From Escherichia virus TH34, in the sequence record MT446407.1: a stretch of 64,000 bases of DNA; one strand, given 5' to 3'. Made by a program: the position numbers and the translations under genes. The notes beneath the pieces are model-generated. The model saw only the letters and a list, made by a program, of their open reading frames with translations. It was not told the origin of the DNA and did not search any database. This document shows, one piece after another, positions 1-64,000 of the stretch (positions are counted from its first letter, which is position 1; each line of letters starts with the position of its first letter).

Positions 1-1
1 A

Positions 2-214
2 AATTACGACACTGGCAAGAAGTCCAGCAAGGTAGTATTGATTGACCTGAATGACTACGACAACAAGGTTGTTGATAGCAAATATGCGATGCTTGTTAAC
101 GAAGCTACAGGCAAACAAATTACTATTGATCACATGATGCGGTCTAGTATGACGTTGTTCGATGAGTCGATGAACGAAATATCATCCGGTAACGGCACTT
201 GCACCAATCCGTAA
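2..214 (+). CDS. 3' end of an upstream gene (partial; 5' end outside window)
   Basis: Reading frame open from the window edge to TAA at 212-214; an intrinsic terminator follows immediately. Confidence 0.35.
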   Translation, partial: NYDTGKKSSKVVLIDLNDYDNKVVDSKYAMLVNEATGKQITIDHMMRSSMTLFDESMNEISSGNGTCTNP

Positions 215-233
215 CCAACCCGTAAGACTTCCT

Positions 234-259
234 AAGCGCCCTTTTGAGGCGCTTTTTTC
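234..259 (+). terminator. rho-independent terminator
   Basis: Stem AAGCGCC (234-240) / GGCGCTT (248-254), 7-nt loop, T6 run 253-258. Confidence 0.55.
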
Positions 260-761
260 ATTTCTAAGGTGATTGCACATCTTGCCCCTGTTTAGCTCGT
301 TAGAACGCCTCCTGTATGCCTTATTTTCGATTATAAGGCTTGTTTTCTTCCTCCCCTGATGTTATTCGTGCGCGTGCTCATCTATACCTAAAAGAAAGTG
401 AAATTATTTTAGAAAAAGGTATTGCTTTCTTTGCTTGATAGATTTATATTTGAATCTCAGGTTTAGTTATGCAGTCGGTAACAAGCCTGATAGGCTAGAC
501 TTTTAGCCTTGCTCTTTAAAAACAAGGTTTGCTTAGGAGTGGTGCTAACAAGCGTCATTACTATAAGGCACTTAGTTGATTATCCTAGTCGATTCCTCTT
601 TCATGCGTGGATTTGGCGGCCTATAAGGTCGATACTTCAAAGAAATCAGCGTTTAACAGTGTACTAGATTCTCTCAAGGCAAACTTTGTTTACTAGCTCT
701 TTAAAAATTCGATTAGTGTATCTTGATAAACTCCCAACCATGCCATAATGAGGATTTATCC

Positions 762-962
762 ATGAACATTTACACCTTCTCAAGCAAAGACACGCAAATC
801 ACTTGCACTAGCATTAACGTTACTAACATGATTATGAGAATAGTCGGTAGCACGTTACAGCAAGCGAAAGAAATGATAGCTGATGCCGACAATGGCAAAT
901 CTATCGCGGTGTTATCGCTGGTAAGTACGGATAAAGATTTAACCTTTAAACGTATGAACTAA
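762..962 (+). CDS. hypothetical small protein (67 aa)
   Basis: ATG 762 with GAGGA 7 nt upstream; track ORF 723 is the TTG-extended version; no similarity recognised. Confidence 0.25.
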   Translation: MNIYTFSSKDTQITCTSINVTNMIMRIVGSTLQQAKEMIADADNGKSIAVLSLVSTDKDLTFKRMN

Positions 963-1023
963 GGTAGGTTAGCGGCCTCAATGGTCGCTAGTTTATCAAG
1001 ATGCATTAATCGAAAAATAGTTG

Positions 1024-1051
1024 TTGACACGTCGAATCACTATGATAAGAT
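1024..1051 (+). promoter_or_regulatory. sigma70-type promoter candidate
   Basis: -35 TTGACA 1024-1029, 16-bp spacer, extended -10 TGaTAAGAT 1043-1051. Confidence 0.3.
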
Positions 1052-1255
1052 GTGATCTCAGCAGTACAGAACACTTCCAGATAGATGATTAGCATCATGT
1101 AAAAAGGCTTAAACTGGAAGGAGTGGGAACACTCAAGGCACGACGCCGAGGAAGACGGCGACATATTTAACGCTCTTTAACAAATTATCATCTTGCCCTT
1201 TCGCATAGATTCAAGCGAGATAAGGGAATAGAATAAAAGAAGATGATAAAAAGAG

Positions 1256-1283
1256 TTGACAAGGTGAAACACTCTGTTAGAAT
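1256..1283 (+). promoter_or_regulatory. strong sigma70-type promoter candidate
   Basis: -35 TTGACA 1256-1261, 16-bp spacer, extended -10 TGtTAGAAT 1275-1283, A-rich tract upstream. Confidence 0.5.
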
Positions 1284-1553
1284 GTTCACTAAGCAAGGCA
1301 ACTTGCTAAACAGTTCCCTAAGTGACGTAGCGCGGGAAAGGTGGCACATAGTGCAGCGCGTAGGTCGGGTATAGCCGCCCCGTTAGTGCATAAGTAGGCT
1401 TAAAAATGAAATGTTTGCGGAGTCATGAAAACCGCACCGCTCTTTAAAAATATGAATCAGAAAGTTAAGCGCAACCGCTTACAATCTTGTTAATCCAATG
1501 CGTGATTAACTAGTCATTCGAAAGAATAGACGAGAAAAAGATTTAAAAAGTGG

Positions 1554-1582
1554 TTGACACGCTAAACGGGATGATTCATAAT
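1554..1582 (+). promoter_or_regulatory. strong sigma70-type promoter candidate
   Basis: -35 TTGACA 1554-1559, 17-bp spacer, -10 CATAAT 1577-1582, A-rich tract upstream. Confidence 0.5.
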
Positions 1583-2493
1583 GAGCACTCACTAGGCAAC
1601 TAGTGAAACGCGAAACCACGGCGAACGGTGGCGGGAGGTGAGAAAGCACCTCGATAGATTTACCGCTCTTTAACAATTTAAACTTCTTCCTATATCGGTT
1701 GAACATGATGAGCAATAATAACCATTGCAAGTCATGCCAGATAAAACGATGTAAGGCGCTCTAGAGTATCAGAGAAAACGGCCTTGCAATCCCTTACTGG
1801 AAACGATGCCACTGATAAACGAAGTTATCGAGTACATGCAATGCTTAAGCTAATCACCTACGGTTAAAGGGTAGCGGCGGCGGGGCTAGTAAAGTGCTAC
1901 GGTAATAGACGTTAATCAGGGTAATCAATCCCGACTAATTTAGCTCAATAGCGAGCGACGGAATGAAGGTTAAAGAGTAGCAAATTGCTATTTAATAATA
2001 AGGTTTAAGTGTGAGTGTTTACTGAGCAAGTTGTTTGATGCACATCAATATGATGTGAGTACATAACAATGCAATGTAGTAAACCGTGAGAGAGATAATC
2101 AAACGCCAATTTATCAGGCGGTTAATGACTCTTTGCCATATACTTTCCCGTAGTAGGTGATAAGTCGGCTTAGAGAGTTAATATAAAAGGGTATCGCGGA
2201 GCGAACGTAAAGTAAACAGTAATGCTATCGGCTAGAAGGTTAGCTAATTAGAGATAGACACACTGCCTTATTATGATGATTAATCATCGCTGGCAAATCG
2301 GCTTCGTTTATAGCGATTAATAGAATCCACCGGATGAAACATCATGGCAAGTTAGGCGGCAAGGTTAACTCCTGATAAGTCCGCCTGATTTACCACTGAT
2401 TACTAATAGTTAGTGATTAGTGTTAAGTCATTGTGACTTGAATAGCTCATAGAGAGCGGCGCATAGAGCGTTTCAATTAAAAGGTAAATTATC

Positions 2494-3396
2494 ATGGCTA
2501 AATCTTTCAATCTGGTTAATGAATCCGGTTTTAACGCACTGGCTAACAACATTCGCAGCAATAACGCAGCAATTAAGCAAGATGTTTCTAACTTCCTGTT
2601 AGGTCACTTACAGCACTTCCGTGCTAACGGTAAGAAGTTAGACGTGTTACAGGCGGCGGTAGACTTCCTGTTAACTGAACGTTACCGTGATTTAGATGTG
2701 ATTGCAGTTGCAATTTCTTTCCTAACTCCTGTTAAGTACAACAGCGACGCGGCGAACGGTAAAAAGAAATGGATTAATCTGGAAGGTGAAGCGAAAGCGA
2801 AAGAAGACGCTAAACCTGAACAAGTTAAGGCCAAAATGGAACAAAACCGTGCCCGCTGGTCTAACTCCTTTGAACGCTTTGCGAAAGGCGAAGACGTGCA
2901 GGTTGATAACCCAGCATTTTATAAAGGTTGCAACGACAACGTTCCGGTAGCAAATCAGATTAACCAGAAGGTTAACGAAAACTTTAATCAGGACATTTAC
3001 GCTTTAACTGATCGTTTGGCTGCAATCCGTATTGAAGCGGCACTACTGGCCGATGAACGCAACGGAGCATCTTCTGATAACACTATCGCATTGAGTGAAG
3101 AAGTAGGCAAAGTTAAGAAAACTTTCGATTCACTCCTTAAGAAAGTAACCGCATCAACTGTATCTATCAGCGATGACTACTTGATTAACGCATCTTCAAA
3201 AGAGCTTGAATCTCTGGACTCATACGCTGATGAAATGGAAAAGGCGATCAACGAAATGACCGAAAAATTGTCTAACCTTCGCGGTCGTATCTCAAATGCT
3301 TCAACTGTCAAAGCGAACGAGAAAGCGGCGGCAGACGAGGAAGAAGTATTGCGTAAAGCTGCCGAGATCATGGCAGCACGCCAACAAGCTGCATAA
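2494..3396 (+). CDS. hypothetical early protein (300 aa)
   Basis: First long ORF after the promoter leader; ATG 2494 with AAAGG upstream; no motif recognised. Confidence 0.6.
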   Translation: MAKSFNLVNESGFNALANNIRSNNAAIKQDVSNFLLGHLQHFRANGKKLDVLQAAVDFLLTERYRDLDVIAVAISFLTPVKYNSDAANGKKKWINLEGEAKAKEDAKPEQVKAKMEQNRARWSNSFERFAKGEDVQVDNPAFYKGCNDNVPVANQINQKVNENFNQDIYALTDRLAAIRIEAALLADERNGASSDNTIALSEEVGKVKKTFDSLLKKVTASTVSISDDYLINASSKELESLDSYADEMEKAINEMTEKLSNLRGRISNASTVKANEKAAADEEEVLRKAAEIMAARQQAA

Positions 3397-3417
3397 CCTA
3401 CAATAAAGAACATATAA

Positions 3418-3450
3418 GGCGCTATTCGAAAGGGTAGCGCCTTTTCTTTT
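3418..3450 (+). terminator. rho-independent terminator
   Basis: Stem GGCGCTA (3418-3424) / TAGCGCC (3435-3441) followed by TTTTCTTTT. Confidence 0.55.
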
Positions 3451-3504
3451 ACTAGTGCATTGATTCAGTGTACTAATCAAAGAAACTAAAAAGAGATAAA
3501 CACC

Positions 3505-3729
3505 ATGCCAAAATTGAAAACAGAAGTTAAGATGTATCGTAACGTCATCAACAACATGACCTATCGAAAAACCGATAAATATGGAATCGAGTGTAAGTGC
3601 ATTCTTACCGGTGAATGGTATCCGTCGCCGATTCAAGAACAAGCGTTAATTGAAAACTCTGTTACTTACACTATCACGCAGGAAACTAAGCTAGGCCGAT
3701 TCCTTCGTAAGTTAGGGCTACGCAAATGA
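3505..3729 (+). CDS. hypothetical protein (74 aa)
   Basis: ATG-initiated ORF in compact array; no similarity recognised. Confidence 0.45.
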   Translation: MPKLKTEVKMYRNVINNMTYRKTDKYGIECKCILTGEWYPSPIQEQALIENSVTYTITQETKLGRFLRKLGLRK

Positions 3730-3947
3730 TCTTAACTCAATCCCATTTGTGTCCTATCTGTAAGAAAGCGCGTGCTAATAACAATCATCGCAAGTGTAGC
3801 AGAATCCTACAGCGTCGTCGTAATGATGCCGAGATGGATAAAATGCACAAAAACCAGCATGAGCACGAAAGAAAACAAGCGGCGATCAATGCATCTTCTG
3901 TAATGTATCGTCGTGTAAGATCACTCCAATATAAGGATGCTATCTAA
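3726..3947 (+). CDS. hypothetical basic Cys/His-containing protein (73 aa)
   Basis: ATGA overlap with upstream stop; CPIC...HRKC residues suggest possible metal binding. Confidence 0.45.
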   Translation: MILTQSHLCPICKKARANNNHRKCSRILQRRRNDAEMDKMHKNQHEHERKQAAINASSVMYRRVRSLQYKDAI

Positions 3948-4156
3948 TGACCAGTTTAAGCACGTTAGAGAAGAAAGCTACTCGACTGCTAGGGCGTCGT
4001 GTCCGCTATCACTACCTGAATAAAGGTAAGGCATTAACCGGACGTATTACCACGGTGTCCAGTCGCTGCGGTAAGTTAATATCTGTAAGTGTCCTCTTTG
4101 ATGGCGAACGTGTAGCAATTACACGTAGTTGGAAGTCGTTTAGTTTAATTGATTAA
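3947..4156 (+). CDS. hypothetical protein (69 aa)
   Basis: TAATG start/stop overlap with upstream gene; TAAGGA upstream. Confidence 0.45.
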   Translation: MTSLSTLEKKATRLLGRRVRYHYLNKGKALTGRITTVSSRCGKLISVSVLFDGERVAITRSWKSFSLID

Positions 4157-4226
4157 GTTATTTGGTTAAGCCTTGCTATGTGGTAAGGCTTGCACGATAT
4201 AATTTATCAGCGAAAGGAATAAAGCA

Positions 4227-4670
4227 ATGGCTAAATCTAAAATCAGCATGAAAGGCGGGCGTGTGTTCTCGATGAGTGAACTGGAAAAAGATAAGCCAGT
4301 CGCTACTAACCACATTAGCAAACGTAGCCTTAAACGTAGAGCTATCAAACAAACCGCTCAAGAACATAAACCCTCTACCGTAGCAAAGGTGTTAGGTCGT
4401 CGTGTTCATCGTGCTGATGCGCTTCTTAAAGCTGATCATAACCGTTCACTGTTAACCAACGGTGCAGCGAAAACAGAAGAAGAGAAACGTTTAGAAATCT
4501 ATTGCAACGGTCGCACTAAAGGTAAGCAGAAGAATAAAGGTAGCACTAAGCCACCGAAAGCTTTCCCTACTACTAGTCAATGTGCACCGGATGTTTTCTA
4601 CGCTGACAGTCAGCATAAGTGGGGAGTCGAAAAATACATTGACCCCATCAAGGAAGCGAGAGTAAAGTAA
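4227..4670 (+). CDS. hypothetical Lys/Arg-rich basic protein (147 aa)
   Basis: ATG 4227 with AAAGGA upstream; highly basic composition. Confidence 0.5.
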   Translation: MAKSKISMKGGRVFSMSELEKDKPVATNHISKRSLKRRAIKQTAQEHKPSTVAKVLGRRVHRADALLKADHNRSLLTNGAAKTEEEKRLEIYCNGRTKGKQKNKGSTKPPKAFPTTSQCAPDVFYADSQHKWGVEKYIDPIKEARVK

Positions 4671-4728
4671 GCCTCTTCTCTGTACCAGTAGTCAACTACT
4701 ATGACGCTCTTCTTGAGCGTCTTTGTGT
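4671..4728 (+). repeat. conserved post-stop element, copy 1 (GCCTCTTCTCT...CTACTATGACGC + hairpin)
   Basis: Near-identical 11-12-nt blocks shared with 11773-11828; both copies start right after a stop codon and end in a terminator hairpin. Confidence 0.4.
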
Positions 4729-4751
4729 CTGCCGCCTTTGTGCGGCTTTTT
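4703..4751 (+). terminator. tandem rho-independent terminators
   Basis: Hairpin GACGCTC/GAGCGTC (4703-4721) + TTTGTGT; hairpin GCCGC/GCGGC (4731-4746) + TTTTT. Confidence 0.5.
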
Positions 4752-4911
4752 GCGTAGCTAGTGATGCCTAAAGGGCACTCCCTTTGTGAATCATTGGCAT
4801 GGTTCAATCCCTATTGGATGGTCATTTGACCGGGCCTTTAACGAGGCCGCTTTTTTAAGAGTCTTTACGAGGATTCTTAAATGAGTGAGGTCATGTTCAC
4901 TCTTTCAGGTC

Positions 4912-4938
4912 GCCCCGTCTTCGGATGGGGCTTTTTTA
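4912..4938 (+). terminator. rho-independent terminator
   Basis: Stem GCCCC (4912-4916) / GGGGC (4927-4931), then T6. Confidence 0.55.
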
Positions 4939-4989
4939 TGCCCGTAAAACAGGAGGTAGTAAGTTCTGATAACGACAGCCCAGCTACTT

Positions 4990-5376
4990 TTGACATTGAC
5001 TATTTATTATGAGGCAGGGAATCAGCCAACCGCTTGCAAAGCATTAGTAGCGGATACCGTAATAAACAGAATGTCACAACGAAAACTGACTGCCGAGCAG
5101 GTTATAAACCAACGAAACCAGTTCGAGTGGATACCCGTCTTATTAAAGAAGGAGAAACCTTTCAAACGTTATGTAAAGCTAATTCGTGATGATAATCCCC
5201 TGATAAAGAAGTCAATCAGAGAGAGCGAGCGGCTTGCAAGGCGTGCACTGAAGAAAAGTTATGTGCCTTTATACAGTGGTACATACTTTCAGAGTAAGAG
5301 CGAAGGGGTGCCAAAGTGGTATACCAATCCAATGTATTGTGGTGATTTAGTGTTCAATAATAGTGCCCGTGACTGA
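4990..5376 (+). CDS. SleB/CwlJ-like cell-wall hydrolase domain protein (start uncertain)
   Basis: YYEAGNQP...VINRM...NQFEW resembles the EARGE...NR...QF pattern of the cell-wall hydrolase family; track start is TTG; frame is open upstream to 4963 behind a strong AGGAGG. Confidence 0.4.
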   Translation: MTLTIYYEAGNQPTACKALVADTVINRMSQRKLTAEQVINQRNQFEWIPVLLKKEKPFKRYVKLIRDDNPLIKKSIRESERLARRALKKSYVPLYSGTYFQSKSEGVPKWYTNPMYCGDLVFNNSARD

Positions 5377-5577
5377 TTCATAGGTGCCAAGATTGACAAA
5401 CTAAATTTCCTTATAAATCACCTACTTATGATTTTCTCTGCAAAAAGTGGTAGTGATTCGGAACCAGAGGTAATGACTGTATATAGACCTCTGAAAATTA
5501 TTGATAGAAATTAAGTTTAGAAATAATAAATTCTAAATAATATTTCTTATAATATCTTACTTTAAGAGGATAAAGAT

Positions 5578-5883
5578 ATGTCTTTAGAGGTGTATAAGTT
5601 CCTTCTCGTACTCACTGTAACGATTTCTACTCTGGGATTTATTGCTTTAAGTAATAAGTCAGCAAGCTGGAAGCGTCGTTATGAGTTTCTTCTTAAGCAA
5701 GAGGAAGTCTTTAATGCTGATGTTCGTTCCAAGTTGGTCAAGATGCAGGAGCAAATTGAAGCACGTAATGATCGTTTGGCTTCTTTGGGTTGGGAGATTA
5801 AGAGTATTCAAGATCTCAACAAGCAACTCACTGAAGAGATTAAACGCCAGAATGAGGAAACAGAGGATGCGCTCAAAGGTTAA
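5578..5883 (+). CDS. membrane-anchored coiled-coil protein (101 aa)
   Basis: AAGAGGA upstream; N-terminal hydrophobic helix then charged heptad-like region. Confidence 0.5.
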   Translation: MSLEVYKFLLVLTVTISTLGFIALSNKSASWKRRYEFLLKQEEVFNADVRSKLVKMQEQIEARNDRLASLGWEIKSIQDLNKQLTEEIKRQNEETEDALKG

Positions 5884-6043
5884 GTTTACCACTGGTCACA
5901 CTGTTCGCCTTGTTGGCGGTACTCAAACAGGCGTTATTCGTCGGAGAACAACAATTGACGGTGTTCTCTGTTATCTTGTTCAGTGGAATGGTGAATCCTC
6001 TCCTTCCTTCGAACGTCGTACTGATTTGGTGTTAATCAAATGA
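5867..6043 (+). CDS. hypothetical small protein (58 aa)
   Basis: ATG 5867 with GAGGA upstream; track ORF 5681 is an overlapping extension. Confidence 0.4.
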   Translation: MRSKVKFTTGHTVRLVGGTQTGVIRRRTTIDGVLCYLVQWNGESSPSFERRTDLVLIK

Positions 6044-6225
6044 CAAGTAAAGTAAAGATCAATGATAACGTTGTCTATGCACAAAAAGGTTTCTCATTGG
6101 TTCCTTTAATTGGGAAGGTTATTTGGGTGTGTGGTGGTGTTGTTCAAATTAAAGCACCAAGTGGTCGTCTTGTTACTCGTTGGCGTGATGAAGTCATCAT
6201 TCTTCCGAAGGAGTACGGTCAATGA
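6040..6225 (+). CDS. hypothetical small protein (61 aa), resembles preceding ORF
   Basis: ATGA-coupled start; shares a KVK...V..G... pattern with 5867..6043. Confidence 0.45.
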   Translation: MTSKVKINDNVVYAQKGFSLVPLIGKVIWVCGGVVQIKAPSGRLVTRWRDEVIILPKEYGQ

Positions 6226-6461
6226 AGATGAATTTCGAAATCGTCCCAAGGACTAAACAGAAGACGTTAACTTTCGGTGATTTATCTAATGGAGATATCT
6301 TCAAGTTTAAAAATCCCGATGCTGACACTTTTTTCTGGATGAAGATTGCTTCGCCGTTTTCGTCGGCTATGAAGTTAAGCAACACCTCTGACATACTCAA
6401 GGTTTCTGCGAACGCTGAAGTTAAAAAGTATGAATACAAAATTCTTATTGAGGGTAAATAA
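6222..6461 (+). CDS. small protein, GD(V/I)F paralog family
   Basis: Motif TFGDLSNGDIFKF near N-terminus; ATGA-coupled. Confidence 0.5.
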   Translation: MKMNFEIVPRTKQKTLTFGDLSNGDIFKFKNPDADTFFWMKIASPFSSAMKLSNTSDILKVSANAEVKKYEYKILIEGK

Positions 6462-6691
6462 TGAAAATCAACCTCTCCCCTGAAGTTGTTACTAAAAAGC
6501 TCGATGAGTTGCGTCCGGGTGATGTGTTCCGTTTACCTGTTAACTCAGAACACCTCTACCTAAAAACTGATGTGTGTTTGAGTGGTATGCGTCGAGTGGT
6601 TGGTCTTGGTCAGGGAACACTGTTCCAGTTACAGGAAGATCACGAAGTTATTCCTGTACGTAATGTTCAAGTAACTCGTATCGGTGGTTAA
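6461..6691 (+). CDS. small protein, GD(V/I)F paralog family
   Basis: Motif LRPGDVFRL; TAATG-coupled. Confidence 0.5.
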   Translation: MKINLSPEVVTKKLDELRPGDVFRLPVNSEHLYLKTDVCLSGMRRVVGLGQGTLFQLQEDHEVIPVRNVQVTRIGG

Positions 6692-6916
6692 ATGAAGATT
6701 GATATCGACAATACACCAGCGGTTGTAACTCTCGGTGATCTAAATCCGGGTGAAGTCTTCCAGTTTAATTACAACGAAACTCAATATTACATGCGTACTG
6801 CATGTTACGGTGAAAACAAAAGTTATTTTGTTAACCTTTATACAGGTAAACGTGAATCTGAGTGTAAATCAACTGTAGTCAGACCTTTGCCTAACGCACG
6901 ATTAACCAATAAGTAA
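6692..6916 (+). CDS. small protein, GD(V/I)F paralog family
   Basis: Motif LGDLNPGEVFQF. Confidence 0.5.
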   Translation: MKIDIDNTPAVVTLGDLNPGEVFQFNYNETQYYMRTACYGENKSYFVNLYTGKRESECKSTVVRPLPNARLTNK

Positions 6917-6923
6917 CATCGAC

Positions 6924-7040
6924 TTATAGCCCTTGTGCTTATCAGAGGGCTATGTGAGGATGTTCCTCAATTAACTATAATCTCAATGCCATATGGCTCA
7001 CCGCTAGGGCGAGACTTGTCTCAAACATCCGGTGATAGAC
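6924..7040 (+). repeat. conserved intergenic element, copy A (possible structured RNA or operator)
   Basis: Shares with 12771-12900 an identical hairpin ATAGCCCT/AGGGCTAT (12-nt loop) plus two further stems that differ in sequence but keep pairing (GAGGA/TCCTC vs GAGC/GCTC; GAGAC/GTCTC vs GAGGA/TCCTC). Confidence 0.4.
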
Positions 7041-7146
7041 TAAAACCTGTTTAATTTTCGAATGGCATTCCGATATGTAGGGGTATGTATCGGTTTGGGA
7101 TAGAGAACAATCTAGGGGTAGAGAGTTCTCGACAGTTTGTACAAGC

Positions 7147-7180
7147 GGAAGCCTTAACGTGTAGGGCTTCCCTTTATATT
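7147..7180 (+). terminator. rho-independent terminator candidate
   Basis: Stem GGAAGCC (7147-7153) / GGCTTCC (7165-7171), then CTTTATATT. Confidence 0.4.
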
Positions 7181-7219
7181 AACTGGCAACCCTGCCTCCA
7201 CTAACAAAGAGAGAACGTT

Positions 7220-7360
7220 ATGAAGAAGTCAACCAAGCGTATGAACCGTCCTGAACGTATGGATGCAGTAGCAAATGGCGCTCTGAAGATTGAGTCTGCC
7301 ATGCTTCGTCTGACAACTAACATCCGTAAACGTCAAGGTGATTGGTTCTATGGCGGCTGA
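7220..7360 (+). CDS. hypothetical small protein (46 aa)
   Basis: ATG 7220 to TGA 7358-7360; below the track length cut-off; weak RBS. Confidence 0.3.
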   Translation: MKKSTKRMNRPERMDAVANGALKIESAMLRLTTNIRKRQGDWFYGG

Positions 7361-7547
7361 GCATGATGTTGGTATTCGTGAGATTATTCGTCTTGCGATA
7401 ATTGATCACCCTAACAGTCGCAATGGCCTATTGTTACAGGTTTCTAAATGTCTTAATTGTGACAAAGATGTGGCCAAAGAATTATTCTTTGCATTCATCT
7501 ATAACGCAGATGATCGCTTCTTGAATAACAAGTTGCGTAGTGCTTAA
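7350..7547 (+). CDS. hypothetical protein (65 aa)
   Basis: ATG 7350 with AAGGTG upstream, in frame with track ORF 7338. Confidence 0.4.
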   Translation: MAAEHDVGIREIIRLAIIDHPNSRNGLLLQVSKCLNCDKDVAKELFFAFIYNADDRFLNNKLRSA

Positions 7548-7552
7548 TAAGA

Positions 7553-7583
7553 GGCTGCCCTTCGGGGTGGCCTTTGTTGTTTT
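7553..7583 (+). terminator. rho-independent terminator
   Basis: Stem GGCTGCCC / GGGTGGCC (two G-U pairs), TTCG loop, then TTTGTTGTTTT. Confidence 0.5.
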
Positions 7584-7626
7584 AATTAAGAGGTAGCTCT
7601 TACTTAAACTAATAAGAGAGGTTGAT

Positions 7627-7857
7627 ATGAAGATTAACGTTGTAAAGAAAGAAAAGAAATCTGCTACCTTTGCTGACTTAGCAATCGGCGACGTGTTTCA
7701 ACTTGCCGATGGTATAAAAACTCTGATCTACATGCGTGTTTTCAATAGCCGTGCTATCTGCCTTAACAATCCTACATGCCTCGAATCTACAACACGGATT
7801 AACAGCGATACTTCTATCATCCAGCTCCGTGCAGAGCTAATTGTCACCGAGGTTTGA
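7627..7857 (+). CDS. small protein, GD(V/I)F paralog family
   Basis: Motif FADLAIGDVFQL. Confidence 0.5.
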   Translation: MKINVVKKEKKSATFADLAIGDVFQLADGIKTLIYMRVFNSRAICLNNPTCLESTTRINSDTSIIQLRAELIVTEV

Positions 7858-7858
7858 T

Positions 7859-8068
7859 GTGAACATTCGTTTAGTTCGTAAGCAAGATGGCAGACAGGTT
7901 GTGCTAGGTGAGATTGTTTGTGCTGCACATAACCTACTCCCTGAAAAAGATGAAACTATCTGGTTTGATGGAGAGCAGCGCCGAGTATTGTCGGTTGTTA
8001 AATCTTTCGAGCCAAAGCGTAACAATGAAAAAGCTCTTACCTGTTGGTTTGAGGTTGATATTACATAG
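7859..8068 (+). CDS. hypothetical protein (start GTG 7859 or TTG 7841)
   Basis: No in-frame ATG; GTG 7859 follows upstream stop and a GAGG. Confidence 0.4.
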   Translation: MNIRLVRKQDGRQVVLGEIVCAAHNLLPEKDETIWFDGEQRRVLSVVKSFEPKRNNEKALTCWFEVDIT

Positions 8069-8076
8069 AGGTTGAT

Positions 8077-8328
8077 ATGCGTAATCCATTTTTTGATCGT
8101 AAAGGTCGCACCGAAATTCTGATACCTTCTATCGGTGTGCCGGTTAAGTTTGGTGAGATGCGTGCTGGTGATTTCTTCATGGAATCAGGACATCTTTATC
8201 TGAAGATCGACCTTGAACATGCTGTTGAAATTCTTAGTGATAATAAGCCAATCATAGGAACTTCAATGTTCAGTACAAATCACACTGTATTTGTTGTCAA
8301 CGTCCAGATTGAGATTAAAGCGCCATGA
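8077..8328 (+). CDS. small protein, GD(V/I)F paralog family
   Basis: Motif FGEMRAGDFFME. Confidence 0.5.
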   Translation: MRNPFFDRKGRTEILIPSIGVPVKFGEMRAGDFFMESGHLYLKIDLEHAVEILSDNKPIIGTSMFSTNHTVFVVNVQIEIKAP

Positions 8329-8633
8329 CAATTTCATCTTCAACTCGCTGCAACCCTAATGTAGATATCCGTGCTCAAATGTCTAAGATGCCCGGTGTGA
8401 CTCATTTAGAGTTCACCTACAGTCACTCGCGGTATGAACCGGGCTTTACTGTGGTAATAAAATCCCCGTGGTTAACAATGACATTACTGTCGGATGAAGT
8501 TGAGAAGGCAGTGAATGGTATTAAATCAGGCGGGCTTAAACTTTTATCCACTGAACTGGCTGATGAGTTCATGCCTCTTATCCGTAAAGGTGTGGCTAAA
8601 ATGAATAAAATGATGGAGGCTGCAAAGCAATGA
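8325..8633 (+). CDS. hypothetical protein (102 aa)
   Basis: ATGA-coupled ORF. Confidence 0.5.
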   Translation: MTISSSTRCNPNVDIRAQMSKMPGVTHLEFTYSHSRYEPGFTVVIKSPWLTMTLLSDEVEKAVNGIKSGGLKLLSTELADEFMPLIRKGVAKMNKMMEAAKQ

Positions 8634-8884
8634 CAAACTTCCGAGCAGCAGTTATTACGAAAGTAATAGCAGTTGGTGACGTAATGATGCAGGTTCCTCT
8701 AAACACTCGTTACATTGCCATTGACCAAACAGGTTATGTGTGGGCGTGGAAGTGGAAGCCTACTTATAATGAGCTGTTCGACGAATACCAGTGCGCTGGA
8801 CCTTACATGCCAACCTTAATTGGTGTGTATGAAGGCAGCTCTTGTCATACTCCTCAGTTAATTGAACTACCGGCGTGTGCTTAA
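8630..8884 (+). CDS. hypothetical protein (84 aa)
   Basis: ATGA-coupled ORF. Confidence 0.5.
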   Translation: MTNFRAAVITKVIAVGDVMMQVPLNTRYIAIDQTGYVWAWKWKPTYNELFDEYQCAGPYMPTLIGVYEGSSCHTPQLIELPACA

Positions 8885-8885
8885 T

Positions 8886-9047
8886 ATGATTAAGTGGCTA
8901 AAGCGCGTCTTCCATTGTCATGATTGGAAGATTATTAACACCCGTCCTCTGGTCTATACAGATTCAGATGGGAACAATGACAAGGGCACACGTTACGTTA
9001 TTCAGTGTAAGGTGTGTGGTGATGTTAGTCATCGTGATATAATCTAA
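8886..9047 (+). CDS. small HxW...CKVCG protein, paralog 1 of 3
   Basis: ATG 8886 follows upstream TAA; MIKWLKRVFHCHDW...CKVCG. Confidence 0.45.
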   Translation: MIKWLKRVFHCHDWKIINTRPLVYTDSDGNNDKGTRYVIQCKVCGDVSHRDII

Positions 9048-9056
9048 GGAATCATT

Positions 9057-9221
9057 ATGATCAAATGGTTCAAACGCTTCTTTCATTTCCATGAGTGGGA
9101 AGATCTTCATACTTATGAACTGACGATCACGAATAGACTTACTGACAGAGAGCGACAAGGTTTGCGTATCTACTCTCGATGTAAAGTGTGTGGTCTGCAC
9201 AAGAAAACAGATCTGATCTAA
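9057..9221 (+). CDS. small HxW...CKVCG protein, paralog 2 of 3
   Basis: ATG 9057 with AAGGA upstream; MIKWFKRFFHFHEW...CKVCG; below track cut-off. Confidence 0.45.
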   Translation: MIKWFKRFFHFHEWEDLHTYELTITNRLTDRERQGLRIYSRCKVCGLHKKTDLI

Positions 9222-9229
9222 GGGGTGTT

Positions 9230-9439
9230 ATGTTCTTTCGTAAGAAAAAGCCCGAAGATTCTGGATGTAAACACGAGTGGGTGATCACTGAAAACCTACA
9301 CATCACTCACGCTAAAGACACTCCAGTCGAAGCGAAAGAGTCTCGTGTGTCTCGTGTTTGTAAACTCTGTTTGAAAATAGAGCAGCACAAAGTTCCCGGT
9401 CATATCGGTCACGATGTGGCCTTGCGTATCTTCAGTTAA
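9230..9439 (+). CDS. small HxW...CKLC protein, paralog 3 of 3
   Basis: ATG 9230 with AAGGGG upstream; CKHEW...CKLC. Confidence 0.45.
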   Translation: MFFRKKKPEDSGCKHEWVITENLHITHAKDTPVEAKESRVSRVCKLCLKIEQHKVPGHIGHDVALRIFS

Positions 9440-9448
9440 ACAAACTCA

Positions 9449-9524
9449 GCACCCTTAGCTCAATGGATAGAGCAGCGACCTTCTAAGTCGTTGGTTACAG
9501 GTTCGAGTCCTGTAGGGTGCACCA
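9449..9524 (+). tRNA. tRNA-Arg: tRNA-Arg (anticodon UCU)
   Basis: Cloverleaf by eye: acceptor GCACCCT/AGGGTGC, D-arm GCTC-AATGGATA-GAGC, anticodon loop CUUCUAA, T-arm CAGG-TTCGAGT-CCTG, encoded CCA. Confidence 0.8.
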
Positions 9525-9542
9525 ATCAATATAGGAGGGCAT

Positions 9543-9869
9543 ATGAGCTGGGGTGGTGTAATTACCTTAACCTGTATCTTTATCGCCTGTGTAGCTCTTA
9601 CAGGCTGCGTACAGCATCGTCCTGATGGGTGGTGTGCATTATCTGTAGAAGGTGTCTGTGTTTCCCGTTGGCACAGCGGAGAGAAGATTCCTAGTGGAGA
9701 AATTGATATGCGTTATGCTGGTGCTTCTTGTTCCAATGGCGGTGCTGTTGACGAGAAGGCTTATGCAGGTCGTGACATGGCTACCCAAGGTGATTGGTCA
9801 CGTTACGACTTCATCTCCCGTGGTGAGATGTGTGGTGGCTCTGTGACAACAACTGGTAAGGAGTGGTGA
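9543..9869 (+). CDS. predicted lipoprotein (108 aa)
   Basis: Strong RBS AGGAGGG; signal peptide ending in lipobox LTGC. Confidence 0.55.
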   Translation: MSWGGVITLTCIFIACVALTGCVQHRPDGWCALSVEGVCVSRWHSGEKIPSGEIDMRYAGASCSNGGAVDEKAYAGRDMATQGDWSRYDFISRGEMCGGSVTTTGKEW

Positions 9870-9870
9870 T

Positions 9871-10125
9871 ATGTCCGGTCATTATTCTGATACGAAAGCT
9901 CTACTTGAAACAGCGGCTCAAACTTCATGCCAACAGCAAGTAAAGATGTTGTTGGTTGATATTCGTAATCTTCGCTGGCTTATCAAAGAAGGTCATATCG
10001 GAAACGCTGCCTATTACAACGTTAAAGATATCCTTCGCCGCCAGCACTTCCTTATCCACGGAAACGTGGTAACTCGCAACTATCAATGGAACGGTCAATG
10101 GTTACAGCAGCGTATGTCCTCCTGA
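9871..10125 (+). CDS. hypothetical protein (84 aa)
   Basis: ATG 9871 with TAAGGAG upstream. Confidence 0.45.
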   Translation: MSGHYSDTKALLETAAQTSCQQQVKMLLVDIRNLRWLIKEGHIGNAAYYNVKDILRRQHFLIHGNVVTRNYQWNGQWLQQRMSS

Positions 10126-10352
10126 TTTATGTTATTGGTTGGTGGTTGGCAGCCATTGTAGTTAAATGGTGCTTCAAAACCAATACTCTCTACAACTTCT
10201 TCCATTCCTCATGGAGTGGTAAGCCTGATGAATACTCTATTTGGACGGTGATATTCTTCTGGCCTTTTATGCTGATCTTTATCCTCTTCTTACCTTTACT
10301 TATGTTGATAGGCTGGGTAATGGATAAGGTGACAGTCTTTATTACTAAGTAA
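10086..10352 (+). CDS. small integral membrane protein
   Basis: Two or three hydrophobic helices; start 10086 or 10098. Confidence 0.45.
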   Translation: MERSMVTAAYVLLIYVIGWWLAAIVVKWCFKTNTLYNFFHSSWSGKPDEYSIWTVIFFWPFMLIFILFLPLLMLIGWVMDKVTVFITK

Positions 10353-10631
10353 TATCGTGAAGGATTCTTACGAGAGTCCTTTGAGATAGGACTTCAGATC
10401 TCCTATCAACTAACCGCTCAATGTTGAGCATTTTAATCACACAAGCCCCTCATGGGCTGGGTTTAATGCCGGTAAGCGTTTTACGCTATCCACTACAGCA
10501 TCGGATTGTTAGGTCTTACATGCAATATTAATTAATAGGATATGGGAGGATTCGTCCCCTCCCCCTATTTATGAAAGCATTCTTCCGAGAGTTCTCTCAT
10601 AAATTGGTCCATAACTAAAGGTGATGAAGTT

Positions 10632-10862
10632 ATGCCGGTAACAATCTGGGAAACAAAGCGACACCTTAAAGCTATTCAGATGGAACGCAAAAACGAACTG
10701 AGAATGATTTATGAAAAGTTAACCTACTCGGTTCTCTACCATCGTCGTCTGGTTAGAATTATAAAACCTAGTGCATTCGGTACTGCTCACTGGTATAAAG
10801 TTACCAATGCGTATCGAGATGCAGTTAATGCTCTTGAAGAGTTCGTAAACTCTCACAAATAA
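10632..10862 (+). CDS. hypothetical protein (76 aa)
   Basis: ATG 10632 with AAAGGTGA upstream. Confidence 0.45.
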   Translation: MPVTIWETKRHLKAIQMERKNELRMIYEKLTYSVLYHRRLVRIIKPSAFGTAHWYKVTNAYRDAVNALEEFVNSHK

Positions 10863-10872
10863 AGGTGATGAA

Positions 10873-11127
10873 ATGAAAGTTAACATGCCAGCAGGTAAAA
10901 ATTCAATACCCCTCAGTGCTTTGCGACTTGGGGATTGCTTCATGTACCCTAACAGTGAAGATGGTGATTTGTACATCTTACTGTCTACCGAGTTCTCAAC
11001 TCGACTCTGCATCAAGGGCGCGGATGAGCACAGACTTGTAGCCTGTCTTAACACGGGCAGAGCGACAGCACCTCGTAAAGATGTTGCTGTTATTCCTATT
11101 AAAGCTGAAGCAACTATTAAGGAATGA
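10873..11127 (+). CDS. small protein, GD(V/I)F paralog family (divergent)
   Basis: Motif LRLGDCFMY; AAAGGTGA upstream. Confidence 0.5.
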   Translation: MKVNMPAGKNSIPLSALRLGDCFMYPNSEDGDLYILLSTEFSTRLCIKGADEHRLVACLNTGRATAPRKDVAVIPIKAEATIKE

Positions 11128-11130
11128 GCA

Positions 11131-11397
11131 ATGACAATCCTTACTATCAATAAGACCCATGTTGCAGACATTCCTGTGACTGTGAAGGATGTTCCTGAGG
11201 GTTCATTCTTTACCTTAAATGAAGACGATGTACAGATTGTATATCTTAAGGTAAATAAATCTTCTAACAACGCTGAATACAACCGAGCGGTAGTTGTTAG
11301 CTCCGGATATGTCCGTCAACTGGCGCACAACCTTCGTGTACGTGTTCTCTACACATCAGCAACTCTGGATTTAGTGGAGAAGATCAGTGAAACATAA
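11131..11397 (+). CDS. small protein, possible GD(V/I)F family member
   Basis: Motif VPEGSFFTL; AAGGA upstream. Confidence 0.45.
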   Translation: MTILTINKTHVADIPVTVKDVPEGSFFTLNEDDVQIVYLKVNKSSNNAEYNRAVVVSSGYVRQLAHNLRVRVLYTSATLDLVEKISET

Positions 11398-11659
11398 GGA
11401 TGGTTCAAAGTATGTATCACTATTGGATGCAGCCCTTCTCTGCACGTACTGGCTCCTTATTGTTATTGGGGTCGTGCTAGGGCTATGTGGTATCGTACAA
11501 TTCTTTATGTACCTGCAAAGCGTGTTAGATATCACACTAGCTAACACTATAATCCTTGCAATTCTCGGTATTATTGCTTTCTGTGTGATTGTCTTCTTCG
11601 TTTGGTTATCTATGAACGACGACTCTACACACCTTCTATTGACAGGAGAAAATCAGTGA
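11387..11659 (+). CDS. small integral membrane protein
   Basis: GTG start with GGAG upstream; two hydrophobic helices. Confidence 0.45.
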   Translation: MKHKDGSKYVSLLDAALLCTYWLLIVIGVVLGLCGIVQFFMYLQSVLDITLANTIILAILGIIAFCVIVFFVWLSMNDDSTHLLLTGENQ

Positions 11660-11772
11660 GAAAACGTGCCTACTCTGAAGAAGAGATGGTTAGCCTGAAA
11701 GGCTTTGGTCAGCGACAGCCTGATGGCTCAGTTATCTGGTACATTAACGGACAGAAAAAGGCAAGTAAATAA
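11656..11772 (+). CDS. hypothetical small protein (38 aa)
   Basis: GTG 11656 overlapping upstream TGA, AGGAG 7 nt upstream; ends directly at repeat copy 2. Confidence 0.3.
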   Translation: MRKRAYSEEEMVSLKGFGQRQPDGSVIWYINGQKKASK

Positions 11773-11828
11773 GCCCTCTTCTCTCCTCCCTTTAGCTACT
11801 ATGACGCCTCTCTTTTCGGCGCTGTTTT
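11773..11828 (+). repeat. conserved post-stop element, copy 2 (GCCCTCTTCTCT...CTACTATGACGC + weak terminator)
   Basis: Same blocks as 4671-4728; GC stem 11805-11808/11818-11821 then CTGTTTT. Confidence 0.4.
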
Positions 11829-11840
11829 GGAGCTTCAAAA

Positions 11841-12254
11841 ATGTCTGGGAAATTCCCCAACGTAAGCAAGAAATTGGCTTACCTCACGTATAAAGAAAAC
11901 ATTGATCTTCTGGTCAAACTTTATCCGGCTTCATTCAACAAGCAATTCCCTCTTCCTTTGGAGCTTAACATCCATAAGGAAATCGCCCGCAAGACCGGTT
12001 GGTCAGCGGAGAAAACAAGCATGGTGCTCAACATCTGGACTACTCGTATGGAGTATGTGATGATGGCATGTAGCACTGGTAAGCGCTTCAAGCTGCACTC
12101 TGTAGCTATGAAGATTCGTAGTCCTATTGACCCTGAGCCGATGGCTGGGTTCAGCAGTCGTCTGAAAGCTTTCCGTGATAAACGTCGTGTGGTGAAGTTC
12201 AAGCACGATTTCTCGTACAAGTTTGGATACGAAGCGTTCCAATTCGTTGTTTAA
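11841..12254 (+). CDS. ProQ/FinO-like RNA-binding protein candidate
   Basis: LVKLYPASF..FPLPLELNIHKEIARKTGWSAEKTSMVLNIWTTRMEY aligns by eye to the ProQ/FinO N-terminal domain. Confidence 0.4.
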   Translation: MSGKFPNVSKKLAYLTYKENIDLLVKLYPASFNKQFPLPLELNIHKEIARKTGWSAEKTSMVLNIWTTRMEYVMMACSTGKRFKLHSVAMKIRSPIDPEPMAGFSSRLKAFRDKRRVVKFKHDFSYKFGYEAFQFVV

Positions 12255-12282
12255 TCTCTCTTTAATTTAAGGTAATAAAAAC

Positions 12283-12516
12283 ATGTCTAAAGTTAGCGCA
12301 ATTGATGCCATCCGTCAGCCGTTCCAGTTTGAATCCAAGTCAACTCAGACCCAAAGTGAACCGCGTCAGATTCGTCTGGGTGGTACAGAGAAGTCTGTGT
12401 TTGATATTGCGAAAAACAAAAGCGTGACCATCGTCGAAGGCGGTGAGCTGGTTAATGTTTCCCACCGTATCCGCACTGGCAAAACTGCCAAAGATCGTGC
12501 TAAGAAAGGTCTGTAA
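12283..12516 (+). CDS. hypothetical protein (77 aa)
   Basis: ATG-initiated ORF in compact array. Confidence 0.45.
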   Translation: MSKVSAIDAIRQPFQFESKSTQTQSEPRQIRLGGTEKSVFDIAKNKSVTIVEGGELVNVSHRIRTGKTAKDRAKKGL

Positions 12517-12767
12517 TGCAAATTGCTAATAAAACCCCTCCTGAATCAATTACCCAAGTAAAGGATATGTCACCGGGAGATGTATTTCGTGCAACGGAAT
12601 ATCCGGGGGAGTTCTTTATTCGAATCCCCTCAGCTTCTGTTGGTGGCATTGCTAAACCTGTAACAGCAGTTCAGCTAAGTACAGGACATCTCTTCCGTTT
12701 AGAGATTGACATGGTTGTAATCCCTGTTCCAACAGCAATCCTTCGCTTTGACGGAGCCACAGAGTAA
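12516..12767 (+). CDS. small protein, GD(V/I)F paralog family
   Basis: Motif MSPGDVFRATEYPGEFF. Confidence 0.5.
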   Translation: MQIANKTPPESITQVKDMSPGDVFRATEYPGEFFIRIPSASVGGIAKPVTAVQLSTGHLFRLEIDMVVIPVPTAILRFDGATE

Positions 12768-12770
12768 CAT

Positions 12771-12900
12771 TTATAGCCCTTGTGAGTATCAGAGGGCTAT
12801 GTGAGCTATTCTGGCTCAACTAACCTAAACTTAATTTAATCTTACCCGTATGGGGCCGATGCTAGGGAGAGGAATAGTCCTCGAACATCCGTCGGATAGA
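12771..12900 (+). repeat. conserved intergenic element, copy B
   Basis: See copy A (6924-7040); also follows the stop of a GD(V/I)F family gene. Confidence 0.4.
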
Positions 12901-12963
12901 ATATTTTAAGAGCAGGTTATCCACAGATATTGGGTGATATCTATTTAATTGGCCTTAAAGCTT

Positions 12964-12988
12964 GGCTCTCTTAGGAGAGTCCTTTTTT
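12964..12988 (+). terminator. rho-independent terminator
   Basis: Stem GGCTCTC / GAGAGTCC then T6. Confidence 0.5.
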
Positions 12989-13008
12989 AAGTTCAAAGAA
13001 GAGGTTGT

Positions 13009-13176
13009 ATGGATAATAAGTTGAAAGTTAAGTTCTTATTGGCAGCAATCTTTATTTGCTTAGCCACCGTGGGGTTTGTCAGAACCTATTCTTTTGCATC
13101 TTGTGAGTTAAGCAAGAACAACAGAGGGGCTTACAACTGGCTGACCAATCAATGTGATAAACAGGAGAAGTTATGA
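13009..13176 (+). CDS. small secreted/membrane protein (55 aa)
   Basis: ATG 13009 with AGAAGAGG upstream; N-terminal hydrophobic segment; ATGA-coupled to next gene. Confidence 0.3.
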   Translation: MDNKLKVKFLLAAIFICLATVGFVRTYSFASCELSKNNRGAYNWLTNQCDKQEKL

Positions 13177-13535
13177 ACCTACGCCCCATCAAAGGCCATG
13201 TGAACCTGTCTACGCTGCATAAAGTAGCAAATGATTTGGGTGGCATGGACGAGAATGATTTGGAGCAGAATTTGCTCTGGATTGCTAATGGTATCAAGGC
13301 GGCAAAGGCCAAAATGGCTCGTGCACAAAGCAAACTAAAGGCGAATAAATATCTTATTCGTCGTCGTAATACCTTACCTCAGGATGTGGTGAGTTTGGCT
13401 GTGGCAGGATACAATGCAGCAGAGGTAGAACTTCAGGAAGCAGAATTTGAAAAGATGCGCTTCCAAGAGAACTATCGAAACTTCCGTAGCATTGCCTACA
13501 TTCGTAAATCTCTGAGCCTTTTGGTAGCAGAGTAA
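13173..13535 (+). CDS. hypothetical protein (120 aa)
   Basis: ATG 13173 with ACAGGAGAAG upstream. Confidence 0.5.
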   Translation: MNLRPIKGHVNLSTLHKVANDLGGMDENDLEQNLLWIANGIKAAKAKMARAQSKLKANKYLIRRRNTLPQDVVSLAVAGYNAAEVELQEAEFEKMRFQENYRNFRSIAYIRKSLSLLVAE

Positions 13536-13546
13536 AGAGGTAAAAG

Positions 13547-14764
13547 ATGTTCCCTGTAACACTTCAAAGCTGGAAAGAATCAGAAGACGTTGTAACCGTC
13601 TGGCCCCCTTGTTATGGTTTCCTGAAAGCAGGTTACTATCAGGGTGGTGATTATGACGAAGATGAAGATGGTGATCCTGATTACTATAATACATACGATA
13701 GTAATTTCGGCTGGAATATCCGCATCAAGGTGTGGAGTGGAAATATGATGGTTCGTCAAGGCACTGCTGAAGAGAACGTTCTTGAGAATATGTTGCCTAT
13801 GTCTGAAATCAAGTATATCTGGAACTCCGGAACACATCTTCCAGCTCACGGTGTAAGACGTTATGGTGATACTGAATATATCGCTACTCAGTATTTCCGT
13901 GAAGGGTTAGAAAATGAAGACCCTCGTCCTCCTTCTCATGTGGAAACATGGGCAGAAGAAAACAACCGTCCTGATATCACTGATCGTGTTGTTATGGAAA
14001 CCTTTGCAGCATTCATGGATAAAGACCTTGACTCATGTCTGGTATGGCATGAAGTAGGGTTCATGGGTGTTTGTACTGATGGCTGTCCCGCTGATCGTGC
14101 TCTGTTCTATCTGATGTTGAATCGCACATTCTATACAGATGATGAAAAATCTGCTGTGTATGAAATGTTGAACAAGATGTATAAGAAGGGCTGGTCTCCT
14201 TTAGCCTCTCTTGCATTCAGCCGACTGATCAACTCTTCAGTGGATGTGTTCGGTAACGAACGTGTTGCTTTAACAGGGAATGATTACGATTCCTGTATCT
14301 TCCAAGCATCTCTGTATACAGTGGGTGTTGGTAGTACGATGATTGAGCCTCGCCAGACCAAATGGCGACAGTGTGAATACACTGAAGGTGAAGGTCATCT
14401 TCGTGATGAAGACTTCTCCAGTCTGATCTATCGCGGTGAAGGTGTTCGTGATTGTCGAGTGAACAACTCGATGTTCTTGCCAATCCTTTTGCCTCAATAT
14501 TGCCATCTGTCGGAAGATACCCGCCCAATCATCACAGAAAAGTCACTCTTGGTTGAATTTATCCGAGAGGTGGCTGAATCTGAAACATCTTTTGCTAAAA
14601 TTGTGTTCGGTTATAACTGGAACAATGAAACAGCTTCAGCTCGAAGCTACAACATGTATAACATTATCAGTAGTATGTCCAATGGACTGACAGGTAGTAA
14701 TTATACAGTACGTCCCTCAGAAGAGTGGGAAAACATTTTGGAAAAATTATTCTTCAATAAATAG
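13547..14764 (+). CDS. hypothetical acidic protein (405 aa), first gene of amide-ligase cluster
   Basis: ATG 13547 with AAGAGG upstream; Asp/Glu-rich N-terminus; no motif recognised. Confidence 0.6.
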   Translation: MFPVTLQSWKESEDVVTVWPPCYGFLKAGYYQGGDYDEDEDGDPDYYNTYDSNFGWNIRIKVWSGNMMVRQGTAEENVLENMLPMSEIKYIWNSGTHLPAHGVRRYGDTEYIATQYFREGLENEDPRPPSHVETWAEENNRPDITDRVVMETFAAFMDKDLDSCLVWHEVGFMGVCTDGCPADRALFYLMLNRTFYTDDEKSAVYEMLNKMYKKGWSPLASLAFSRLINSSVDVFGNERVALTGNDYDSCIFQASLYTVGVGSTMIEPRQTKWRQCEYTEGEGHLRDEDFSSLIYRGEGVRDCRVNNSMFLPILLPQYCHLSEDTRPIITEKSLLVEFIREVAESETSFAKIVFGYNWNNETASARSYNMYNIISSMSNGLTGSNYTVRPSEEWENILEKLFFNK

Positions 14765-14772
14765 AGGCGAAT

Positions 14773-15723
14773 ATGTCAATCTCCGCATCGACTGCTCCGG
14801 TAACACCAGCAGAGAACTTTGGTGAGTCAGTGTTCAGAGGGCGAGCTTGTTTTGGTACTTTCAACTGTCAGCATATGTATTCTGTTACAGACATTAATGG
14901 CGACAGTATCAATCTCTCAAGCCTTCGTGATAGAACTTCAGAAATTGGAGTTATTAACTTCTGGCCTCACAATTTTTATGGCGTACCAGCTAAAGATATC
15001 GAAAGAGCTTTAGTTGAAGCAACAGACATTTTTAACTCAATGTCTTGCTATAAAAACATGTTCTCTGTCACTTCGGTGAACTCAGTTGCCGTGAACCTTC
15101 GAGACCACCCAGCAGACAAGGTGTTTACTGGATTAATGACCCTCCGGAGTTATCTGGATGGGGATTTTATGGGAATGGAGTTCCTTCAGGAAGGCGTTCA
15201 AGACAAGGAAGAGTTGCTCAAGCGACAACGAATCGGCTTAGCTTTACGCTTGGCTGGTTTAAGTCGTAACTTCTTTGGTCGTTGGGATTATTCACATGAT
15301 GTGGATACTGATGATGAATCAGCAGCGACCTATTTTACCGGTGAAATGAGTGCAATCGCATTCTTGCCACTGGTCTGTTCAACTGATGAATTTTCTGAAA
15401 ACGTATGGGTTCAGAATGTATTTGGTGTTGACGATAACAGAGATGGTTATGTACGAAACCATAATGACGGAGTTCTCCGCCGTATGGCTCGTCGTCGTGA
15501 CCAAGACCCTGACTATTACGAGAGTATGAGTGAGTGGTTGCGTCTCTGGTCAATGTGTGCAGGCCATAAACGTGAAGTATTAGATCAGCGTATGGACAGA
15601 ATTACTGTTCACAGTTTTATTGAACGCTTGATGCAAGCAGTACCTTCCTCAATGACACCAGAAGAAGCTGGTGCCCGTGTTGTTTCCCTTTTTGATGAAC
15701 TTGTGGAGTATTACAATGACTAA
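14773..15723 (+). CDS. hypothetical protein (316 aa), amide-ligase cluster
   Basis: ATG 14773 with AGAGG upstream; no motif recognised. Confidence 0.6.
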   Translation: MSISASTAPVTPAENFGESVFRGRACFGTFNCQHMYSVTDINGDSINLSSLRDRTSEIGVINFWPHNFYGVPAKDIERALVEATDIFNSMSCYKNMFSVTSVNSVAVNLRDHPADKVFTGLMTLRSYLDGDFMGMEFLQEGVQDKEELLKRQRIGLALRLAGLSRNFFGRWDYSHDVDTDDESAATYFTGEMSAIAFLPLVCSTDEFSENVWVQNVFGVDDNRDGYVRNHNDGVLRRMARRRDQDPDYYESMSEWLRLWSMCAGHKREVLDQRMDRITVHSFIERLMQAVPSSMTPEEAGARVVSLFDELVEYYND

Positions 15724-16522
15724 GCGTGCTTTCCTTATTGGTTCTGACCCTGAAATGTTTGTTCGTACTGCTTCTGGTGTTATCACCTCTGTGGCTGGTA
15801 AGCTGGGCTGTTCTAAAGATAACAAAATCGATCTGGCCCCTGATGTTCGTCTTCAAGAAGACAACGTTCTGGCTGAATTTGATATTAACCCACAGAAAGG
15901 GTTCGAAGCGTTTGATGATAACATCCAGCGTGGTATTGATCTGACCAACAAAGTTCTTAATGAACGTGGTATGGAAGCTGCACTTGGGATTAGTTCTCAT
16001 GTGTACACTTCTGAAGAGCTGCAATCATTCCATCCATCAGCCTTTGTGTTTGGCTGTACTCCTGATTTCAACGCCTTCACTGGTCAGAAAAACCCATCTC
16101 CGGTAGCGACAGACAAAGGTCTGCGTACTGCTGGCGGTCACGTACACCTCGGTGTTGCAGGGTCTTTGGAAGTAACTCGACAGACTCAGATGATGCTGGG
16201 TGTTCTCTGTGATTACTTCCTGTCACTTCCAGCAGTAATTATGGATAAGGACACTCGTCGTAAAGAGCTTTACGGCAAGGCATCTGCTATTCGTTATAAA
16301 GATTATGGTATTGAATACCGTTCTCTGTCGAACTTCTGGATTGGTGAACAGTCCACTCGTAAGTTTGTTTACGATCAAGTTGATAAGGTTATTCAGGGCT
16401 GTGATATGGAAATTCTCATGTCTCTGCACTCCCGTCTGCCTATCGAAAAGCTTCACAACATCATCAATAGCAATGATGTTAAAGAAGCGGATAAGTTCTC
16501 CTCTAAACTCCAGATTATCTAA
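15716..16522 (+). CDS. amidoligase-like (glutamine-synthetase-fold COOH-NH2 ligase) protein
   Basis: ATG 15716 with GGAG upstream; acidic IGSDPEMFV segment and GGHVHLG resemble the phage amidoligase family. Confidence 0.45.
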   Translation: MTKRAFLIGSDPEMFVRTASGVITSVAGKLGCSKDNKIDLAPDVRLQEDNVLAEFDINPQKGFEAFDDNIQRGIDLTNKVLNERGMEAALGISSHVYTSEELQSFHPSAFVFGCTPDFNAFTGQKNPSPVATDKGLRTAGGHVHLGVAGSLEVTRQTQMMLGVLCDYFLSLPAVIMDKDTRRKELYGKASAIRYKDYGIEYRSLSNFWIGEQSTRKFVYDQVDKVIQGCDMEILMSLHSRLPIEKLHNIINSNDVKEADKFSSKLQII

Positions 16523-16531
16523 GGTGTTATC

Positions 16532-17158
16532 GTGAGCCTGTTAAGAGATTTTCAGCATTATTATTGCGGAACATGGATTGCCCAACGTGCAGAACGAGGG
16601 ATTAATTTACCTCTTTATGTACTCAACGTGAACCAAGCAAACCGCTTTGGAGAAGATGACTTCTCTCACGAAGCAGAAATGGCCTTAACTTTTGAAGTTG
16701 AACGCTGGTCTAAGAACGCCGAAGGGCAGTTTGAACGACAGGTTGTTCAGGGCATTCCTGTGTTTGATCAAAGCCTTATTCTGGAATCTCCAGATGTGGG
16801 ATACTTACAACACGGCAACAACATGGTAAGCTGGACTCATATCAACCCTGTTCGTCAGCGAGCTAAGGGTCTGATGGGGAACAAATTACGTGGTGCACCT
16901 CCTTCAATGGGTCGTTCGATTCCGGGAGAGCTGGTGTATAATCTGTTTAATCCTGACTTCGAAGGTCTGGTTACTCGCTTCATCTACATCAACCCTGTCG
17001 ATGGTAAAGTTTATTACAAAGGGGCACTTGTAGGTCAAGTTGATCTTTCTGCTGGTTACGGCGACAATGGTCGTCAATCTTTAAATCTTCTGGAGAAGTT
17101 CAAGCATATTTCTTCAGATCTGTCATCATATAATGTAGAGTTGGTGGAAACGTTATGA
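16532..17158 (+). CDS. hypothetical protein (208 aa), amide-ligase cluster
   Basis: GTG 16532 with AAGGTG upstream. Confidence 0.5.
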   Translation: MSLLRDFQHYYCGTWIAQRAERGINLPLYVLNVNQANRFGEDDFSHEAEMALTFEVERWSKNAEGQFERQVVQGIPVFDQSLILESPDVGYLQHGNNMVSWTHINPVRQRAKGLMGNKLRGAPPSMGRSIPGELVYNLFNPDFEGLVTRFIYINPVDGKVYYKGALVGQVDLSAGYGDNGRQSLNLLEKFKHISSDLSSYNVELVETL

Positions 17159-18255
17159 CAACCGTAGCACAAGTTTTTGGATACCGTAATGCTCGTCTGG
17201 CTGAGCCGCACCCAAGCATCGCTTTTCAGTGTGGTATTGGCATCGAGCTGGAAGTTGAAGGAACCTCTGAAATTGATGCAGACCTTTGGGTTTGTACTGA
17301 AGATGGTTCACTTCGTGATGGCTGTGAGATGGTTTGTGCACGGCCTTACAACGGTGTAGAATTGCTTAGTGCTATTAACAATCTGAGTGAAGCAGTACAA
17401 GACTCTGAAGCTGAAGGGACTTGGCGCTGCTCTACTCACGTTCATATGGATATGCGTGACGCTGATAGTAACATCCTGAAGAAAGTAATTCTTGGATGGA
17501 CGTTCTATGAAAAGATGATGTTCAAATGTTCTGGATACCATCGCTATCGTAGCAACTTCTGTCCTGCCTTTGCTGTTGTTCAAGCACAGGTAATGAATGC
17601 TTCCGCAGCGTTCAACCGAGATGGTGAAGCCTTCTTCAATACTCTTGTTAATAGCTGGGACAAGTACACCTCCCTTAACCTATTACCTCTGGCTCAGTTT
17701 GGTTCTGTTGAATTTCGTATCTCAGAGCCAAAGTGGAAGAAAAGCCAACTCCTTAATCTGGTCAACCGCTTCTTAGTTCTCAAGAAACTGGCTGTTGAGT
17801 ATGCAGATTTGGATAATGAAGCATATGTTGAGAAACTGAATGAGCTACGCTTCGCTCCTATGATTCAGTATCTGCCTCTGGACTACACACCTAATGATGA
17901 TGACCTGACTGGTGGTTATCGTTTGGCTCGTGATATTCTGTTCTGTCGTGAACATTCTGTTACTCTGGTTGGTCGTGTTCGTGTACAGCAGACCGGACCT
18001 GATGGTGAAATCCTTATCAACTTGCGTGATATGGGTGACTTCTACGGTTTCTTGGGATATGTACGTGGTAATGCCAACTCTATTTATGAAGAGATCATGA
18101 CCTATTACACCCCTCAGATTGAAAACACTCGAATCGCAACGGTTCGTGAAATTCGTCACATGTTTGCTCTGATGCGTGAATCAGGTAGCAGTGATGATAA
18201 CGTCACTGGTTACATTCCAGACCATCTGGAAATGCAATTAGAACGACTGCTGTAA
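17155..18255 (+). CDS. amidoligase-like (glutamine-synthetase-fold COOH-NH2 ligase) protein, second copy
   Basis: GIGIELEVEG...EDGSLRDGCEMV...STHVHMD resembles the amidoligase family; ATGA-coupled. Confidence 0.45.
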   Translation: MTTVAQVFGYRNARLAEPHPSIAFQCGIGIELEVEGTSEIDADLWVCTEDGSLRDGCEMVCARPYNGVELLSAINNLSEAVQDSEAEGTWRCSTHVHMDMRDADSNILKKVILGWTFYEKMMFKCSGYHRYRSNFCPAFAVVQAQVMNASAAFNRDGEAFFNTLVNSWDKYTSLNLLPLAQFGSVEFRISEPKWKKSQLLNLVNRFLVLKKLAVEYADLDNEAYVEKLNELRFAPMIQYLPLDYTPNDDDLTGGYRLARDILFCREHSVTLVGRVRVQQTGPDGEILINLRDMGDFYGFLGYVRGNANSIYEEIMTYYTPQIENTRIATVREIRHMFALMRESGSSDDNVTGYIPDHLEMQLERLL

Positions 18256-18332
18256 CACAATGGGCGCTCTGATAAAGGGCGCATTTAAAGGTTAATTAGA
18301 TGAAAGGGTTTACCCTTCAGGTGGATTAGAAA

Positions 18333-20366
18333 ATTTGTGGTATCGTATTAGCTGGGGGCAACATGACCTCCACAGACTTAGACGTATTCAACCAGCTTCT
18401 GTATGCTGGAGTCTTCCGTGGTCAGCACTCAACTGGTGTGTTCGGTCAGCGTAAAGGTGATGAAAAAGTATTTTCTTATAAAGAAGCACTTCCTTCCTAT
18501 GCCTTCATGCTCCAGACAGGGTACACGAATCTTACTAAGGGGCTTACGAACTATGTAGTTCCTCCATCGTGGATTGTTGGTCATAGCCGACATGCCACAC
18601 GTGGTGCGGTCAATGCTCGAAATGCTCACCCATTCTCTCATGGTGACATTACTCTGGTTCATAATGGTACACTGTTAGATCAGGAACTGTTACCAGATCA
18701 TAAGAATTTCGAAGTTGATAGCGAAAACATCTGTCATTCAATCAACACCATCGGTGCAGCAGAGACTATCCAGAAGTTGGATGGTGCGTTCACTTTAATC
18801 TGGCATGACGCCAAAGACAATACTCTGCATATCATTCGTAACGATGAACGTCCTTTCCATCTGGCCCGTTGTGGTCTAGATTGGTTTGGTGCTTCTGAAG
18901 AAGATATGTTGATGTGGATTCTTAATCGTTCCAAGTCACACAAGAACCGTATCAATGATCACTTTGAGTGTAAAGTGGGAACTGAATACATCTTTGATTT
19001 GTCTGGCAACCGTATGACTCTGACTCAAGAGGTGGAGCACAAGCTTCCGGTTTTTACGGTAACGAGTCGCTGGGGCGGCTATTACTCGAACTCTTCTCTG
19101 TATCAGAACCAACAGACAAACAAATCAAGCAGCAGCACAAGCGACATTTACGGAAACAAAGACGACAAGCCCGGCGTGACAAGCGGAGACATTCGTCGTC
19201 GTAAAGCGATTGAAGATCAGAATAAACTGGCTGCCGATCGTGGTCTTCCGTATCGTCGTGACGGTCGTGTGGATATCATTCCTCATGAGTTCCACGCTTA
19301 TAACAACACTGACCGTGGTAAGATGGTTGGTTATATTTATGATGATGCTGCTCAAGAGTATGTTGAGGGTGATGTTCATAATGTAGCCAAGAGTGAATAC
19401 TTGAAGGCTCTCGAAAACCCAAAGGTAGTGTATCGCGGGACAGTTGCTTGTATCTCCGAAGTGGACAGTATGATTCGCCTCGTACTCACTTCAGGGCTGT
19501 TTGTTGATGCTACCGATAAGGAGCCTCAAAGCACTACCGCTGATTTTGATGATGATATCCCTTTTGATTTAGAAGACTCCTTCATCACTAAGAATGGTGT
19601 GGAAGTCACCCGTAAGTTCTGGGAATCACATTCTCATGGTGATTGTGGCGGTTGTGACAAGCATATTGAATGGAAAGATGCTAAGAAAGCTGTGTTCGCT
19701 TACCAAGCATATTGGCATCCGGCCTGTTTCGAAGCATTGTCCAAACCGTCTGAAGAAGATGAAGACATTCCTTTGGGTGTCTGTGCTGTATGTGGCAATG
19801 TTAAAACTGATTTCGAGTTTGATAACGAAATGAGTAAACTTCGTGGTGAAGATATTTGTTATGTCTGTGCCAAAGAGATCAAAGACAAAGTGACTAACAC
19901 TACATTGTCTGAAGGTTACATTTGGACTAAAGCAGTTGACACAACCAACCCACGTCGCCCTGAAGTAGCAGTTCGTGTTGATCAGCGTATGCTTAGCCGG
20001 ATGATTGTAATGGTCAGCTCAGCTAAACGTTCTGGTGACATTGAATTGTCTGATGTTCCAAATTCTTATTTGGAAAAACGTGGTGGTGATACCTATGCCA
20101 TCTCTGTTTATGGTCCAAAGAATGCCCCAAAGGAGGTGCCCGCTGAGAAAGCGGAAACATTTCCAGAAAAGCAAACAACTCTCCGAAAAACAGTTGTCAG
20201 TTACGACGGACAACGAACAGCTGAGTTCACAAAAGCCCTCTGGACTTCAATTGGGTTTTGTGCGGTCTGTTATAAACAAATTCCGTGGCGTGATGCAGAA
20301 ATTTGCTCACTGAACAAAGAAAACAGGGTGATCTGTAATTCAGATTACTGTAAAGGTAAACATTAA
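18333..20366 (+). CDS. class-II (Ntn-type) glutamine amidotransferase domain fused to Cys-rich zinc-ribbon-like C-terminal region; probable AUU start
   Basis: VGHSRHATRG..NAHPF..LVHNGTLLD matches GlmS/PurF-type GATase motifs; CGIV nucleophile lies 9 codons upstream of first ATG (18363), right after ATT 18333 and behind AGGTGGA; C-terminus has 5+ CxxC pairs. Confidence 0.5.
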   Translation: MCGIVLAGGNMTSTDLDVFNQLLYAGVFRGQHSTGVFGQRKGDEKVFSYKEALPSYAFMLQTGYTNLTKGLTNYVVPPSWIVGHSRHATRGAVNARNAHPFSHGDITLVHNGTLLDQELLPDHKNFEVDSENICHSINTIGAAETIQKLDGAFTLIWHDAKDNTLHIIRNDERPFHLARCGLDWFGASEEDMLMWILNRSKSHKNRINDHFECKVGTEYIFDLSGNRMTLTQEVEHKLPVFTVTSRWGGYYSNSSLYQNQQTNKSSSSTSDIYGNKDDKPGVTSGDIRRRKAIEDQNKLAADRGLPYRRDGRVDIIPHEFHAYNNTDRGKMVGYIYDDAAQEYVEGDVHNVAKSEYLKALENPKVVYRGTVACISEVDSMIRLVLTSGLFVDATDKEPQSTTADFDDDIPFDLEDSFITKNGVEVTRKFWESHSHGDCGGCDKHIEWKDAKKAVFAYQAYWHPACFEALSKPSEEDEDIPLGVCAVCGNVKTDFEFDNEMSKLRGEDICYVCAKEIKDKVTNTTLSEGYIWTKAVDTTNPRRPEVAVRVDQRMLSRMIVMVSSAKRSGDIELSDVPNSYLEKRGGDTYAISVYGPKNAPKEVPAEKAETFPEKQTTLRKTVVSYDGQRTAEFTKALWTSIGFCAVCYKQIPWRDAEICSLNKENRVICNSDYCKGKH

Positions 20367-20377
20367 GAGGTGAAGTT

Positions 20378-20611
20378 ATGGAAGTTCGTAAATTGATGTT
20401 GGATAACGTTGTAACCACTCGACGTATCCCAATGACAAGCACAGGATGTGATAACCTTCGAGCTATTCAGAAATGGATGCAAGAAGGTATTGGGGGACTG
20501 GTTAACTCTCCAGTTGAAATCCCTTTCCCAACCGTTATCAATAACGTGTTGGCTGACTATGTGAAATTGAAGGGGATTAAAGTTGAGCCTCATGTCAAGC
20601 AAGGGAGCTAA
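20378..20611 (+). CDS. hypothetical protein (77 aa)
   Basis: ATG 20378 with AAGAGG upstream. Confidence 0.45.
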   Translation: MEVRKLMLDNVVTTRRIPMTSTGCDNLRAIQKWMQEGIGGLVNSPVEIPFPTVINNVLADYVKLKGIKVEPHVKQGS

Positions 20612-20813
20612 GCCTCACCTGACAATGCTGGAGTATCAACAACTCCGACTTCAACAACTGGTAACGGAGCAGCGAAAGCTGTATCCGTTTGCTTTTAACC
20701 TAATTGATTCACCAAGCGATGACCAAGAAGACGAGATGTTCTCCAAGTATTGGGAAATCGAAGTTAAAATTCAATCCTGTCGTAACGAAATTCTTAAACT
20801 AAAAGGTATCTAA
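20592..20813 (+). CDS. hypothetical protein (start uncertain)
   Basis: Track ORF starts TTG 20583; first ATG at 20592. Confidence 0.35.
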   Translation: MSSKGAKPHLTMLEYQQLRLQQLVTEQRKLYPFAFNLIDSPSDDQEDEMFSKYWEIEVKIQSCRNEILKLKGI

Positions 20814-20815
20814 AA

Positions 20816-22063
20816 ATGACTACTCGTATCCGTGTTCTTCCGTATGGCCCTTCTGATTCTGTTAACGCTCTGGTAACTGCCATTAGTGATACTATCCGTG
20901 ATGAACGTATCAACGCTAACGTAATGGGTCTTCTTTCTGAGAACAGTCGCTGGCGTTCTCGTGAGGGTGATGTGGTTGTGAACTACGGGAACCGCCGCTA
21001 TCCTGAATCCTTCTTTGGTTCTGCAACTGTTCTTAACCGTACCGCAGCCTTACACATGGCAGCGAACAAACGTCGTGCTTTCAGCGTGATGGACCAAGCA
21101 GGTGTTAAAACTGTTGAGTATACAGATGTTCAAGAGATTGCTCAGGAGTGGTCAAACTCTGGCAACATTGTGTATGAACGTCATGAACTGACTGGTCACT
21201 CTGGTTCGGGTATTATTGTTGTTGAGCCTCGTGATTCAGTTGGTCAAGCTGAACTGTACACCAAAGGTATTCAAGGCCCACGTCGTGAATGGCGTGTCCA
21301 TGTGTTCAAAGGTGCAATCACCTATGTTCAGAAGAAAATTCGTCGTAATGGTTATCGTGAAGACCCTAACTATCGTGAAGATGTTCGTAACCATCACACT
21401 GGTTGGGTTTACTCAAGCTCTTTTACGGATGTTCCGAACGATGCATCTCTGATCAACGCAGTGAAGGCCGTTGAATCGATGGGTCTGGATTTTGGTGCAG
21501 TTGATATCATTACTAAAGGTCGAGAAGCATGGGTACTGGAAGTTAATACAGCACCGGGCCTGACTGGTACAACTCTGGATACCTACCGTCACAACATCCT
21601 TGAGTTTGTTAAAGCTCAAAACCCTCTCTATACTCCTCAGTATAAAGTGGTTTACCAGACTCCTGTTGAAGCTCCAATTGAAGATGGAGATGGTGAATTG
21701 GTTGCTGACAGTGAAAGTGCTGATGATGAAAACTTCGCACTGGAAGGCCAAGTCGCACAGCCGGTTGATTCAGTGGATGTAGTTCCTGAAGAAATGCAAC
21801 TGGAAGGTCAGATGAATACTCAGACAATCCGTAATGCACCTACTGGTTATGTGTTGTCTCGTGGTTACTGGATTGCAGATATTCGTCATGTTCATAACAA
21901 CCTGCAACCTAATGCAATGTCTGCCAATGTCATTCTGTTCTGCGATGGTCGTAACTTCTACCGCAGTGGCTGGAACGTTCCGGTTCATCCGCAACAAGTC
22001 CACAACCCTCGTAAGTTAGAGTCTGTAACTGTTGAAGGTAGTGAAGTGGCAGTAACTCTGTAA
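20816..22063 (+). CDS. ATP-grasp fold ligase
   Basis: LDFGAVDIITKGREAWVLEVNTAPGL is a typical ATP-grasp C-terminal motif. Confidence 0.55.
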   Translation: MTTRIRVLPYGPSDSVNALVTAISDTIRDERINANVMGLLSENSRWRSREGDVVVNYGNRRYPESFFGSATVLNRTAALHMAANKRRAFSVMDQAGVKTVEYTDVQEIAQEWSNSGNIVYERHELTGHSGSGIIVVEPRDSVGQAELYTKGIQGPRREWRVHVFKGAITYVQKKIRRNGYREDPNYREDVRNHHTGWVYSSSFTDVPNDASLINAVKAVESMGLDFGAVDIITKGREAWVLEVNTAPGLTGTTLDTYRHNILEFVKAQNPLYTPQYKVVYQTPVEAPIEDGDGELVADSESADDENFALEGQVAQPVDSVDVVPEEMQLEGQMNTQTIRNAPTGYVLSRGYWIADIRHVHNNLQPNAMSANVILFCDGRNFYRSGWNVPVHPQQVHNPRKLESVTVEGSEVAVTL

Positions 22064-22083
22064 TTAAACAAAAGGAATTTGTA

Positions 22084-22326
22084 ATGTTGTCTATCGAAGA
22101 TTTGATCAGTCGTGGAATGACCGAACAAAAAGAACCTCTGATTGTTGGTTCTCGTAAAGCTATTAACCAACTCTGTGAAGAGTTTGGAATCACAAACAAG
22201 AGAATGATTGGTAATCAGTTCTCTGCAATTGTCACCTTCCTTAAACGAGGTGATAAATATTCAATGGAATGTGTTGAGCGTATCATCGCAATTGCACAAG
22301 AAGATAAGGGAGTAACAACTCTGTGA
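22084..22326 (+). CDS. hypothetical protein (80 aa)
   Basis: ATG 22084 with AAAAGGA upstream. Confidence 0.45.
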   Translation: MLSIEDLISRGMTEQKEPLIVGSRKAINQLCEEFGITNKRMIGNQFSAIVTFLKRGDKYSMECVERIIAIAQEDKGVTTL

Positions 22327-22508
22327 ATAAATACACAATCATGTTTCGTACAGTAAACTCAGAAGGTAATATTCAATCTCTAGATATTCAAGCAGATCGC
22401 TTTGAATCACTTGGAACAAGTGTTAACTTCTTCCGAGGAGTAGAGTTGGTAGGTACATTCCAATCTGACGTGTTGACTGGTGTGATCAAACACTTCGAAG
22501 TAGAATAA
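22323..22508 (+). CDS. hypothetical protein (start GTG 22323 or ATG 22341)
   Basis: GTGA overlap with upstream stop. Confidence 0.35.
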   Translation: MNKYTIMFRTVNSEGNIQSLDIQADRFESLGTSVNFFRGVELVGTFQSDVLTGVIKHFEVE

Positions 22509-22573
22509 TTTGCTTTAGCCTCTTCGGAAGAGGGGGCTAGTTCAAATTTAACTGAAACACAAAAGGTAATATA

Positions 22574-23005
22574 ATGTCTGATAAAGTATTAGTAGCAACT
22601 TACGGCAGCTTGAGAAAAGGTCAACACAACCACGCTATCAATGCTCGTGCCGGTGGTGTGTCTATTGGTGAGGGTTGGACAGTGAACAACTGTAACCTGT
22701 ATCAGTATTGCACAGCATACTTCCCAAGTGTGTCTCTGGAGCACGACAGCAATGGCAAGCCTGTTCGTGTGGAAGTATTTGAAACAACTCAAGCTGGTTT
22801 GGAAGGTCCGTATGACGGTCTGGAAGGTTATCGTGGTAAAGACAATCCATACACTTTCTACAATCGTACACTAATTCCAGTAGTGCTGGATAGTGGTGAA
22901 ACTGTGGAAGCATGGATTTATCATATCGACGAAGAACAAGATGTTCTGGTTGAATCTGGCGACTGGACAGCGTATCTGGCAGGTGATCAGGATGACAGTA
23001 ACTGA
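22574..23005 (+). CDS. AIG2/gamma-glutamyl cyclotransferase-like protein
   Basis: N-terminal VATYGSLRKGQHNH matches the YGSL motif of the GGCT/AIG2 fold. Confidence 0.45.
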   Translation: MSDKVLVATYGSLRKGQHNHAINARAGGVSIGEGWTVNNCNLYQYCTAYFPSVSLEHDSNGKPVRVEVFETTQAGLEGPYDGLEGYRGKDNPYTFYNRTLIPVVLDSGETVEAWIYHIDEEQDVLVESGDWTAYLAGDQDDSN

Positions 23006-23198
23006 GCGACAGAAGCTGAGAAAGCTCGAGTCTGACTACTTAAAGTTACGGTGGAAGATTAACCGCTATGACAAGTTTGTCAGTATGCTTGACCGCAATA
23101 AACATTCTGAAGATTTTATCATGAGAACCCAATCAGCTTTACAGGGTTTTAAAAGTCTTCAAGATGATGTGTGGGAAGAAATACGTTCGTTTTATTGA
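22992..23198 (+). CDS. hypothetical protein (68 aa)
   Basis: ATG 22992 with AGGTGA upstream; track ORF 22893 is an overlapping extension. Confidence 0.35.
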   Translation: MTVTERQKLRKLESDYLKLRWKINRYDKFVSMLDRNKHSEDFIMRTQSALQGFKSLQDDVWEEIRSFY

Positions 23199-23234
23199 AG
23201 AAGTCTGCTCAAGGAATTCCAAGGAGGATAGAGC

Positions 23235-25025
23235 ATGTCAAAGATCATTTTAGGGGATACAGGTTGTAAAGAATGTATCTCTCATGGTCGTGATAAGACC
23301 CACAATCACATGATTCTCTTCCGAAACGAAGAGTCCGGTGAAGAGTGGGGCAGTTGTAATCGTTGTGGTAGTTATGAAGTTTTCGAAAAGGGAACAACTC
23401 CTACACCGAATGAAAAGAAAGAACTATCCCCTGAAGAACTCCGAGAGATCTTAGACGATTGCTTAGAGCTGCCTCAGGGTGAGCTTACTCGTCGTTTGAT
23501 TCCTAAAGCTGTCTCTGAACGGTATGAATGCCGTATTGGTTTGAGTCAGACAGATGGGCAAACTCCTGATAGTTACTTCTTCCCTCGTGAACGTGATGGA
23601 AACATTGTTGGTTATGAAGTTAAGCTTCTAGACAGCAAGAAATTCTATTACATCGGCAGTGTTAAAGAAGCTGACCTATTCGGTATGGCTCAAGCACAAC
23701 GCGGGGACGTGTACAACAAGAAGCTCTTCATCTTTGAAGACCCACTCTCTTGTATGTCTGGCTTCCATGTGCTCACTGCGTTCACGAACGCTACAAACAT
23801 CAAACCTGCGTGTGTATCTCTACCGTTTGGTGCAGGTTCAATCTCTTCCGTTCTCTCACGTAACCGTGACTTCTTGAATGGTTTTGAGGAGATTGTGCTC
23901 TGCATGGACAATGATGATGCAGGTGAGATTGCATTAACTAAAGGTCGTGCATTATATCCCCATGTTAAATTTGCTCGTATTCCGAAAGGAACCTTCACTT
24001 ACAATGGTCAAGAGAAGGAAATCAAAGATGCAAATGACATGTTACTCGCTGGTCGAGGTCAAGAGCTATTCAACAATCTGAAATATTCAGCGAAGCGGGA
24101 ATCACCTGCTGGTGCTGTTACTGTCTTTGATTGTTTAGAAGACGCTCTGAAGAAAGCGGAATGGGGTATTCCTTATCCGTGGAAAACTCTGAATGAAATG
24201 ACCTTCGGCATTCGTTGGGGAGAGATGGTTGCAATCGGTGGTGGTGTTGGTTCAGGTAAAACCTTAATCGCACACGAACTGGTAGCATGGCTTTGCCTTG
24301 AGCATGGTTTTAATGGTGGTGGCTTCTTCTTGGAAGAGAAGGTAGGCATGTCTGTTAAAAACATTGCAGGTAAATCAGCATCTGTACCTTTCCACCGACC
24401 TGATGTTGAATATGAGGAATCTCAGCTACGTGACGAAGCACTCCGTTACGCTGACAAGTTCTTCTTGTATGACAACTTCGGACAGAATGAGTGGGATGAT
24501 ATTAAGCAGTGTATTCGCTTCTGGGTAGTTGAGAATCAGTGTAAGTTTATCATTCTTGATAACATCACTGCATTAGTTTCTCACCTAACTCCATCTGAGG
24601 TGAATACAGAAATCAGTAAGATTGCTTCAGAGCTTGCTGGTATGTGTAAGGAATTAGACTTCACTGCTTTTGTATTATCTCACTTGAATGCTCCGGCAGG
24701 TGGTGCTCCTCACGAAGAAGGTGGGCAGGTGAAAGAAGTTCAGTTCACTGGTTCACGTTCACTGATGCGTTGGTGTCAGTGCATCATCGGTTTTGAGCGA
24801 GATAAGCAAGCGGATGGGTTAGGCAAGAACTTGTCAATCATACGACTTCTCAAGGAGCGTAACTACGGTCAGACAGGTGTTTGCTACACCAAGTATATCA
24901 ATGAAACAGGTCGACTTGTAGAACGAGAAGATCACGAAGTTGATGAAGCTAATCCGTTTGTCTTGACCAATGGTGAGGATGCAGCTTCTCTGCTCACACA
25001 AGACGGGGAGGCACGACCTTGGTAA
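23235..25025 (+). CDS. primase-helicase (zinc-ribbon/primase N-terminus, DnaB-type helicase C-terminus)
   Basis: Strong RBS AAGGAGG; N-terminal CxxC..CxxC; Walker [10 protein letters not shown] and Walker B IILDNI. Confidence 0.7.
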
Positions 25026-25567
25026 AGAAAATATTCGCCTTCGATATCGAGGGTGATAATCTCTATGAGGGCATCCAAAATGTCTGGTGTATCTGGATAT
25101 TTGATGTTCTTACAGGTGAACGGTGGGGGTATCGCCCTCACCAAATTGAAGAAGCTCTTCACAAACTGAAGGAAGCTGATATAGTTGTAGGACACAACAT
25201 CATAGATTTTGACCTACCAGCTCTCTTTAAATTCTACTCTCATGTAATACCTTTCCACTTCAATGTCTTTGATACACTTTGCCTGAGTCGTTATCTCAAG
25301 CCTGACCGTATTGGAGATAATCCAGAATATCCCAAAGGCGACCCTAGACATGGCCCTCGTGGTCATGGCCTCAAGCAATGGGGCGAATTTCTGGGTGAAC
25401 TGAAGGGTGATTATGGTGAGCAGGAAGAAGCATGGGATGCATTCACTGAAGACATGTTCACATATTGTGAGCAAGACGTTAACTTAACAGTTAAGGTTTA
25501 CATGTGTCTTTGCCAAATGGCAGGATTTGATTATAAGAATCCCCCATCTCTCAACTGGAAAATGTAG
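25019..25567 (+). CDS. stand-alone DnaQ-like 3'-5' exonuclease (DEDDy)
   Basis: Exo I FDIEG, Exo [11 protein letters not shown], Exo III YCEQD; TTG start overlapping helicase stop, GGGGAGG 7 nt upstream. Confidence 0.55.
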
Positions 25568-25569
25568 AA

Positions 25570-27006
25570 ATGATTAAGATTCCATTGTCTGAATTAAACC
25601 TTCAAGAAGGAGAAGCCCTCAGTGTAGGGCTTGACCTGATTCGTAATTTGATCAGAGATAACGTAGTCCCTGATGGTATCTATCCTGTTATTGCGGGTGG
25701 TGCTATCCGTGATACGTTCTTCCAAAATCGAACTCCGAATGACGTTGATATCTTCCTAGTTCAAGGAGGATTTCGTTGGAACACTCGTCAGGAAAACAGC
25801 CCTGCTAACGTGGGTAATGCTGCACTGTTCCTTGACAACTTCTTGTCTTGGACAGAGAGTAAAGGGCTTCAAACTACATCTCGCCTAGTTCAGCCTGTTA
25901 GTGGGACAAATTACGCTGAAGCACTTTTCACTTTCCAAGAGATTTTGGAAGTGGAGATTGACGAAGTGAAGATTCAGATGATGATTAACCTCCCTCTGGA
26001 TATGGATACTCTGAGAGGTCGCTTCCCTATGATTTGTCAAGGGTTTATGACTCTCGATGATATGTATGTGTCGAACGAAGGTATGTTTGCAATGGCATAT
26101 ACTAATGATATCCCTGTGGTGACAAGTCGTGACATGAAGTATGTCCACAAAAAGTGGCCTGAAGCAACAGTTGCAGTTTACAGCAGTTCTACTGAGTATA
26201 TGCACCTTGCAATGGGAGCTTTTGGTGAACCAGAAGTTCATCTGATCAGTGATTTAGTTGGGCCTATGGCTGGTGTAAACTTGTATCAGAATCAACGTCG
26301 CCACTACACCTTGAAGATGATGGAAACTGTATTAAATATTCCTCAGGAAGCGGGTCGTAACTATCTGGATGAAGAGGTTAACCTACAGACAGATTGGTCT
26401 AGTGAATTAACCACTATTGGTGTTGAAGCAATTACGCAGCCTTGGACTCCGGGAACTGACAGACGTGACTCTTGGCAACAGACAAGATTCGCAGCACCTG
26501 CTACAGAGGCACCTCGTGATACTTTCACTGGTAGTTTTGGTAGTGCCCGTTCTTCTGGAATGGGTACTCGTACATGGCACGTCACTCATGATACAGGTGG
26601 AGTAACTGTTCGACCTGCTTCTTCTCCATCTATGGGTGATTTGCAGCGTTCCCGTCGTTCATGGGAAACAGTTAGCTCTGTTGTTCAGGGTCTACGTTCT
26701 AGTGATATAGAACGTGTAGAAGTTGGTGATTTGCCAACCCCTACAGAAGATCGGGTAGCAGCTATAGCGGCTCGTGAAGCTGCTCGTACTGGCTTTGCAT
26801 CTTTAGCTAACGACGCTCGACCTGTTGGTCGTCGTAATGGTCTGGCTCATTCTAACACTGCACTTGGTGCAGAACTCCGAGCAACAGCTCGTGAATTAGT
26901 TGGTGAACTTGATAGTAACTTAGCAGGTGTTACGCTGACTCGTGAAACAGCTCGTAACATGATTAACAATTTGACATCATCTGTACAAGGAAACAGAAAC
27001 TCATGA
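25570..27006 (+). CDS. CCA-adding-enzyme/poly(A)-polymerase-family nucleotidyltransferase with low-complexity C-terminal half
   Basis: VIAGGAIRD...NDVDIF matches the GGxVRD...DxD head-domain motif; C-terminal ~200 aa Ser/Thr/Arg/Gly-rich. Confidence 0.5.
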   Translation: MIKIPLSELNLQEGEALSVGLDLIRNLIRDNVVPDGIYPVIAGGAIRDTFFQNRTPNDVDIFLVQGGFRWNTRQENSPANVGNAALFLDNFLSWTESKGLQTTSRLVQPVSGTNYAEALFTFQEILEVEIDEVKIQMMINLPLDMDTLRGRFPMICQGFMTLDDMYVSNEGMFAMAYTNDIPVVTSRDMKYVHKKWPEATVAVYSSSTEYMHLAMGAFGEPEVHLISDLVGPMAGVNLYQNQRRHYTLKMMETVLNIPQEAGRNYLDEEVNLQTDWSSELTTIGVEAITQPWTPGTDRRDSWQQTRFAAPATEAPRDTFTGSFGSARSSGMGTRTWHVTHDTGGVTVRPASSPSMGDLQRSRRSWETVSSVVQGLRSSDIERVEVGDLPTPTEDRVAAIAAREAARTGFASLANDARPVGRRNGLAHSNTALGAELRATARELVGELDSNLAGVTLTRETARNMINNLTSSVQGNRNS

Positions 27007-27536
27007 GTCTTTTAGGTTCTCAAGAACTACACAACGTTATTGATAATGGCTTTTTAGATGCGGAGCATAAATATGTTAACGCTGCTAGCGTGGATATCCG
27101 TATTGGTGATACTATCCTTGTTGAAGAACAGGCTGACGGCATTGTTGACATTGATGCTAAAGAAAATCTCAAGTGGAAAGAAGTGAAAATCCCTGAAGAT
27201 GGTATTGTCATCACTCCGGGACAATTCTTCTTAGCTCACTCAATGGAAGAGTTTAACCTTCCAGATAACATCTCAAGTCTGTTTGTACTTCGCTCCTCAA
27301 TGGCTCGTTGTGGTTTGAACCACTTACATGCTGGTTGGGCTGATGCAGGGTTTAACAGCAGTAAGCTGACCTTTGAATTCCATAACGTTACCCACAACCA
27401 CAGCTTACGAGTTCGTGCTGGGATGCGTGTTGGTCAGATGGTTATGTTTGAACACTCTCACGCTGGTGATGATTCCTATGCAGTGAAGGGTCGTTACAAT
27501 GGCAGCAATGGGGTAGTTGCATCTAAAGGTGTATAA
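27003..27536 (+). CDS. dCTP deaminase / dUTPase-superfamily protein
   Basis: ASVDIRIGD and GWADAGF motifs typical of Dcd/Dut fold. Confidence 0.55.
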   Translation: MSLLGSQELHNVIDNGFLDAEHKYVNAASVDIRIGDTILVEEQADGIVDIDAKENLKWKEVKIPEDGIVITPGQFFLAHSMEEFNLPDNISSLFVLRSSMARCGLNHLHAGWADAGFNSSKLTFEFHNVTHNHSLRVRAGMRVGQMVMFEHSHAGDDSYAVKGRYNGSNGVVASKGV

Positions 27537-27541
27537 CCAAG

Positions 27542-27733
27542 ATGAAAGAAGAAAAAGCTACTTACTTAGCTATTGGTTTTGTAGTTGGGGCATTTGCTAT
27601 GGGAGTATTTATATCTAACGTTGGTCCAGATTCTAGCGTTAAGATTGAGACGAGAAGAGCCGCTTGTGAAATAAATCTCCCTCGTAATCAGGTCTGTGTA
27701 ATGCAGTTTGTCCCTAAATCGGTTGACAGATAA
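27542..27733 (+). CDS. small membrane-anchored protein (63 aa)
   Basis: N-terminal hydrophobic helix. Confidence 0.4.
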   Translation: MKEEKATYLAIGFVVGAFAMGVFISNVGPDSSVKIETRRAACEINLPRNQVCVMQFVPKSVDR

Positions 27734-27945
27734 TGGAGTTTGGAACAATGAAAAGACGTTGGGTAGTTCGTATTCACTGGAGCAGTGGTACAGAGTCAAT
27801 GGGTATTAGGAATACCCGTCAAGAAGCTCGCGCTCATAAGAAGTTCTTGTTAAGTTGTGAAAGCACAATTAATAAGATCACTATCCACAAAGCTCAAGAC
27901 TTTAAATCAGGTCGTTTCTATATCAGCGGAAAGGTACATTACTAA
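27733..27945 (+). CDS. small protein, TRQEAR paralog family (1 of 3)
   Basis: NTRQEARAHKK...KVHY; alternative ATG 27748. Confidence 0.45.
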   Translation: MEFGTMKRRWVVRIHWSSGTESMGIRNTRQEARAHKKFLLSCESTINKITIHKAQDFKSGRFYISGKVHY

Positions 27946-28160
27946 TGGATAAATTATGGGCAGTTCGTACTAAATGGGCTAACAAAGCTCTTGGTGGTGA
28001 TTGTATTCAATTATTCAACACAAGACAAGAGGCTCGTCTTGCTAAGAAAACTATAAAAGCTACAAAAGCTTTAGGAATCGCTGAAAAGGTGGAGATTCAT
28101 CGTTGGATTGAAAATATCCAGAACAGTGCTGGATTCATATCCAGCAAGGTTTATTACTAG
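27945..28160 (+). CDS. small protein, TRQEAR paralog family (2 of 3)
   Basis: NTRQEARLAKK...KVYY. Confidence 0.45.
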   Translation: MDKLWAVRTKWANKALGGDCIQLFNTRQEARLAKKTIKATKALGIAEKVEIHRWIENIQNSAGFISSKVYY

Positions 28161-28230
28161 TTGGTAGTAGATATGATAACTCTCAAATGTATATACAGTA
28201 TAAGAATATTGTATGAAACAGGAGAGAGTT

Positions 28231-28560
28231 ATGTTAGATTTGAGTAAAGTGGCCCCGCCATCTGAAGAGATTAGCAAAGCTAAAGTTATGCAGCAGTTCT
28301 ATCATCGTGATATGCTTGGTCGTTATATCAAGAATCGTGATGTTGTTGCATGGTCTATTGGAAATCAAGGTTATCTTCTCAAAGTGTTGCAAGTTACTGG
28401 CTCAACAGCCAAGCGAGTCAAAGTCTATGACCCTGAAATGGGGCGTTCTAAGTCTGTAGACCCACAGAATTGCATTGTTATTACCCAGCAGGTCATGGAC
28501 AACATTGCTCGTAACGTAGCCAATTCAACCAATTTAGAAGGAGAGACTCCTAATGCATAA
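28231..28560 (+). CDS. hypothetical protein (109 aa)
   Basis: ATG 28231 with AGGAGAG upstream; track start 28213 contains the RBS. Confidence 0.4.
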   Translation: MLDLSKVAPPSEEISKAKVMQQFYHRDMLGRYIKNRDVVAWSIGNQGYLLKVLQVTGSTAKRVKVYDPEMGRSKSVDPQNCIVITQQVMDNIARNVANSTNLEGETPNA

Positions 28561-29119
28561 TAATGTCTTCGACTTACCTGAACTAACACGAGTGGGTTCT
28601 AGTAACCCATTCTCTACAACTGACTCCTCTATCTCTCGTCTTGAGGGAATGAATAAACTGATCAGCGGTAACAGTCTAGAGCACATCCTATGCGGTGTGC
28701 AGGCTAACCTTGAGCTTCTACACATCAAAGCAAAGAATTACCACTGGAACGTCTCTGGAGCTGGTTTCCAAGGTGTTCATGGTATGTTCGATGAATTAGA
28801 AGACTATGCTCGTGAAACAGGAGACCGAGTAGCTGAGCGAATGCGTTATCACTGTATCAAAGTGGATGCAACAGCTAGTAGCTATCTTAGTTGTGCTTGG
28901 TTCAGAGAAGGTAGTGCTGATCTCGACATGGACGGTATGCTTTCCGACATGTGCATGACTCTGATGTGTATCATTGAAAAGATGGACGAGTTTGATTCAG
29001 ACTTGTGCACTTATCCAGTAGACCAGAGTATGCTTCAAGAAATTAATGAAGGTCTTGGCAAGTTCTGTTACTTCGTCAAGAGCAACATGTCCCACTCTAG
29101 TGGCGATGTGTCTTACTAA
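28553..29119 (+). CDS. Dps-like ferritin-fold protein
   Basis: HWNVSGAGFQGVH and DRVAERM fit both Dps signature patterns; RBS GAAGGAGAG. Confidence 0.55.
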   Translation: MHNNVFDLPELTRVGSSNPFSTTDSSISRLEGMNKLISGNSLEHILCGVQANLELLHIKAKNYHWNVSGAGFQGVHGMFDELEDYARETGDRVAERMRYHCIKVDATASSYLSCAWFREGSADLDMDGMLSDMCMTLMCIIEKMDEFDSDLCTYPVDQSMLQEINEGLGKFCYFVKSNMSHSSGDVSY

Positions 29120-29182
29120 TCAAACCTCCGCCCTGTCTCTTTGTTTAAGAGGTGGGGCGAACTTCTTTATAAGGATGTGAAT

Positions 29183-29362
29183 ATGTTTTCAGCAATCGTA
29201 TGGTCTGTGTGGGCAATTCTTGTTGGTGGTATTGTTTATCTGGCTCAAAAGCAAATGCTTAAAGAAAATCCAAATGATGCCAAACCTATTAAACATGGTA
29301 GCATTGCTCTGGTAGTTTTCTCTGTTGTTATTCCTTTCCTTCTCCACCTGTGGACTGCATAA
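29183..29362 (+). CDS. small membrane protein (59 aa)
   Basis: ATG 29183 with AAGGA upstream; two hydrophobic segments. Confidence 0.35.
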   Translation: MFSAIVWSVWAILVGGIVYLAQKQMLKENPNDAKPIKHGSIALVVFSVVIPFLLHLWTA

Positions 29363-29538
29363 TGAAATTAAACCTCCCTGAAGAATTACAAGCACATGCC
29401 ATTATCATTAGTGGCTGTGTGATGGGTCTTGGTCAGACAAAGAAGATTGCTCATGACTTAGCAAAAGGTCAGTATAAATCTTTTATTGTTGTTCCTGCTA
29501 CCCAGCGTCATATCAACCTGTTTATTAACAAGGAATAG
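29362..29538 (+). CDS. hypothetical protein (58 aa)
   Basis: TAATG overlap with upstream stop. Confidence 0.35.
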   Translation: MKLNLPEELQAHAIIISGCVMGLGQTKKIAHDLAKGQYKSFIVVPATQRHINLFINKE

Positions 29539-29539
29539 A

Positions 29540-29815
29540 ATGAGTAAAGTAATTAAGTTTTATAGTAATTCATGTGCTCCATGTGCAGCTATGGCTCCTG
29601 TGTTTAAGAAGGTTGTGGCTGACTACAGTGTAGAAGTTGAAGAAGTAAATATCTCTGAAGGTGATGGTCGAGAGCGAGCCATTGAATATGGTGTTCGCAG
29701 TATCCCAGCCTTTGTCGTCCCTGATAAGAATAGTGGCGCTCATTACAGCTTATCAGGTATTCAAACTGAATCTAATCTCCGTGCATTTTTAGACACGGCT
29801 CTGAAAGGTGTTTAA
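29540..29815 (+). CDS. thioredoxin/glutaredoxin-like protein
   Basis: ATG 29540 with AAGGA upstream; FYSNSCAPC active-site-like CxxC. Confidence 0.5.
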   Translation: MSKVIKFYSNSCAPCAAMAPVFKKVVADYSVEVEEVNISEGDGRERAIEYGVRSIPAFVVPDKNSGAHYSLSGIQTESNLRAFLDTALKGV

Positions 29816-29816
29816 T

Positions 29817-30032
29817 ATGGAAAAGAAACCTTGGACTACTTTTTGGGTAGTTAAGTGGTTTAATTTTGATAGCACAATCCCTAGCTTCTCCTCATACACA
29901 ACACGGAGAGAGGCTCGCCGCTTTAAGCGAGCTTTAAAAATTGCTAACACTGGCGCTTCTAAGATTACAATTCAGAAAGGGATTGAAACAGAAAGTGGAA
30001 GCAACATGATTTATAAAAAGATTCATTATTAA
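29817..30032 (+). CDS. small protein, TRQEAR paralog family (3 of 3)
   Basis: TTRREARRFKR...KIHY; ATG 29817 with AAAGGTG upstream. Confidence 0.45.
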   Translation: MEKKPWTTFWVVKWFNFDSTIPSFSSYTTRREARRFKRALKIANTGASKITIQKGIETESGSNMIYKKIHY

Positions 30033-30039
30033 GGAAGTG

Positions 30040-30510
30040 ATGTTATACGGTAATTTGGAATACAACCCTGAAACTGGAGACTTCTTTAGGAATAGCAAAA
30101 AGCTAGGAGGAAAGAGGAGCAAGTATGCAACCCTTCGGTTTCAAGGTAAAGTAAGAAAAGCACATGTGGTTGCTTGGTTTATTTATTATGGGGAGTGGCC
30201 TACTTCTCAAATAGACCATGAAGATGGTAATAAGAGGAACAACTCAATCTCTAATCTTCGATTAGTAGACACCTCTACTAACTGTCACAATCAGTTTGGT
30301 GCAAGATCTTCAAACATACAATCAGGTTTTCAAGGGGTTAAAGTTGTTAAGTACAAATCAGGCACTATTCGATATAGAGCAGTTATTTGTATTAATGGCA
30401 AAGATATACACCTAGGGATGTATGGAACTCCTGAAGAAGCACATCAAGTCTATATAGAACGGAAAAAGGAACTTTTACGTGAACGAACAACTAACAGCAA
30501 CATTGATTGA
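30040..30510 (+). CDS. HNH homing endonuclease
   Basis: HEDGNKRNNSISNLRL HNH motif; ATG 30040 with AAGGAAG upstream. Confidence 0.55.
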   Translation: MLYGNLEYNPETGDFFRNSKKLGGKRSKYATLRFQGKVRKAHVVAWFIYYGEWPTSQIDHEDGNKRNNSISNLRLVDTSTNCHNQFGARSSNIQSGFQGVKVVKYKSGTIRYRAVICINGKDIHLGMYGTPEEAHQVYIERKKELLRERTTNSNID

Positions 30511-31129
30511 ACATATGGGAAGCGATAAATCCGTTGTGAATGCGGCAAGGGTTTCTTTTGGTGTTGTACGAGAAGGTGATTTAAATGAACGTGATGAAAG
30601 ACTCATTAAATTCTTGGCAAGGGAAAAACACTGTACACCATTTCGTCATCCAACAATTAGCTTCCGATGCAAAGCGCCAATCGCAATTGCACGACAACTT
30701 GGAAAACATCAAGTGGGGTTCTCGTGGAACGAAATGTCCCGGCGGTATAAAGATGGAGCAGTTGAACTCTTCATCCCTAAAGAGATTTTTGAAAGACCTT
30801 CGGACCTCCATGCAGGTGCAGGGAATCTCCTCACCACAGGAGCACAAAACTCTGCACTAGTTCTGATTAACCGAGCATATGAAACAGCTCTTGAGTCGTA
30901 CGATGAATTGATTAAGTTCATTGCTCCAGAACAAGCTCGATTCGTATTACCTCAGGGTATGATCACTGAGTGGGTATGGACTGGTTCTCTATATGGTTGG
31001 TCAGAGTTGTGTCGTCAGCGACTGTCAGACCATGCTCAGTATGAGGTGCGTTTGTTCGCATCAACAATTGATGAAGAGCTTCGTAAAATATATCCAATCT
31101 CTTGGGATGCATTACGTGAAGCCCACTAA
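30479..31129 (+). CDS. thyX: flavin-dependent thymidylate synthase ThyX-like (variant signature)
   Basis: HCTPFRHPTISF...ARQLGKHQVGFSWNEMSRRY aligns to the ThyX core, but RHR reads KHQ; start GTG 30479 or ATG 30515. Confidence 0.55.
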   Translation: MNEQLTATLIEHMGSDKSVVNAARVSFGVVREGDLNERDERLIKFLAREKHCTPFRHPTISFRCKAPIAIARQLGKHQVGFSWNEMSRRYKDGAVELFIPKEIFERPSDLHAGAGNLLTTGAQNSALVLINRAYETALESYDELIKFIAPEQARFVLPQGMITEWVWTGSLYGWSELCRQRLSDHAQYEVRLFASTIDEELRKIYPISWDALREAH

Positions 31130-31301
31130 AGTATGTAGCTTCTGTCGAAAGCAGAAGCTTCTTATCAATTTCAAACTGAACGAGGAAACAGGTTTGGGTC
31201 ATGCTTTTTGTCATGATTGCAGGCACTACCTCGAACAGAAGCAATACATAAACTGGTTGCATTACTACAACCCTAACATCTATAAGCACAAGGTTATCTA
31301 A
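31107..31301 (+). CDS. small Cys-rich protein (start uncertain)
   Basis: CSFC...CHDC pairs; overlaps ThyX 3' end; ATG 31107 or GTG 31116. Confidence 0.3.
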   Translation: MHYVKPTKVCSFCRKQKLLINFKLNEETGLGHAFCHDCRHYLEQKQYINWLHYYNPNIYKHKVI

Positions 31302-31781
31302 ATGAAAGCTATTTTTGAAGGAAGGGAGTATGATGTTCCTGATTGGGTTAAATACATAGCCCGTGACTATGATAATCTGGTTTGGGCATATGGAGACGTA
31401 AGACCTGTGTTTAATGAAAACACTGGTAGTTGGTCTAACATGTCAAAATTACCAGGATTTATTCGGGCACTTGGCTCTTCTAGTCGTCCTGTAGGTTTCG
31501 CTGCTGACTCACTTGTTGAGGTTGGTGTTGAAAAGGAAATAGACAAGCCAGAAACAATTTGGGTTCTATCTTCAAGCACCCCAATTAAAGGAAGTCGTGG
31601 GATTTCCTTCTATGTTGAGCCTGTCGCTTACTTCAAAAACAAGCCGACCATTAATGCTCTGATGTTAAAGAACATTCCTTATTCACAAGTTGCTACTTTG
31701 TTAGATAACGGAACAGTGCTTGTTGAGAATAATGGGACAAATCAAATCTTTTATGATTTAGAAGAAAGGGTTTTAGAATGA
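31302..31781 (+). CDS. hypothetical protein (159 aa)
   Basis: TAAATG-coupled ORF. Confidence 0.5.
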   Translation: MKAIFEGREYDVPDWVKYIARDYDNLVWAYGDVRPVFNENTGSWSNMSKLPGFIRALGSSSRPVGFAADSLVEVGVEKEIDKPETIWVLSSSTPIKGSRGISFYVEPVAYFKNKPTINALMLKNIPYSQVATLLDNGTVLVENNGTNQIFYDLEERVLE

Positions 31782-31990
31782 AAGGTTTAGTGTTAGGAAA
31801 ACACCGTTTTACTTTCCGCATCTCCGACAGGAACCCATACCCTACCAAGATTGAACCTTACGAGATCATCTCTGAAGTGTTTATCTGGCCTTGGCAGAGT
31901 ATCTATGATGTTGCTCTTAAGTCCAAGAAGAAGCTGATACCTGTTGGTATTTGGGCTGATGTTGATTTAGTTAAAATCGAAAAGGTTTAA
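31778..31990 (+). CDS. hypothetical protein (70 aa)
   Basis: ATGA-coupled ORF. Confidence 0.45.
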   Translation: MKGLVLGKHRFTFRISDRNPYPTKIEPYEIISEVFIWPWQSIYDVALKSKKKLIPVGIWADVDLVKIEKV

Positions 31991-31991
31991 A

Positions 31992-32222
31992 ATGAAAGTT
32001 TGGATATTGACACGAGAGATTAACCAGTATGACCAAGATGGTGCATATTTTGAAGCAGTCTTTCTGAATAAACCAACAGCTGAGCAATTAGCAGAAGCTG
32101 GTGTATCTTCCTATTGTATTGACTATACGTTAAAACAAACCCACTCTGATGGCTCTTGTGGTGGTCGGTCTGAACACATGGAAGATGAATGGTGGCTTTT
32201 AGAAGAGATTGAGGTTAAATAA
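31992..32222 (+). CDS. hypothetical protein (76 aa)
   Basis: ATG 31992 with AAAGG upstream. Confidence 0.45.
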   Translation: MKVWILTREINQYDQDGAYFEAVFLNKPTAEQLAEAGVSSYCIDYTLKQTHSDGSCGGRSEHMEDEWWLLEEIEVK

Positions 32223-32543
32223 ATGATCAACGATAATACATTTAGGACTGGTAACGGAAACGAGATTAGTCCTGCTGAAGTGATTAAACGACACAGAACG
32301 CAGATGCTTATCCATTCCTATTTGTATTATTGGTTGGATGACCCAATCTGGTCTGATGACAAATGGCAACAAGTGGCTGATGACTTAACCACTTTACAAG
32401 AGATGTATCCTGAGCCTATTGAATTCTTTGATTCAGAGTTCAATGGATGGAATGGCTCTACTGGTATGCACCTCCCTCATGACGAGCGTATAGCTTGTAT
32501 GGCTACCGAAGTATATCGTTTACATAAGGACAAATCTATCTGA
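32223..32543 (+). CDS. hypothetical protein resembling NAD-dependent DNA ligase domain Ia (tentative)
   Basis: HSYLYYWLDDPIWSDDKWQQVADDLTTLQEMYPEP resembles the LigA N-terminal Y.YY..D.P..D..YD.L...L...YPE pattern. Confidence 0.3.
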   Translation: MINDNTFRTGNGNEISPAEVIKRHRTQMLIHSYLYYWLDDPIWSDDKWQQVADDLTTLQEMYPEPIEFFDSEFNGWNGSTGMHLPHDERIACMATEVYRLHKDKSI

Positions 32544-32725
32544 AATGTTTTAAATGTGAATCCACACTTCTCCATCTGGACTCGAAAGTAATACGAGAGC
32601 TTGCTAAAGGCTCTCCGACGAAAGGGAAGAATAAGAAATTTGTCGAAGTTAAGGTTACAGGTACTCATTGTTCAGAGTGTAAATCCTGTAGCTACACGTA
32701 TGAAGAACTTGGAGGTAGAAAATGA
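32540..32725 (+). CDS. zinc-ribbon-like ORF without canonical start (possible CUG start or pseudogene)
   Basis: 65-codon frame open from 32528 with KCFKC...HCSECKSC and no in-frame ATG/GTG/TTG; CTG 32540 overlaps upstream TGA, AAGGA 9 nt upstream. Confidence 0.2.
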   Translation: MKCFKCESTLLHLDSKVIRELAKGSPTKGKNKKFVEVKVTGTHCSECKSCSYTYEELGGRK

Positions 32726-33459
32726 ATCGCAGAGAAACTCGTAGAGAAGCACGGAAAGCAGCTCGTCGTGGTGAACAGGTGACTAATAAAGGTAAACGTG
32801 AGTATCAAGAAGTTGTTCTCGCTAAGCCTGTAGTTCCTCAGAATCAGTTTCAATCTGAACTGCTCAATGCTATCAAGACTAAACAAGTAGTCTTTACGGA
32901 TGCTCCTGCTGGATGTGGTAAGACTTATGTTATCACAACAACTGTTATTGATGCTCTGAAAAGTGGGAAGATTCAAAAGATCATCCTAAGCCGTCCTGCT
33001 GTTGGTATGGGTAATTCACTTGGGTTACTTCCCGGTGGGTTGCGTGAGAAGTTCGAACCATACCTGATGCCAATCGTTGATGTTATCACTCAGCGTTACG
33101 GTAAAGGCTTCTACGAGTGTCAAATTGGTAATGGTAACATTGAGTTCGTACCTCTGGAATACCTCCGTGGTCGTTCATTCAATGACGCTATTGTGATTGT
33201 TGATGAGTTCCAGAACACTACTCCTGATGAAGCATATTCAATCATGACCCGTCTTGGTGAAACCTCTCAGATGTTCTGTATGGGTGATACTAACCAGCAT
33301 GACATGCGTGGTGAGAGTGGTTTGGAATGGGCTACTGACTTCATTGATCGTCATGACTTATTTGAGTTTGCTGCTTTGGTTGACGGTGAGTCAGATGATA
33401 TTGTTCGTTCAGGTTTCTGTAAAGCTATTGTTAAAGCAATGGAATCTGAAAAATCCTAA
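32722..33459 (+). CDS. phoH: PhoH-like P-loop ATPase
   Basis: Walker A APAGCGKTYV and PhoH-like context; RBS GGAGG. Confidence 0.6.
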   Translation: MNRRETRREARKAARRGEQVTNKGKREYQEVVLAKPVVPQNQFQSELLNAIKTKQVVFTDAPAGCGKTYVITTTVIDALKSGKIQKIILSRPAVGMGNSLGLLPGGLREKFEPYLMPIVDVITQRYGKGFYECQIGNGNIEFVPLEYLRGRSFNDAIVIVDEFQNTTPDEAYSIMTRLGETSQMFCMGDTNQHDMRGESGLEWATDFIDRHDLFEFAALVDGESDDIVRSGFCKAIVKAMESEKS

Positions 33460-33462
33460 ACA

Positions 33463-33474
33463 TAATGTATACTC
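33463..33474 (+). promoter_or_regulatory. TAATGTATA element (candidate phage-specific promoter)
   Basis: Exact TAATGTATA 29 nt upstream of ATG 33504; same core as 39779-39790 and minus-strand 49307-49318. Confidence 0.3.
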
Positions 33475-33503
33475 CTTAGTGTACACTGATATATTAAGGA
33501 GTT

Positions 33504-33827
33504 ATGATGACTGATAAGGCAAAACGTGATTATGCACAAGAAAGACGTACCGCAATCAAACGTGGGGAGACAGGTGTTGGTAGCAAGAGCGGAGATGCTC
33601 AGCGCCACCGTGCACGTCGCATCGTTGAAAAGCGCGATGGAAAAGCTGCTGTCCGAGGTAAAGATGTTGGACATAAACGATCAATCAAGTCGGGAGGTTC
33701 TAATGCGTCAAGTAACTTACGTGTTGAATCAGTCTCTGGAAATCGCTCGAACGGCGGCAAAAGTGGAGATCGTGCTGGAAAATCAGCAGGAGGAGTCAAA
33801 TCGAGAAAAGGCGCTCTAAGTCAATGA
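33504..33827 (+). CDS. hypothetical basic Gly/Ser/Arg-rich protein (107 aa)
   Basis: ATG 33504 with AAGGAG upstream; stop ATGA-coupled to next gene. Confidence 0.45.
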   Translation: MMTDKAKRDYAQERRTAIKRGETGVGSKSGDAQRHRARRIVEKRDGKAAVRGKDVGHKRSIKSGGSNASSNLRVESVSGNRSNGGKSGDRAGKSAGGVKSRKGALSQ

Positions 33828-34318
33828 TTCCGATTTCCGACTACTTGTCATACGACCTGGATACTGTTTTATTGATTTTTACCGAATCTAGCTCTAAAGG
33901 TAAGAAATGGAATAAATCACATCCGGGAAAAGTGGCAGGGGCTGTTGATGAAAAAGGGTATATCAGAGTTTACTTTGAAGAGAGGAGATGGAAAGCTCAC
34001 AGACTTATAGCTTCTGTGCTCATACCTAACCCTGAAAATAAACCACAAATTAACCACATCAATGGTAACAAAAGTGATAATAGGTTAGAGAACCTAGAGT
34101 GGGTCACTGGTCATGAAAATATGCAACATGCTTTTTCAACAGGTCTTAATGTTGGTAAAGAGAGGGATGCTAATGGAATGACTAAAATCAACACATTGGA
34201 TGTGGAGAAGATCAAGAGTTTATATGTTAAAGGCTCTACCACTCATGGAACAAGAGCACTAGGTAAGATGTTTGGCGTAAGTCACACAGCTATCCGACAT
34301 GCTTTAAGCTCAAGTTAA
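33824..34318 (+). CDS. HNH homing endonuclease
   Basis: HINGNKSDNRLENLEWVT HNH motif. Confidence 0.55.
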   Translation: MIPISDYLSYDLDTVLLIFTESSSKGKKWNKSHPGKVAGAVDEKGYIRVYFEERRWKAHRLIASVLIPNPENKPQINHINGNKSDNRLENLEWVTGHENMQHAFSTGLNVGKERDANGMTKINTLDVEKIKSLYVKGSTTHGTRALGKMFGVSHTAIRHALSSS

Positions 34319-34323
34319 TATAA

Positions 34324-34354
34324 GGCTACCCATTTCGGGTGGCCTTTTCTTTTA
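34324..34354 (+). terminator. rho-independent terminator
   Basis: Stem GGCTACCC / GGGTGGCC then TTTTCTTTT. Confidence 0.5.
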
Positions 34355-34374
34355 TATAATCTAAGGTAATAAAT

Positions 34375-34626
34375 ATGTCTAAAGTAACTTATATCACTGT
34401 AACTGATTTCTTTCCTTTTCTGGATGTAACTGAAAGCTACACCTTCCCCGTGAGCAATGTTACAAGCTCTGTTGAGATGATTCAATTTAACCCAACAACA
34501 GCTCGTACTAACGTGGCTCTTCGTGGTCCTGATGGCAAGTTCATCTCCTTCCGCGATAAGGCTGTTCCTAAGCGTATTGCTAAGTCTATTGAAAATCTGA
34601 AACCTTTCCCTAACTTTGGTGCATAA
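34375..34626 (+). CDS. small protein, tandem paralog A (TARTNV...NLKPFP)
   Basis: Shares TARTNVxxRGxDGKFxSxRD...NLKPFP with next ORF. Confidence 0.5.
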   Translation: MSKVTYITVTDFFPFLDVTESYTFPVSNVTSSVEMIQFNPTTARTNVALRGPDGKFISFRDKAVPKRIAKSIENLKPFPNFGA

Positions 34627-34627
34627 T

Positions 34628-34885
34628 ATGAAGATTAGCTTAATCCAAATTCGTGATCATCTCTTTAACGGTGACGCTCAGACTCATGATTACAAGGTTA
34701 ATCAAGGACAACACCCTACCAATCATCTTATTGGAGGGATTTCTCTATTACCTAATAAAACAGCACGGACGAATGTAATGATTCGTGGTAAGGATGGTAA
34801 ATTCCTTTCTTATCGTGATCTTGAAATCTGTGCTGATGTTCGTACAGCTATGAACAATCTGAAACCTTTCCCGACAGTGGAGTAA
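34628..34885 (+). CDS. small protein, tandem paralog B (TARTNV...NLKPFP)
   Basis: ATG 34628 follows upstream TAA. Confidence 0.5.
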   Translation: MKISLIQIRDHLFNGDAQTHDYKVNQGQHPTNHLIGGISLLPNKTARTNVMIRGKDGKFLSYRDLEICADVRTAMNNLKPFPTVE

Positions 34886-34888
34886 GTT

Positions 34889-35242
34889 ATGCCAGTACCT
34901 CAACGCCTAGAACGTCACTGCGTTCTCAAATGGGACAATATTCATGACAACCTCTCCATTCAAGAGTTTCGTCAGTTTATTGAATTAACAGCGAAGATTA
35001 ACCGAAACCAACCAGCTCGAAACTTTGTAGTGGTTAGTGATAAGTATCCTGAGTTGTATGAGCAGGTGTGGGGTATGAAACTTGCACAGGTTCAGAGAAA
35101 CAGCAATGAACGAAGAGAAACTCGTAGACAGCGAGCAGAAGATATTCCAGCAGTCTTTTATGTGGATGAATTAACGGAATCCTATGAACAGTTAGATATT
35201 GTCGAGGATAACCAAGCGTTCACTGATTTAATATACCAATAA
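34889..35242 (+). CDS. hypothetical protein (117 aa)
   Basis: ATG 34889 with GGAG upstream. Confidence 0.5.
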   Translation: MPVPQRLERHCVLKWDNIHDNLSIQEFRQFIELTAKINRNQPARNFVVVSDKYPELYEQVWGMKLAQVQRNSNERRETRRQRAEDIPAVFYVDELTESYEQLDIVEDNQAFTDLIYQ

Positions 35243-35258
35243 TTATAAGGAGTGGGTG

Positions 35259-37103
35259 ATGGATAACCCTGATAAGTTACCTTTCATAACGGAGATGACA
35301 GTCGCTGATATAATCTCAAAGCAGGCGAAGCATGGCGTCAACTTCCACAGAAGAAACGCTCGGTGGTTTGTTCACCTTCTCAAAGAGATTATTGTCAATA
35401 TTGATAAAGAACTGATTCCTCTCCTCCCCAAAATGCGGGTGGATGGTTCAACTTATTCGAAACCTTTTAAGAAGTCAGGTTCTTTACAGAAGTGGCCTCA
35501 GCTCTATTGTGACAGAGTTGGTCTTAAAAGGGAAGATATCGGTGGGGCGTTTACTTGCGTTGAGTATGTAGACTTCGACCCATCGAAAGATGCACGTATC
35601 AAAGAAGCCTTGATGGACGAAGGCTTTATTCCTCCAGAGTGGAACACATCCAAGAAACCTTGGAATACTTACGAAATCCGTAAAGCGATGAAGAAGTATG
35701 GCACATATGCTGCTTGGTATTCTGCTTGGATGCGGGGAAACGCTAAAGAAAAACAGACAGCTGAGATGATTGACGCTGACATTCGTCGGTTCTTGGATAA
35801 ACACTTCCGTTATCACACTGTCAATTACATGAAAGCGTACGTTAGTGGTTTAGGCTTGAATCCGAACAGGAAGAAGCCTGTAACCTTTGATGAAATTAAG
35901 AAAGCTTTAGCCATGTCAAACAAGTGGCCTACAGCTCCTACAAACCTCGAGGAGACGCTTGAAGAAGGTCTTGGGGGTGAGCTAGGGGGTGTGGGAGGTT
36001 TGCTTAAGAGACGTGTTGTAGCGGCTCACAGGCTTGGCTTGATTAATGGTCTTATAGACAAGGAACGAGAAGATGGTAAGTTGTCCGCCGAAGCTAATAG
36101 CTGCGCTACTCCGACATTTCGTTTTAAACACCGTATTGTTGTTAATATTCCTTCTCGCGGTTTGTTTGGTCACGAGTGCCGCAGTCTATTTCAGTCTGAC
36201 TGTACCTCAAGTGATAGTAATCACAATCCTATCATCATTACCAACCATATCCCTGATGGGTGTTACGTACGAAAAGGTACAAACACTATCTACGAAGTGG
36301 GAAAACCGGGCAAGAAAGACAAACCGATAGGTGCTCTGAAATATTACATACCTTCTGGTCATGAAGTATTTCTTGGTTATGATGGTTCAGGGTTAGAACT
36401 GCGTATGCTGGCTCACTACCTTATTAAAGAGTGTCGTGAGATGTTGGCAGAGGCAGAACAAGAGAATAACCCAGCTAAGAAACGAGAAGCTGAACGCGGT
36501 TTAGCATCTGCCGTATTGTACAGAGATATTCTCTTACAGGGTGATATTCACTCCCATAACCAGAAACTTGCTGGCTTGCCTACCCGTGATAATGCTAAGA
36601 CGTTTATCTACGCATTCAACTACGGAGCTGGTGATGCTAAGCTAGGTAGTATTGTTGGTGGTGGGGCTGATGAAGGTTCTATAATGAGAGCTAGATTCTT
36701 AGCAGAGAACCCTTGTATTGCAATCCTTATTGAACGTATGACAGAGAAAGCACAAAGTGGATACATCTACGGTGTTGACGGTCGTCGTATTACAATGAGA
36801 CGTGACGGTACAGGAAAGGTCATGACACACAAAGCCTTAAATACGCTCTTACAGAGCGCTGGGGCGATTGTTATGAAGTATGCAATGCTATTCCTCAATA
36901 AATGGATTGAGCGTGATGGTGTTCGTTGTGCGAAGGTTATCGACATGCATGATGAAGGTCAGTTCACTGTACATCGTGATGATGTTAACAAACTTCGCAC
37001 TCTCACTGAGGAATGTGTTCGTAAAGCGGGTGAATACCTCAAGATGGAATGCCCTCTTGCATCAGATTGTAAGATTGGACTGAATTGGCAGCATACGCAC
37101 TAA
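35259..37103 (+). CDS. family-A DNA polymerase, polymerase domain
   Basis: Motif A YDGSGLELRMLAHY, motif B RDNAKTFIYAFNYGAG, motif C MHDEGQF; ATG 35259 with AAGGAG upstream. Confidence 0.7.
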   Translation: MDNPDKLPFITEMTVADIISKQAKHGVNFHRRNARWFVHLLKEIIVNIDKELIPLLPKMRVDGSTYSKPFKKSGSLQKWPQLYCDRVGLKREDIGGAFTCVEYVDFDPSKDARIKEALMDEGFIPPEWNTSKKPWNTYEIRKAMKKYGTYAAWYSAWMRGNAKEKQTAEMIDADIRRFLDKHFRYHTVNYMKAYVSGLGLNPNRKKPVTFDEIKKALAMSNKWPTAPTNLEETLEEGLGGELGGVGGLLKRRVVAAHRLGLINGLIDKEREDGKLSAEANSCATPTFRFKHRIVVNIPSRGLFGHECRSLFQSDCTSSDSNHNPIIITNHIPDGCYVRKGTNTIYEVGKPGKKDKPIGALKYYIPSGHEVFLGYDGSGLELRMLAHYLIKECREMLAEAEQENNPAKKREAERGLASAVLYRDILLQGDIHSHNQKLAGLPTRDNAKTFIYAFNYGAGDAKLGSIVGGGADEGSIMRARFLAENPCIAILIERMTEKAQSGYIYGVDGRRITMRRDGTGKVMTHKALNTLLQSAGAIVMKYAMLFLNKWIERDGVRCAKVIDMHDEGQFTVHRDDVNKLRTLTEECVRKAGEYLKMECPLASDCKIGLNWQHTH

Positions 37104-37111
37104 TTGAAAAT

Positions 37112-37139
37112 GAACTAGTCTTATTGATTAGTTCTTTTT
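37112..37139 (+). terminator. rho-independent terminator
   Basis: Stem GAACTA / TAGTTC then T5. Confidence 0.5.
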
Positions 37140-37153
37140 AAGGAGACAAGGAA

Positions 37154-37288
37154 GTGGAAGAAGTAAAAAGTTCTGAATGGTGCTTGAAGCAACAAAAGCT
37201 CGCACAGGATGAAGGTCGTTTTGAAGACGCTAAAGCTTATGGTGAATTATTTCAAACATGGGTAGAACGAGAGGAGAAAGCTAAATGA
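37154..37288 (+). CDS. hypothetical small protein (44 aa)
   Basis: GTG 37154 with AAGGAG upstream; below track cut-off. Confidence 0.3.
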   Translation: MEEVKSSEWCLKQQKLAQDEGRFEDAKAYGELFQTWVEREEKAK

Positions 37289-37452
37289 TGGACCTGATTC
37301 GTAAACCCGCCCCAAAGTGGAACATCTATTACCAAGATTCCACTGGTAAATTTCATAACCAACTGGTTTATACTGATGAAGAGCGAGATGAAGTCGTTGC
37401 TCAGATTGAAGCAGATGGTGGTACAGTTCTCAAAATCTACGAAAGGAATTAA
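37285..37452 (+). CDS. hypothetical small protein (55 aa)
   Basis: ATG overlapping upstream stop; below track cut-off. Confidence 0.3.
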   Translation: MMDLIRKPAPKWNIYYQDSTGKFHNQLVYTDEERDEVVAQIEADGGTVLKIYERN

Positions 37453-37454
37453 TA

Positions 37455-37697
37455 GTGACTCTAACCTCTAAAGAATTAAAAGAAACTCTGGAAACAACCG
37501 AAGGTAAACAACATCTCCTTGCACAGATTCACTCTATGGGTAAGGATACCTTACGTCAAGCTTTGTATGAACTGACTACTGCTGTTATCCAGATTGAAGC
37601 TAACGCTGAAGAAAGTTTGATTAAGTTAGAAGCTGCTAATGCAGAAATCAATGGATTGAAGGTTCGTATTATCGAGCTGGAAACACAAAATAAATAA
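37455..37697 (+). CDS. small coiled-coil protein (80 aa)
   Basis: GTG start; heptad-like charged sequence. Confidence 0.45.
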   Translation: MTLTSKELKETLETTEGKQHLLAQIHSMGKDTLRQALYELTTAVIQIEANAEESLIKLEAANAEINGLKVRIIELETQNK

Positions 37698-37720
37698 GCT
37701 ACCTTCGGGTGGCTTTTCTT
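37698..37720 (+). terminator. rho-independent terminator
   Basis: Stem GCTACC / GGTGGC with TTCG loop then TTTCTT. Confidence 0.5.
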
Positions 37721-37735
37721 GTCTAAGGAGCTGGT

Positions 37736-38128
37736 ATGAAGATTGGCTTAGATTATGACGACACTTTTACAGCGGACAAAGAGATGTGGACACACATCGT
37801 AGGACTTATGAAGTCCCGTGGTCATGATGTTCGTATCGTGACTTACCGATTCGCTGAACCTAATGGGTATACAAATGAAGAACTACTGGCAGATGCTGCT
37901 AGTCTAGATATCCCGGTTATCTTTTGCAATGGTGTTCAGAAGGATTCTGTTACTCAGAGCTTAGGTTTCTTTGTGGATGTTTGGATTGATGACTTCCCTG
38001 TTGGTATTCCTAAAATGGACCACCTAGAAGGGATGCTGAAGGGCGTAAGACTTAACGACCTTAGAGCAGCACCTCCAGTAGAAATAACCTCTCCTGTGTA
38101 CTCTGAAGAGCCTCTGGTGATACGATGA
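37736..38128 (+). CDS. HAD-superfamily hydrolase-like protein (possible nucleotidase)
   Basis: N-terminal IGLDYDDTF resembles HAD motif I; later WIDDFP acidic motif. Confidence 0.35.
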   Translation: MKIGLDYDDTFTADKEMWTHIVGLMKSRGHDVRIVTYRFAEPNGYTNEELLADAASLDIPVIFCNGVQKDSVTQSLGFFVDVWIDDFPVGIPKMDHLEGMLKGVRLNDLRAAPPVEITSPVYSEEPLVIR

Positions 38129-38307
38129 AGAAGTTCCTATGCTGGTCTATTGCCATTGCTTTATTTCTTTGGGTGATGGATGCTCTTGGAGATTATAGTA
38201 AAGAAGATTGCGAGACTCGAATCTCAAAAGAGTTTAATGCACCTACTAAGTTTGTAGGTGGTCGCTGTTACGTTGAGGGTTGGAGTCGTACTAACACCCG
38301 TTACTAA
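38125..38307 (+). CDS. small secreted/membrane protein (60 aa)
   Basis: N-terminal hydrophobic segment. Confidence 0.4.
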   Translation: MKKFLCWSIAIALFLWVMDALGDYSKEDCETRISKEFNAPTKFVGGRCYVEGWSRTNTRY

Positions 38308-38315
38308 GGATTAAA

Positions 38316-38540
38316 ATGATTTACGTTCACACTTATAAGATTGGAAAGAAGACAGTTGACCGAGTTCATACTGATGAAGCCGAAGCTCAGGCTTCTTTAG
38401 CGGTTCTAGGTGGTAAGGTTAAAAATTATGTAGAGGCTGGTAAACCAGCTAGTAGCCCACCTGTTCTAGAGTATCTCGGAACAAATAATCCAGTCACAGC
38501 GATGACTGTCATCAATAATAAACAGAGAGAATTGTTGTAA
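38316..38540 (+). CDS. hypothetical protein (74 aa)
   Basis: ATG 38316 with TAAGGA upstream. Confidence 0.45.
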   Translation: MIYVHTYKIGKKTVDRVHTDEAEAQASLAVLGGKVKNYVEAGKPASSPPVLEYLGTNNPVTAMTVINNKQRELL

Positions 38541-38740
38541 TGTCTAACGAATATATCATAAAGAATGCATCCCAAAGTGATTACAAATACCAAGTGATTG
38601 CTGACCGGAATGAACTACTAACTTTTGTTGACCTTATGGCTCTGAAAGAAGAGGTTGATAAGCTGGTGTCAGATGAACAATCCCGACTCTTACAAGAGTC
38701 TCTCAGCGGAGATTATATCTGCGATGGTTGTACTATCTAA
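38540..38740 (+). CDS. hypothetical protein (66 aa)
   Basis: TAATG-coupled. Confidence 0.45.
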   Translation: MSNEYIIKNASQSDYKYQVIADRNELLTFVDLMALKEEVDKLVSDEQSRLLQESLSGDYICDGCTI

Positions 38741-38891
38741 AAGGTTTAAAGTCTGGCTAGACGAAGGAGCTGAATATCCTGAAAGTTCTGGCTGGAGAGT
38801 GATTCTGGAAACAGATGATAGGGAAGAGGCTGAAACGAAAGCTGAATCCTTCAACTACTCATATTACGAGGACACGTACGAGAATGGCTGA
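38724..38891 (+). CDS. hypothetical acidic small protein (55 aa, uncertain)
   Basis: ATG 38724 in frame with track ORF 38655. Confidence 0.25.
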   Translation: MVVLSKRFKVWLDEGAEYPESSGWRVILETDDREEAETKAESFNYSYYEDTYENG

Positions 38892-39504
38892 AGTTTACTT
38901 TGCAGGTGATGGTCACCTAGGCCATCGTAACATCTGTAATTTTAGAAAGAAGTTTAGCAGTATTGAAGAACATGACAAAGCTATCCTAGCAGCTTTTGAC
39001 CATGTTACTAAACGTGATAAAACTTTCTTTACAGGTGATTGGGTGTTTGAGAGATATGCACTTGATGTTATCGCTGAAGTAAAAGGAGAGAAACATCTTG
39101 TCCTAGGAAACCATGACAGATTAGAACTTCTCCCTGATATGATGAAAGTCTTTAGACACATCAGTGGTGATTATAAATACAAAGAGTTTTGGGTAACTCA
39201 TATTCCTATTCACTCTGATGAAATGAGAGGAAAGTATAATATCTATGCTCATACTCATAACTCTACTATTAAAGATTGGAGATACTTTTGTACTTCTATG
39301 GAACAAATTGATTATAGAGCTGTGTCTCTGCAAGAGATTAGAAAAGAACTGGAAAGTAGGAAAGAGTGGGTAGCTTCTTTATTACAAAAAGATTATCCAA
39401 TTACCAGCGAAGTACAAGAGATGTTAAGCAAGCAAGCTGAATCTAACTTACCTTTTCAGAGAACAGTAGAACAAACTAGCTTTAAAGGTCTTTTAGAATG
39501 GTAG
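38884..39504 (+). CDS. calcineurin-like metallophosphoesterase
   Basis: GDGHLGH...FTGDW...LGNHD metallophosphatase motifs; ATG 38884. Confidence 0.5.
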   Translation: MAEVYFAGDGHLGHRNICNFRKKFSSIEEHDKAILAAFDHVTKRDKTFFTGDWVFERYALDVIAEVKGEKHLVLGNHDRLELLPDMMKVFRHISGDYKYKEFWVTHIPIHSDEMRGKYNIYAHTHNSTIKDWRYFCTSMEQIDYRAVSLQEIRKELESRKEWVASLLQKDYPITSEVQEMLSKQAESNLPFQRTVEQTSFKGLLEW

Positions 39505-39778
39505 AAGTTATTGTTTTTAAGTTAAGTTAATTAGTTTTCTTTTGATTTTAATAGAGAATCAAAGTCCTAGGAGTCCTCAACCTAAATCAAGGATTTCCTT
39601 AATTCTCTATTTTTATCTCGCAGGTGTCTCCTGCCCTTCGGTACTTGCAAGGGTTACGATGATTGCCCAATATACAAGCCTGCAATAGCTTTACTAGCTA
39701 TACCATATATACATTACTACTTACTATTATCTACTACCAAAAAGGTTATAGTATAATAGAACCTTATCTGTATAGGTG

Positions 39779-39790
39779 TAATGTATATAG
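39779..39790 (+). promoter_or_regulatory. TAATGTATATAG element (candidate phage-specific promoter) inside an inverted repeat
   Basis: Exact 12-mer 57 nt upstream of SSB-like gene; near-inverted copy at 39705-39716; AT-rich hairpin-dense context. Confidence 0.35.
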
Positions 39791-39846
39791 TATACCAACC
39801 GCTCAAAGAGAGCAACAATCTTGAATTTATATAAGGAAATATTAAT

Positions 39847-40587
39847 ATGTCTATGATCCCTGAACTGTCTGTATCCCGTAAATCCAACTACGATGTAATC
39901 CCTGATGGCGAGTACGAAGCACGCATTGTTCGTGTAGTAGGTTTAGGTGTTCACAATCGTGACCCTTGGATTGACCCTAAGACCAAAGCAGTTACTCCTA
40001 AGAACCCAGCTTTCCGTATGGACTTGGCATTTGAACTGATTGGTGTTGATGCTACTGGCACAGATAATGATGGTAAGGCATTGGACCCACGTCCTGCTTG
40101 TCAGTTTAAATCCTTCGATGTAAACCCACGAGCTAAGAACTCTGGTATTCTGAACCTAATTAAAATGATCGACCCAAGTGTTCAAGCACTGAAAGGTGAT
40201 TTGGGTTGGTTCAAAGATATGCTGCTTGGTCAGCCTGTCAACATTCTGGTTAACTCTTACACCAACAAAGCTGGTGAGAAGAAAAACTCTATCAAGAGCA
40301 TCACTCCAATCCCAACTAAGTATCGTGATGCTGTAGGTGCTCCTCGTAGTGAGTTGATCTTCTTCGAACCGTATGCTGAAACTGACGCTAACTTGGCTGC
40401 TTATCAAGCTATGTTTCCATTCCAACGTAACCTTCTGACCCAAGCTAATGATGCTAAAAACATCCCTCTGGCTGGTCGTGAAGTTACTCGCGCTTCTGAC
40501 ACTGAACAGAAAGACGCGACTCCAAGTATCCCTACTATTAATGAAGAGCCGCAATCTACCTTTGAAGAAGATGACAGCCCTTTCTAA
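39847..40587 (+). CDS. single-stranded DNA-binding protein candidate (gp2.5-like acidic C-terminal tail)
   Basis: Strong RBS TAAGGA; C-terminus STFEEDDSPF; strong terminator downstream. Confidence 0.45.
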   Translation: MSMIPELSVSRKSNYDVIPDGEYEARIVRVVGLGVHNRDPWIDPKTKAVTPKNPAFRMDLAFELIGVDATGTDNDGKALDPRPACQFKSFDVNPRAKNSGILNLIKMIDPSVQALKGDLGWFKDMLLGQPVNILVNSYTNKAGEKKNSIKSITPIPTKYRDAVGAPRSELIFFEPYAETDANLAAYQAMFPFQRNLLTQANDAKNIPLAGREVTRASDTEQKDATPSIPTINEEPQSTFEEDDSPF

Positions 40588-40610
40588 TGAATCTCTCCTT
40601 GTAATAGCTT

Positions 40611-40634
40611 AGCCACCTTCGGGTGGCTTTTTTC
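40611..40634 (+). terminator. rho-independent terminator
   Basis: Stem AGCCACC / GGTGGCT with TTCG loop then T6. Confidence 0.6.
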
Positions 40635-40646
40635 GTTGGAGTTAAA

Positions 40647-40994
40647 ATGGAAAAGCTTCAAAACAATATCGGCTTCTTAGTCTTTACAGCCCTTGTATTC
40701 TTTGGTGGGATGAAGTTTGAGCAATATCGAAATGATAGTAACACTCTTGACCAAGAGAAGAAACAACAAGAGATTGAGATTGAGAGAGCTAAGGCTGCTG
40801 ATGAAGTAGCTCAGAAAGTTCTTACCAGTATAACCAACTGGAAGAAGAACACAGAAACTATTTATAAAGAGATGCATTATGAAAAGACTAAGCCAGTTTT
40901 TTACAATGTGTGCGCTAGCGATGAGTATGTCAGCTTGTTCAACGAGCGACAACAGCAGGCAGCTAATGCCCTTACCAACAAACCTAAAAGCTGA
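40647..40994 (+). CDS. i-spanin (Rz-like) candidate
   Basis: ATG 40647 with GGAG upstream; N-terminal TM helix then coiled-coil. Confidence 0.4.
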   Translation: MEKLQNNIGFLVFTALVFFGGMKFEQYRNDSNTLDQEKKQQEIEIERAKAADEVAQKVLTSITNWKKNTETIYKEMHYEKTKPVFYNVCASDEYVSLFNERQQQAANALTNKPKS

Positions 40995-41139
40995 GTGTGA
41001 TGTTGATCTCCCTTTGCTTCAGAGTGCACAGGGAGTGGCATTTGCAACAACATTAGAGTGGTATCAGGACAACTACACAACCTGTGCTGCTAACCATAAT
41101 GGTTTACTGAAAGCTCTCAAGGAGAGAGGAATACAATGA
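40879..41139 (+). CDS. o-spanin (Rz1-like) lipoprotein candidate, overlapping Rz-like gene in +1 frame
   Basis: Signal peptide with lipobox-like MSAC; Pro-containing mature region; overlapped gene pair. Confidence 0.4.
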   Translation: MKRLSQFFTMCALAMSMSACSTSDNSRQLMPLPTNLKAECDVDLPLLQSAQGVAFATTLEWYQDNYTTCAANHNGLLKALKERGIQ

Positions 41140-41360
41140 TCAGAGCGGAACTTACAATACCAGAAGGTGTTACTCAACTTCATGCAGTATGGGAATATAA
41201 TAATCAGGTTTGGGGACGAACTTTTAAATTCTTTGTAGATGGAGATCAATCCTATTGGGCCTATTACGACCCTGAAGAAGATATGTGGATTAAGGTAAGT
41301 GGTATTCAGACAGCCATCCCTTGTCCTGACACAGCAATGTATTTGTTCTGTGTAGTTTAA
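41136..41360 (+). CDS. hypothetical protein (74 aa)
   Basis: ATG 41136 with GGAGAGAGG upstream. Confidence 0.45.
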   Translation: MIRAELTIPEGVTQLHAVWEYNNQVWGRTFKFFVDGDQSYWAYYDPEEDMWIKVSGIQTAIPCPDTAMYLFCVV

Positions 41361-41384
41361 TATAAAGTAAGTTAAGGACGACTT

Positions 41385-42035
41385 ATGAAGAAGAAGACAA
41401 CACCCACACGCTATCGTATTCATGGCATTCCTATTAAATATTATCCAACCTTCGATGAATTCTATCGAGAGAACTGGAAAGTTGTGCATCGCTATTTTAT
41501 GTATGACATTAAAGATTATCACGAAGCAGAGGATGTTGCTCAGGAAGTATTACTGAACGCTTGGCGTTTTGTGTTTGCAAAGCAAGAAGAACTTCTGCTC
41601 GCTGATGAAAAAGATATTGAACACATGACTTATCGTGTTAAGAATATCATCTGGTCTATTCGTTCTAACCGTCAGACAGTTGGAGATCGACGTATCTACT
41701 CTATTCCAGAGGCTGATATGTTTAGACCTCCTGAGATGAACTCATGGGAAAGTCCTTTAGAGATTGCGATGGATAAGCATGACTCTACTGGAGACCCCTT
41801 CTTGGAATCTAGAATCTTTTTCTTCTTCCAAGACTTAAGTGATATTATGGATACCAAGAAAATGGCAAGCATGTTCTCTATGCTCTTCCTTGGAATACCT
41901 CACGATCACATCCAGCAAGAGCTGGGAATTTCACACGGAACTTTCTATCGCCGATATGCAGAGAATCGTGATCTGTACGAAGCTGTAGTAGAGAAGCACT
42001 TTGATAAAGAAGATCTTCAAGGGATGATTCAATAA
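41385..42035 (+). CDS. phage sigma factor (ECF/sigma70 family)
   Basis: Region-2-like [16 protein letters not shown] and region-4-like [23 protein letters not shown]. Confidence 0.55.
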
Positions 42036-42631
42036 TGAGTAAACCATTAGTAGTAATTCTGAATGGACCACCGGGTTGTGGTAAAGATACAATCGCTAAT
42101 GCTTGGTTAGAGAAGACCGTCGGTAACACTGAGTTTAGGCCGCATGTAAAGGCTTTTAAGGAGCCTATGTATCGAGTGGCTGCTGCTGCATTAGGACTTC
42201 CTCTTTATGAGTTCATGGAGCTATACAACGATCGTGAGTGGAAAGAATATAGCCGTCCTGAATGGGGCGGTAAGACAGTTCGAGATTTAATGATTGCGAC
42301 TAGTGAGAACTACCTGAAACCAATGTTTGGTGACACCTGCATGGGTAAGCTTGCTGTTAGCAGTATTCAACAACGCATCCCAACACAGAATGATGTTATT
42401 GTATTCTCTGATGGTGGATTTAAAGCAGAAGTTGAAGAACTGGAAAAACATTTCCATGTTCGAGTAATTCAGATTCATCGTGATGGCTGTACTTTTGAAG
42501 GAGACTCTCGTTCCTATATTGAAGGCGCGAACCTTTCAACCTACCTTCTCTTTAATGATTGTTCTATAGAAGAGGCGGTGGAGTATTTAGAATACAGTAT
42601 TGCACAGACACGGAGAGATCTCTATGCCTGA
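42035..42631 (+). CDS. P-loop nucleotide/nucleoside kinase (dNMP-kinase-like)
   Basis: Walker A ILNGPPGCGKDT near N-terminus. Confidence 0.45.
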   Translation: MSKPLVVILNGPPGCGKDTIANAWLEKTVGNTEFRPHVKAFKEPMYRVAAAALGLPLYEFMELYNDREWKEYSRPEWGGKTVRDLMIATSENYLKPMFGDTCMGKLAVSSIQQRIPTQNDVIVFSDGGFKAEVEELEKHFHVRVIQIHRDGCTFEGDSRSYIEGANLSTYLLFNDCSIEEAVEYLEYSIAQTRRDLYA

Positions 42632-43445
42632 TGTAATCTATCCTGAAGTAGCAATTGTGGATGCAGATGTTCTTAGGTATGAAGTTGGTGCTCTTACACA
42701 AGAGCATCCTTTCCTAGACACAGGTCGTGTTCCAGTTGATTATGGATTCTTGATTGAACGTCTCCAACATAAGATTGATGTAATCATCTCAAGAACTGGT
42801 TGTGAAAGAACAATCTTTTATTTCAGCGAAGGTGGTAACTTCCGCTTCGATGTTGCCAAGCAGCAAGGTTATAAAGCTAACCGACCTCCGGGAGAAAGGC
42901 CACATCACTGGCAGAACGTTAGTGATTATATCAAAGAACATTACCAGTATGTTGAAGTGTTTGGCAGAGAAGCAGATGATGCACTCGCTGAACGACAGCG
43001 TATAGAAAAGAACACAATCATCTGTACTCGTGATAAGGATTTGTTAATCACTCCCGGATGGCATTACCGCTGGGCTTGCGGTGAACGACAGAAAGAAGTA
43101 CCCCCTCATTACGTATCAGAGGAAGTAGCATGGCAGAACTTCTTCTATCAGATGTTGATTGGAGACAGTACAGATAACATCCCCGGATGTGGTGAGAAAG
43201 TTGAAATGATGTGGGGCGGTAACTTAGTTATGCGTCGTAAGGGTATTGGTAGCAAAGCTGCTATCAAACTTATTGAGAAGGTATTCGATAAGTGGACTCT
43301 TTATCATATTATACGAATGGAATACTATAAGAGGTTCGAGGAAGAAGCAGAAGCTAAGATGTTAGAAAATGCTCGATTGCTCTTCGTTGGACAAGCTGAA
43401 GGCGACCTCTTTGATTGGTCGTGGTTAGATAAATCTTGGGAATAA
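42624..43445 (+). CDS. FEN-type 5'-3' exonuclease / flap endonuclease
   Basis: EADDALA, RDKDLL and GDSTDNIPG motifs typical of T5 D15/T4 RNase H/Pol I 5' nuclease; ATG 42624 with GGAGAG upstream. Confidence 0.55.
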   Translation: MPDVIYPEVAIVDADVLRYEVGALTQEHPFLDTGRVPVDYGFLIERLQHKIDVIISRTGCERTIFYFSEGGNFRFDVAKQQGYKANRPPGERPHHWQNVSDYIKEHYQYVEVFGREADDALAERQRIEKNTIICTRDKDLLITPGWHYRWACGERQKEVPPHYVSEEVAWQNFFYQMLIGDSTDNIPGCGEKVEMMWGGNLVMRRKGIGSKAAIKLIEKVFDKWTLYHIIRMEYYKRFEEEAEAKMLENARLLFVGQAEGDLFDWSWLDKSWE

Positions 43446-43455
43446 GGATATTATA

Positions 43456-43647
43456 ATGGGTAAATTTGACTATCGTTCGTATGATGAAAATTCCTCTAAT
43501 CGTGAGTCTCGTAAAGACCAGAAGATTAAACACCAAGCATTTGATCGTCGTACAGGACGTATCCCTCGTGCTGAAAAAGAATCACATCGTATTAACAAAC
43601 GTATTTGGGAAGATGCTGACATGGATGTAGGTTATGGAGAAAGCTGA
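43456..43647 (+). CDS. small basic protein (63 aa)
   Basis: Arg/Lys-rich. Confidence 0.4.
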   Translation: MGKFDYRSYDENSSNRESRKDQKIKHQAFDRRTGRIPRAEKESHRINKRIWEDADMDVGYGES

Positions 43648-44086
43648 GAAAACTAGATGCTCTTTTAGTTATAACCCGGAGACTGGATTGTTCTCCGGAC
43701 TTTCTATATACACTGACAGAGATGGTTATCTGTACACTTTTATTGATAGAAAGAATTTCCGCTTGCACCGATTGGTTTTTCTTTTAGAAGGTGAAGATAT
43801 TTCTGGAAAACTTATAGATCACATTGATGGTGATAGGCAGAATAATAAAAGAAATAACTTAAGGCTTGTAAACTCTCAAGAGAATACCTACAATAAAAGA
43901 GTAGGAAGAAACAATACTACCGGACATAAGGGAATTACTCAAGAGCCAAATGGTAAGTGGAGAGCTAGGATTTCTGCAAACAAGAAAAGATATTCTCTAG
44001 GAGTGTTTGATTCTTTAGAAGAAGCTGTTGCTGCTTTAAGTGAAGAGAGACAAAAACTACATGGAGAATATGCAAATGAAGGCTGA
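43634..44086 (+). CDS. HNH homing endonuclease with AP2-like DNA-binding domain
   Basis: HIDGDRQNNKRNNLRLVN HNH motif; GHKGITQEPNGKWRARI AP2-like segment. Confidence 0.55.
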   Translation: MEKAEKTRCSFSYNPETGLFSGLSIYTDRDGYLYTFIDRKNFRLHRLVFLLEGEDISGKLIDHIDGDRQNNKRNNLRLVNSQENTYNKRVGRNNTTGHKGITQEPNGKWRARISANKKRYSLGVFDSLEEAVAALSEERQKLHGEYANEG

Positions 44087-44477
44087 AAAAACCAGATGTT
44101 CAAATCAGTGGACTGAAGCACGATACAATTCCTTCATCAAGTCAGGGATTCGTTCTCTCACTAGAAAGTGGAAGCCTATGTTTGACTCTCTTAAAGAGGC
44201 TCAGACAGAGCGTAAGATCAACCCCAAAACTGGTAAACTGGCAATGCACTATAAGTGTGCCATGTGCGGTAATGACTCTCCTCTTAAAGAGGTAGCTGTT
44301 GACCATATCAACCCTATTGTTCCAGTGGACCATGCAGCTTCTTGGGATGAAATCATCGAGAGAGCTTTGGTTGAAGTAGATGGCTTTCAAGTCTTGTGTA
44401 AAGAGCCTTGTCATAAGATTAAAACTAAGGAAGAGAATGATGCAAGACGAGAATTTAAAAAATCTAGAGACTCCTGA
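44061..44477 (+). CDS. HNH endonuclease (start uncertain)
   Basis: VDHINPIVP...CHKIK HNH-like motif; N-terminus MKAEKTRCS duplicates the N-terminus of the preceding HNH gene. Confidence 0.5.
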   Translation: MENMQMKAEKTRCSNQWTEARYNSFIKSGIRSLTRKWKPMFDSLKEAQTERKINPKTGKLAMHYKCAMCGNDSPLKEVAVDHINPIVPVDHAASWDEIIERALVEVDGFQVLCKEPCHKIKTKEENDARREFKKSRDS

Positions 44478-44739
44478 AGAAAGAGAAGTCTTTGAATCTA
44501 TGAATAAGGAAAACACCTATGATCAAGTATCTACGAAACAAGTTCTTCGCTTTAGCTATCGTAATTGGAGAGGTGAAATTGCAGACCGCTCCGTTGTTCC
44601 TATACGAACCTCAGTTGCTTCTTCCCGTTATCATAATGGGGGCAAACCTTGTTGGATAATGACCGCTTGGGACAATGACAAGAATGACATTCGAGAGTTT
44701 AAGCTCTCTGATATTATTAAGTATTATGATCTAATCTAG
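44437..44739 (+). CDS. hypothetical protein (100 aa)
   Basis: ATG 44437 with AAGGAAGAG upstream; track ORF 44380 is an overlapping extension. Confidence 0.35.
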   Translation: MMQDENLKNLETPEEREVFESMNKENTYDQVSTKQVLRFSYRNWRGEIADRSVVPIRTSVASSRYHNGGKPCWIMTAWDNDKNDIREFKLSDIIKYYDLI

Positions 44740-44810
44740 GAGGTCTTATGATTGACTTCGAAGAAGAAAATTGGGATGTATGATGAATTCGATGGATTCT
44801 AACATCTAGA

Positions 44811-44850
44811 AATAAAGAAGCCCCCTTCCTTTTCAGGTTGGGGGCTTTTC
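44811..44850. terminator. bidirectional intrinsic terminator at the convergent strand switch
   Basis: Stem GCCCCC / GGGGGC flanked by T-runs on both strands, between the rightward block and the leftward late block. Confidence 0.55.
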
Positions 44851-44854
44851 TCGT

Positions 44855-47800
44855 TTACTCCTTAGCTCGAACTCTAACACGGAGTTTAGCTTGACGCTTA
44901 CTTCTCTCCAACTTGTCAGACAGAGAACCACGTTTGACTTTCAACTCTCCCTCGTCATTATACTTCTCCAAGAACTGTAAATACTCTTGTCGAGTAGTTG
45001 TCTTGTAAGAAGGAATCTTAACATCAGGATTCTCTTCAATCACACGTCTAATCTTCGCCACATCATCCCGCCCTAAAAGTTTCCCTTTAGCTTGTTCAGC
45101 AGTAGAACCAAAGATTTTCTCCAGTGCTCTAGATTTGTTACCACCCGCTGAAGCAGCACCAAGTTTCGCAATAGCAGAGTAATCATCAGCACTAAACCAA
45201 GCCACTGGATTATCTCCATATTGTTTCTTGTTCTCCGCAGCAGTTTGTAAAGCACGCACAAAGCGACGGTTGTTACCAGCCTTATCAGCACCATGAACTC
45301 TATCTAGAACCTCTGCTACACTAGCCAGTTCCTGCAAGTCTTTACCTTCGATAAAAGCTTTCTCTGCTTTGTTAGCAAAGTCATCTTCCTGCTTCTTAAT
45401 GCTTTCCAGTATATCAGAGGAGGCTTGAGATCTTTCATCTTCCGGCAACGCCGAACGAACTTTCTCCATTTCCAACTCTTCATCCTGAAGTTTCTTCAAC
45501 TCAGAATCTACCTTCCTAGCATCTTCGATAGCTTTCGAAGTATCTGCATCTACCTCTACCTTCCCATCCATATCACCAGTTGCCTTAGCAATATCTTTCT
45601 CGATTGGTGTCATCTTCTCAAAATCCTTAGCAAACTTTGAAATATCCGACTCAATACGAGAACGAGCATTCTGGTGCTCAGTAGGAGTCATAGGTTTCTC
45701 CAGAAGAGAGTAACGGTTATCCATATAAGAACCTGCAAAGATTTCTGCATCTTCTTTAGGAATCCCTTTATCCTCCATAGAACGCATCAGGCGCTTATGA
45801 ATGTCATCACGTTGACGTTGTATTGCCATGCGATCGTTCTCTGCTTCCTGAGCTTCTTTGAGCTTCTTGTCACGTTGTACACGGGAATCAATGTCGTATT
45901 TACGGTTCATCTCTTCCGCCTGTTCGTACATCTTATTCCACTTAGCTTCTCGAGCATCTTCTTCCGCTTCAGTGAGACGACGCTTACGGTCGATGTAATC
46001 ACTTTCTGCGTTGTGGATACGTTCGATAATACTACGGAAACGCTCCGGTGGTACAGGAGAGTTTTTCTCGTGGTGAGCTGCTAACTGTTTCAGTGTACGA
46101 CCTTCCTGAGCCTCACGTACCGACTCTGGTAAATCTTTCAACAGGTTCTCCATCTCCGATTTCTGAGCCGCTATAGCCTCGAGAGACTGTCTTTCTGTCT
46201 CTACTGCTGCCTTGGCATCACTACGAGCTTTAGCCCTGTTACGGAGCGTCTCAAGACGTTCTTGACGTGCTTGCAAATGTTTAGCTGCTGCTTCGTACTG
46301 AGAGTTCTTATTAGCTTTGTTGAACATGTTAACTTCACGGTTATATGTGTTAATGAAGCCATCCCATATATCCTTCATCTGTCCCACTTCCAAAGCATCT
46401 TCCCTTCCAGCCTTCTCTGAAGCTTTAAACTTCCCATCTACAAAGTCTTCCATCAACTTACGCATAGCATCTTTTTGAGCTGGACGTAATGGCTCTGCAT
46501 CAAGAAGTAGATTGATTTCGCTGTGTAACTCTTTCTTCTGGTCAACCAGCTTAGGAGCATCAGCTTTATCAAGCTTTTTATTCTCTGCAAGAGCTTCTTC
46601 ATACATCCTATTAAACTCATCATCACGTTGTTTCTGATACAGACGTTCAGACCTACGCTTCAGTGAATCTAGACTAGTCACGTTTCCTCCAATACCTTTC
46701 TCCTCAGCACGTAATGCCTTGGTAGCAATATCAGAAGGTAGACCACGTTCCTTAACCCAATCAGCAAACGAAGAACGAACACGTTGTGACTTAGCAGCAG
46801 CAATACCCTGTTGAGAAGCAAGCTGGTTACGAGCCATCTCAGCATGGCGTTCAGCATTGTTAGCTTGGTCTTCCTGACGGATACGACGCATCAACTCTTT
46901 CGGGTCGCCTTTATAAGAAAGGAAGTTCTCAGCTGTGGCTTTAGCCTTAGCACCTGCCGTATACAGAGAACGAGCAAAGCGATCTGCACGATCTTTAGTA
47001 GCTTGACGGGCAGCACTTGACATAGCAGCCAGACGCTCTATTCCAGTAGCTGGTTTAACAGGCTCAGGCTCAATCTCAGGAGCTTTAGGAGCACGGGTAG
47101 GTAATGGCTCAGCTTGAACTGTAGGCTCCTCAGGAACGCTCTCAGCAGCCTTGCTAGCCTCTTCTGCTTCTTGACGTTTACGAGCTTCTGCAACAGCACG
47201 ACGTTGGGCAACTAAATCCCTTGCGGTAGTAACTGGTTCTTGTGGAACTGGCTCTGGAGTTGGTTCTTCCTGAACCCTGTTAGCTTCGGCTTCTTGACGT
47301 CTAGCTTCAGCTTCCTTCAAAGCACGTCTCTGTGCGACCAAATCACGAGCAGTTAAAGGAGAGGTTTCTGGAGAGGAAATTTCTTCCGTCACAGTAGTAG
47401 CAGAAGGCTCCCGAACCGGTTCGATTTCCGTGTCATTTTGAGTCTTAAATTTAATGTCATCAACTTCAGGTTCTTTCTCCATCGCAGCACGGGCTTCATC
47501 AGCCTGAGCACGAGCACGAGTTACTTCCATATCACTACGAGCAAGAGAACGAATAGCTTCACTGTTAGCAGCCTGCTGGCTTTCGCGTTGAGAGCGAGCA
47601 CGGTCAGAACGGAAACGGTTAAGAACATGCTTAGCAGCACCAAGAGGATTCTTAATCAGAACTGGAGGAGCAGCTTCTTTAAAACCATCAGCAGTCAGAG
47701 AAGTCCAACCACGGTCTTGATTACTCATTAACTTAGCTGTATTATTCAGAGTGAAAGCATCTTGGATTGGGTTGAAACCTTCAGGCATTCCTTTAAGTTT

Positions 47801-49273
47801 CTTCAAACCACCAATAGCAGTTTTCATTTCTGGAGATACATTATCAGCCAGTTTCTGAAGCTCTGTAGCTTTCTCTATGAAGTTATTAAAGTCTTCACCA
47901 TCACGAGCTTTGAATCGATTAGCTTCGTTATAGAAAGTTTTATAAGCATCAATGAAATCACGATCTGCTTGGGTACGATTCTTAATGTCCATAGCACTAC
48001 CAGTAAAATCACCACTGGCACGAGCAGCTATTAATTCACGATCAAGATTATCCAGAACATCAGACAGAGATTTAGTGTTGTCTTTTGTATAATCAGCCAT
48101 TGCATCTTTCATTGCCACAGCTTGTTTCTGGTTATGTTCGTTGTCTGCGTTAGCTTTACCTTGCTTTTTATTAGGAGCAGCAAGAGGATTTAAACCCGGA
48201 ACATTAGAACGATCTTCCAGAATAGTAGCAGCCTTCTCAGCACGACTTTGATCAGTATTAAGGATACGCTGAGCAGCAGGGGAGTCCATAGCCACAGCAT
48301 CAGTAACACGGAAACCGTTCTCATCGAGGAGGTTAAGAGCGGAAGCTGTGTTAGCGTTATCAGCTTTAGAGTAAGCCTCTCTTAGTTCGTCTGCATTTTT
48401 AGCTGAGCGAATAGCTTCATCTTCAGCGGCAATGTCAGTCTTAACGTGTTCTGGAGTACGGTCAAAGACTTGAGGACTAGGACGACTTATCAATCCATGA
48501 ACCCCACCGATAGCCCCACCGTAAGCAGCACCCATCGCACCTTCTTCTACAGCACCTTCAATAATGTTAGCAAGAGTAGTGTCATCACCATATTTGTTCT
48601 GTGCTTCAGCAGCACCTACAAGAGCACCACCTTTAGCACCAGCCACTGCGTTAGATGCTACACTCTGACCAACACGACCTAGAGTAGTAGAAGCAGTTCC
48701 TGTCATCCCCGGAAGAATCTTCTGAGCTGCAAAGTTAGCACCACCAACTAGACCAGCATCAAGAACAGACTTCTCTTCACCCTCTTCTGGAGTTTGGTCC
48801 GCATAAGCCCTACCTGTTTCACGAGCTGCAATAACAGCAGCAGCTACAGCTGGGTTAGCGACCGTAAGACCGATATCAGCGGCAACGCCAGCATACTGAC
48901 CTACAGATTTACCTACACCATCTTCGATTTGAGAAAGACGTTCTTCTAGTAAGTTTTTAGAGTTGTCTTGAATACGCTTACCATAACTTGTCTGTGTACC
49001 AGCTAGATTTTCTCCAATCTCAACTAATCCACCAATACCTCTAGCAGCACTAGCTGCAATGTTTGCACCACCTGATTGAATAGCGTTGGACACACCTTGG
49101 GCAAAATCACCAACCAACCCCGGTTGCTCTTCTTGTTTAGGAGCTGGAGCAGCCTCAGGAATCGTTCCACCCGCTGCTTTATACTGTTCTCGCATCTGAG
49201 ACTGTTGCTCAGGGGAGGCATTCAAATACGCAGGGCTTTTAGAAGCTTCTTCCCACGGTTTTAAGTTAGCCAT
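44855..49273 (-). CDS. giant virion-associated protein (1472 aa; ejection/internal-protein or tape-measure-like)
   Basis: RBS AAGGAG; Gly/Ala-rich N-terminal segment followed by very long charged alpha-helical region with repeated ARDLVAQRRA blocks. Confidence 0.6.
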   Translation of the reverse strand: MANLKPWEEASKSPAYLNASPEQQSQMREQYKAAGGTIPEAAPAPKQEEQPGLVGDFAQGVSNAIQSGGANIAASAARGIGGLVEIGENLAGTQTSYGKRIQDNSKNLLEERLSQIEDGVGKSVGQYAGVAADIGLTVANPAVAAAVIAARETGRAYADQTPEEGEEKSVLDAGLVGGANFAAQKILPGMTGTASTTLGRVGQSVASNAVAGAKGGALVGAAEAQNKYGDDTTLANIIEGAVEEGAMGAAYGGAIGGVHGLISRPSPQVFDRTPEHVKTDIAAEDEAIRSAKNADELREAYSKADNANTASALNLLDENGFRVTDAVAMDSPAAQRILNTDQSRAEKAATILEDRSNVPGLNPLAAPNKKQGKANADNEHNQKQAVAMKDAMADYTKDNTKSLSDVLDNLDRELIAARASGDFTGSAMDIKNRTQADRDFIDAYKTFYNEANRFKARDGEDFNNFIEKATELQKLADNVSPEMKTAIGGLKKLKGMPEGFNPIQDAFTLNNTAKLMSNQDRGWTSLTADGFKEAAPPVLIKNPLGAAKHVLNRFRSDRARSQRESQQAANSEAIRSLARSDMEVTRARAQADEARAAMEKEPEVDDIKFKTQNDTEIEPVREPSATTVTEEISSPETSPLTARDLVAQRRALKEAEARRQEAEANRVQEEPTPEPVPQEPVTTARDLVAQRRAVAEARKRQEAEEASKAAESVPEEPTVQAEPLPTRAPKAPEIEPEPVKPATGIERLAAMSSAARQATKDRADRFARSLYTAGAKAKATAENFLSYKGDPKELMRRIRQEDQANNAERHAEMARNQLASQQGIAAAKSQRVRSSFADWVKERGLPSDIATKALRAEEKGIGGNVTSLDSLKRRSERLYQKQRDDEFNRMYEEALAENKKLDKADAPKLVDQKKELHSEINLLLDAEPLRPAQKDAMRKLMEDFVDGKFKASEKAGREDALEVGQMKDIWDGFINTYNREVNMFNKANKNSQYEAAAKHLQARQERLETLRNRAKARSDAKAAVETERQSLEAIAAQKSEMENLLKDLPESVREAQEGRTLKQLAAHHEKNSPVPPERFRSIIERIHNAESDYIDRKRRLTEAEEDAREAKWNKMYEQAEEMNRKYDIDSRVQRDKKLKEAQEAENDRMAIQRQRDDIHKRLMRSMEDKGIPKEDAEIFAGSYMDNRYSLLEKPMTPTEHQNARSRIESDISKFAKDFEKMTPIEKDIAKATGDMDGKVEVDADTSKAIEDARKVDSELKKLQDEELEMEKVRSALPEDERSQASSDILESIKKQEDDFANKAEKAFIEGKDLQELASVAEVLDRVHGADKAGNNRRFVRALQTAAENKKQYGDNPVAWFSADDYSAIAKLGAASAGGNKSRALEKIFGSTAEQAKGKLLGRDDVAKIRRVIEENPDVKIPSYKTTTRQEYLQFLEKYNDEGELKVKRGSLSDKLERSKRQAKLRVRVRAKE

Positions 49274-49306
49274 AATTTCTCCTTATAAATAAAAATGTCC
49301 TACCTC

Positions 49307-49318
49307 CTATATACATTA
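49307..49318 (-). promoter_or_regulatory. TAATGTATATAG element (candidate phage-specific promoter)
   Basis: Exact 12-mer on minus strand 33 nt upstream of the 1472-aa gene start. Confidence 0.35.
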
Positions 49319-49338
49319 TAAGAGATAGGACTTAGGTC

Positions 49339-50970
49339 TTACTGAGTCATCCAATCAGTGTTAGAAGACAAAGCACCATTAAGTTTAGGATTGGTTGCTG
49401 AACCACCAACAGCTGCTTCAGACTCTGCTTCGAATACACCGAGAGGGTCATAGAAACCAGCAGAAGGAATAGCTCGGTTAACAAGAGCAGTTGCACGTTT
49501 CTTGTCCATACCAGAACCAACATAAGCTTCAATAGTTGCTTTCTTAGAATCCTTAACACCTTTCTCAGCAGAAGAAGCACCAACAGTTGCTTGCTTACGG
49601 GCATAGGAAAGAGCGGCATCGGATGGACGATAACCAGCTTTAAGAGACCAAGTGTTACCTACCTTAACAAGAATGGATGGGTCTTCTGCGAAGTGTGACA
49701 AGTCATCAGCTTGCAGAGAACGGTTAGCGCCAATCTCAGCTCTTGCGGAGTTCATAATAGCCTGCATGTAAGCAGAACGAGCAGTCTGATAATCACCATC
49801 CTTAACTGCTTTGTCTGCCAAATCCAAGTCTTTATGAGACTGGTTAAACAGTCCTGCCTTCTCTGCCCACTGTTTAGCAACCGTACCTTCAGCAGTGTTC
49901 TGAGCAAGACGAACTTCTTTCGGGTTAAAGTTAAAACTTTGAGCAGCTTGTTCTGCACGGTCTGCCTTAACTTGATCACGATAACCAATCAACTCTTTCT
50001 GTTTCTCAAACTGAGCATCAGCACGTTGTTCAGCAGCACGACGAGTTTCAGCAGCACGTTCCCGCATCGAATTCTCTTGAATCTGTTGACGTCTGTCCCA
50101 CTCTTGATTAGCACGAGCTTCGTCTTGAGCGGCTAGAGCCACCTTCTCTTGAGGACTAATCTGACGCATCTTCAGAAGAGAAGGATCACCAGCAGCTACA
50201 GCAGCAGCTACAGAATCCTGAGAGTAACCTTGTTCGATCAGGTTATCACGGTTCAGTTCTAATTGTTGTTTAGCTTCATCCTGAGATGCCATACCAGAGC
50301 CAATCTGGAATGCCTCAATCGGAGATTTACCAGACATAATAGAAAGACCCACACCCATCAATCCTGTATAGAAACTAGAGTTTTGATAGAAAGGCTGTTT
50401 CTGCATAGTCTTCCACGCATCTGCTGGGTTCTTAGATTGTGCAACTTTAAGAATATCCTGATTCACACGTTCCTGATCAGCAGCACGAGTAGCACCGCTC
50501 ATACCTTCACCCTGAGGAACACCAGAAGCGATAGTATTCATGACACCTTGTGCCTGTTGTACTTGTTCAGGGGCAAACTCTTTATCTGACTCTTCAATTG
50601 GTTTAGCAGGAGCTGTAACCGGAAGAGGGCTAGAAGCAGGAGCTACATCAGCAGGAATCATAGAGCCTTCATCACCCGGATTAATGCCAGCATCAATACC
50701 AGCCAAACTAGTAGGAGTGGAAATACCCTGCTGTTCATAAAGACGTTGCTTGAATCCCGGATTCATCATAGCTTCTTGGTCAGCCTGTGCTTGTTCAACT
50801 GTAGCTCCTAAGACAGCAGGAAGAGCTGGACGCTGATACATAGATAAGTCAGCTGCTGGACCAGCAGGTCTGGACATGTAAGGAGAGGCCGTAACCCCTC
50901 TCTGACGATCACCATAAATCTGATTTCGCGGGTCTTGACTACGAAGATACGCGTAAGATGTTTGTTGCAT
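49339..50970 (-). CDS. virion structural/internal protein (543 aa)
   Basis: RBS AGGAG; Ala/Gln-rich, partly low-complexity. Confidence 0.55.
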   Translation of the reverse strand: MQQTSYAYLRSQDPRNQIYGDRQRGVTASPYMSRPAGPAADLSMYQRPALPAVLGATVEQAQADQEAMMNPGFKQRLYEQQGISTPTSLAGIDAGINPGDEGSMIPADVAPASSPLPVTAPAKPIEESDKEFAPEQVQQAQGVMNTIASGVPQGEGMSGATRAADQERVNQDILKVAQSKNPADAWKTMQKQPFYQNSSFYTGLMGVGLSIMSGKSPIEAFQIGSGMASQDEAKQQLELNRDNLIEQGYSQDSVAAAVAAGDPSLLKMRQISPQEKVALAAQDEARANQEWDRRQQIQENSMRERAAETRRAAEQRADAQFEKQKELIGYRDQVKADRAEQAAQSFNFNPKEVRLAQNTAEGTVAKQWAEKAGLFNQSHKDLDLADKAVKDGDYQTARSAYMQAIMNSARAEIGANRSLQADDLSHFAEDPSILVKVGNTWSLKAGYRPSDAALSYARKQATVGASSAEKGVKDSKKATIEAYVGSGMDKKRATALVNRAIPSAGFYDPLGVFEAESEAAVGGSATNPKLNGALSSNTDWMTQ

Positions 50971-50984
50971 AATTAATCTCCTAA

Positions 50985-51953
50985 TTAAGAACTAGCCAAC
51001 CCACCGATAACCCCACCTGCTAACGCACCCCAAGGTCCGAAGGAAGAGCCTGCTGCTGCGCCACTCATAGCACCACCTAAGAAACCACTCCCACCACCTG
51101 AAACCTTATTAGTAGTTGTAGTACCTAAAGCACCGTTGAGAACACCAGCTGCACCGAGTTGGTTGTTAATGTCTTGCCAGCCCCAATTGGCTGCATTCTG
51201 AGCATTTGTATAAGCATTATCCAGACCAGCTTGTTGCTGTTGCTGTTGCTGCAAACCTGCTGCCCACTGATTCTGCATCTGCTGCTGAGATAGTTGACCT
51301 GCTTGGGTTCCTAAATTAGATAAAGAACTACCAATTCCAGAGAGTCCACTTAGAGCAGAAGCTTGAGATTGTCTATTACCTGACAGAATGCTTTGAGCTT
51401 GATTAAGAGCTGAATCATAAGCACTGTTGGTAATATTGGTTGCTGTGTTCTGCATCTGATTAAGAGCATCACCTTGAGCAAAAGATTTAGCCATTCTAGC
51501 ACCTGAACCTTGCTGTCCAGCATATTGCTGAGCCAACTGAGGTAGAGCATTACGAGCCAAATCCTGTTGTGTCTGTTCATTGTTAGCTGTAATAGCAGCC
51601 TGAACAGCTTCATCGTCATAGAGCTGACCAGCCAAGGCACCAATCTGTTCACCAGTAATTTGACCAGAGTTAGATAGGTTGTTATAGCCTGAATTGGCTT
51701 GGTCGAGATACCCCAGACCAGATTGAGCAGCATCCATATATTGAGAAGACAGAGCACCAAGTGCTCCTGATTGAGAAAGGTTATTCAGAGCCTCAGTTTG
51801 GTTCTGATTGAAACCTACATTATCTCTATAAACATAATCGCCTGAACTTGTGTTATTCACCTGATTAACCAGTTGGTCAATATAGGATTGAATATATTCA
51901 GGTCTTGTCATTTTGGAAGTAGAAGAGCTACTCCCTCCACCGAATAAAGCCAT
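50985..51953 (-). CDS. Gln/Asn/Gly/Ala-rich virion protein, paralog A
   Basis: RBS AAGGAGGG; begins MALFGGG; similar composition to the next gene. Confidence 0.55.
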   Translation of the reverse strand: MALFGGGSSSSTSKMTRPEYIQSYIDQLVNQVNNTSSGDYVYRDNVGFNQNQTEALNNLSQSGALGALSSQYMDAAQSGLGYLDQANSGYNNLSNSGQITGEQIGALAGQLYDDEAVQAAITANNEQTQQDLARNALPQLAQQYAGQQGSGARMAKSFAQGDALNQMQNTATNITNSAYDSALNQAQSILSGNRQSQASALSGLSGIGSSLSNLGTQAGQLSQQQMQNQWAAGLQQQQQQQAGLDNAYTNAQNAANWGWQDINNQLGAAGVLNGALGTTTTNKVSGGGSGFLGGAMSGAAAGSSFGPWGALAGGVIGGLASS

Positions 51954-51962
51954 AAACCCTCC

Positions 51963-53012
51963 TTAGTTTGCCCCGAAGGCACCTAGAACACCACCCAAAA
52001 TATTACTCCCAGCTGTAGACAACCAGTTATTCTGATTACTCTGATTGGACAGGTTAGACCCACCGATCATAGGACCAGCCATACCAGATTGACCACCCGA
52101 AGCATTATAAGAGTTCCAAGCATTCTGAGTTTGTTGACTAGGAGTGAAAGCACCCAATCTACCAGCAATACCTAGACCAGTCACTCCAGCACCAAGAATT
52201 TGCTGGGATGTGTTAGGAGAGGCTCCTTTATTAGTAATTGTATAACCAGCCATAGGGCTTACTGAGTTTAATACATTTAATTGGTTGTTGAGTTGATTCC
52301 ATCCGTACTGTTGACTGCCAATAGCATTCTGCCAATTAAGGTCAGCTTGAGCCTGATCTTGCTGCTGTTGTAAGTTGCCAGCAGTAAGTTGATTCTGGAT
52401 AGCCTGTTGAGCTGCCTGAGTGCCTTGAGAGCCAAGGTTAAGGTTTTGTCCAGCCAACCCTGTTTGTGCGTTCAGAAGGCCTTGCTGGAAGGAACTGTTA
52501 GACCTTAAAGCGTCAACACCTAAGTTCTTACCAGAGATAGTACGAGATAGGTTGGTATTAGCAGAATTCAAAGCAGCACCCTGAGCAGCAGCCCTACGAA
52601 GAGACCCTGAATCAGAACCATTACCAAGAGATACGTTAGATGCAGCCTTTCCTGTTGCTTGAGCCAGTGCAGAACTATTTAAACCAGAACTGAACTTGTT
52701 AACATCATTAGCGCTGATTGAGCTGTTAGCCAAGTCTTGATATCTCTGAGCCAAAGTGTTCATCTGATCCAGACCTTGTTGTGTCCGAGGAGTGTACATA
52801 TTACTCAGTTGATTCAAGGTGGAAGAGTTAGCTAAGTTGGATAGAGCAGCTTGTTGGTTAGGGTTAAGGCCAGCTAGTTGCTGAGAAATAAATCCAGCAT
52901 CATTACTGTTCATGTTCTGAGCGTTAGCTACAATCTGTTTTAACAGAGCATCAACCTGAGAGGATGGAGCCACTGTAGTTTTAGTCTTAGAAGCAGACCC
53001 GAATAAAGACAT
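51963..53012 (-). CDS. Gln/Asn/Gly/Ala-rich virion protein, paralog B
   Basis: RBS AAGGAGG; begins MSLFGSA. Confidence 0.55.
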   Translation of the reverse strand: MSLFGSASKTKTTVAPSSQVDALLKQIVANAQNMNSNDAGFISQQLAGLNPNQQAALSNLANSSTLNQLSNMYTPRTQQGLDQMNTLAQRYQDLANSSISANDVNKFSSGLNSSALAQATGKAASNVSLGNGSDSGSLRRAAAQGAALNSANTNLSRTISGKNLGVDALRSNSSFQQGLLNAQTGLAGQNLNLGSQGTQAAQQAIQNQLTAGNLQQQQDQAQADLNWQNAIGSQQYGWNQLNNQLNVLNSVSPMAGYTITNKGASPNTSQQILGAGVTGLGIAGRLGAFTPSQQTQNAWNSYNASGGQSGMAGPMIGGSNLSNQSNQNNWLSTAGSNILGGVLGAFGAN

Positions 53013-53024
53013 ACGTCCTCCTTA

Positions 53025-53819
53025 TTATTTAATAACACCAACACTTGCCAAACGTCTAAGAACGGCTTGTGTCTGTGGGCTGTATTGAGAACCTGCTTGA
53101 GTTGGTGCATGTGCTCTCTGAACTGTTTGAGACTTAGGAGCCTTTCCTGCTAACATCGCAGCAGCAGCTAGTGCAGCATTACCGAAGTTCTGTTGTGGTT
53201 TCTGATCTTCCCCAGCCTCTGCTACATCATCAGAATAAAACTCAGCAGGAGAACCTCCTAGAGCGCCTGTCTTAGCAGCAGCAATCTCAGCTTGAGTAGG
53301 AGCATTAGCAGCACCTTCTTTAGTAACCAACTCAGGAGAGAACTGGTTCACTGGCTGTGCTGATTGTAAAGCCCCAACCGGATTAGCCACCTGACCAGCA
53401 GCATCATTAGCTGTATAGAAAGGAAGGAAGTTCTTATTGTTCATAGAATCCAAGGCTTGAGGTGTAAACCCCTTCTTACCAGCGAACATTTGTTTTGCTC
53501 CACCAGTCCCTTCAGAGTATCCCACCATAGCTTTCTTCACATCACCATTAAAAGCTTTCAAATTATCACGAATATATCTAGCACCCATGTCAATGTTTTT
53601 GGCTGGGTCTAAACGATCTTCTAGTTTGTATCCATAGTCTTTAGCCAACCCTTTACTGATTTGCATTAAACCTACTGGCCCTGTACCTGATGCAACAGAA
53701 GGTCTACCACTAGACTCCCTCTGAATGACCGCATGGATAAGAGCAGCAGGAATGCCATACTTCTTAGAAGCTTGCTGGACCATAGGGTCAAGCTCAGACA
53801 CTCCCATGCGTATTGTCAT
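53025..53819 (-). CDS. soluble lytic transglycosylase (SLT) domain virion protein
   Basis: RESSGRPSVASGTGPVGLMQIS matches the SLT catalytic motif; RBS AAGGAGG. Confidence 0.6.
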   Translation of the reverse strand: MTIRMGVSELDPMVQQASKKYGIPAALIHAVIQRESSGRPSVASGTGPVGLMQISKGLAKDYGYKLEDRLDPAKNIDMGARYIRDNLKAFNGDVKKAMVGYSEGTGGAKQMFAGKKGFTPQALDSMNNKNFLPFYTANDAAGQVANPVGALQSAQPVNQFSPELVTKEGAANAPTQAEIAAAKTGALGGSPAEFYSDDVAEAGEDQKPQQNFGNAALAAAAMLAGKAPKSQTVQRAHAPTQAGSQYSPQTQAVLRRLASVGVIK

Positions 53820-53831
53820 AAATCCTCCTTA

Positions 53832-54863
53832 TTATAGACCCGCAAAAACTTTAGCCGCATTTATTACCGGAATTGATATATTAATGGCAGAGTTAGAACC
53901 TAGGTCATAATTAGTAGACCACTGGAACATGTACCTACCATAGCCAGTTCCTATAGAAGATCCTGTCATTACATGAGATCTCATTTGCTGATAGTACCAA
54001 CCACTACCACTACCCCGAATAGCACCTACCCCAGAGGAGAGTGGTATCATTGGGTATGCCATACCAGTATCACCTCCAGCAGAACCTACAAAATTATCAA
54101 CAGTAAAAGGTGTTCTATTAGTAGAGAACACACACTGAGTTGTTCCGGGAGAATAAATATTTAATCCACCATTGTGCTCAGGAACTCCTGCTCCATTACA
54201 GAATACTGCGACCCTAGCAAATACAGAACCGCCTTCGTTAGAGTTTCCGTTATTATAAGATCTGTTCTGATATACACGGATTACTCTATCTCCAGATGTA
54301 TAAGAAAGGCCAACCCCTCCATCAGACCAGTTAGCAAAGACTACAGCATTAGGCATATAAAACCCACCAATGTCAGGAATCTGTAAAGCGCCGTTTATAG
54401 TCCCTTGCCAAGCCCAAATACACTGACCAACAACACCAGCATCAGAGATAGAGAAGTAATCAGCTGTATTAGAGAAGGTAATACCATAATTTCTGTCAGC
54501 TCTTGGGTAGATTTGGTAAACGTTAAACCCACAATCGAACAGGGGGTTACTTCCGGGATTCTGGTTTAAGTTAACTCTGAAAGAGGAGTTATTCTCTACA
54601 TAAATGTTATTAACACAATAAACATCAGGAACCAAGTTAGGAGGAACTTCCCACTGCCAGCACAGAGATCCAGTAGGGACGATAATTATCTGACCGCTAC
54701 CATCCCAACCATTAATAGGGAAAGATCTCCCACCCCCATTAAAGTTGAAACTCCCACTAATAGAGTTCTTAATCTGAGGGAATGTACTCCCACTATCAAT
54801 AAACAAAGGAGCCGGAGAGGCTGGCCCCGGTCCTACAGGTTGACACCATATTCCATATGCCAT
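53832..54863 (-). CDS. tail/receptor-binding-type structural protein (343 aa)
   Basis: Gly/Asn/Ser-rich beta-type sequence; late operon position. Confidence 0.5.
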   Translation of the reverse strand: MAYGIWCQPVGPGPASPAPLFIDSGSTFPQIKNSISGSFNFNGGGRSFPINGWDGSGQIIIVPTGSLCWQWEVPPNLVPDVYCVNNIYVENNSSFRVNLNQNPGSNPLFDCGFNVYQIYPRADRNYGITFSNTADYFSISDAGVVGQCIWAWQGTINGALQIPDIGGFYMPNAVVFANWSDGGVGLSYTSGDRVIRVYQNRSYNNGNSNEGGSVFARVAVFCNGAGVPEHNGGLNIYSPGTTQCVFSTNRTPFTVDNFVGSAGGDTGMAYPMIPLSSGVGAIRGSGSGWYYQQMRSHVMTGSSIGTGYGRYMFQWSTNYDLGSNSAINISIPVINAAKVFAGL

Positions 54864-54864
54864 A

Positions 54865-55875
54865 TTACCAACTCCCTATTCTAATTCTCAAAGCACCACC
54901 ACCATCGTAGAAATCAATCCTGTTACCATTCATCCACAGCTGTGCCCCACCTGTACCACCCATAACAAAATCCCCACCAACTGTAAGTCTCCAGTTAGAA
55001 CCACTCATAGAGCCAGCAGTAATCTTATTAGCAGTAAGGTTAGCAATCTGTCCATCTTGAATCCACACGTTATCAATCTGAGCAAATTGGATTCGAGCAT
55101 TAGCAATCTGAGCAGTTGTAATGTTGACATTCTTGATATCAGCGAATTCCATTCTAGCTCTACCACCTTCAAAAACAAAAGGAGTATTACCAGAGTTGCC
55201 ATCACCAACAATAAACTTATTAGCCGTTACTTGGAATTGGCTGTTCGTGCCGTTGTTAGTTAGTTTAACACCAGCATACTGACCATTAACAGAAGAGTTG
55301 ACACCCCATGTAGCTTCGTAACTATCTAGTCTCATGTATTGAGAAAGAGAGTTCTGTACAGTAGTAACCTTACCATCCACTTCGGCAATCTGAGTACCTT
55401 GAGCAGTGAGTTCTGTCTGAACTAAAGCAATCTCTTGTCCTTGTTCATTCACAATACCTTGTACTGTCTGAATCTTTAAATCATTGCCTTCAATAGAAGT
55501 TTTGAAACCTGCAACTGTACCATCTAGTTTAGTCGGAGGGTTAGTGCTTCTATCCCAAATGTCTTCAGTAGAAAGATTACCCATCTGTGTTTGGATATCA
55601 GCAATAGCTGTTTCAATCTCTGTAGTAATTCGGTTCTCAAGTTCATCAAACTGTAGGTTCATTGCATTAAGAGCTTTAATACGAACATCTATCTCTTCAT
55701 GAATCTCGTCGATTGCTTGGAACATCTGATTGGTTGCTGTACTGACTTTCTGTAATTCATCATAAACTGCAACGTTATATTTATCCGTATCCTCTACATT
55801 GTTTAGAAACCCAACGTTGTAGGGAAGTGTGGTGTTGTTTCTTCCAGTGTTCTTACGAAAACCTCCAGCACCCAT
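54865..55875 (-). CDS. tail fiber-like protein (N-terminal coiled coil, C-terminal beta-rich)
   Basis: ATG at 55875 with GGAGG 5 nt upstream; track start 55887 is a TTG extension. Confidence 0.5.
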   Translation of the reverse strand: MGAGGFRKNTGRNNTTLPYNVGFLNNVEDTDKYNVAVYDELQKVSTATNQMFQAIDEIHEEIDVRIKALNAMNLQFDELENRITTEIETAIADIQTQMGNLSTEDIWDRSTNPPTKLDGTVAGFKTSIEGNDLKIQTVQGIVNEQGQEIALVQTELTAQGTQIAEVDGKVTTVQNSLSQYMRLDSYEATWGVNSSVNGQYAGVKLTNNGTNSQFQVTANKFIVGDGNSGNTPFVFEGGRARMEFADIKNVNITTAQIANARIQFAQIDNVWIQDGQIANLTANKITAGSMSGSNWRLTVGGDFVMGGTGGAQLWMNGNRIDFYDGGGALRIRIGSW

Positions 55876-55890
55876 AAGTACCTCCAATTA

Positions 55891-55918
55891 TAAACAATAA
55901 AAGGGAGCCGAAGCTCCC
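55891..55918 (-). terminator. intrinsic terminator within late operon (minus strand)
   Basis: Stem GGGAGC / GCTCCC with CGAA loop; minus-strand T-run follows. Confidence 0.45.
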
Positions 55919-55924
55919 TAGTTG

Positions 55925-58900
55925 TTATCTTCGACCGCCAACAGCAAACTCTATGGTTAGACCATTCATAGACGCATTACTGTTAACATCATTATCTATA
56001 ACATTATAGAATAGGTATGGATGGTTCAGTCTGACTGCTACGTGACGATCTATACCAACCCTATACTCTTTAGTAGAGTGATTATGTCCGTACTCATTAG
56101 AGAACTGACTACCACCTGCTTCAAAAGTATAAGTCCCTGTTCCTGTTACTTGAGGTCTGAATCGGTTGATGTGTTTCTGATTCCATTCGTTAGTAACGTT
56201 ATCAAAATCAATCCCCGTTCTCTCTAGTCTCATTTCCAGAGGTTTCTCTATAACCACATCATTAGTTCTGTCATAGATGTAATCTAAAGCTCCTATATCA
56301 ACTTGATAGAATCCTTTCAAGAAAGAACCTATGATTGTAACTCGCTGACGGAAGTTAGTTGCATCTTTTCTCCACACCAGTTTGTCAATCGAAGGGTCAT
56401 CCCAAGTGATCTCTTGGAAATCAGCCCAAATAGGACCACGTTCCAGAACCGGAGGATCAACCAGACCGATACAATAAGAGTAAGGAATCGTACGGAAAGA
56501 CCAAGTATCGAACTCATAATTCCATACTGCTGCTTTAGTACAGGCAAAACTTTCCTTAGGCTCACCCGGACCAACATAAAGAACCCATACTTCTTTCTTA
56601 TCCTGATGAAGATGAACTCGTGTAGCAATTGGGTTCACTAAACAAATCTCATTAATGAGCATGTTCTTCACTCGGTTAGAAGCAATAGATTTCTTAGAAG
56701 CACCGTTGTGCAGAATGACGTCGTTCTGAGTTACTACAAAATGACCACCCTCAACTTCCACCACACACTCAGGAGCAAGTATCCCTGAATCGTTAAACAG
56801 CTTCTTAAACATCAAAGGCTGATAAGTGTTGTTAGTAGGAGAACCAATGTAGGTTTCAAACTCAGTATAAACGAACAGGTAATCTTTCAGAGGAAGAACA
56901 TCTAACAAACTACCGTTAGAGTCAGCCAAGTCGATATAGCCTGCGTAACCATTCTCAAGAGCTTCTGTCTGTCCTACGATGTTAGCTGCTAAGTCAGATG
57001 TTACTGCTCGGTCGTATGCATAATCATCCCAAAGCTGAGGGGCTTTGTTTTCCTCTGCAAAGTTAGACCAACGCAAACGAAGAGGATAGTGAGTAGTAAC
57101 ACCAGAGGCATTAGACTCTCTCATATTCAGAGCAAACAATCTATTGTTAAAAGCTCTCACTCGTTCACATTTCCAGTTATACTTCTTAACAGAAGGATTA
57201 CCATCTGCATCAACAACTGTCTGCTCACCCCATCCCGGAAGGTCAGTGAAGTATTCAGAATCGAATTCTTTAACCTGAGGAGTTTCATAATGAGTGGTTG
57301 CCACTGCACAGTTAGAGATGATTGCATGATACCAAGGATAGTCTTCAAATGCATCATAATCTTTCTGGACCATCTGGCTTACAGTACAAGTTACTTTAAC
57401 TTCACCCTTACGAATAGCAGTAAGTTTCAAAGTAGGATTAGTTGTAGAAGTAGTAGAAACATAACCACTCTTATCAACTGTCCACTTATAAGTGTAACTT
57501 CCGGTAGGAGATGCTGTAGCTGTGATAACGATCTCTTCACCTACGTCAAGAGAAGCATCAATAACATCAAGAGTAACTCCGGTCAAAGGTGGGTCATTAG
57601 CAAGCATTGCTGCTCTACCAAAACCTTCCAAGTCCATAACGTTAGAGTAGTCGTAGAAGTTGTTTCCTTCCGCCATCCCTGTTGTATCAATGCCAATTGT
57701 ATCAGCGTCAAAATAAGTAACTTCTTCTGACTCAACAATTGGTTCTTCTACAGGAGCTTCTGTAGTGATAGTCATTGCTGACATAGCCCTACTTGCCAGA
57801 CGAGAAGATAAATCAACACGTACAGTACAAACTGCTGAACGACCTCCTTCCGCTGTAACTGCTGTAATCTCTGTATACCCCGCAAGCAATCCAGTTATTG
57901 TAGCTTCTGTACCTGTACCACTTATTGTAGCAATGTTGGTGTTAGAAGAAGTCCAAGTGATCGTTTGGTTGGGTGCGTTAGCTGGACTAACTGTTGCAGT
58001 TAAGATGTACTGAGTACCACGACTCATTTGAATATCTGTCTGACTTAATGTGATGCTATCAATTTGAGGTATTGCTGTTACTGTACAAGATGCAGTCTTT
58101 GTTCCATTATCAGCAGTTATAGTTACCTGTCCTTCTCCAAGAGCTGTAAGAACAACTGTCTTTGTATTAGCATTAGGAGAAACAGAAACTAAGGATGGGT
58201 TAGAGGAAGACCAAGTTACAGATGGTTTGCCTGTAATTGCTGTAAGGGTTGATGTACCACCTTTACGCATAGTCAAAGTGTCTTGGCTCAAATAGATACC
58301 TGAATCACCATCAAGGATGTTAACTGCAATCTGAGCTGAGATAGATTCATTAGATGTGCTCACTGTCACAACTAAATTACCTTCAACAGACTTAGAAGTT
58401 AGGGTAGCCTTCTTGGAGTCAGTAGGGTCAACTTCAATACTACCATAAGAAGAGTTGCTTACTTCCCAAACTAGATTAGCATTTTGAGCATCTGTAGGGG
58501 TGACTTCAACTTCGAGAATCTTGGTCTGGTTAAAATTCATAGACACAGAAGTCTCTTTAGGAACAATATTTGAGACTACTGGATAAATCTTAATTGTCGC
58601 TGATGCTTTCTTTGTCGCTGTAGCAACCTTACGGCTGATATCAGTTAAACTCTCGTCGGTAAGTTTATACAGTTTCTTATCTGTACCTACCACAAGGAAG
58701 CTAGTACCTGCGCTATAATAATCGAAAGGCATTGAAAGGAACGAGAGAGGAGTCAGATCTTTATCTTCGTCTACATAAGAAAGAGGGGCATTGCCCCCCG
58801 TCTTAAAGACTCTCTGCTCAACAAACCGAGCATTAATAGCGTTAGTGAAAGCATTTGGTGCTAAGTCAGTAGGTGCTTGGTCAGCGATAACCCCAACTGC

Positions 58901-58930
58901 GCCTAGTGATTTAATTGGATAGAGAGCCAT
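55925..58930 (-). CDS. large structural protein with bacterial Ig-like (Big_2-type) domains
   Basis: Repeated Thr/Ser/Val-rich segments of Ig-like type (e.g. TITADNGTKTASCTVTA); RBS AAGGAGG. Confidence 0.55.
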   Translation of the reverse strand: MALYPIKSLGAVGVIADQAPTDLAPNAFTNAINARFVEQRVFKTGGNAPLSYVDEDKDLTPLSFLSMPFDYYSAGTSFLVVGTDKKLYKLTDESLTDISRKVATATKKASATIKIYPVVSNIVPKETSVSMNFNQTKILEVEVTPTDAQNANLVWEVSNSSYGSIEVDPTDSKKATLTSKSVEGNLVVTVSTSNESISAQIAVNILDGDSGIYLSQDTLTMRKGGTSTLTAITGKPSVTWSSSNPSLVSVSPNANTKTVVLTALGEGQVTITADNGTKTASCTVTAIPQIDSITLSQTDIQMSRGTQYILTATVSPANAPNQTITWTSSNTNIATISGTGTEATITGLLAGYTEITAVTAEGGRSAVCTVRVDLSSRLASRAMSAMTITTEAPVEEPIVESEEVTYFDADTIGIDTTGMAEGNNFYDYSNVMDLEGFGRAAMLANDPPLTGVTLDVIDASLDVGEEIVITATASPTGSYTYKWTVDKSGYVSTTSTTNPTLKLTAIRKGEVKVTCTVSQMVQKDYDAFEDYPWYHAIISNCAVATTHYETPQVKEFDSEYFTDLPGWGEQTVVDADGNPSVKKYNWKCERVRAFNNRLFALNMRESNASGVTTHYPLRLRWSNFAEENKAPQLWDDYAYDRAVTSDLAANIVGQTEALENGYAGYIDLADSNGSLLDVLPLKDYLFVYTEFETYIGSPTNNTYQPLMFKKLFNDSGILAPECVVEVEGGHFVVTQNDVILHNGASKKSIASNRVKNMLINEICLVNPIATRVHLHQDKKEVWVLYVGPGEPKESFACTKAAVWNYEFDTWSFRTIPYSYCIGLVDPPVLERGPIWADFQEITWDDPSIDKLVWRKDATNFRQRVTIIGSFLKGFYQVDIGALDYIYDRTNDVVIEKPLEMRLERTGIDFDNVTNEWNQKHINRFRPQVTGTGTYTFEAGGSQFSNEYGHNHSTKEYRVGIDRHVAVRLNHPYLFYNVIDNDVNSNASMNGLTIEFAVGGRR

Positions 58931-58939
58931 GCTACCTCC

Positions 58940-59743
58940 TTAGCTAATACGTCTCCAAATATGTGCTGCTCGGAATGGCGGTAATGTGTTGATAGGTTGA
59001 CGAGAAATGTCATCATAACCAAAACTAACAGAACCTGAGATTGAGTGTGAGTGAGTGTTTGTGTCAGTTACTTGAGTATAACCACCACCCGGACTATACC
59101 AGTTAGGGCTGCTGTTATGACCACTAGCATCCCCTCGGCCCATCGTAATGTTATGTGCGTGAGAGTAGGAGCTAACTTGGAAACTAGAACCATTGATTGT
59201 AGTTAGAGGCATATTCTCAGTACGAACTGTATTAAACACACGACCACCTGTACCACCTGCTTGGAACTCAACACGCTGGGCGTTAGGAACAGACCCGTCG
59301 GGGTTGACAACACCAGTACCCATAACAACACCAGTAACTTTAGCCCAAGAGCCAAAACCGAGAGAGCTAGAATCACCGGGGTTGATATCTTCTTCAGTGA
59401 TATAGTAAGCACCAATACGATACAGTTTGTTCTGCATCCAATTCAACATGAAAGCTTCCATCTGACCTTTGGTTACAGCATCTTTATCACCAGTTCCCGG
59501 AGTCAGGTTTTTAATCATCAGATTACCAACATCCATAGCATCGCCAGTAAAAGTGATTTTCTCTGACAAAGCTTTAAAGGATTCAGAAGAAAGGTTCACT
59601 GGTTCAGTGATGTTAGGGAATGTGTTAATCAAGACTTGTTTGATAAGGCGGAGTTGAGCCGCCCCTTCATAAACATAATCCCTGTCACGAGGGTACAGGG
59701 GGTTTAAATCGGTAGTAACTACCGCTGTAGTTTCAATAGCCAA
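58940..59743 (-). CDS. structural (tail) protein (267 aa)
   Basis: TTG start with GGAGG 5 nt upstream; no upstream in-frame ATG before stop. Confidence 0.5.
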   Translation of the reverse strand: MAIETTAVVTTDLNPLYPRDRDYVYEGAAQLRLIKQVLINTFPNITEPVNLSSESFKALSEKITFTGDAMDVGNLMIKNLTPGTGDKDAVTKGQMEAFMLNWMQNKLYRIGAYYITEEDINPGDSSSLGFGSWAKVTGVVMGTGVVNPDGSVPNAQRVEFQAGGTGGRVFNTVRTENMPLTTINGSSFQVSSYSHAHNITMGRGDASGHNSSPNWYSPGGGYTQVTDTNTHSHSISGSVSFGYDDISRQPINTLPPFRAAHIWRRIS

Positions 59744-59755
59744 AAGGCACCTCCA

Positions 59756-60247
59756 TTAGTATTTACCTGTGGTGTATAGGTCTGCTTCTGCAACCCTTCG
59801 GTTGTGAAGTCCCGGACTCTGTTGTTTTACACCTCTGACTGTTATTTTATCCCAACGTAAGAATTCAGAGTAAACATCACCTCTAACATCTCCGTTGATC
59901 ACTTTCCTTAGTTTAGAAGTAGCGAGAGCTGTACCACCAACATTAAAGTTGAAAGAGGTTAAAGCATCAAACTCATTAGTAAACAAAGGAACTCTTATAT
60001 TTTTCTGAGTAGCACGAACAGAGTCTTGAGTGTCACGATCTAATAAAACCAAACAATCCTCTATAGAATACGTTAATCCTTTTCTAACTGGATACCCATT
60101 CATATCGCGCGTTGCTCCGACACATATAGTCCATATGCCAGCGGAGTCTTGATAAGCACGGGTTCTCATACCTTCATGCTTCATAATGAACTCCAAACCC
60201 TCAGGACTTAAATTATGTTGTACAGGTGGCAATGCGATAGCGTCCAT
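59756..60247 (-). CDS. endolysin, GH24 (T4/lambda-type) lysozyme
   Basis: HEGMRTRAYQDSAGIWTICVGAT carries the Glu...Asp...Thr pattern of T4-type lysozymes; RBS GAGGAGG. Confidence 0.6.
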   Translation of the reverse strand: MDAIALPPVQHNLSPEGLEFIMKHEGMRTRAYQDSAGIWTICVGATRDMNGYPVRKGLTYSIEDCLVLLDRDTQDSVRATQKNIRVPLFTNEFDALTSFNFNVGGTALATSKLRKVINGDVRGDVYSEFLRWDKITVRGVKQQSPGLHNRRVAEADLYTTGKY

Positions 60248-60275
60248 CTTGACCTCCTCTATTTTTATTATTGTA

Positions 60276-60494
60276 TCAAGGTAGAACTTTTCTCAACGCT
60301 GAAGATTGGGCATCTGGACAAATAACTACAAGATTATTCTGAATAGTTCTTTGCTTACACTCAGCACTAAGTTTTTCTACTGGAGCTTCAATAACTGAAT
60401 GGGAGCTAACAGCATTAACGGGGATTGCTGTAGATACTACAAAACCGGTACCTAAGCAAGCCAGTCCATATGTGATTTGTTTCATTAATTTCAT
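60276..60494 (-). CDS. small membrane/secreted protein next to endolysin (lysis accessory candidate)
   Basis: N-terminal hydrophobic helix; RBS AGGAG. Confidence 0.4.
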   Translation of the reverse strand: MKLMKQITYGLACLGTGFVVSTAIPVNAVSSHSVIEAPVEKLSAECKQRTIQNNLVVICPDAQSSALRKVLP

Positions 60495-60560
60495 CTTCTT
60501 TCTCCTATGTGTTTATCCTTTTAGATATATTAGTTTCATTACCTATTCACTAATTTAACT

Positions 60561-60581
60561 TCTAAAAGCCCCCGAAGGGGC
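60561..60581 (-). terminator. intrinsic terminator after tail fiber gene (minus strand)
   Basis: Stem GCCCC / GGGGC with 4-nt loop, then TTTT on minus strand. Confidence 0.45.
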
Positions 60582-60588
60582 AGTCCTT

Positions 60589-62769
60589 TTACTTAGTAGC
60601 TAGTTGAGATTCTAACTCTTCTACACGCTTCAGCAAATTCTGAACAACCTGCATTGTGTCAAGCAGCATAGGAGTCGTGTCTAATTCTTTCTGCTCTTTC
60701 ATAGAATCGCCGTTTTCAGTTCCGGGATACTTACGAGTCTTGACATACAGAGGTTCTATAGTCTCTGCCTGCTGTGCAATGATACCGCGACGAGATCGAT
60801 TCTTCTCATCATCGTTGTAAACAAAAGATTTGAACTTCAGTCCTTTTATTACTTCAATAGCTCTATCTGCATTGATATCAATAATACTATGTTTCAGGTT
60901 TTCATCCGAGACACCACTTTTCGTGTAGCTAAAGTTTCCATAATTAGTTGAGCCATATATCTGCCCGTCTATATCGGAAAAATATCGACAGAACTTTCCG
61001 TTGTCTCCACCAATAGTTGTACAGGCGATACCGAAGGCGTCATTTCCCGGCAAATACATATGATACCCAACCTTGGTTGGATAACTATTAGGTTTAGAGC
61101 CTCCAATAGAATATCCACGCACCACTGTGTCAGAGCCATTAGAAATCGCCACCCTGTCCATTCCATTGGTGGTCAAATTATTTGGCCCAGCATCCGTCAG
61201 TCCAGTCCAAGTTCCAGTTGGTGTGTACATGCGGAATGCATTTGCCTTACCAGACTTCCTAAAATCAACAGTGCCATCCTCATAAAACTTATAAGCGTGA
61301 GTACTTGCACCTTGTGCTTCAATCACGGCAGAACAAACACCCCCCCAAGAAGAGGAAATATACATACGAGCATATTGAGAGGAGGTTGGGTTGGTATATT
61401 TAGATTCCACCTTACCACCAACTACAGAAGTATTTAAAGCCGGAGCTGCGCTACCACTGTTGATAACAGACCAAGAAGTGTTAGCTGCTACAAAACCACC
61501 ATGAGCACGGATAGTCCAAACACCAATGAAGTTACGAGGGATAGCATTCGCTGTGATTCCGTAGCGACCATAAGTAGCATCACTGTTGTTAGCGTTAAGC
61601 TGAATGTTGGTATAAAGACCGCCACCGCCAGACAAAGGCCAAACACCTGAGGTTGAGGTTGTAGAGGTAAAAGCTCCATCGGTAGCAACCTGTCCTTGAT
61701 TACTCGCAGCAGTTAAAAGAGTGTGGGCAGTGTAACCTACGATGTTAGGAAGTGCCGCATCATAAGCCATTCCATTATTACTACTATTACCACCATCACC
61801 ACGAGCAAAGAGTTCTTTCAGAGAGCCACTCTGAACACCATTCCTATCAGGAACACGGAAGGTAGTAGAACCATCACCAGTTGAATATTTACCTCGTTGC
61901 TGTGCATCAGCCAACCAAGCAGCATCTGTGATAGGAGTTAACAGCTGGGCATAAGCCCAAAGATCAGGGTAATCAGCACGATTCAGTAGCTGACCATCGG
62001 ATACAACTTCGAATGCAGGAATGAAAGCACGACTATCACGAAGATGGAAATCACCAATACCAAAGTTGGAGATACCACTCATGGTAGGACCACCAGAACC
62101 ACCACCCTGATTCTTAAGTTGACGGTAGGTAACTGCATCATAATCTCCTACAGCATCTGCAACAGTTACTGGTTGTGTGAAGGTTACTTTCTGAGTCATC
62201 TGAGTTATATCAGAGTTGATACCAGTACGAGTTACACCAATAGTGCGTCCTTTAGAATCCTTGACATATGAACCGATCGCTGCAAAAGGAAGTTCATCAA
62301 TCTCAGGACGATACCGTTTTGAGTAGACAGGATATTTAGTTTCTACACCACCGTCATTCAAATCCACAACCTGAAGACGACCAGCAGTGTGAACTTCTAC
62401 ACCCTGAACAGAAGAAGCGTAGCTACCGATTTTGATAGTGTTCTCTGGTGTAACTTTAATCATATCGACAGACTCTACACCATTAGCCCCAGCAGCACGG
62501 AATGGTACATCATTAGCTACAAAAGGATCAGATTTAAACAGAGCACCTTCCATAATAGGGGCAATAGAGTCTGAAACATAAACCTTAGTAGCACCTTCAG
62601 TTTTTGTCATATAGGTGTTTTCAGCTGCAGTCTTCTGTAAATATTTATTAGTTAGGTCGATAGCGCCAGCGGCACCATCAACAGTAGATACACCGACAAC
62701 AGCAGCATCTCGTGATACTACAACATGAGGCATCATTATCCCAGACTTGGGCATTAACTCTCTAGACAT
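60589..62769 (-). CDS. tail fiber/tailspike with C-terminal S74-type intramolecular chaperone domain
   Basis: C-terminus ...SRRGIIAQQAETIEPLYV...LLDTMQVVQNLLKRVEELESQL resembles auto-cleaving chaperone domains of T5 pb1 / K1F endosialidase; RBS GGAGG. Confidence 0.55.
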   Translation of the reverse strand: MSRELMPKSGIMMPHVVVSRDAAVVGVSTVDGAAGAIDLTNKYLQKTAAENTYMTKTEGATKVYVSDSIAPIMEGALFKSDPFVANDVPFRAAGANGVESVDMIKVTPENTIKIGSYASSVQGVEVHTAGRLQVVDLNDGGVETKYPVYSKRYRPEIDELPFAAIGSYVKDSKGRTIGVTRTGINSDITQMTQKVTFTQPVTVADAVGDYDAVTYRQLKNQGGGSGGPTMSGISNFGIGDFHLRDSRAFIPAFEVVSDGQLLNRADYPDLWAYAQLLTPITDAAWLADAQQRGKYSTGDGSTTFRVPDRNGVQSGSLKELFARGDGGNSSNNGMAYDAALPNIVGYTAHTLLTAASNQGQVATDGAFTSTTSTSGVWPLSGGGGLYTNIQLNANNSDATYGRYGITANAIPRNFIGVWTIRAHGGFVAANTSWSVINSGSAAPALNTSVVGGKVESKYTNPTSSQYARMYISSSWGGVCSAVIEAQGASTHAYKFYEDGTVDFRKSGKANAFRMYTPTGTWTGLTDAGPNNLTTNGMDRVAISNGSDTVVRGYSIGGSKPNSYPTKVGYHMYLPGNDAFGIACTTIGGDNGKFCRYFSDIDGQIYGSTNYGNFSYTKSGVSDENLKHSIIDINADRAIEVIKGLKFKSFVYNDDEKNRSRRGIIAQQAETIEPLYVKTRKYPGTENGDSMKEQKELDTTPMLLDTMQVVQNLLKRVEELESQLATK

Positions 62770-62814
62770 TTATAATCCTCCATAAAGCCCTCTGAAGAGA
62801 GGGCATTCTTAGTT

Positions 62815-64000
62815 TTACTTAGATGGCATTTCAATACGAACAGAGATGAAAGTATCTTTCGGTATGTCAATAGGGTCCCCATCAGAATATCCTTCAATCT
62901 CATTACGAGCAAAGACGGGAGAAGTAGGATGTGTTCTGTGGTAAGTTTTTACCAGAATAGAACCATCTTCTTTCACTTCGTAATCAAGCCATACTTTCGC
63001 TTGTTTGTTAATATCACACGGTATCTCAAAACCACCATTAACCCCACCCCACCCTGCATCTGAATTGAGACCTAGGCATCCTGAAACTAAATACACTCCA
63101 GCTGAAATTCTTTTAACACTAACTCCATCTGATTGTTCATTTGTTTCAAAACTTCCATCATGAAACACTTTTACTATTGGTGACGCTGCTTTAATAAAAC
63201 CATTGACGTCAACAGTTGTATTTACGGTATCGTATACCGTCCTCGAAGTTTTCCATCCCTGCCCCTCAGCACCACCAAAAACTTTTATCTTGCCAGCACT
63301 CTCAAATGGGATACTTATCATACTGTACGTATCACCTGCCTTAAAGAAAAGGTTTGAGGAATAATTCCATATGTCCCAAGGAGCTGGAATTTGTTGGTTA
63401 TTTCTAAAGACACTAAGACCGTAGTTGCCAAGTGATGCAAGAAGGGCGTCTTGGGACGTTGTATCAAAAACTAAAGCACCACCAGGTCTCCCAATACCAA
63501 AATCACCTACCTTAAGAACGTTATCACTATTTGTTCCAGTGTTCATTGTGGCTGAGTTGCCTAATCCAAGATTAGTTCTTGCTCCAGCTGCATTAGTTGC
63601 ACCTGTACCACCACTAGCAACAGGGACGTTATTTAGTGTAGAGATGTTCCCTAATCCAAGATTAGTTCTTGCTCCAGCTGCATTAGTTGCACCTGTACCA
63701 CCACTAGCAACAGGGACGTTATTTAGTGTAGAGATGTTCCCTAATCCAAGATTAGTTCTTGCTCCAGCTGCATTAGTTGCACCTGTACCACCCTGAGAAA
63801 CAGAGAGAGCAGTCGTAAGTCCTGTAATAGAGGTTATGTCTGAGTTTGCACCAGAAGAAGCAGCTCCTAGAGTAGTTCTAGAAATAGTAACATTACCTGT
63901 AGCTTCATCAGGAGCTTGATTGTTAACAGTAACCACATAAGGTTTCTGAGATTGAACAGACCCGTCATATTGAGAATCTTTGTCAGCGTCTGGAGCACGA
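62815..64000 (-). CDS. tail fiber protein with GGTGATNAAGARTNLGLG repeats (5' end beyond window)
   Basis: Frame stays open upstream of the track GTG start (63936) to the window edge; three 30-aa phage-fiber-type repeats. Confidence 0.55.
   Translation of the reverse strand, partial: RAPDADKDSQYDGSVQSQKPYVVTVNNQAPDEATGNVTISRTTLGAASSGANSDITSITGLTTALSVSQGGTGATNAAGARTNLGLGNISTLNNVPVASGGTGATNAAGARTNLGLGNISTLNNVPVASGGTGATNAAGARTNLGLGNSATMNTGTNSDNVLKVGDFGIGRPGGALVFDTTSQDALLASLGNYGLSVFRNNQQIPAPWDIWNYSSNLFFKAGDTYSMISIPFESAGKIKVFGGAEGQGWKTSRTVYDTVNTTVDVNGFIKAASPIVKVFHDGSFETNEQSDGVSVKRISAGVYLVSGCLGLNSDAGWGGVNGGFEIPCDINKQAKVWLDYEVKEDGSILVKTYHRTHPTSPVFARNEIEGYSDGDPIDIPKDTFISVRIEMPSK
63561..63792 (-). repeat. 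perfect 90-bp tandem repeat (2.6 copies) inside tail fiber gene
   Basis: 63561-63650 and 63651-63740 are identical; third copy identical for ~52 nt then diverges. Confidence 0.7.

What the first reader, a model, noticed from the sequence alone, without database searches (positions are those of the whole stretch)
215..2493. 2.3-kb ORF-poor leader with strong sigma70 promoters and a 5x repeated 12-mer
In a genome otherwise >90% coding, 2.3 kb carries at most one 67-codon ORF. It holds three near-consensus promoters (TTGACA with 16-17-bp spacers, two with extended -10) at 1024, 1256 and 1554, and five same-orientation copies of GCTCTTTAA(A/C)AA (511, 696, 1172, 1439, 1665), a frequency unlikely by chance. 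GC-richer hairpin-prone stretches follow each promoter. This looks like an early control/ncRNA region (host RNAP entry, processing sites, regulator binding sites or packaging signals), but the function of the 12-mer is unknown.
Basis: seen in the sequence. Interest (0 to 1): 0.5.

Follow-up and report, generated by a model that had tools for sequence, protein, structure and literature searches.

The report
Phage rRNA-style leader with giant RNA
The repeated 12-mer matches boxA, the signal that lets E. coli RNA polymerase resist termination on ribosomal RNA genes. This phiEco32-like phage places a copy after each strong early promoter, ahead of a conserved, highly folded non-coding RNA of about 0.8 kb that matches no known RNA family.

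Summary
The 12-mer has five exact same-strand copies (0.01 expected). Three near-consensus sigma70 promoters lie within 560 nt. The only ORF is a real 66-codon gene.

The window is a Gordonclarkvirinae (phiEco32-like) coliphage. The three promoters in this spacer are already in the literature.

Two points appear to be new:
- **The 12-mer is rrn-type boxA.** Every copy matches the published consensus GYTCTTTAANA, the NusB/S10 site. Sixteen relatives carry 67 perfect copies, all on the transcribed strand of this gap. Five distant metagenomic relatives carry 2-3 each.
- **The "empty" 0.8 kb is a large structured RNA.** It runs from the last boxA to the next gene (window 1677-2472). Across 19 sequences, 135 of 223 base pairs show compensatory changes, against 50-65 in slid controls. 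G·U pairs number 401 against 18 A·C. There is no codon periodicity and no Rfam hit.

Best reading: boxA recruits Nus factors, so host polymerase transcribes this long untranslated RNA quickly and without Rho termination. By analogy with rRNA leaders, boxA may also hand the adjacent helix strand to its distant partner. What the RNA does is unknown. All of this is inferred from sequence.

The parts
234..262 (+). Intrinsic terminator that ends the upstream small early operon
   Evidence: 12... no: 7-bp GC-rich stem plus a T-run. It is annotated as a terminator at the same place in SU7.
511..522 (+). boxA copy 1 (GCTCTTTAAAAA). Found only in the window's sub-lineage; it sits in the loop of the CCTTG/CAAGG hairpin
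696..707 (+). boxA copy 2 (GCTCTTTAAAAA), 55 nt upstream of the small gene
708..741 (+). 5' arm of a long-range duplex that brackets the small gene. It begins directly after boxA 2
   Evidence: Inverted repeat I1: 34 nt, 85% complementary. Duplex energy is -42 to -46 kcal/mol in 5 phages.
762..962 (+). Real 66-codon gene of unknown function (MNIYTFSSKD...)
   Evidence: Third-codon-position bias of substitutions against 4 relatives. No Pfam or PHROG match.
981..1014 (+). 3' arm of the duplex that brackets the small gene
1024..1051 (+). sigma70 promoter P1 (TTGACA-16-TAAGAT, extended -10)
1172..1183 (+). boxA copy 3 (GCTCTTTAACAA), about 114 nt after the predicted P1 start
   Evidence: The orthologous copy in Bas86, Bas88 and MLP3 shares 19 consecutive nt with the rrnH leader.
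1185..1249 (+). Nearly invariant long hairpin (TTATCATCTT...AAGATGATAA) directly after boxA 3. It abuts the -35 of P2
   Evidence: Alignment of 16 phages; SU7 and PAS59 carry a compensatory A>G / T>C change.
1256..1283 (+). sigma70 promoter P2 (TTGACA-16-TAGAAT, extended -10)
1313..1399 (+). Optional structured element of about 90 nt, shared with Salmonella phage 7-11
   Evidence: 82% identity to phage 7-11. Present in 5 of 16 relatives. Stems covary.
1439..1450 (+). boxA copy 4 (GCTCTTTAAAAA). It is followed at once by 1451-1471, which can pair with 1560-1580 inside P3
   Evidence: (I3)
1554..1582 (+). sigma70 promoter P3 (TTGACA-17-CATAAT) with an A-rich upstream tract. Conserved in all 16 relatives and, as an equivalent promoter, in distant relatives
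1589..1652 (+). Leader hairpins of the P3 transcript. They are a 5'-terminal GCAA-loop hairpin (1589-1606), a covarying hairpin (1616-1631) and a boxB-like hairpin (1635-1652) with an invariant AGAAAG loop, 12 nt before boxA
1665..1676 (+). boxA copy 5 (GCTCTTTAACAA). This is the universally conserved copy, at a fixed distance of 825-834 nt from the next start codon
1677..1974 (+). Large RNA, domain 1. It is closed by helix 1677-1690 / 1960-1974, which starts at the first base after boxA 5
   Evidence: RNAalifold and pair counts. The closing helix has 7 of 12 pairs covarying across 19 sequences.
1975..1993 (+). Conserved hairpin between the two domains (GAGTAGCA-AAT-TGCTATTT)
1995..2274 (+). 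Large RNA, domain 2. It is closed by the 10-bp helix 1995-2004 / 2265-2274
   Evidence: The closing helix covaries in distant relatives and is 99.5% paired.
2275..2472 (+). Large RNA, 3' series of conserved hairpins: 2275-2288, 2296-2318, 2333-2343, 2353-2387, 2394-2422, 2424-2440, 2445-2457, 2458-2472
2494..3396 (+). 300-aa gene co-transcribed with the RNA (phiEco32 gp124 homologue; phrog_13018, function unknown)
   Evidence: Fold prediction had no informative match.
3416..3443 (+). Strong intrinsic terminator that closes the promoter-boxA-RNA-gene unit
   Evidence: An equivalent terminator follows the gene in distant relatives.

Best explanation
This is the main early transcription unit of a phiEco32-like (Gordonclarkvirinae) phage. 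It is built like a ribosomal RNA operon leader.

**Proposed mechanism**
1. Host sigma70 RNA polymerase starts at three very strong tandem promoters.
2. Each transcript soon contains a boxA element (cGCUCUUUAAnAAU).
3. By analogy with rrn leaders, NusB-S10 binds boxA and assembles NusA, NusG and SuhB on the polymerase. The complex becomes fast and resistant to Rho.
4. This matters because the polymerase must then cross 0.9-1.3 kb of untranslated RNA before the first start codon.
5. That stretch is a single, conserved, two-domain structured RNA (window 1677-2472) that matches no known family.
6. Four of the five boxA copies (2-5) sit directly 5' of one strand of a long-range helix. The partner strand lies 45 to about 290 nt downstream. 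I therefore propose that tethering boxA at the RNA exit also delivers that strand to its partner. This is the folding aid proposed for the 16S leader-trailer helix.
7. The unit ends with one 300-aa gene and an intrinsic terminator.

**Shown versus inferred**
- Shown from sequence: the identity of the motif with the boxA consensus; its conservation, strand and position; and the existence and architecture of the RNA.
- Inferred: Nus-factor binding, Rho resistance, the folding role, and any function of the RNA. I rate a cis-acting leader and a processed trans-acting RNA as about equally likely.
For: **boxA identity**
- The published gamma-proteobacterial consensus is GYTCTTTAANA (PMC5725501). All five window copies match it. 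The window holds 6 matches against 0.51 expected.
- The E. coli rrnH leader read directly is TGCTCTTTAACAATTTATCA. Window copy 5 shares 16 consecutive nt with it. Relatives' copy 3 shares 19.
- Sixteen relatives from three genera carry 67 perfect copies. All are on the transcribed strand inside the same gap. Most lie 18-155 nt after a near-consensus promoter.
- Positions outside the search pattern also agree with rrn: C at -1, A at +11, T at +12.
- Five metagenomic relatives, whose 300-aa protein is only 49-69% identical, have 2-3 perfect copies on the + strand only. Their last copy lies 901-936 nt before the ATG. Four of the five have a near-consensus promoter about 100 nt upstream of it.
- The arrangement is rrn-like, with a hairpin followed by boxA. 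PMC8632103 states that rrn complexes depend mainly on boxA and that boxB is dispensable.

**The large RNA**
- The distance from boxA 5 to the ATG is 825-834 nt in all 16 phages, at about 74% identity.
- With 16 sequences, 98.5% of cells are paired, against 35-48% in slid controls. Seventy pairs show compensatory changes, against 5-12 in slid controls. No shuffle of 500 reached the observed values.
- With 19 sequences, 135 of 223 pairs are compensatory, against 50-65 in slid controls.
- There are 401 G·U cells against 18 A·C cells, which fixes the + strand as the RNA.
- Variability shows no codon periodicity (0.084 / 0.085 / 0.079), whereas the neighbouring gene gives 0.078 / 0.052 / 0.236.
- The folding z-score is -3.7.
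- There is no Rfam match even at E = 10 and no match in E. coli genomes.

**boxA next to long-range helices:**

**Precedent**
- boxA protects long untranslated CRISPR arrays from Rho (PMC7665894).
- The idea that tethered boxA delivers the leader strand to its distant partner comes from PMC8632103.
Against: - There is no experimental evidence here for Nus binding, Rho sensitivity or transcript ends.
- No boxC-like GU-rich element follows any copy (one search compared).
- The RNA is C-poor (17% C, positive GC skew) and densely folded. It may therefore be a poor Rho substrate even without boxA.
- Copies 1 and 2 have no recognisable strong promoter in this window.
- A strong intrinsic terminator follows the single downstream gene. 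From memory, rrn-type complexes read through such terminators poorly. Long-distance antitermination into the rest of the early region is therefore not implied.
- Salmonella phage 7-11 also has a gene-free leader of about 1 kb, but no consensus boxA.
- The predicted pairing of boxA 5 and its upstream flank with the 3' end and the Shine-Dalgarno region is not supported. PAS59 covariation favours a local hairpin, and the pairing is lost in L047.
Confidence: 0.7

Rival explanations
1. Nus-factor sponge. The 3-5 boxA copies on very abundant early RNA mainly act to titrate NusB-S10 (and SuhB) away from the host rrn operons. Host rRNA synthesis would then collapse. Modifying the polymerase that transcribes the phage would be secondary. 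This rival is not exclusive with the main explanation.
For: There are several perfect-consensus copies per genome behind the strongest promoters in the window. Some copies (511 and 696) are not tied to a recognisable strong promoter. From memory, transcription of consensus boxA from plasmids competes for a host factor (Friedman et al. 1990, Genes Dev); I did not check this here.
Against: Copies track promoters roughly one to one. The universally conserved copy sits at a fixed position directly before the structured RNA. That fits action in cis. Distant relatives make do with 2-3 copies.
Confidence: 0.15
2. The 12-mer is a DNA-level site, such as an operator for a phage or host protein, an origin iteron or a packaging signal, and not an RNA signal.
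For: It is a short exact repeat clustered in a non-coding region near a genome end. The motif is invariant, so covariation cannot settle the question.
Against: All 67 copies in 16 phages, and all copies in 5 distant relatives, are on the transcribed strand. They lie at variable distances downstream of promoters, not within them. The motif is identical to a known RNA signal over 11-19 nt. The region lies 2-4.5 kb from the end, not at it.
Confidence: 0.04
3. The 0.8-kb region is a replication origin. Its structured transcript would act as a primer or R-loop former, as ColE1 RNA II does or as in transcription-activated phage origins. boxA would be incidental.
For: Strong promoters feed a long non-coding structured transcript. 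RNA II-type primers are also structure-constrained (from memory).
Against: There are no iterons and no AT-rich unwinding element. GC skew follows gene orientation and shows no switch here. The RNA abuts the ribosome-binding site of the next gene and forms a closed unit with a terminator. Covariation covers the whole 0.8 kb in a multi-domain fold, not a single hybrid-forming stem.
Confidence: 0.06
4. The gap contains unrecognised protein-coding genes, as several database records annotate. The conservation would then reflect coding.
For: Some records place CDSs inside it, for example in ShigP1, NJ01, Paul, 101114UKE3 and L041.
Against: There is no codon periodicity. The longest stop-free run on the + strand is 28-90 codons and is not conserved. 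Compensatory base-pair changes and the G·U bias indicate RNA. Only the 66-codon gene at 762-962 behaves as coding.
Confidence: 0.02

Closest known systems
E. coli rrn operon leader nut-like site (boxB-boxA-boxC) and the rrn antitermination complex (NusA/B/E/G, SuhB, S4)
   Same: - boxA has the same sequence over 12-19 nt.
- The order is the same: hairpin, then boxA.
- Strong tandem promoters lie upstream.
- A large structured non-coding RNA lies downstream.
- The sequence next to boxA forms one strand of a long-range helix that encloses the cargo (PMC8632103).
   Different: - No boxC is present.
- The cargo is a phage RNA of 0.8-0.9 kb with no similarity to rRNA.
- There are several boxA copies, one per promoter module.
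- A protein gene and an intrinsic terminator follow.
- Nus-factor dependence is untested.
Lambdoid phage nut sites (lambda, P22, 21), with N protein
   Same: boxA sits on an early phage transcript, next to a purine-rich-loop hairpin, and recruits host Nus factors.
   Different: - The order is reversed: in nut sites boxA lies 5' of boxB (PMC8632103).
- From memory, lambda boxA is a weaker variant (CGCUCUUA), whereas these copies are full consensus.
- This phage is virulent.
- No N-like protein was identified among six neighbouring early proteins. I did not search the whole genome.
boxA upstream of CRISPR arrays (Stringer et al. 2020, PMC7665894) and in the suhB 5' UTR (Baniulyte et al. 2017, PMC5725501)
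   Same: A consensus boxA is used outside rRNA, either to protect a long untranslated transcript from Rho or to control a downstream gene. The same consensus was used here for detection.
   Different: Those cases are host chromosomal loci with a single copy. Here the boxA copies lie in a virulent phage, are multiplied, and are tied to a large structured RNA.
Large ornate bacterial and phage RNAs such as GOLLD and ROOL (PMC5737381, PMC12286853)
   Same: The size class is similar, several hundred nt up to about 0.8 kb. The fold is multi-domain with many covarying helices. The RNA is phage-associated, and its function is unknown.
   Different: - No Rfam model matches.
- The hosts and phages differ.
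- This RNA lies in the 5' leader of an early gene behind boxA.
- Nothing suggests multimeric cages.
   Same: It is the same locus. The three promoters and the upstream terminator are already described.
   Different: The accessible papers do not mention boxA, Nus factors or a structured RNA. The two primary phiEco32 papers could not be read.
Tandem strong early promoters of T7 (A1-A3) and of T5, with RNase III-processed early RNAs
   Same: - Three tandem, very strong host-polymerase promoters lie near the genome end that carries early genes.
- Long duplexes suited to RNase III bracket early RNA segments.
- The P3 promoter context is nearly identical to a T5-like pre-early promoter, which is also followed by boxA.
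   Different: The comparison with T7 rests on memory. A role of transcription in genome entry is unknown for this phage family.

Membership tests
rrn-type boxA (NusB-NusE binding) antitermination site | RNA sequence matching the gamma-proteobacterial boxA consensus GYTCTTTAANA | tested here: met
   All 5 window copies match, as do 67 copies in 16 relatives. The window has 6 matches against 0.51 expected. Up to 19 nt are identical to the rrnH leader.
rrn-type boxA (NusB-NusE binding) antitermination site | Lies on the transcribed strand, downstream of a promoter, in an untranslated part of the transcript | tested here: met
   All copies are on the + strand. In relatives most lie 18-155 nt after a near-consensus promoter. 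Copies 1 and 2 of the window lack a recognisable strong promoter.
rrn-type boxA (NusB-NusE binding) antitermination site | rrn arrangement: boxB hairpin 5' of boxA | tested here: met
   A hairpin with a purine-rich loop and covarying stem lies 7-12 nt before the last boxA in kuraviruses and in distant relatives. Hairpins before the other copies are not uniform.
rrn-type boxA (NusB-NusE binding) antitermination site | boxC (GU-rich, UGUGUGGG-like) 3' of boxA | tested here: not met
   Reading the sequence after each copy shows no such element (one search compared with the rrnH leader). According to PMC8632103, rrn complexes depend mainly on boxA.
rrn-type boxA (NusB-NusE binding) antitermination site | Binds NusB-S10; confers Nus- and SuhB-dependent resistance to Rho | not testable with these tools
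   This needs binding assays, ChIP, nus mutants and bicyclomycin experiments.
Lambda-type nut site (N-dependent) | boxA 5' of a boxB hairpin that is bound by a phage N protein | tested here: not met
   The order is hairpin then boxA. No N-like family was found for six neighbouring early proteins. The whole genome was not searched.
Any described RNA family (Rfam 15, including GOLLD, ROOL, introns, r-protein leaders, 6S, tmRNA) | Covariance-model match | tested here: not met
   cmscan of window 1-3600 at E = 10 or below returned only chance-level hits.
Structured non-coding RNA (generic) | Conserved base pairs maintained by compensatory changes; strand-specific G·U tolerance; no coding signal | tested here: met
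Protein-coding gene (for 1677-2472) | Conserved ORF with third-position substitution bias | tested here: not met
Genome-terminal packaging or repeat element | Located at or within the terminal repeat | tested here: not met
   The region lies 2-4.5 kb from the end in linear records of SU7 and phiEco32, with an operon and a terminator in between.

The most novel reading that the evidence does not exclude
Kuravirus-group phages may hijack the host machinery that transcribes and folds ribosomal RNA (the boxA/Nus/SuhB complex). They would use it to build a large RNA of their own, a new class of 0.8-0.9 kb. That RNA would then be released, for example by RNase III, and act in trans early in infection as a ribonucleoprotein for host takeover or counter-defence, possibly together with the co-transcribed 300-aa protein. 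T5-like phages also carry an rrn-type boxA right after a pre-early promoter. boxA-driven early transcription could therefore be a general, so far undescribed strategy of virulent coliphages.
Probability: 0.3. Interest if true: 0.85.

Novelty: new variant of a known kind. Interest (0 to 1): 0.72.

Why it matters
boxA/Nus antitermination is textbook for rRNA operons and lambdoid phages. It was recently extended to CRISPR arrays and suhB.

Finding full-consensus, rrn-arranged boxA copies behind the strongest early promoters of a virulent phage family would add a new use of this machinery. The same motif also appears in T5-like phages. It may also help explain how such phages escape Rho, which silences untranslated and foreign transcripts.

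The cargo may matter more. It is a large, deeply conserved RNA with more than 130 covarying pairs and no known family. It lies in coliphages that can now be grown on E. coli K-12 (BASEL Bas86-Bas94, PMC11990801). That makes a large RNA of unknown function directly open to genetics, probing and cryo-EM.

It also corrects database annotation. Several records place spurious CDSs inside this RNA.

Tried and rejected
- **Rfam.** Scanning window 1-3600 at E = 10 or below gave only chance hits.
- **tRNA and tmRNA.** None in the region; the only tRNA, tRNA-Arg, is at 9449.
- **Host origin of the RNA.** BLAST of the RNA against 5,426 E. coli genomes gave no match.
- **Homology with the phage 7-11 leader.** An nhmmer profile search found nothing. 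Too few 7-11 relatives exist for a covariation test.
- **Protein link to 7-11.** 7-11 gp151 is not detectably related to the 300-aa protein.
- **Finding the RNA in IMG/VR with an invariant 16-mer.** Only the known kuraviruses came back, plus chance hits. A protein-based IMG/VR scan gave 5 close relatives.
- **Function of the 300-aa protein.** Pfam gave nothing significant and PHROG gave an unknown family. The AlphaFold model (pLDDT 76) had no informative match in PDB or BFVD.
- **Leader-trailer pairing of boxA 5 and its flank with the 3' end and Shine-Dalgarno region.** RNAalifold predicted it. I rejected it because the columns are invariant, PAS59 covariation supports a local hairpin, and the flank pairing is lost in L047.
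- **Pairing of boxA 5 with 1969-1985 (inverted repeat I5).** Not conserved in relatives.
- **Origin of replication from GC skew.** The skew only follows gene orientation.
- **Literature.** The two primary phiEco32 papers are not held. One broad literature query was uninformative.
Full report
**What the window is**

The region matches E. coli podophages of the subfamily Gordonclarkvirinae (phiEco32-like: Kuravirus, Suseptimavirus, Nieuwekanaalvirus). The best match is phage TH42 at 97.6% over the whole 2.3 kb.

In annotated linear records the gap has a fixed context:
- It lies 2-4.5 kb from the right genome end.
- Upstream are a first small early operon and an intrinsic terminator (window 234-262).
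- Downstream is a conserved 300-aa gene (window 2494-3396; phiEco32 gp124).

In phiEco32 the same gene-free gap lies between genes 125 and 124.

**Checking the observation**

- **12-mer.** GCTCTTTAAMAA occurs five times, at exactly the stated positions, all on the + strand. The expected number is 0.01. Allowing one mismatch adds no copy.
- **Promoters.** The three promoters are confirmed at 10-11 of 12 consensus positions, two with an extended -10. Only 15 sites of that quality exist on both strands of the 64-kb window. Three sit in this 560-nt stretch.
- **ORF.** The single ORF (762-962, 66 codons from the ATG) is a genuine gene. Substitutions against four relatives fall 2-3 / 0-1 / 10-12 on codon positions 1 / 2 / 3.

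The three sigma70 promoters "in the spacer region" and the upstream terminator are already described for phiEco32 and SU10 (PMC4281155). That part is not new.

**What the 12-mer is**

Baniulyte et al. derived the gamma-proteobacterial boxA consensus GYTCTTTAANA (PMC5725501). All five copies match it perfectly. The window has 6 matches against 0.51 expected. The sixth is a lone GTTCTTTAACA on the antisense strand at 31663.

I read the E. coli K-12 rrnH leader directly. It is boxB hairpin, then TGCTCTTTAACAATTTATCA, then boxC GTGTGGGCACTC. Window copy 5 shares 16 consecutive bases with it. The orthologue of copy 3 in Bas86, Bas88 and MLP3 shares 19.

Sixteen relatives spanning three genera carry 67 perfect copies. 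Every copy is on the transcribed strand inside the same gap. Most lie 18-155 nt after a near-consensus promoter. Positions outside the search pattern also agree with rrn boxA: C at -1, A at +11, T at +12.

To reach further, I searched for homologues of the 300-aa protein and fetched contigs for the distant ones (49-69% identity). Each full-length locus shows the same design:
- a gene-free gap of 3-3.4 kb;
- 2-3 perfect boxA copies on the + strand only;
- a last copy 901-936 nt before the ATG;
- a purine-loop hairpin 7-12 nt before that copy.

Four of the five also have a near-consensus promoter with an A-rich upstream tract about 100 nt before that last copy.

This is the rrn order, hairpin then boxA, not the lambda nut order. 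PMC8632103 notes that rrn complexes depend chiefly on boxA and that boxB is dispensable. No boxC-like element follows any copy.

**What the "empty" DNA is**

The distance from the last boxA to the start codon is 825-834 nt in all 16 phages, although identity is only about 74%.

| Test | Result | Control or comparison |
|---|---|---|
| RNAalifold, 16 sequences | 238 pairs, 70 with compensatory double changes | - |
| Cells paired, 16 sequences | 98.5% | 35-48% with partners slid 1-3 columns |
| Compensatory pairs, 16 sequences | 70 | 5-12 slid; 0 of 500 shuffles reach it |
| Cells paired, 19 sequences (five distant added, aligned by sequence only) | 90.7% | 36-47% slid |
| Compensatory pairs, 19 sequences | 135 of 223 | 50-65 slid |
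| G·U against A·C cells in predicted pairs | 401 against 18 | fixes the + strand as RNA, excludes a DNA cruciform |
| Variability by codon phase in the RNA region | 0.084 / 0.085 / 0.079 | neighbouring gene 0.078 / 0.052 / 0.236 |
| Folding z-score | -3.7 on the + strand | -2.0 on the reverse strand |

Helices that are invariant within kuraviruses now covary in the distant relatives. The domain-2 closing helix changes from AAUAAGG/CCUUAUU to AAUAUGG/CCUAUAUU to AAUUUGG/CCAAAUU.

The RNA region is as conserved as first and second codon positions of the neighbouring gene. Rfam gives nothing even at E = 10, and E. coli genomes hold no similar sequence.

The architecture in window coordinates is:
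- domain 1, 1677-1974, closed by 1677-1690 / 1960-1974;
- a hairpin, 1975-1993;
- domain 2, 1995-2274, closed by a 10-bp helix;
- eight further hairpins up to 2472;
- then the ribosome-binding site.

Invariant single-stranded runs suggest tertiary or protein contacts. Examples are AAUAACC, ACGGUU, UGUAGUAAA, AGCGAA and GAUAAG.

An intrinsic terminator follows the 300-aa gene, both here and in distant relatives. Promoters, boxA, RNA, gene and terminator therefore form one conserved unit.

**A recurring design**

- boxA 5 ends at 1676, and the domain-1 closing helix starts at 1677.
- boxA 2 (696-707) is followed at 708 by the 5' arm of a 25-34-bp duplex. The 3' arm (981-1014) lies beyond the small gene. 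Duplex energy is -42 to -46 kcal/mol in five phages.
- boxA 3 is followed at once by a nearly invariant 65-nt hairpin (1185-1249). SU7 and PAS59 carry a compensatory change in it.
- boxA 4 is followed by 1451-1471, which pairs with 1560-1580 inside promoter P3.

In rrn operons the nut-like element is held at the RNA exit of the modified polymerase. The adjacent leader strand is then thought to be "delivered" to its complement beyond 16S rRNA, forming the RNase III stem (PMC8632103). The phage layout is what one would design to exploit the same effect. This is inference, not a result.

**Mechanism I commit to**

Host sigma70 polymerase fires from three strong promoters. boxA on the nascent RNA recruits NusB-S10 and the other Nus factors. 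The modified polymerase crosses roughly 1 kb of untranslated RNA quickly and without Rho termination, as shown for CRISPR arrays (PMC7665894). It also helps the RNA's long-range helices form.

My estimates:
- about 0.85 that the motif is a functional NusB/S10 site;
- above 0.95 that the structured RNA is real;
- about 0.7 for the combined mechanism.

**Points against**
- There is no experiment.
- There is no boxC.
- The RNA is C-poor and G-rich, so Rho may load poorly anyway.
- Copies 1 and 2 lack a clear promoter.
- The terminator after the gene argues against long-range antitermination.
- Phage 7-11 has a leader of about 1 kb without a consensus boxA.

The RNA's own function is open. It could be a cis leader that controls stability or translation of the 300-aa gene. 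It could equally be a processed trans-acting RNA. The 300-aa protein gave no clue.

**Rivals**
- A NusB/S10 sponge that shuts off host rRNA synthesis is plausible and not exclusive.
- A DNA-level site is contradicted by strict strand bias and variable spacing.
- A transcription-primed origin has no supporting features.
- Hidden coding is excluded by the tests in the table above.

**Comparison with the known, and novelty**

boxA/Nus antitermination is known for rRNA, lambdoid nut sites, CRISPR arrays and suhB. The searchable literature gave no paper that links boxA to phiEco32-like or other virulent phages. The 7-11 paper states that an antitermination strategy "remains to be defined".

The two primary phiEco32 papers could not be read. 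Prior mention there cannot be excluded.

The large RNA resembles GOLLD and ROOL only in size class and phage association (PMC5737381, PMC12286853). It is not a member of any Rfam family. I rate the whole as a new variant of a known kind. The RNA is a candidate new class.

Noticed in passing
L049 (Escherichia phage saus132, left terminal repeat) 2440-2522; the same 19-mer occurs in dozens of T5-like phages: T5-like phages (Demerecviridae) carry AACTGCTCTTTAACAATTT, a 19-nt exact match to the rrn leader. It lies about 10-15 nt after the start of a near-consensus sigma70 promoter in the pre-early (first-step-transfer) region, upstream of A2 and A1. The promoter context is nearly identical to window P3. 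A second GCTCTTTAAAA lies about 480 nt upstream.
   Followed up: partly
window 1313-1399; L004 (Salmonella phage 7-11) 1880-1975: A structured element of about 90 nt (GUUCCC...CGCGGGAAAGGUGGCACAUAGUGCAGCGCG...CGGG...CCCG) is an optional insert between P2 and boxA 4. It is present in 5 of 16 kuravirus-group phages. It is 82% identical in the distantly related Salmonella phage 7-11, where it overlaps an annotated CDS. Its stems covary, and it has no Rfam match.
   Followed up: partly
window 708-741 with 981-1014: A near-perfect long-range RNA duplex of 25-34 bp brackets the small gene at 762-962. It is the kind of substrate RNase III cleaves in rRNA and T7 early RNAs. It is conserved in the five phages that have the gene.
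   Followed up: partly
window 1185-1249: This long hairpin is almost invariant across 16 phages and more conserved than its surroundings. It lies between boxA 3 and the -35 of P2. Its function is unknown; it could be a processing site, a protein site or a promoter-occluding structure.
   Followed up: no
window 1292-1307 and 1589-1606: The P2 and P3 transcripts both begin with a short hairpin capped by a GCAA tetraloop (AGGCAACU repeat, family D6). This is a possible 5' stabiliser against RNase E.
   Followed up: no
window 1560-1580 and about 1500-1565 (promoter P3 region): Sequences in the spacer, the -35 flank and the -10 of P3 pair with upstream RNA segments, and non-promoter positions covary. 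Read-through RNA from P1 and P2 therefore seems to be selected to fold across the P3 promoter.
   Followed up: partly
L004 1-1053 (Salmonella phage 7-11 right end): Phage 7-11 also has about 1,050 gene-free nt before its first early gene, but no consensus boxA and no detectable homology to the kuravirus RNA. Too few relatives exist to test for structure.
   Followed up: partly
Relatives: L012 2812-3015 (ShigP1_00035), L016 2325-2492 (NJ01_006 'cathepsin L-like'), L014 1918-2094 (Paul_130), L041 4678-4893, and 9-10 'hypothetical proteins' in 101114UKE3 and CHD5UKE1: Database CDS calls inside the non-coding gap or the RNA are very probably spurious. Several records label the small gene upstream of the gap 'terminase', which looks like annotation carry-over. 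I did not check that label.
   Followed up: partly
window 31663-31673 (- strand): A lone extra match to the boxA consensus (GTTCTTTAACA) lies on the strand antisense to the genes. This is consistent with the chance expectation of 0.5 per window.
   Followed up: no
window 1862-1875 and 1968-1981; also 2361-2366: A GGUUAAAGRGUAGC motif is repeated inside the large RNA. In addition, the invariant loop UAACC (1719-1723) is complementary to the invariant loop GGUUA (1862-1866), which may form a kissing-loop contact. All of these columns are invariant, so the idea is untestable by covariation.
   Followed up: no
window 9449-9524: The only tRNA in the window is tRNA-Arg (anticodon TCT).
   Followed up: no

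Follow-up and report, generated by a model that had tools for sequence, protein, structure and literature searches.

What is the short sequence that follows two early genes of an Escherichia phage, and does it belong to a transcription terminator or act as a signal in its own right? The DNA analysed here (the window, 64,000 nucleotides of Escherichia virus TH34, sequence record MT446407.1) comes from a phiEco32-like E. coli podophage of the subfamily Gordonclarkvirinae, whose closest records are TH43, Bas88 and ECBP2 with 91-96% identity around the repeated element. The initial annotation had noted that the sequences AGTAAA(G)TAAGCC(C)TCTTCTCT and CTACTATGACGC recur behind the genes ending at 4670 and 11772, and both are indeed present 3' of these stops in the window sequence. 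It had described them as a conserved block fused to terminators and suggested a functional site, e.g., for protein binding, RNA 3'-end formation or processing, rather than simple termination. In our analysis, the element is best read, with a probability of roughly 60%, as one of three conserved recognition sites (sites A, B and C) of a site-specific nicking system of the type described for the phages tf and LUZ24, an interpretation built on sequence comparison.

The repeated element comprises two blocks on the + strand, which is also the strand of the early genes of the window. Block 1 begins within the last codons of the upstream gene and spans its TAA stop, in copy A at 4661-4681 (AGTAAAGTAAGCCTCTTCTCT; stop at 4668-4670) and in copy B at 11764-11784 (AGTAAATAAGCCCTCTTCTCT; stop at 11770-11772), while block 2, CTACTATGACGC, is identical in both copies (4696-4707 and 11796-11807). 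Identity of a 12-mer is by itself not rare, with about 160 identical pairs expected in 64 kb; the gapped local alignment of the two 70-nt segments over both blocks reached a score of 26, compared to 7.6 ± 1.6 and a maximum of 18 for about 3000 random segment pairs. Copy A lies 3' of a 147-aa gene (4227-4670, phi32_120 homologue) and copy B 3' of a 38-aa gene (11656-11772, phi32_94 homologue). Paralogy of these two genes was considered and rejected, since block 1 encodes their C-termini in different reading frames and they belong to different PHROGs; a Pfam family was found for neither. Block 1 consists partly of stop-codon context, in two different reading frames, and of a pyrimidine tract. 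Early intergenic DNA, in which sites A and B are located, also harbors a 35-nt repeat (6924-6958 and 12771-12805, +; 94% identical) with the hairpin TTATAGCCCT-TGTG..TATCAG-AGGGCTATGTGAG, which is probably the "first repeated element" alluded to in the initial annotation. At the other end of the window, three tandem 90-nt copies (63556-63825 in + coordinates; 100%, 99% and 76% identical) probably lie in a tail-fibre-type gene on the - strand.

The invariant part of the element is S-TACTRTGAC-G. At site A, the core TACTATGAC occupies 4697-4705 (+) as an exact match to TACTRTGMC, flanked by C4696 on one side and by G4706 and C4707 on the other, and the same core is found at site B (11797-11805, +; flanks C11796, G11806 and C11807). 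The suggestion of a functional site had been tied to the occurrence of further copies and to conservation in related phages, and our search yielded both. A third match, site C with the core TACTGTGAC, is located at 47388-47396 on the - strand (flanks C47397 and G47387), inside the 1472-aa gene of a gp26-homologue virion protein (44855-49273, -). All three sites point in the sense direction of their own transcription unit, A and B with the early genes and C with the late genes. The bare 9-mer TACTRTGMC occurs at chance level in the window (three matches, two on + and one on -, vs. 1.9 expected); for the 11-mer S-TACTRTGAC-G the count is three vs. 0.08 expected (P ~8e-5). In phiEco32, exactly three TACTRTGAC are present in 77.5 kb (2.3 expected), and these are orthologous to those of the window; with just three sites per genome, the bare 9-mer is consequently not enriched. 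The over-representation and confinement to a single strand which are typical for tf and LUZ24 are likewise not seen in the window, with two sites on + and one on -.

To follow conservation, we compared the early region of 13 related phages and, in addition, phiEco32, two genomes of Nieuwekanaalvirus and two contigs from IMG/VR. Of the 17 relatives examined, which represent three Gordonclarkvirinae genera, 16 carry both site A and site B at the orthologous position, and A, B and C are orthologous in the genomes of Suseptimavirus, Kuravirus and Nieuwekanaalvirus, the single loss being site A of E20-1. The core of site A is invariant except for the R position (16/17 relatives), and site B is kept behind the 38-aa phi32_94 homologue in all 17. 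In the intergenic DNA around site A, TACT[A/G]TGACG is the sole fully conserved stretch besides the downstream terminator. It is this invariant island amid variable intergenic DNA of three genera, together with the recurrence of the core in a structural gene on the other strand, where no terminator follows, that bears out a functional site distinct from termination. The only core position varying among relatives is R, which is also degenerate in the published consensus; it reads G, A and G at sites A, B and C of phiEco32, G at all sites of 4E8 and KBNP1711, and A, A and G in the window. In Kuravirus proper, copies A and B have the form G-TACTRTGAC-GC and are preceded by CCYCTTTTA. Pattern scans of IMG/VR returned only four Kuravirus-like contigs, the other matches having unrelated flanks and apparently being due to chance.

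The exception, E20-1 (OP293233, ~6700-6720), carries CACTACGAC in place of the site A core, with hairpin and terminator retained. The change sits in a locally divergent segment, which also lengthens the upstream ORF. E20-1 could be a natural site-A-minus variant or possibly reflect a sequencing artefact; as this phage is presumably viable without the site A core, site A appears to be dispensable.

Site C was found in all 12 other genomes checked. In an alignment of ten genomes of Suseptimavirus and Kuravirus type, about 45 nt around it do not vary at all, even at synonymous positions, and this island is embedded in a poorly conserved E/P/S/T-rich linker with indels and many substitutions; the core with GGAAGA is kept in Nieuwekanaalvirus, too. 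Neither a stop codon nor a terminator nor significant structure (fold z -0.24) was found at site C, which identifies the core motif, and not a gene-end module, as the element shared by the three sites. About 14 nt upstream of site C and within the invariant island, there is also a perfect palindrome, GAACCGGTTC (47411-47420, -), whose synonymous positions are kept in the ten aligned genomes of the Suseptimavirus and Kuravirus types and not in Nieuwekanaalvirus.

How, then, does the core relate to the adjacent hairpins? The terminator hairpin reported behind each copy is well supported at copy A, where the terminator scan called hairpin A1 (4703-4721, +; GACGCTC-TTCTT-GAGCGTC, followed by TTTGTGTCT; fold energy -14 kcal/mol, z -5.4) as well as a canonical intrinsic terminator, A2 (4731-4751, +; GCCGC-CTTTGT-GCGGC-TTTTT). 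Terminator A2 is almost invariant in the aligned Suseptimavirus and Kuravirus-type genomes and marks where the upstream early transcription unit actually ends. At copy B, the hairpin is weak (11805-11830, +; CGCC-TCTCTTTTC-GGCG, then CTGTTTTGG), with 4 bp and a T-run, -5.2 kcal/mol and z -1.4; it received no call by the terminator scan and is located just upstream of the Shine-Dalgarno sequence and ATG of the gene starting at 11841. The combination of GC-rich hairpin and T-run is therefore present at A, weak at B and missing at C, so that a fusion to terminators describes copy A, fits copy B poorly and does not extend to the third copy. The conservation which had been ascribed to the "non-hairpin part" is real, but this part is not separate from the hairpin: the 5' arm of A1 coincides with the 3' end of the motif at site A, i.e., GACGC at the 3' end of block 2 serves as hairpin arm and the two overlap. 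In relatives, the 3' arm of the hairpin changes along with the 5' arm and pairing to GACGC(Y) is kept. The first hairpin behind the motif lacks a T-run in Kuravirus proper, which argues that the conserved core is not simply a terminator. Compared to intrinsic terminators in general, the GC-rich hairpin with T-run after site A, and its weaker counterpart after site B, are alike; different are the position of the conserved part, which is located 5' of the stem with no more than an overlap between the two, the variation of the hairpins by copy and genus, and the presence of the same core within an ORF without terminator. The element would thus most likely be a nick site beside a terminator, not a part of it. 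A hairpin as general component of the motif was rejected, as no consistent inverted repeat was found at the sites of 7-11, tf and LUZ24.

The early region is rich in terminators, with 25 found in 1-14000 vs. 10.6 expected. Upstream of the first long early gene, 1-2400 holds no convincing ORF and several consensus-like promoters and terminators; its counterpart is unannotated in relatives, e.g., as a 2.1-kb gap in Bas88, and it may encode non-coding RNAs or act as RNA polymerase decoy. This non-coding 2.4-kb leader contains five boxA-like elements, (C)GCTCTTTAA(C/A)AA, at 511-522, 696-707, 1172-1183, 1439-1450 and 1665-1676 (+), which resemble rrn boxA (TGCTCTTTAACAA). Three of them (1172, 1439 and 1665) follow strong sigma-70-like promoters at a distance of about 75-160 nt (1024-1051, 1256-1283 and 1554-1582), and the set may provide Nus-dependent antitermination through the early-region terminators. 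Further along, two similar terminator modules (37689-37722 and 40603-40636, +; AATA..TAGCYACCTTCGGGTGGCTTTT; 82% identical) are another case of reused terminator sequence.

Two features next to the core deserve separate consideration. A pyrimidine tract directly follows the TAA stop in copy A (4671-4681, +; GCCTCTTCTCT; P 0.04, marginal) and in copy B (11773-11793, +; GCCCTCTTCTCTCCTCCCTTT; P 0.005), the latter being conserved in all relatives; in Kuravirus proper, the tract runs directly into the core (GCCCCCTCTTTTAG-TACT). It was rejected as a required component of the element, since it is not significant at site C of the window (P 0.36) and absent at the sites of 7-11, LUZ24 and tf; an accessory or coincidental feature is the best explanation. 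The base directly before the motif (-1) tends to match across the sites of one genome: C precedes each of the three sites in Suseptimavirus, in 4E8 and KBNP1711, and in the window, ECBP2, SU7, UKE3 and EK010, whereas G does so in Kuravirus proper and in phiEco32, ES17 and two IMG/VR genomes, as well as at the two sites checked in WFI101126. At site C, a change of this base costs a Ser-to-Thr substitution. Such matching suggests a common reader of the sites, and shared ancestry and recombination may account for part of the pattern. An absolute covariation is weakened by EP335, which has G at A, where the flank is of Kuravirus type, and C at B and C; both bases are evidently tolerated.

Phage genomes with sequence-specific nicks were first described about 50 years ago, for T5, and later for phiKMV-like phages, tf and LUZ24-like phages. 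To our knowledge, neither the function nor the enzyme has been established for any of these site-specific phage nicks. For tf, the nick consensus 5'-TACT/RTGMC-3' was mapped by run-off sequencing, ligase-sensitive alkaline gels and primer extension (PMC3517423), and the tf record (HE611333) lists 14 annotated sci features, of which sci13 and sci14 are antisense to the late genes containing them. In LUZ24-like phages of P. aeruginosa, read pile-ups were described at GTACTATGAC/GTACTGTGAC, also given as GTACT/ATGAC (PMC3634792, PMC4482731), and Rembedalsseter showed strand-specific drops of nanopore coverage at WACTRTGAC, a motif enriched in 60 related phages (PMC11780129). The core of the window is identical to the tf/LUZ24-type consensus, including the degenerate R. 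This likeness extends to the flanks: the base behind the motif is G in 12 of 14 sites of tf and in 8 of 9 of LUZ24, usually with G or C before the motif, and all Gordonclarkvirinae sites fit S-N9-G, as C-N9-G at the three window sites and as G-N9-G in Kuravirus proper.

The phages in question are also related by their replication genes. A tblastn search with the ORFs of the window revealed a syntenic block common to the window, LUZ24 and tf with its order kept, comprising a COOH-NH2 ligase (41% identity), primase-helicase (47%) and DNA polymerase (36-40%), along with an amidoligase, GFAT, an ATP-grasp protein, GGCT, an exonuclease subunit and a 5'-3' exonuclease, so that the window phage shares the replication genes which are common to LUZ24 and tf. 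Across the motif-bearing phage groups, identity of the primase-helicase amounts to 47-54%. The same replication/amidoligase module is present in Salmonella phage 7-11 (NC_015938), a relative of phiEco32, and here we observed 13 TACTRTGMC vs. 2.35 expected (P ~1e-6), 12 of them on the - strand. They are located mostly at the early end (e.g., 88039, 87012, 86028, 85070 and 83748, -) and nearly all read AC-TACTGTGAC-G; S-TACTRTGAC-G occurs 11 times vs. 0.12 expected (P ~1e-18). On sequence grounds, this distribution is the pattern expected of a nicked genome, and with 13 copies, 12 of which share a strand, it suggests that the motif extends well beyond Pseudomonas phages. Among IMG/VR relatives of the primase-helicase, three contigs of 82-90 kb carry AC-TACTRTGMC, followed by G in four of five cases; all five sites are on the strand of the primase-helicase gene, which is suggestive, though the numbers are small. 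In the literature searched, we found no report of the motif for 7-11 or phiEco32-like phages.

Taken together, the core 5'-S-TACT|RTGAC-G-3' would represent the recognition site of a nicking system homologous to that of tf, the LUZ24-like phages and Rembedalsseter. Sites A and B would be its early intergenic sites on the sense strand of the early genes, and site C, within the large virion-protein gene, would lie on the opposite strand, which is sense for the late genes. By analogy to tf, a phage-encoded nuclease acting late in infection is expected to break the strand that carries the motif behind its fourth base, placing the predicted nicks between T4700 and A4701 (site A, +), between T11800 and A11801 (site B, +) and between 47393 and 47392 (site C, -), and the product would be a ligatable 3'-OH/5'-P nick in the packaged DNA. 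The hairpins and terminators behind A and B would then be separate transcription signals, which came to reuse GACGC as 5' arm. The sequences show the match to a mapped nick consensus, the conservation, the third copy away from any terminator, the relatedness of the phage groups and the enrichment in 7-11, and we infer nicking in the window phage, its timing and the enzyme; our literature search found no report demonstrating a nick in any phiEco32-like phage.

The resemblance to tf, LUZ24 and Rembedalsseter goes beyond the 9-nt core with G or C before and G after it. Their sites, too, are often early and intergenic, lying close behind stop codons or at the beginnings of genes, and most occupy the coding strand; site positions are conserved among relatives, and the syntenic module is accompanied by short terminal repeats and by converging early and late units. 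In contrast, 8-14 sites on one strand are found in those phages and three on both strands in Gordonclarkvirinae, two of the latter being joined to hairpins or terminators with a pyrimidine tract before them. The use of both strands, the low copy number and the chance-level 9-mer, as well as the loss in E20-1 and the -1 base of EP335, count against the nick interpretation. T5-like (~R/GCGCRGG) and phiKMV-like (CGACNNNNNCCTA/CTCCGG) nicks follow the same concept of a few conserved, sequence-specific nicks in virion DNA, although recognition sequences and phage lineages are unrelated; in T5 the nicks are dispensable, much like site A in E20-1.

A weak candidate for the nickase is a very basic 107-aa protein encoded at 33504-33827 (+; phrog_4590, phi32_58 family). 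It is 55-60% identical to LUZ24 gp26, tf_29 and 7-11 gp068 and thereby more conserved than the DNA polymerase, and aligning 35 homologues showed H57, N71 and N80 to be unchanged throughout, at a spacing like that of HNH motifs. In hhalign, these residues are in register with the HNH_3 motif of the neighbouring homing endonuclease (E 0.026), and the AlphaFold model (pLDDT 69.5) features a beta-beta-alpha unit at residues 53-82. Foldseek matches in the PDB were nearly all HNH nucleases, including McrA, colicin E9/E7 and the Gme HNH nicking enzyme, every one with E >= 1, and some source databases label homologues as HNH or McrA. No Pfam match was obtained even at E 10, and a profile search against PDB sequences came back empty. 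The candidate resembles small HNH nicking endonucleases such as Gme HNH (PDB 4h9d) in its size of about 100 aa, the H/N/N spacing and the predicted beta-beta-alpha unit; unlike these, it lacks zinc-binding cysteines and a significant fold or sequence match. Nor was the motif enriched near homologues, with counts of 1, 1, 3 and 0 within 10 kb of them (contigs of ~65-112 kb).

Other explanations have to be weighed against a nick site. An RNA-level signal, in which block and hairpin form a 3' end or a processing or stability element of early and late mRNAs, e.g., an endoribonuclease site, would fit the location of all three sites on the sense strand of their transcription unit and the succession of stop codon, element and hairpin at A and B; depositors also placed a terminator label here in SU7 and, in 4E8, on the hairpin right after the site B core. 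However, site C lies, without significant structure, in the middle of a 1472-aa ORF, the hairpin of Kuravirus proper is devoid of a T-run, and sci13 and sci14 of tf are physically nicked in the DNA despite being antisense to late genes, an orientation also found for one LUZ24 and one 7-11 site. A search of Rfam 15 identified no family at the sites: the sole gathering-level match in the window was tRNA-Arg, none overlapped the core at E <= 1, and weak sRNA-like matches at 4849-4939 were far under the gathering score. The RNA 3'-end or processing signal considered by the initial annotation thus yields to a site recognised in DNA, and we regard it as quite unlikely. Such a site could also be bound for another purpose by the shared replication module, with no stable nick resulting, e.g., as a recognition or loading site of the primase-helicase, an origin element or the operator of a regulator. 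In favor of this, the motif is common to groups sharing primase-helicase (47-54%) and polymerase, GTC, at the core of T7-type primase sites, occurs in its complement, and site C sits in an invariant island together with the palindrome GAACCGGTTC. Wherever the motif was examined experimentally, though, the read-out was a nick after the fourth base; a primer begun at GTC would presumably start 3 nt from the nick position, and the window sequence shows no origin-type iterons or AT-rich stretches beside the sites. We therefore consider this option unlikely.

The chance-level count of the bare 9-mer, the contribution of stop-codon context to block 1 and the mosaic nature of early phage regions, as in EP335 with its Kuravirus-type flank at site A, might instead suggest a functionless relic of duplication or recombination between gene ends and terminators, resembling the nick motif by chance. 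This is largely refuted by the conservation data, the core being invariant across three genera in which the flanks diverge and the third copy residing, with conserved synonymous sites, in a gene unrelated to those at A and B; the extended motif (P ~8e-5) and the strong enrichment and strand bias in 7-11 likewise leave it highly improbable. Finally, the similarity of TACTAT to a -10 hexamer, the occasional annotation of the motif's RTG as start codon in tf and 7-11, and the ORFs of 18 and 30 codons beginning at the ATG of sites A and B might point to a promoter, either for host sigma-70 or the phage sigma factor gp36, or to the start of a small ORF at the ATG inside TACTATGAC. We consider this barely conceivable, as neither a -35 nor an extended -10 is present and the promoter scan was empty at the sites. 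The gp36 promoter consensus, tAATGTAtA, with sites upstream of genes 6, 13, 26, 40, 58 and 68 (PMC8948821, PMC4331800), differs from the motif, and both a gp36 middle/late and a sigma-70 promoter were rejected for want of a consensus match at the sites. A small hydrophobic peptide starting from the motif ATG was likewise dismissed, since indels of 1-2 nt break the frame in relatives and no Shine-Dalgarno sequence precedes it; in ES17, this ORF stops after five codons.

A nick site therefore remains our preferred reading of sites A, B and C, and the core is best explained as a nick-associated motif of the tf/LUZ24 type in a phage group for which the literature searched yielded no report of it. 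For annotation, this means that these spots should not be treated simply as terminators. In a more far-reaching and, in our view, rather doubtful scenario, TACT|RTGAC nicking would be ancestral to the LUZ24-, tf-, 7-11- and phiEco32-like podophages, which have one replication module in common, with the co-conserved HNH-like protein as enzyme, and would have been pared down to three sites in Gordonclarkvirinae. The two fixed sites at the ends of early operons could then confer a regulatory or topological role on the nick, e.g., in staged DNA entry, as a boundary of transcription units or as a swivel during packaging. If nicking holds true for phiEco32-like coliphages, the unexplained nicks of phage genomes would become testable in E. 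coli, which would offer the advantages of three sites per genome, of natural variants (E20-1, the R position and the -1 base) and of the K-12-infecting BASEL phages Bas86-94.

Follow-up and report, generated by a model that had tools for sequence, protein, structure and literature searches.

The early region of Escherichia virus TH34 (MT446407.1) carries on its + strand a gene for a 136-residue SleB-type protein, whose translation probably starts, behind a strong Shine-Dalgarno (SD) sequence and with low output, from the CUG codon at position 4966. By comparison with related genes, this CTG, rather than the ATA that follows it, is the homologous start position. The window analyzed is a stretch of 64,000 nucleotides of this genome, in whose numbering all positions are given. 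It belongs to a phiEco32-like podophage of the Gordonclarkvirinae, Suseptimavirus-like, and its orientation is the reverse of that of most deposited genomes.

A search with the region 4600–5600 matched 98 phage records, the top ones being the Escherichia phages TH43 (98%), ECBP2 (97%) and Bas88. The gene is the Suseptimavirus ortholog of phiEco32 gp117 (phi32_117) and Paul gp123; these and the ‘hydrolase’ of Ptacy1532 (PHROG 12974) are ∼84–87% identical to it, occupy the same early position and show the same succession of SD, CTG and ATA. They have been annotated from a downstream ATG, which yields 129 residues, at a codon that reads CTT in the window. In the literature searched, we found no data on the function or expression of these three orthologs, no paper on the start codon or function of the hydrolase gene, and no proteomics, ribosome profiling or reporter data for it.

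The genome end with the hydrolase gene is the early, σ70-transcribed region, and the holin and endolysin of phiEco32-like phages lie in the late structural module (PMC4281155, PMC9965538). The initial annotation had singled out a cell-wall hydrolase fold in the early region, far from the endolysin, as unusual in itself; the location is borne out by these studies, but the unusualness is a matter of degree, as papers on other coliphages report a PF07486 protein alongside a typical endolysin. The phage already encodes a late endolysin and a virion transglycosylase; the SleB-like protein would be a third, early, signal-less and putatively muralytic protein.

The start region is laid out exactly at the coordinates that the initial annotation had given. 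The SD sequence AGGAGGT (4951–4957; AGGAGG at 4951–4956 and T at 4957) forms a duplex of −11.6 kcal/mol with the 3′-end of 16S rRNA. Two in-frame stop codons, TAG (4957–4959) and TAA (4960–4962), lie inside the spacer between the SD and the start and close the frame upstream. They are followed by GTT at 4963, by the proposed initiation codon CTG (4966–4968), 9 nt past AGGAGG, and by ATA (4969–4971), an alternative near-cognate start 12 nt past the SD. No canonical start is thus found between the stops and CTG (TAG TAA GTT CTG), nor does any in-frame ATG, GTG or TTG occur before TTG 4990–4992, the ninth codon counted from CTG, which has no SD. From CTG the frame runs for 136 codons to TGA (5374–5376), so that the full proposed coding sequence spans 4966–5376 and encodes a single SleB/Hydrolase_2 domain, with no predicted signal peptide.

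The duplex energies separate the candidate starts: the value of −11.6 kcal/mol applies to CTG or ATA, compared to +0.4 for TTG 4990, +0.7 for TTG 4996, −3.3 for the internal ATG 5071 and −1.7 for an ATG at codon 8 that occurs in kuraviruses. Among the ORFs of the window that begin at their first ATG and comprise 80 codons or more, only ∼13% have an SD duplex of −9 kcal/mol or better. Spacings from GGAGG to ATG in the phage are mostly 4–7 nt, which places the 9 nt between SD and CTG at the long end. We scanned the window's 174 stop-to-stop ORFs of 80 or more codons for an SD located 4–12 nt ahead of a near-cognate codon upstream of any canonical start; the hydrolase ORF was the strongest case. 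The next-best candidate, ATC 33800, was rejected since it falls within the preceding gene and the HNH-like ORF that follows is provided with an ATG of its own at 33824, coupled through ATGA; a further candidate, GGAGG at 45776, lies inside a long ORF.

The main evidence for CTG as the start comes from comparison with relatives. We obtained its power mainly from GenBank phage records and Logan contigs, as pattern scans of metagenomes and IMG/VR added only 12 loci. Homologs at 42–70% identity are 132–136 residues long and begin with ML(T/S)TAALLLTLT(I/V)YHEAGNQ, their residue 1 aligning exactly with CTG 4966 and their residue 2 with ATA 4969. At the DNA level, the position aligned to CTG is ATG in five contigs (L088/089, L116, L119, L121, L124) and TTG in four (L084–087, L122, L117), and these starts always lie 3–9 nt behind (A)AGGAGG. 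In two of the contigs, L116 and L117, the gene caller had picked a downstream ATG. CTG 4966 is thus orthologous to canonical starts, and the proposal of the initial annotation that starting at CTG or ATA would restore an N-terminal context like LLAR.IYAEARGE agrees with the relatives, whose first codon falls on CTG.

Among the relatives of the E. coli phages, the closest (65–70% identity) start with TTG in the three lineages that were read at the DNA level, suggesting a series from ATG via TTG to CTG. From these sequences, the start appears to have been weakened stepwise, from the ATG of distant relatives via the TTG of the closest ones to the CTG of all E. coli phages of the subfamily. The step from TTG to CTG is a single T-to-C transition.

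Within the E. coli phages the arrangement is fixed. The SD, the 9-nt distance and CTG ATA AC are kept in all 31 full-length homologs fetched, which comprise 26 distinct sequences and span Kuravirus, Suseptimavirus and Nieuwekanaalvirus. They carry GGT AG(T/C) AAG TT CTG ATA AC after AGGAGG or AGGGGG; in kuraviruses the spacer is TAG CAA or TAT CAA, and a further in-frame TAA is found upstream. The invariance of CTG is not significant by itself, because ∼45% of the third positions of the gene are invariant as well. Upstream, four unrelated sequences adjoin the SD (the terminator hairpin and the contexts of phiEco32, L091 and Bas92/94), all joining within a few bases of it, which indicates that the conserved module begins at the SD. 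A sequencing error between 4960 and 4990, for which the initial annotation had advised resequencing, is excluded, since the arrangement recurs identically in dozens of genomes that were sequenced independently, including all of the fetched copies.

The eight codons between CTG and TTG (4966–4989; L/fM-I-T-T-A-Q-L-L), an N-terminal extension that most annotations leave out, vary in the manner of coding sequence. Variable sites at the first, second and third codon positions number 1/0/5 in the extension and 22/11/70 over the remainder of the gene; the third-position excess, with only six variable sites, has a probability of 0.018 (at least five of six). For the extension, a model with coding-type rates is favored over the best uniform rate by a likelihood ratio of 74. 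Four of the variable columns are synonymous (ACG/ACA, ACA/ACG, GCC/GCA, CTA/CTG) and one, CTT/ATG, exchanges Leu for Met. Only one of the 16 first and second positions varies and there are no indels, compared to 37% variable columns, with gaps, in the downstream intergenic DNA. The SD and spacer contain three variable sites, without third-position periodicity. Small as the sample is, this pattern points to protein-coding constraint on the extension.

The protein belongs to the SleB-type hydrolases. Its match to the Pfam family PF07486 (Hydrolase_2) reaches 31.5 bits (E = 2.9e-7), above the gathering score of 27, and covers residues 21–122, corresponding to profile positions 2–85 of 100; no other Pfam domain was found, and precomputed PF07486 matches are recorded for most homologs. 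In PHROGs, the protein matched phrog_12974, of unknown function, whose profile starts at residue 8, where kuraviruses have their codon-8 Met, and had a weak endolysin match besides. A profile search gathered 39 homologs, and in an alignment of 29 sequences (A3) Y14, E16, A29, N34 and R35 are invariant. The motif Y-x-E-A-(G/R) is invariant in the family, and close members read YHEARGEP, the classical SleB motif. From the similarity to the motif (Y/A)-x-E-A-R-G-E, which in SleB-type domains holds the catalytic Glu near the end of the first helix, its glutamate, Glu16 in the numbering from CTG (GAG, 5011–5013), is presumed to be the catalytic residue.

An AlphaFold2 model computed on alignment A3 (pLDDT 91.9, pTM 0.87) places residues 4–8 of the extension in a helix that spans residues 4–17 and runs to Glu16, with a mean pLDDT of 92 for residues 1–10. 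In a Foldseek search against the PDB, the top three matches were to the SleB catalytic domain (4FET_A, 4F55, 4FET_B), with probability 1.0 and TM-scores of 0.57–0.64, and the remaining matches had probabilities of at most 0.09. A sequence-level search of the PDB with the family profile yielded no SleB chain, so that fold comparison was required to establish the link. The profile and fold matches together uphold the SleB-like assignment of the initial annotation, for which it had called for an HMM check.

The catalytic domains of SleB from Bacillus anthracis and B. cereus (4FET, 4F55) and the phage protein thus share their fold and the motif YxEA(R/G)(G/N)(E/Q)P with its invariant glutamate, yet their identity is only 16–17%. 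SleB proper combines a signal peptide, a peptidoglycan-binding domain and a catalytic domain and acts in spore germination. In contrast, the phage protein is a predicted enzyme of a phage with a Gram-negative host and consists of a single domain in 136 residues, with the motif starting at residue 14 and with neither a signal peptide nor an N-terminal peptidoglycan-binding domain. It is therefore a SleB-domain protein and not an ortholog of the spore enzyme; the gene product is presumably a lytic transglycosylase. By its hydropathy, with a Kyte-Doolittle maximum of 0.71 over 19 residues, no transmembrane or signal-like segment is predicted.

The gene is, judged from the pattern of substitutions, under purifying selection and functional, not a pseudogene. 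Over the 26 distinct sequences from three genera pN/pS is ∼0.1, with a pS of ∼0.55 between genera, and the 136-codon frame is open from CTG to the stop in each of the 31 full-length E. coli-phage copies.

Four other readings of the start have to be weighed against initiation at CUG. In the one that survives best, translation would start downstream, at UUG 4990 in the window and at the codon-8 AUG in main-clade kuraviruses, giving proteins of 128 and 129 residues, with CTG as a relic and the SD only recruiting ribosomes to the vicinity. TTG 4990 is the first canonical start and is used in several GenBank records, as is the Kuravirus ATG, a derived state in one clade that could represent a compensatory or replacement start. 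The conserved Glu16 is still present in the short form, and a UUG or AUG that lacks an SD could reach a yield of the same order as CUG with one, so that a mixture of both isoforms is conceivable. Against this, neither codon has an SD of its own, as their duplex energies show, and they lie 30–33 nt from AGGAGG. In relatives that start upstream, the TTG at this position is an internal codon for the conserved Leu of the LLLTLT motif, and the most distant relative has CTG there. The coding-type variation of the eight upstream codons extends to the ATG8 clade, where both of the two variable sites of the extension are third positions (a comparison of low power). The 128-residue form would further lose ∼5 residues of the modeled helix 4–17, and all family members outside the E. 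coli phages have at least 14 residues ahead of the glutamate. We consider an exclusive or predominant downstream start unlikely.

Initiation at AUA 4969 would proceed by the same mechanism as initiation at CUG and give a protein one residue shorter. AUA belongs to the same efficiency class as CUG, and the codon is in frame, invariant and served by the same SD; yet it lies 12 nt from the latter and aligns with codon 2 of the relatives (Leu or Ile), not with their start, and we regard its use as improbable. More improbable still is that the gene is not usefully translated, being either a remnant in the early region that has lost its start codon or a sequencing artefact. The lack of a canonical start at the ribosome-binding site, the terminators upstream and the failure to find a promoter would fit a remnant, but the low pN/pS, the frame open in every copy and the conservation of SD, spacer and CTG throughout speak against it, and the recurrence of the arrangement in independently sequenced genomes speaks against an artefact. 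Finally, termination-reinitiation coupled to a small ORF from ATG 4881, instead of de novo initiation, is suggested by ECBP2/Bas88-type genomes, in which an annotated 29-codon ORF ends at the TGA within CTGA, but is barely credible: in the window and in kuraviruses this ORF has a different frame and runs to 5012, it spans a terminator hairpin, and the sequence upstream of the SD is fully replaced in phiEco32, L091 and Bas92/94, where SD and CTG persist.

GenBank records start the hydrolase gene at four different codons. CTG (136 residues) is the start in the BASEL records Bas88 and Bas89, on which the accompanying paper does not comment. The codon-8 ATG (129 residues) is used for phiEco32 gp117, Paul gp123 (‘cell wall hydrolase’), Ptacy1532, MN05 and Bas92/94, and TTG 4990 (128 residues) for HC-25922, E20-1, PAS59 and 4E8. 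The records of SU7, myPSH1131, EP335, IME267, EK010, UKE3 and ES17 start at the internal ATG (5071–5073; Met36), from which results a 101-residue product that lacks the conserved Glu16 and the invariant N34-R35. The N-terminal tryptic peptide would be (f)M-ITTAQLLLTLTIYYEAGNQPTACK for a CUG start, MTTAQ... for AUA and (M)TLTIYYEAGNQPTACK for UUG.

Expression of the gene may also be limited before translation. An intrinsic-terminator-like hairpin, GCCCCGTCTTCGGATGGGGC, followed by a T-run (4912–4937, + strand), ends 13 nt upstream of the SD and is the last of four such hairpins (4703–4721, 4731–4746, 4833–4848, 4912–4931); between 4100 and 5700 there are six terminator-like sites against 1.3 expected. 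On the + strand of 4670–4966, we found neither a σ70-like promoter nor the tAATGTAtA motif of the phi32 gp36 type. Rfam searches of 4500–5700 gave only sub-threshold matches, the best being anti-hemB (20.3 bits against a threshold of 49.5). A minimum free energy fold of 4905–5020 pairs GGAGGUAG with CUACUUUU (codons 7–9), with a z-score of −0.98; as a conserved SD-sequestering hairpin this was rejected, because the CTAATG of kuraviruses at this site disrupts the pairing. No special tRNA able to read CUG as a start was found in the window, whose sole tRNA is tRNA-Arg(TCT).

From these features we infer how initiation at CUG, low expression, enzymatic activity and access to the wall might be connected. 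A transcript from upstream early promoters would have to read through the four terminator-like hairpins (4703–4931). The 30S subunit would bind AGGAGGU, and the initiator tRNA would pair with the CUG 9 nt downstream, which would be read as fMet. Output would be a trickle, given a near-cognate CUG and a gene directly behind terminator-like hairpins with no recognizable promoter of its own; in E. coli reporters, CUG, AUA, AUC and AUU reached 1–2% of the AUG level, and 0.02–3% in other constructs (bioRxiv 10.1101/063800). The low output may plausibly have been selected, as the protein would be able to damage the cell wall, and the repeated TTG starts in the family would fit such a reading. For a protein without a signal, the simplest route to the wall would be the one that ordinary endolysins take, through the lesions made by the holin when the cell lyses.

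Another route of export is known from the SAR endolysins, such as P1 Lyz and R of phage 21, muralytic enzymes whose catalytic Glu comes immediately after a hydrophobic N-terminal segment. The SAR segment is weakly hydrophobic, of transmembrane length and rich in Gly, Ala and Ser, and can insert into the membrane and leave it again. The hydrolase resembles them in having a hydrophobic N-terminal segment right before its presumed catalytic Glu, but the gene is early and not beside a holin, and the segment lacks a charged N-terminus. We rejected SAR-type export, since the hydrophobic run comprises only 13–15 residues (compared to ∼18 or more), the hydropathy reaches only 0.71, and the segment is modeled with a pLDDT of 92 as helix 4–17 of a globular domain.

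Near-cognate starts that limit expression have a precedent in E. coli, where infC starts with AUU and is under the control of IF3. The hydrolase gene resembles such cases in having a strong SD before a codon that is one position off AUG. It differs in its codon, CUG being the least common NUG start, in having no known regulatory loop, and in that its proposed role is drawn from sequence comparison.

A second candidate occurs in the same genome. The gene of a class-II glutamine amidotransferase has ATT at 18333 followed by codons for Cys-Gly-Ile-Val (I-C-G-I-V), with AGGTGG 8 nt upstream and the first ATG ten codons later. In enzymes of this class a Cys has to follow the initiator Met directly, and among the possible starts only ATT 18333 would therefore produce a functional N-terminus. 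The AUU start that the initial annotation had assigned to this gene agrees with the frame, TAG AAA ATT TGT GGT ATC GTA, and with the GATase_6 domain, which begins upstream of the annotated start in phage Paul (gp087); the latter lies within this domain, over 100 codons past the ATT. The amidotransferase (Paul gp087, phiEco32 ‘glutamine amidotransferase’) is similar to the hydrolase in that homology defines its N-terminus at a near-cognate codon, and different in its AUU codon, its weaker SD and its unrelated protein. With the CUG hydrolase and the AUU amidotransferase, no fewer than two conserved genes of the phage would be translated from near-cognate codons.

The domain family, the deposited and mostly mis-started orthologs and near-cognate initiation as a phenomenon are already known. 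What our comparisons would add is a homology-anchored CUG start across the sampled E. coli-infecting phages of the subfamily, an apparent series of ATG, TTG and CTG at one orthologous site, and the pairing with a gene that has an AUU start in the same genome. For annotation, the N-terminus defined by homology corrects the hydrolase in ∼100 genomes, and a corresponding correction is due for the amidotransferase.

We offer only as a tentative suggestion, itself rather doubtful, that phiEco32-like coliphages deliberately keep at least two genes, the CUG hydrolase and the AUU amidotransferase, on near-cognate starts as fidelity-sensitive translational throttles. If so, the output of both genes would rise or fall with the condition of the host's initiation machinery in the course of infection, the hydrolase would have one of very few naturally conserved CUG initiation codons in the E. 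coli system, and the change from ATG via TTG to CTG would form a readable evolutionary series at one orthologous site. If CUG is indeed used, the gene would be a conserved natural instance of near-cognate initiation in an E. coli phage, in which a putative muralytic protein is kept at trace levels by terminators and a weak start codon.

In a second gene of this phage, a class-II (Ntn) glutamine amidotransferase (18327-20351, + strand), the opening of the frame, as read from the sequence, is TAG AAA ATT TGT GGT ATC GTA, in which the ATT at 18333 is preceded 8 nt upstream by AGGTGG and begins the peptide I-C-G-I-V. The earliest ATG of the frame is at 18363, and the GATase_6 Pfam match covers residues 76-174 of the protein counted from the ATT. 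Phage Paul carries an identical ATT TGT GG(T/C) ATC GTA; the annotated start of its orthologue lies more than 100 codons further down, within the GATase_6 domain. The predicted AUU start, with a cysteine at position 2, is the sole arrangement that fits the class-II amidotransferase enzyme class.

The arrangement at 33788-33827 (+ strand), where ATC 33800 stands behind a strong AGGAGG and shares the frame of an HNH-like ORF, only resembles near-cognate initiation. It falls within the preceding gene (33504-33827), and an ATG of the ORF itself, at 33824, overlaps the stop codon of that gene (ATGA).

Gene calling had also cut off the N-termini of hydrolase family members from two other lineages, both found in Logan metagenome contigs (L117, 1474-1860; L116, 1393-1797). 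The true start in L116 is an ATG upstream of the called one, and that in L117 is a TTG located 9 nt after AAGGAGG, which yields (M)AYIFLLLS. TTG starts are recurrent in the hydrolase family.

Between a 147-aa ORF (4227-4670) and the hydrolase gene, four hairpins resembling intrinsic terminators, each with a T-run, are packed into 235 nt (4703-4937, + strand), at 4703-4721, 4731-4746, 4833-4848 and 4912-4931. A comparison of this region with Rfam returned no known RNA family, the top match being anti-hemB with an E-value of 0.05, below threshold. The four hairpins could delimit small RNAs or serve as a graded attenuator. A small ORF from ATG 4881 (4881-5012, + strand), annotated as gp118 in phiEco32, overlaps the hydrolase start and has counterparts in the relatives L003 (1782-1871) and L102 (336-467). 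A one-base indel upstream of the Shine-Dalgarno sequence shifts its frame relative to the hydrolase from genome to genome, and the small ORF includes a terminator hairpin; it is probably not a gene.

Downstream of the hydrolase, a 101-aa ORF (5578-5883, + strand) is labelled 'DNA helicase' in several Pharokka-annotated relatives, probably wrongly. Its N-terminal hydrophobic stretch gives way to a long charged segment with many Glu, Lys and Gln residues, and its length is far below that of a helicase.

Besides the late holin and endolysin, the phage family, as read in phage Paul (L125, 3217-3999 and 16215-16710), encodes spanins and a virion transglycosylase similar to the T7 internal virion protein D. 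Since the transglycosylase and the late endolysin are also present, the early SleB-like protein is the product of a third, putative muralytic gene.
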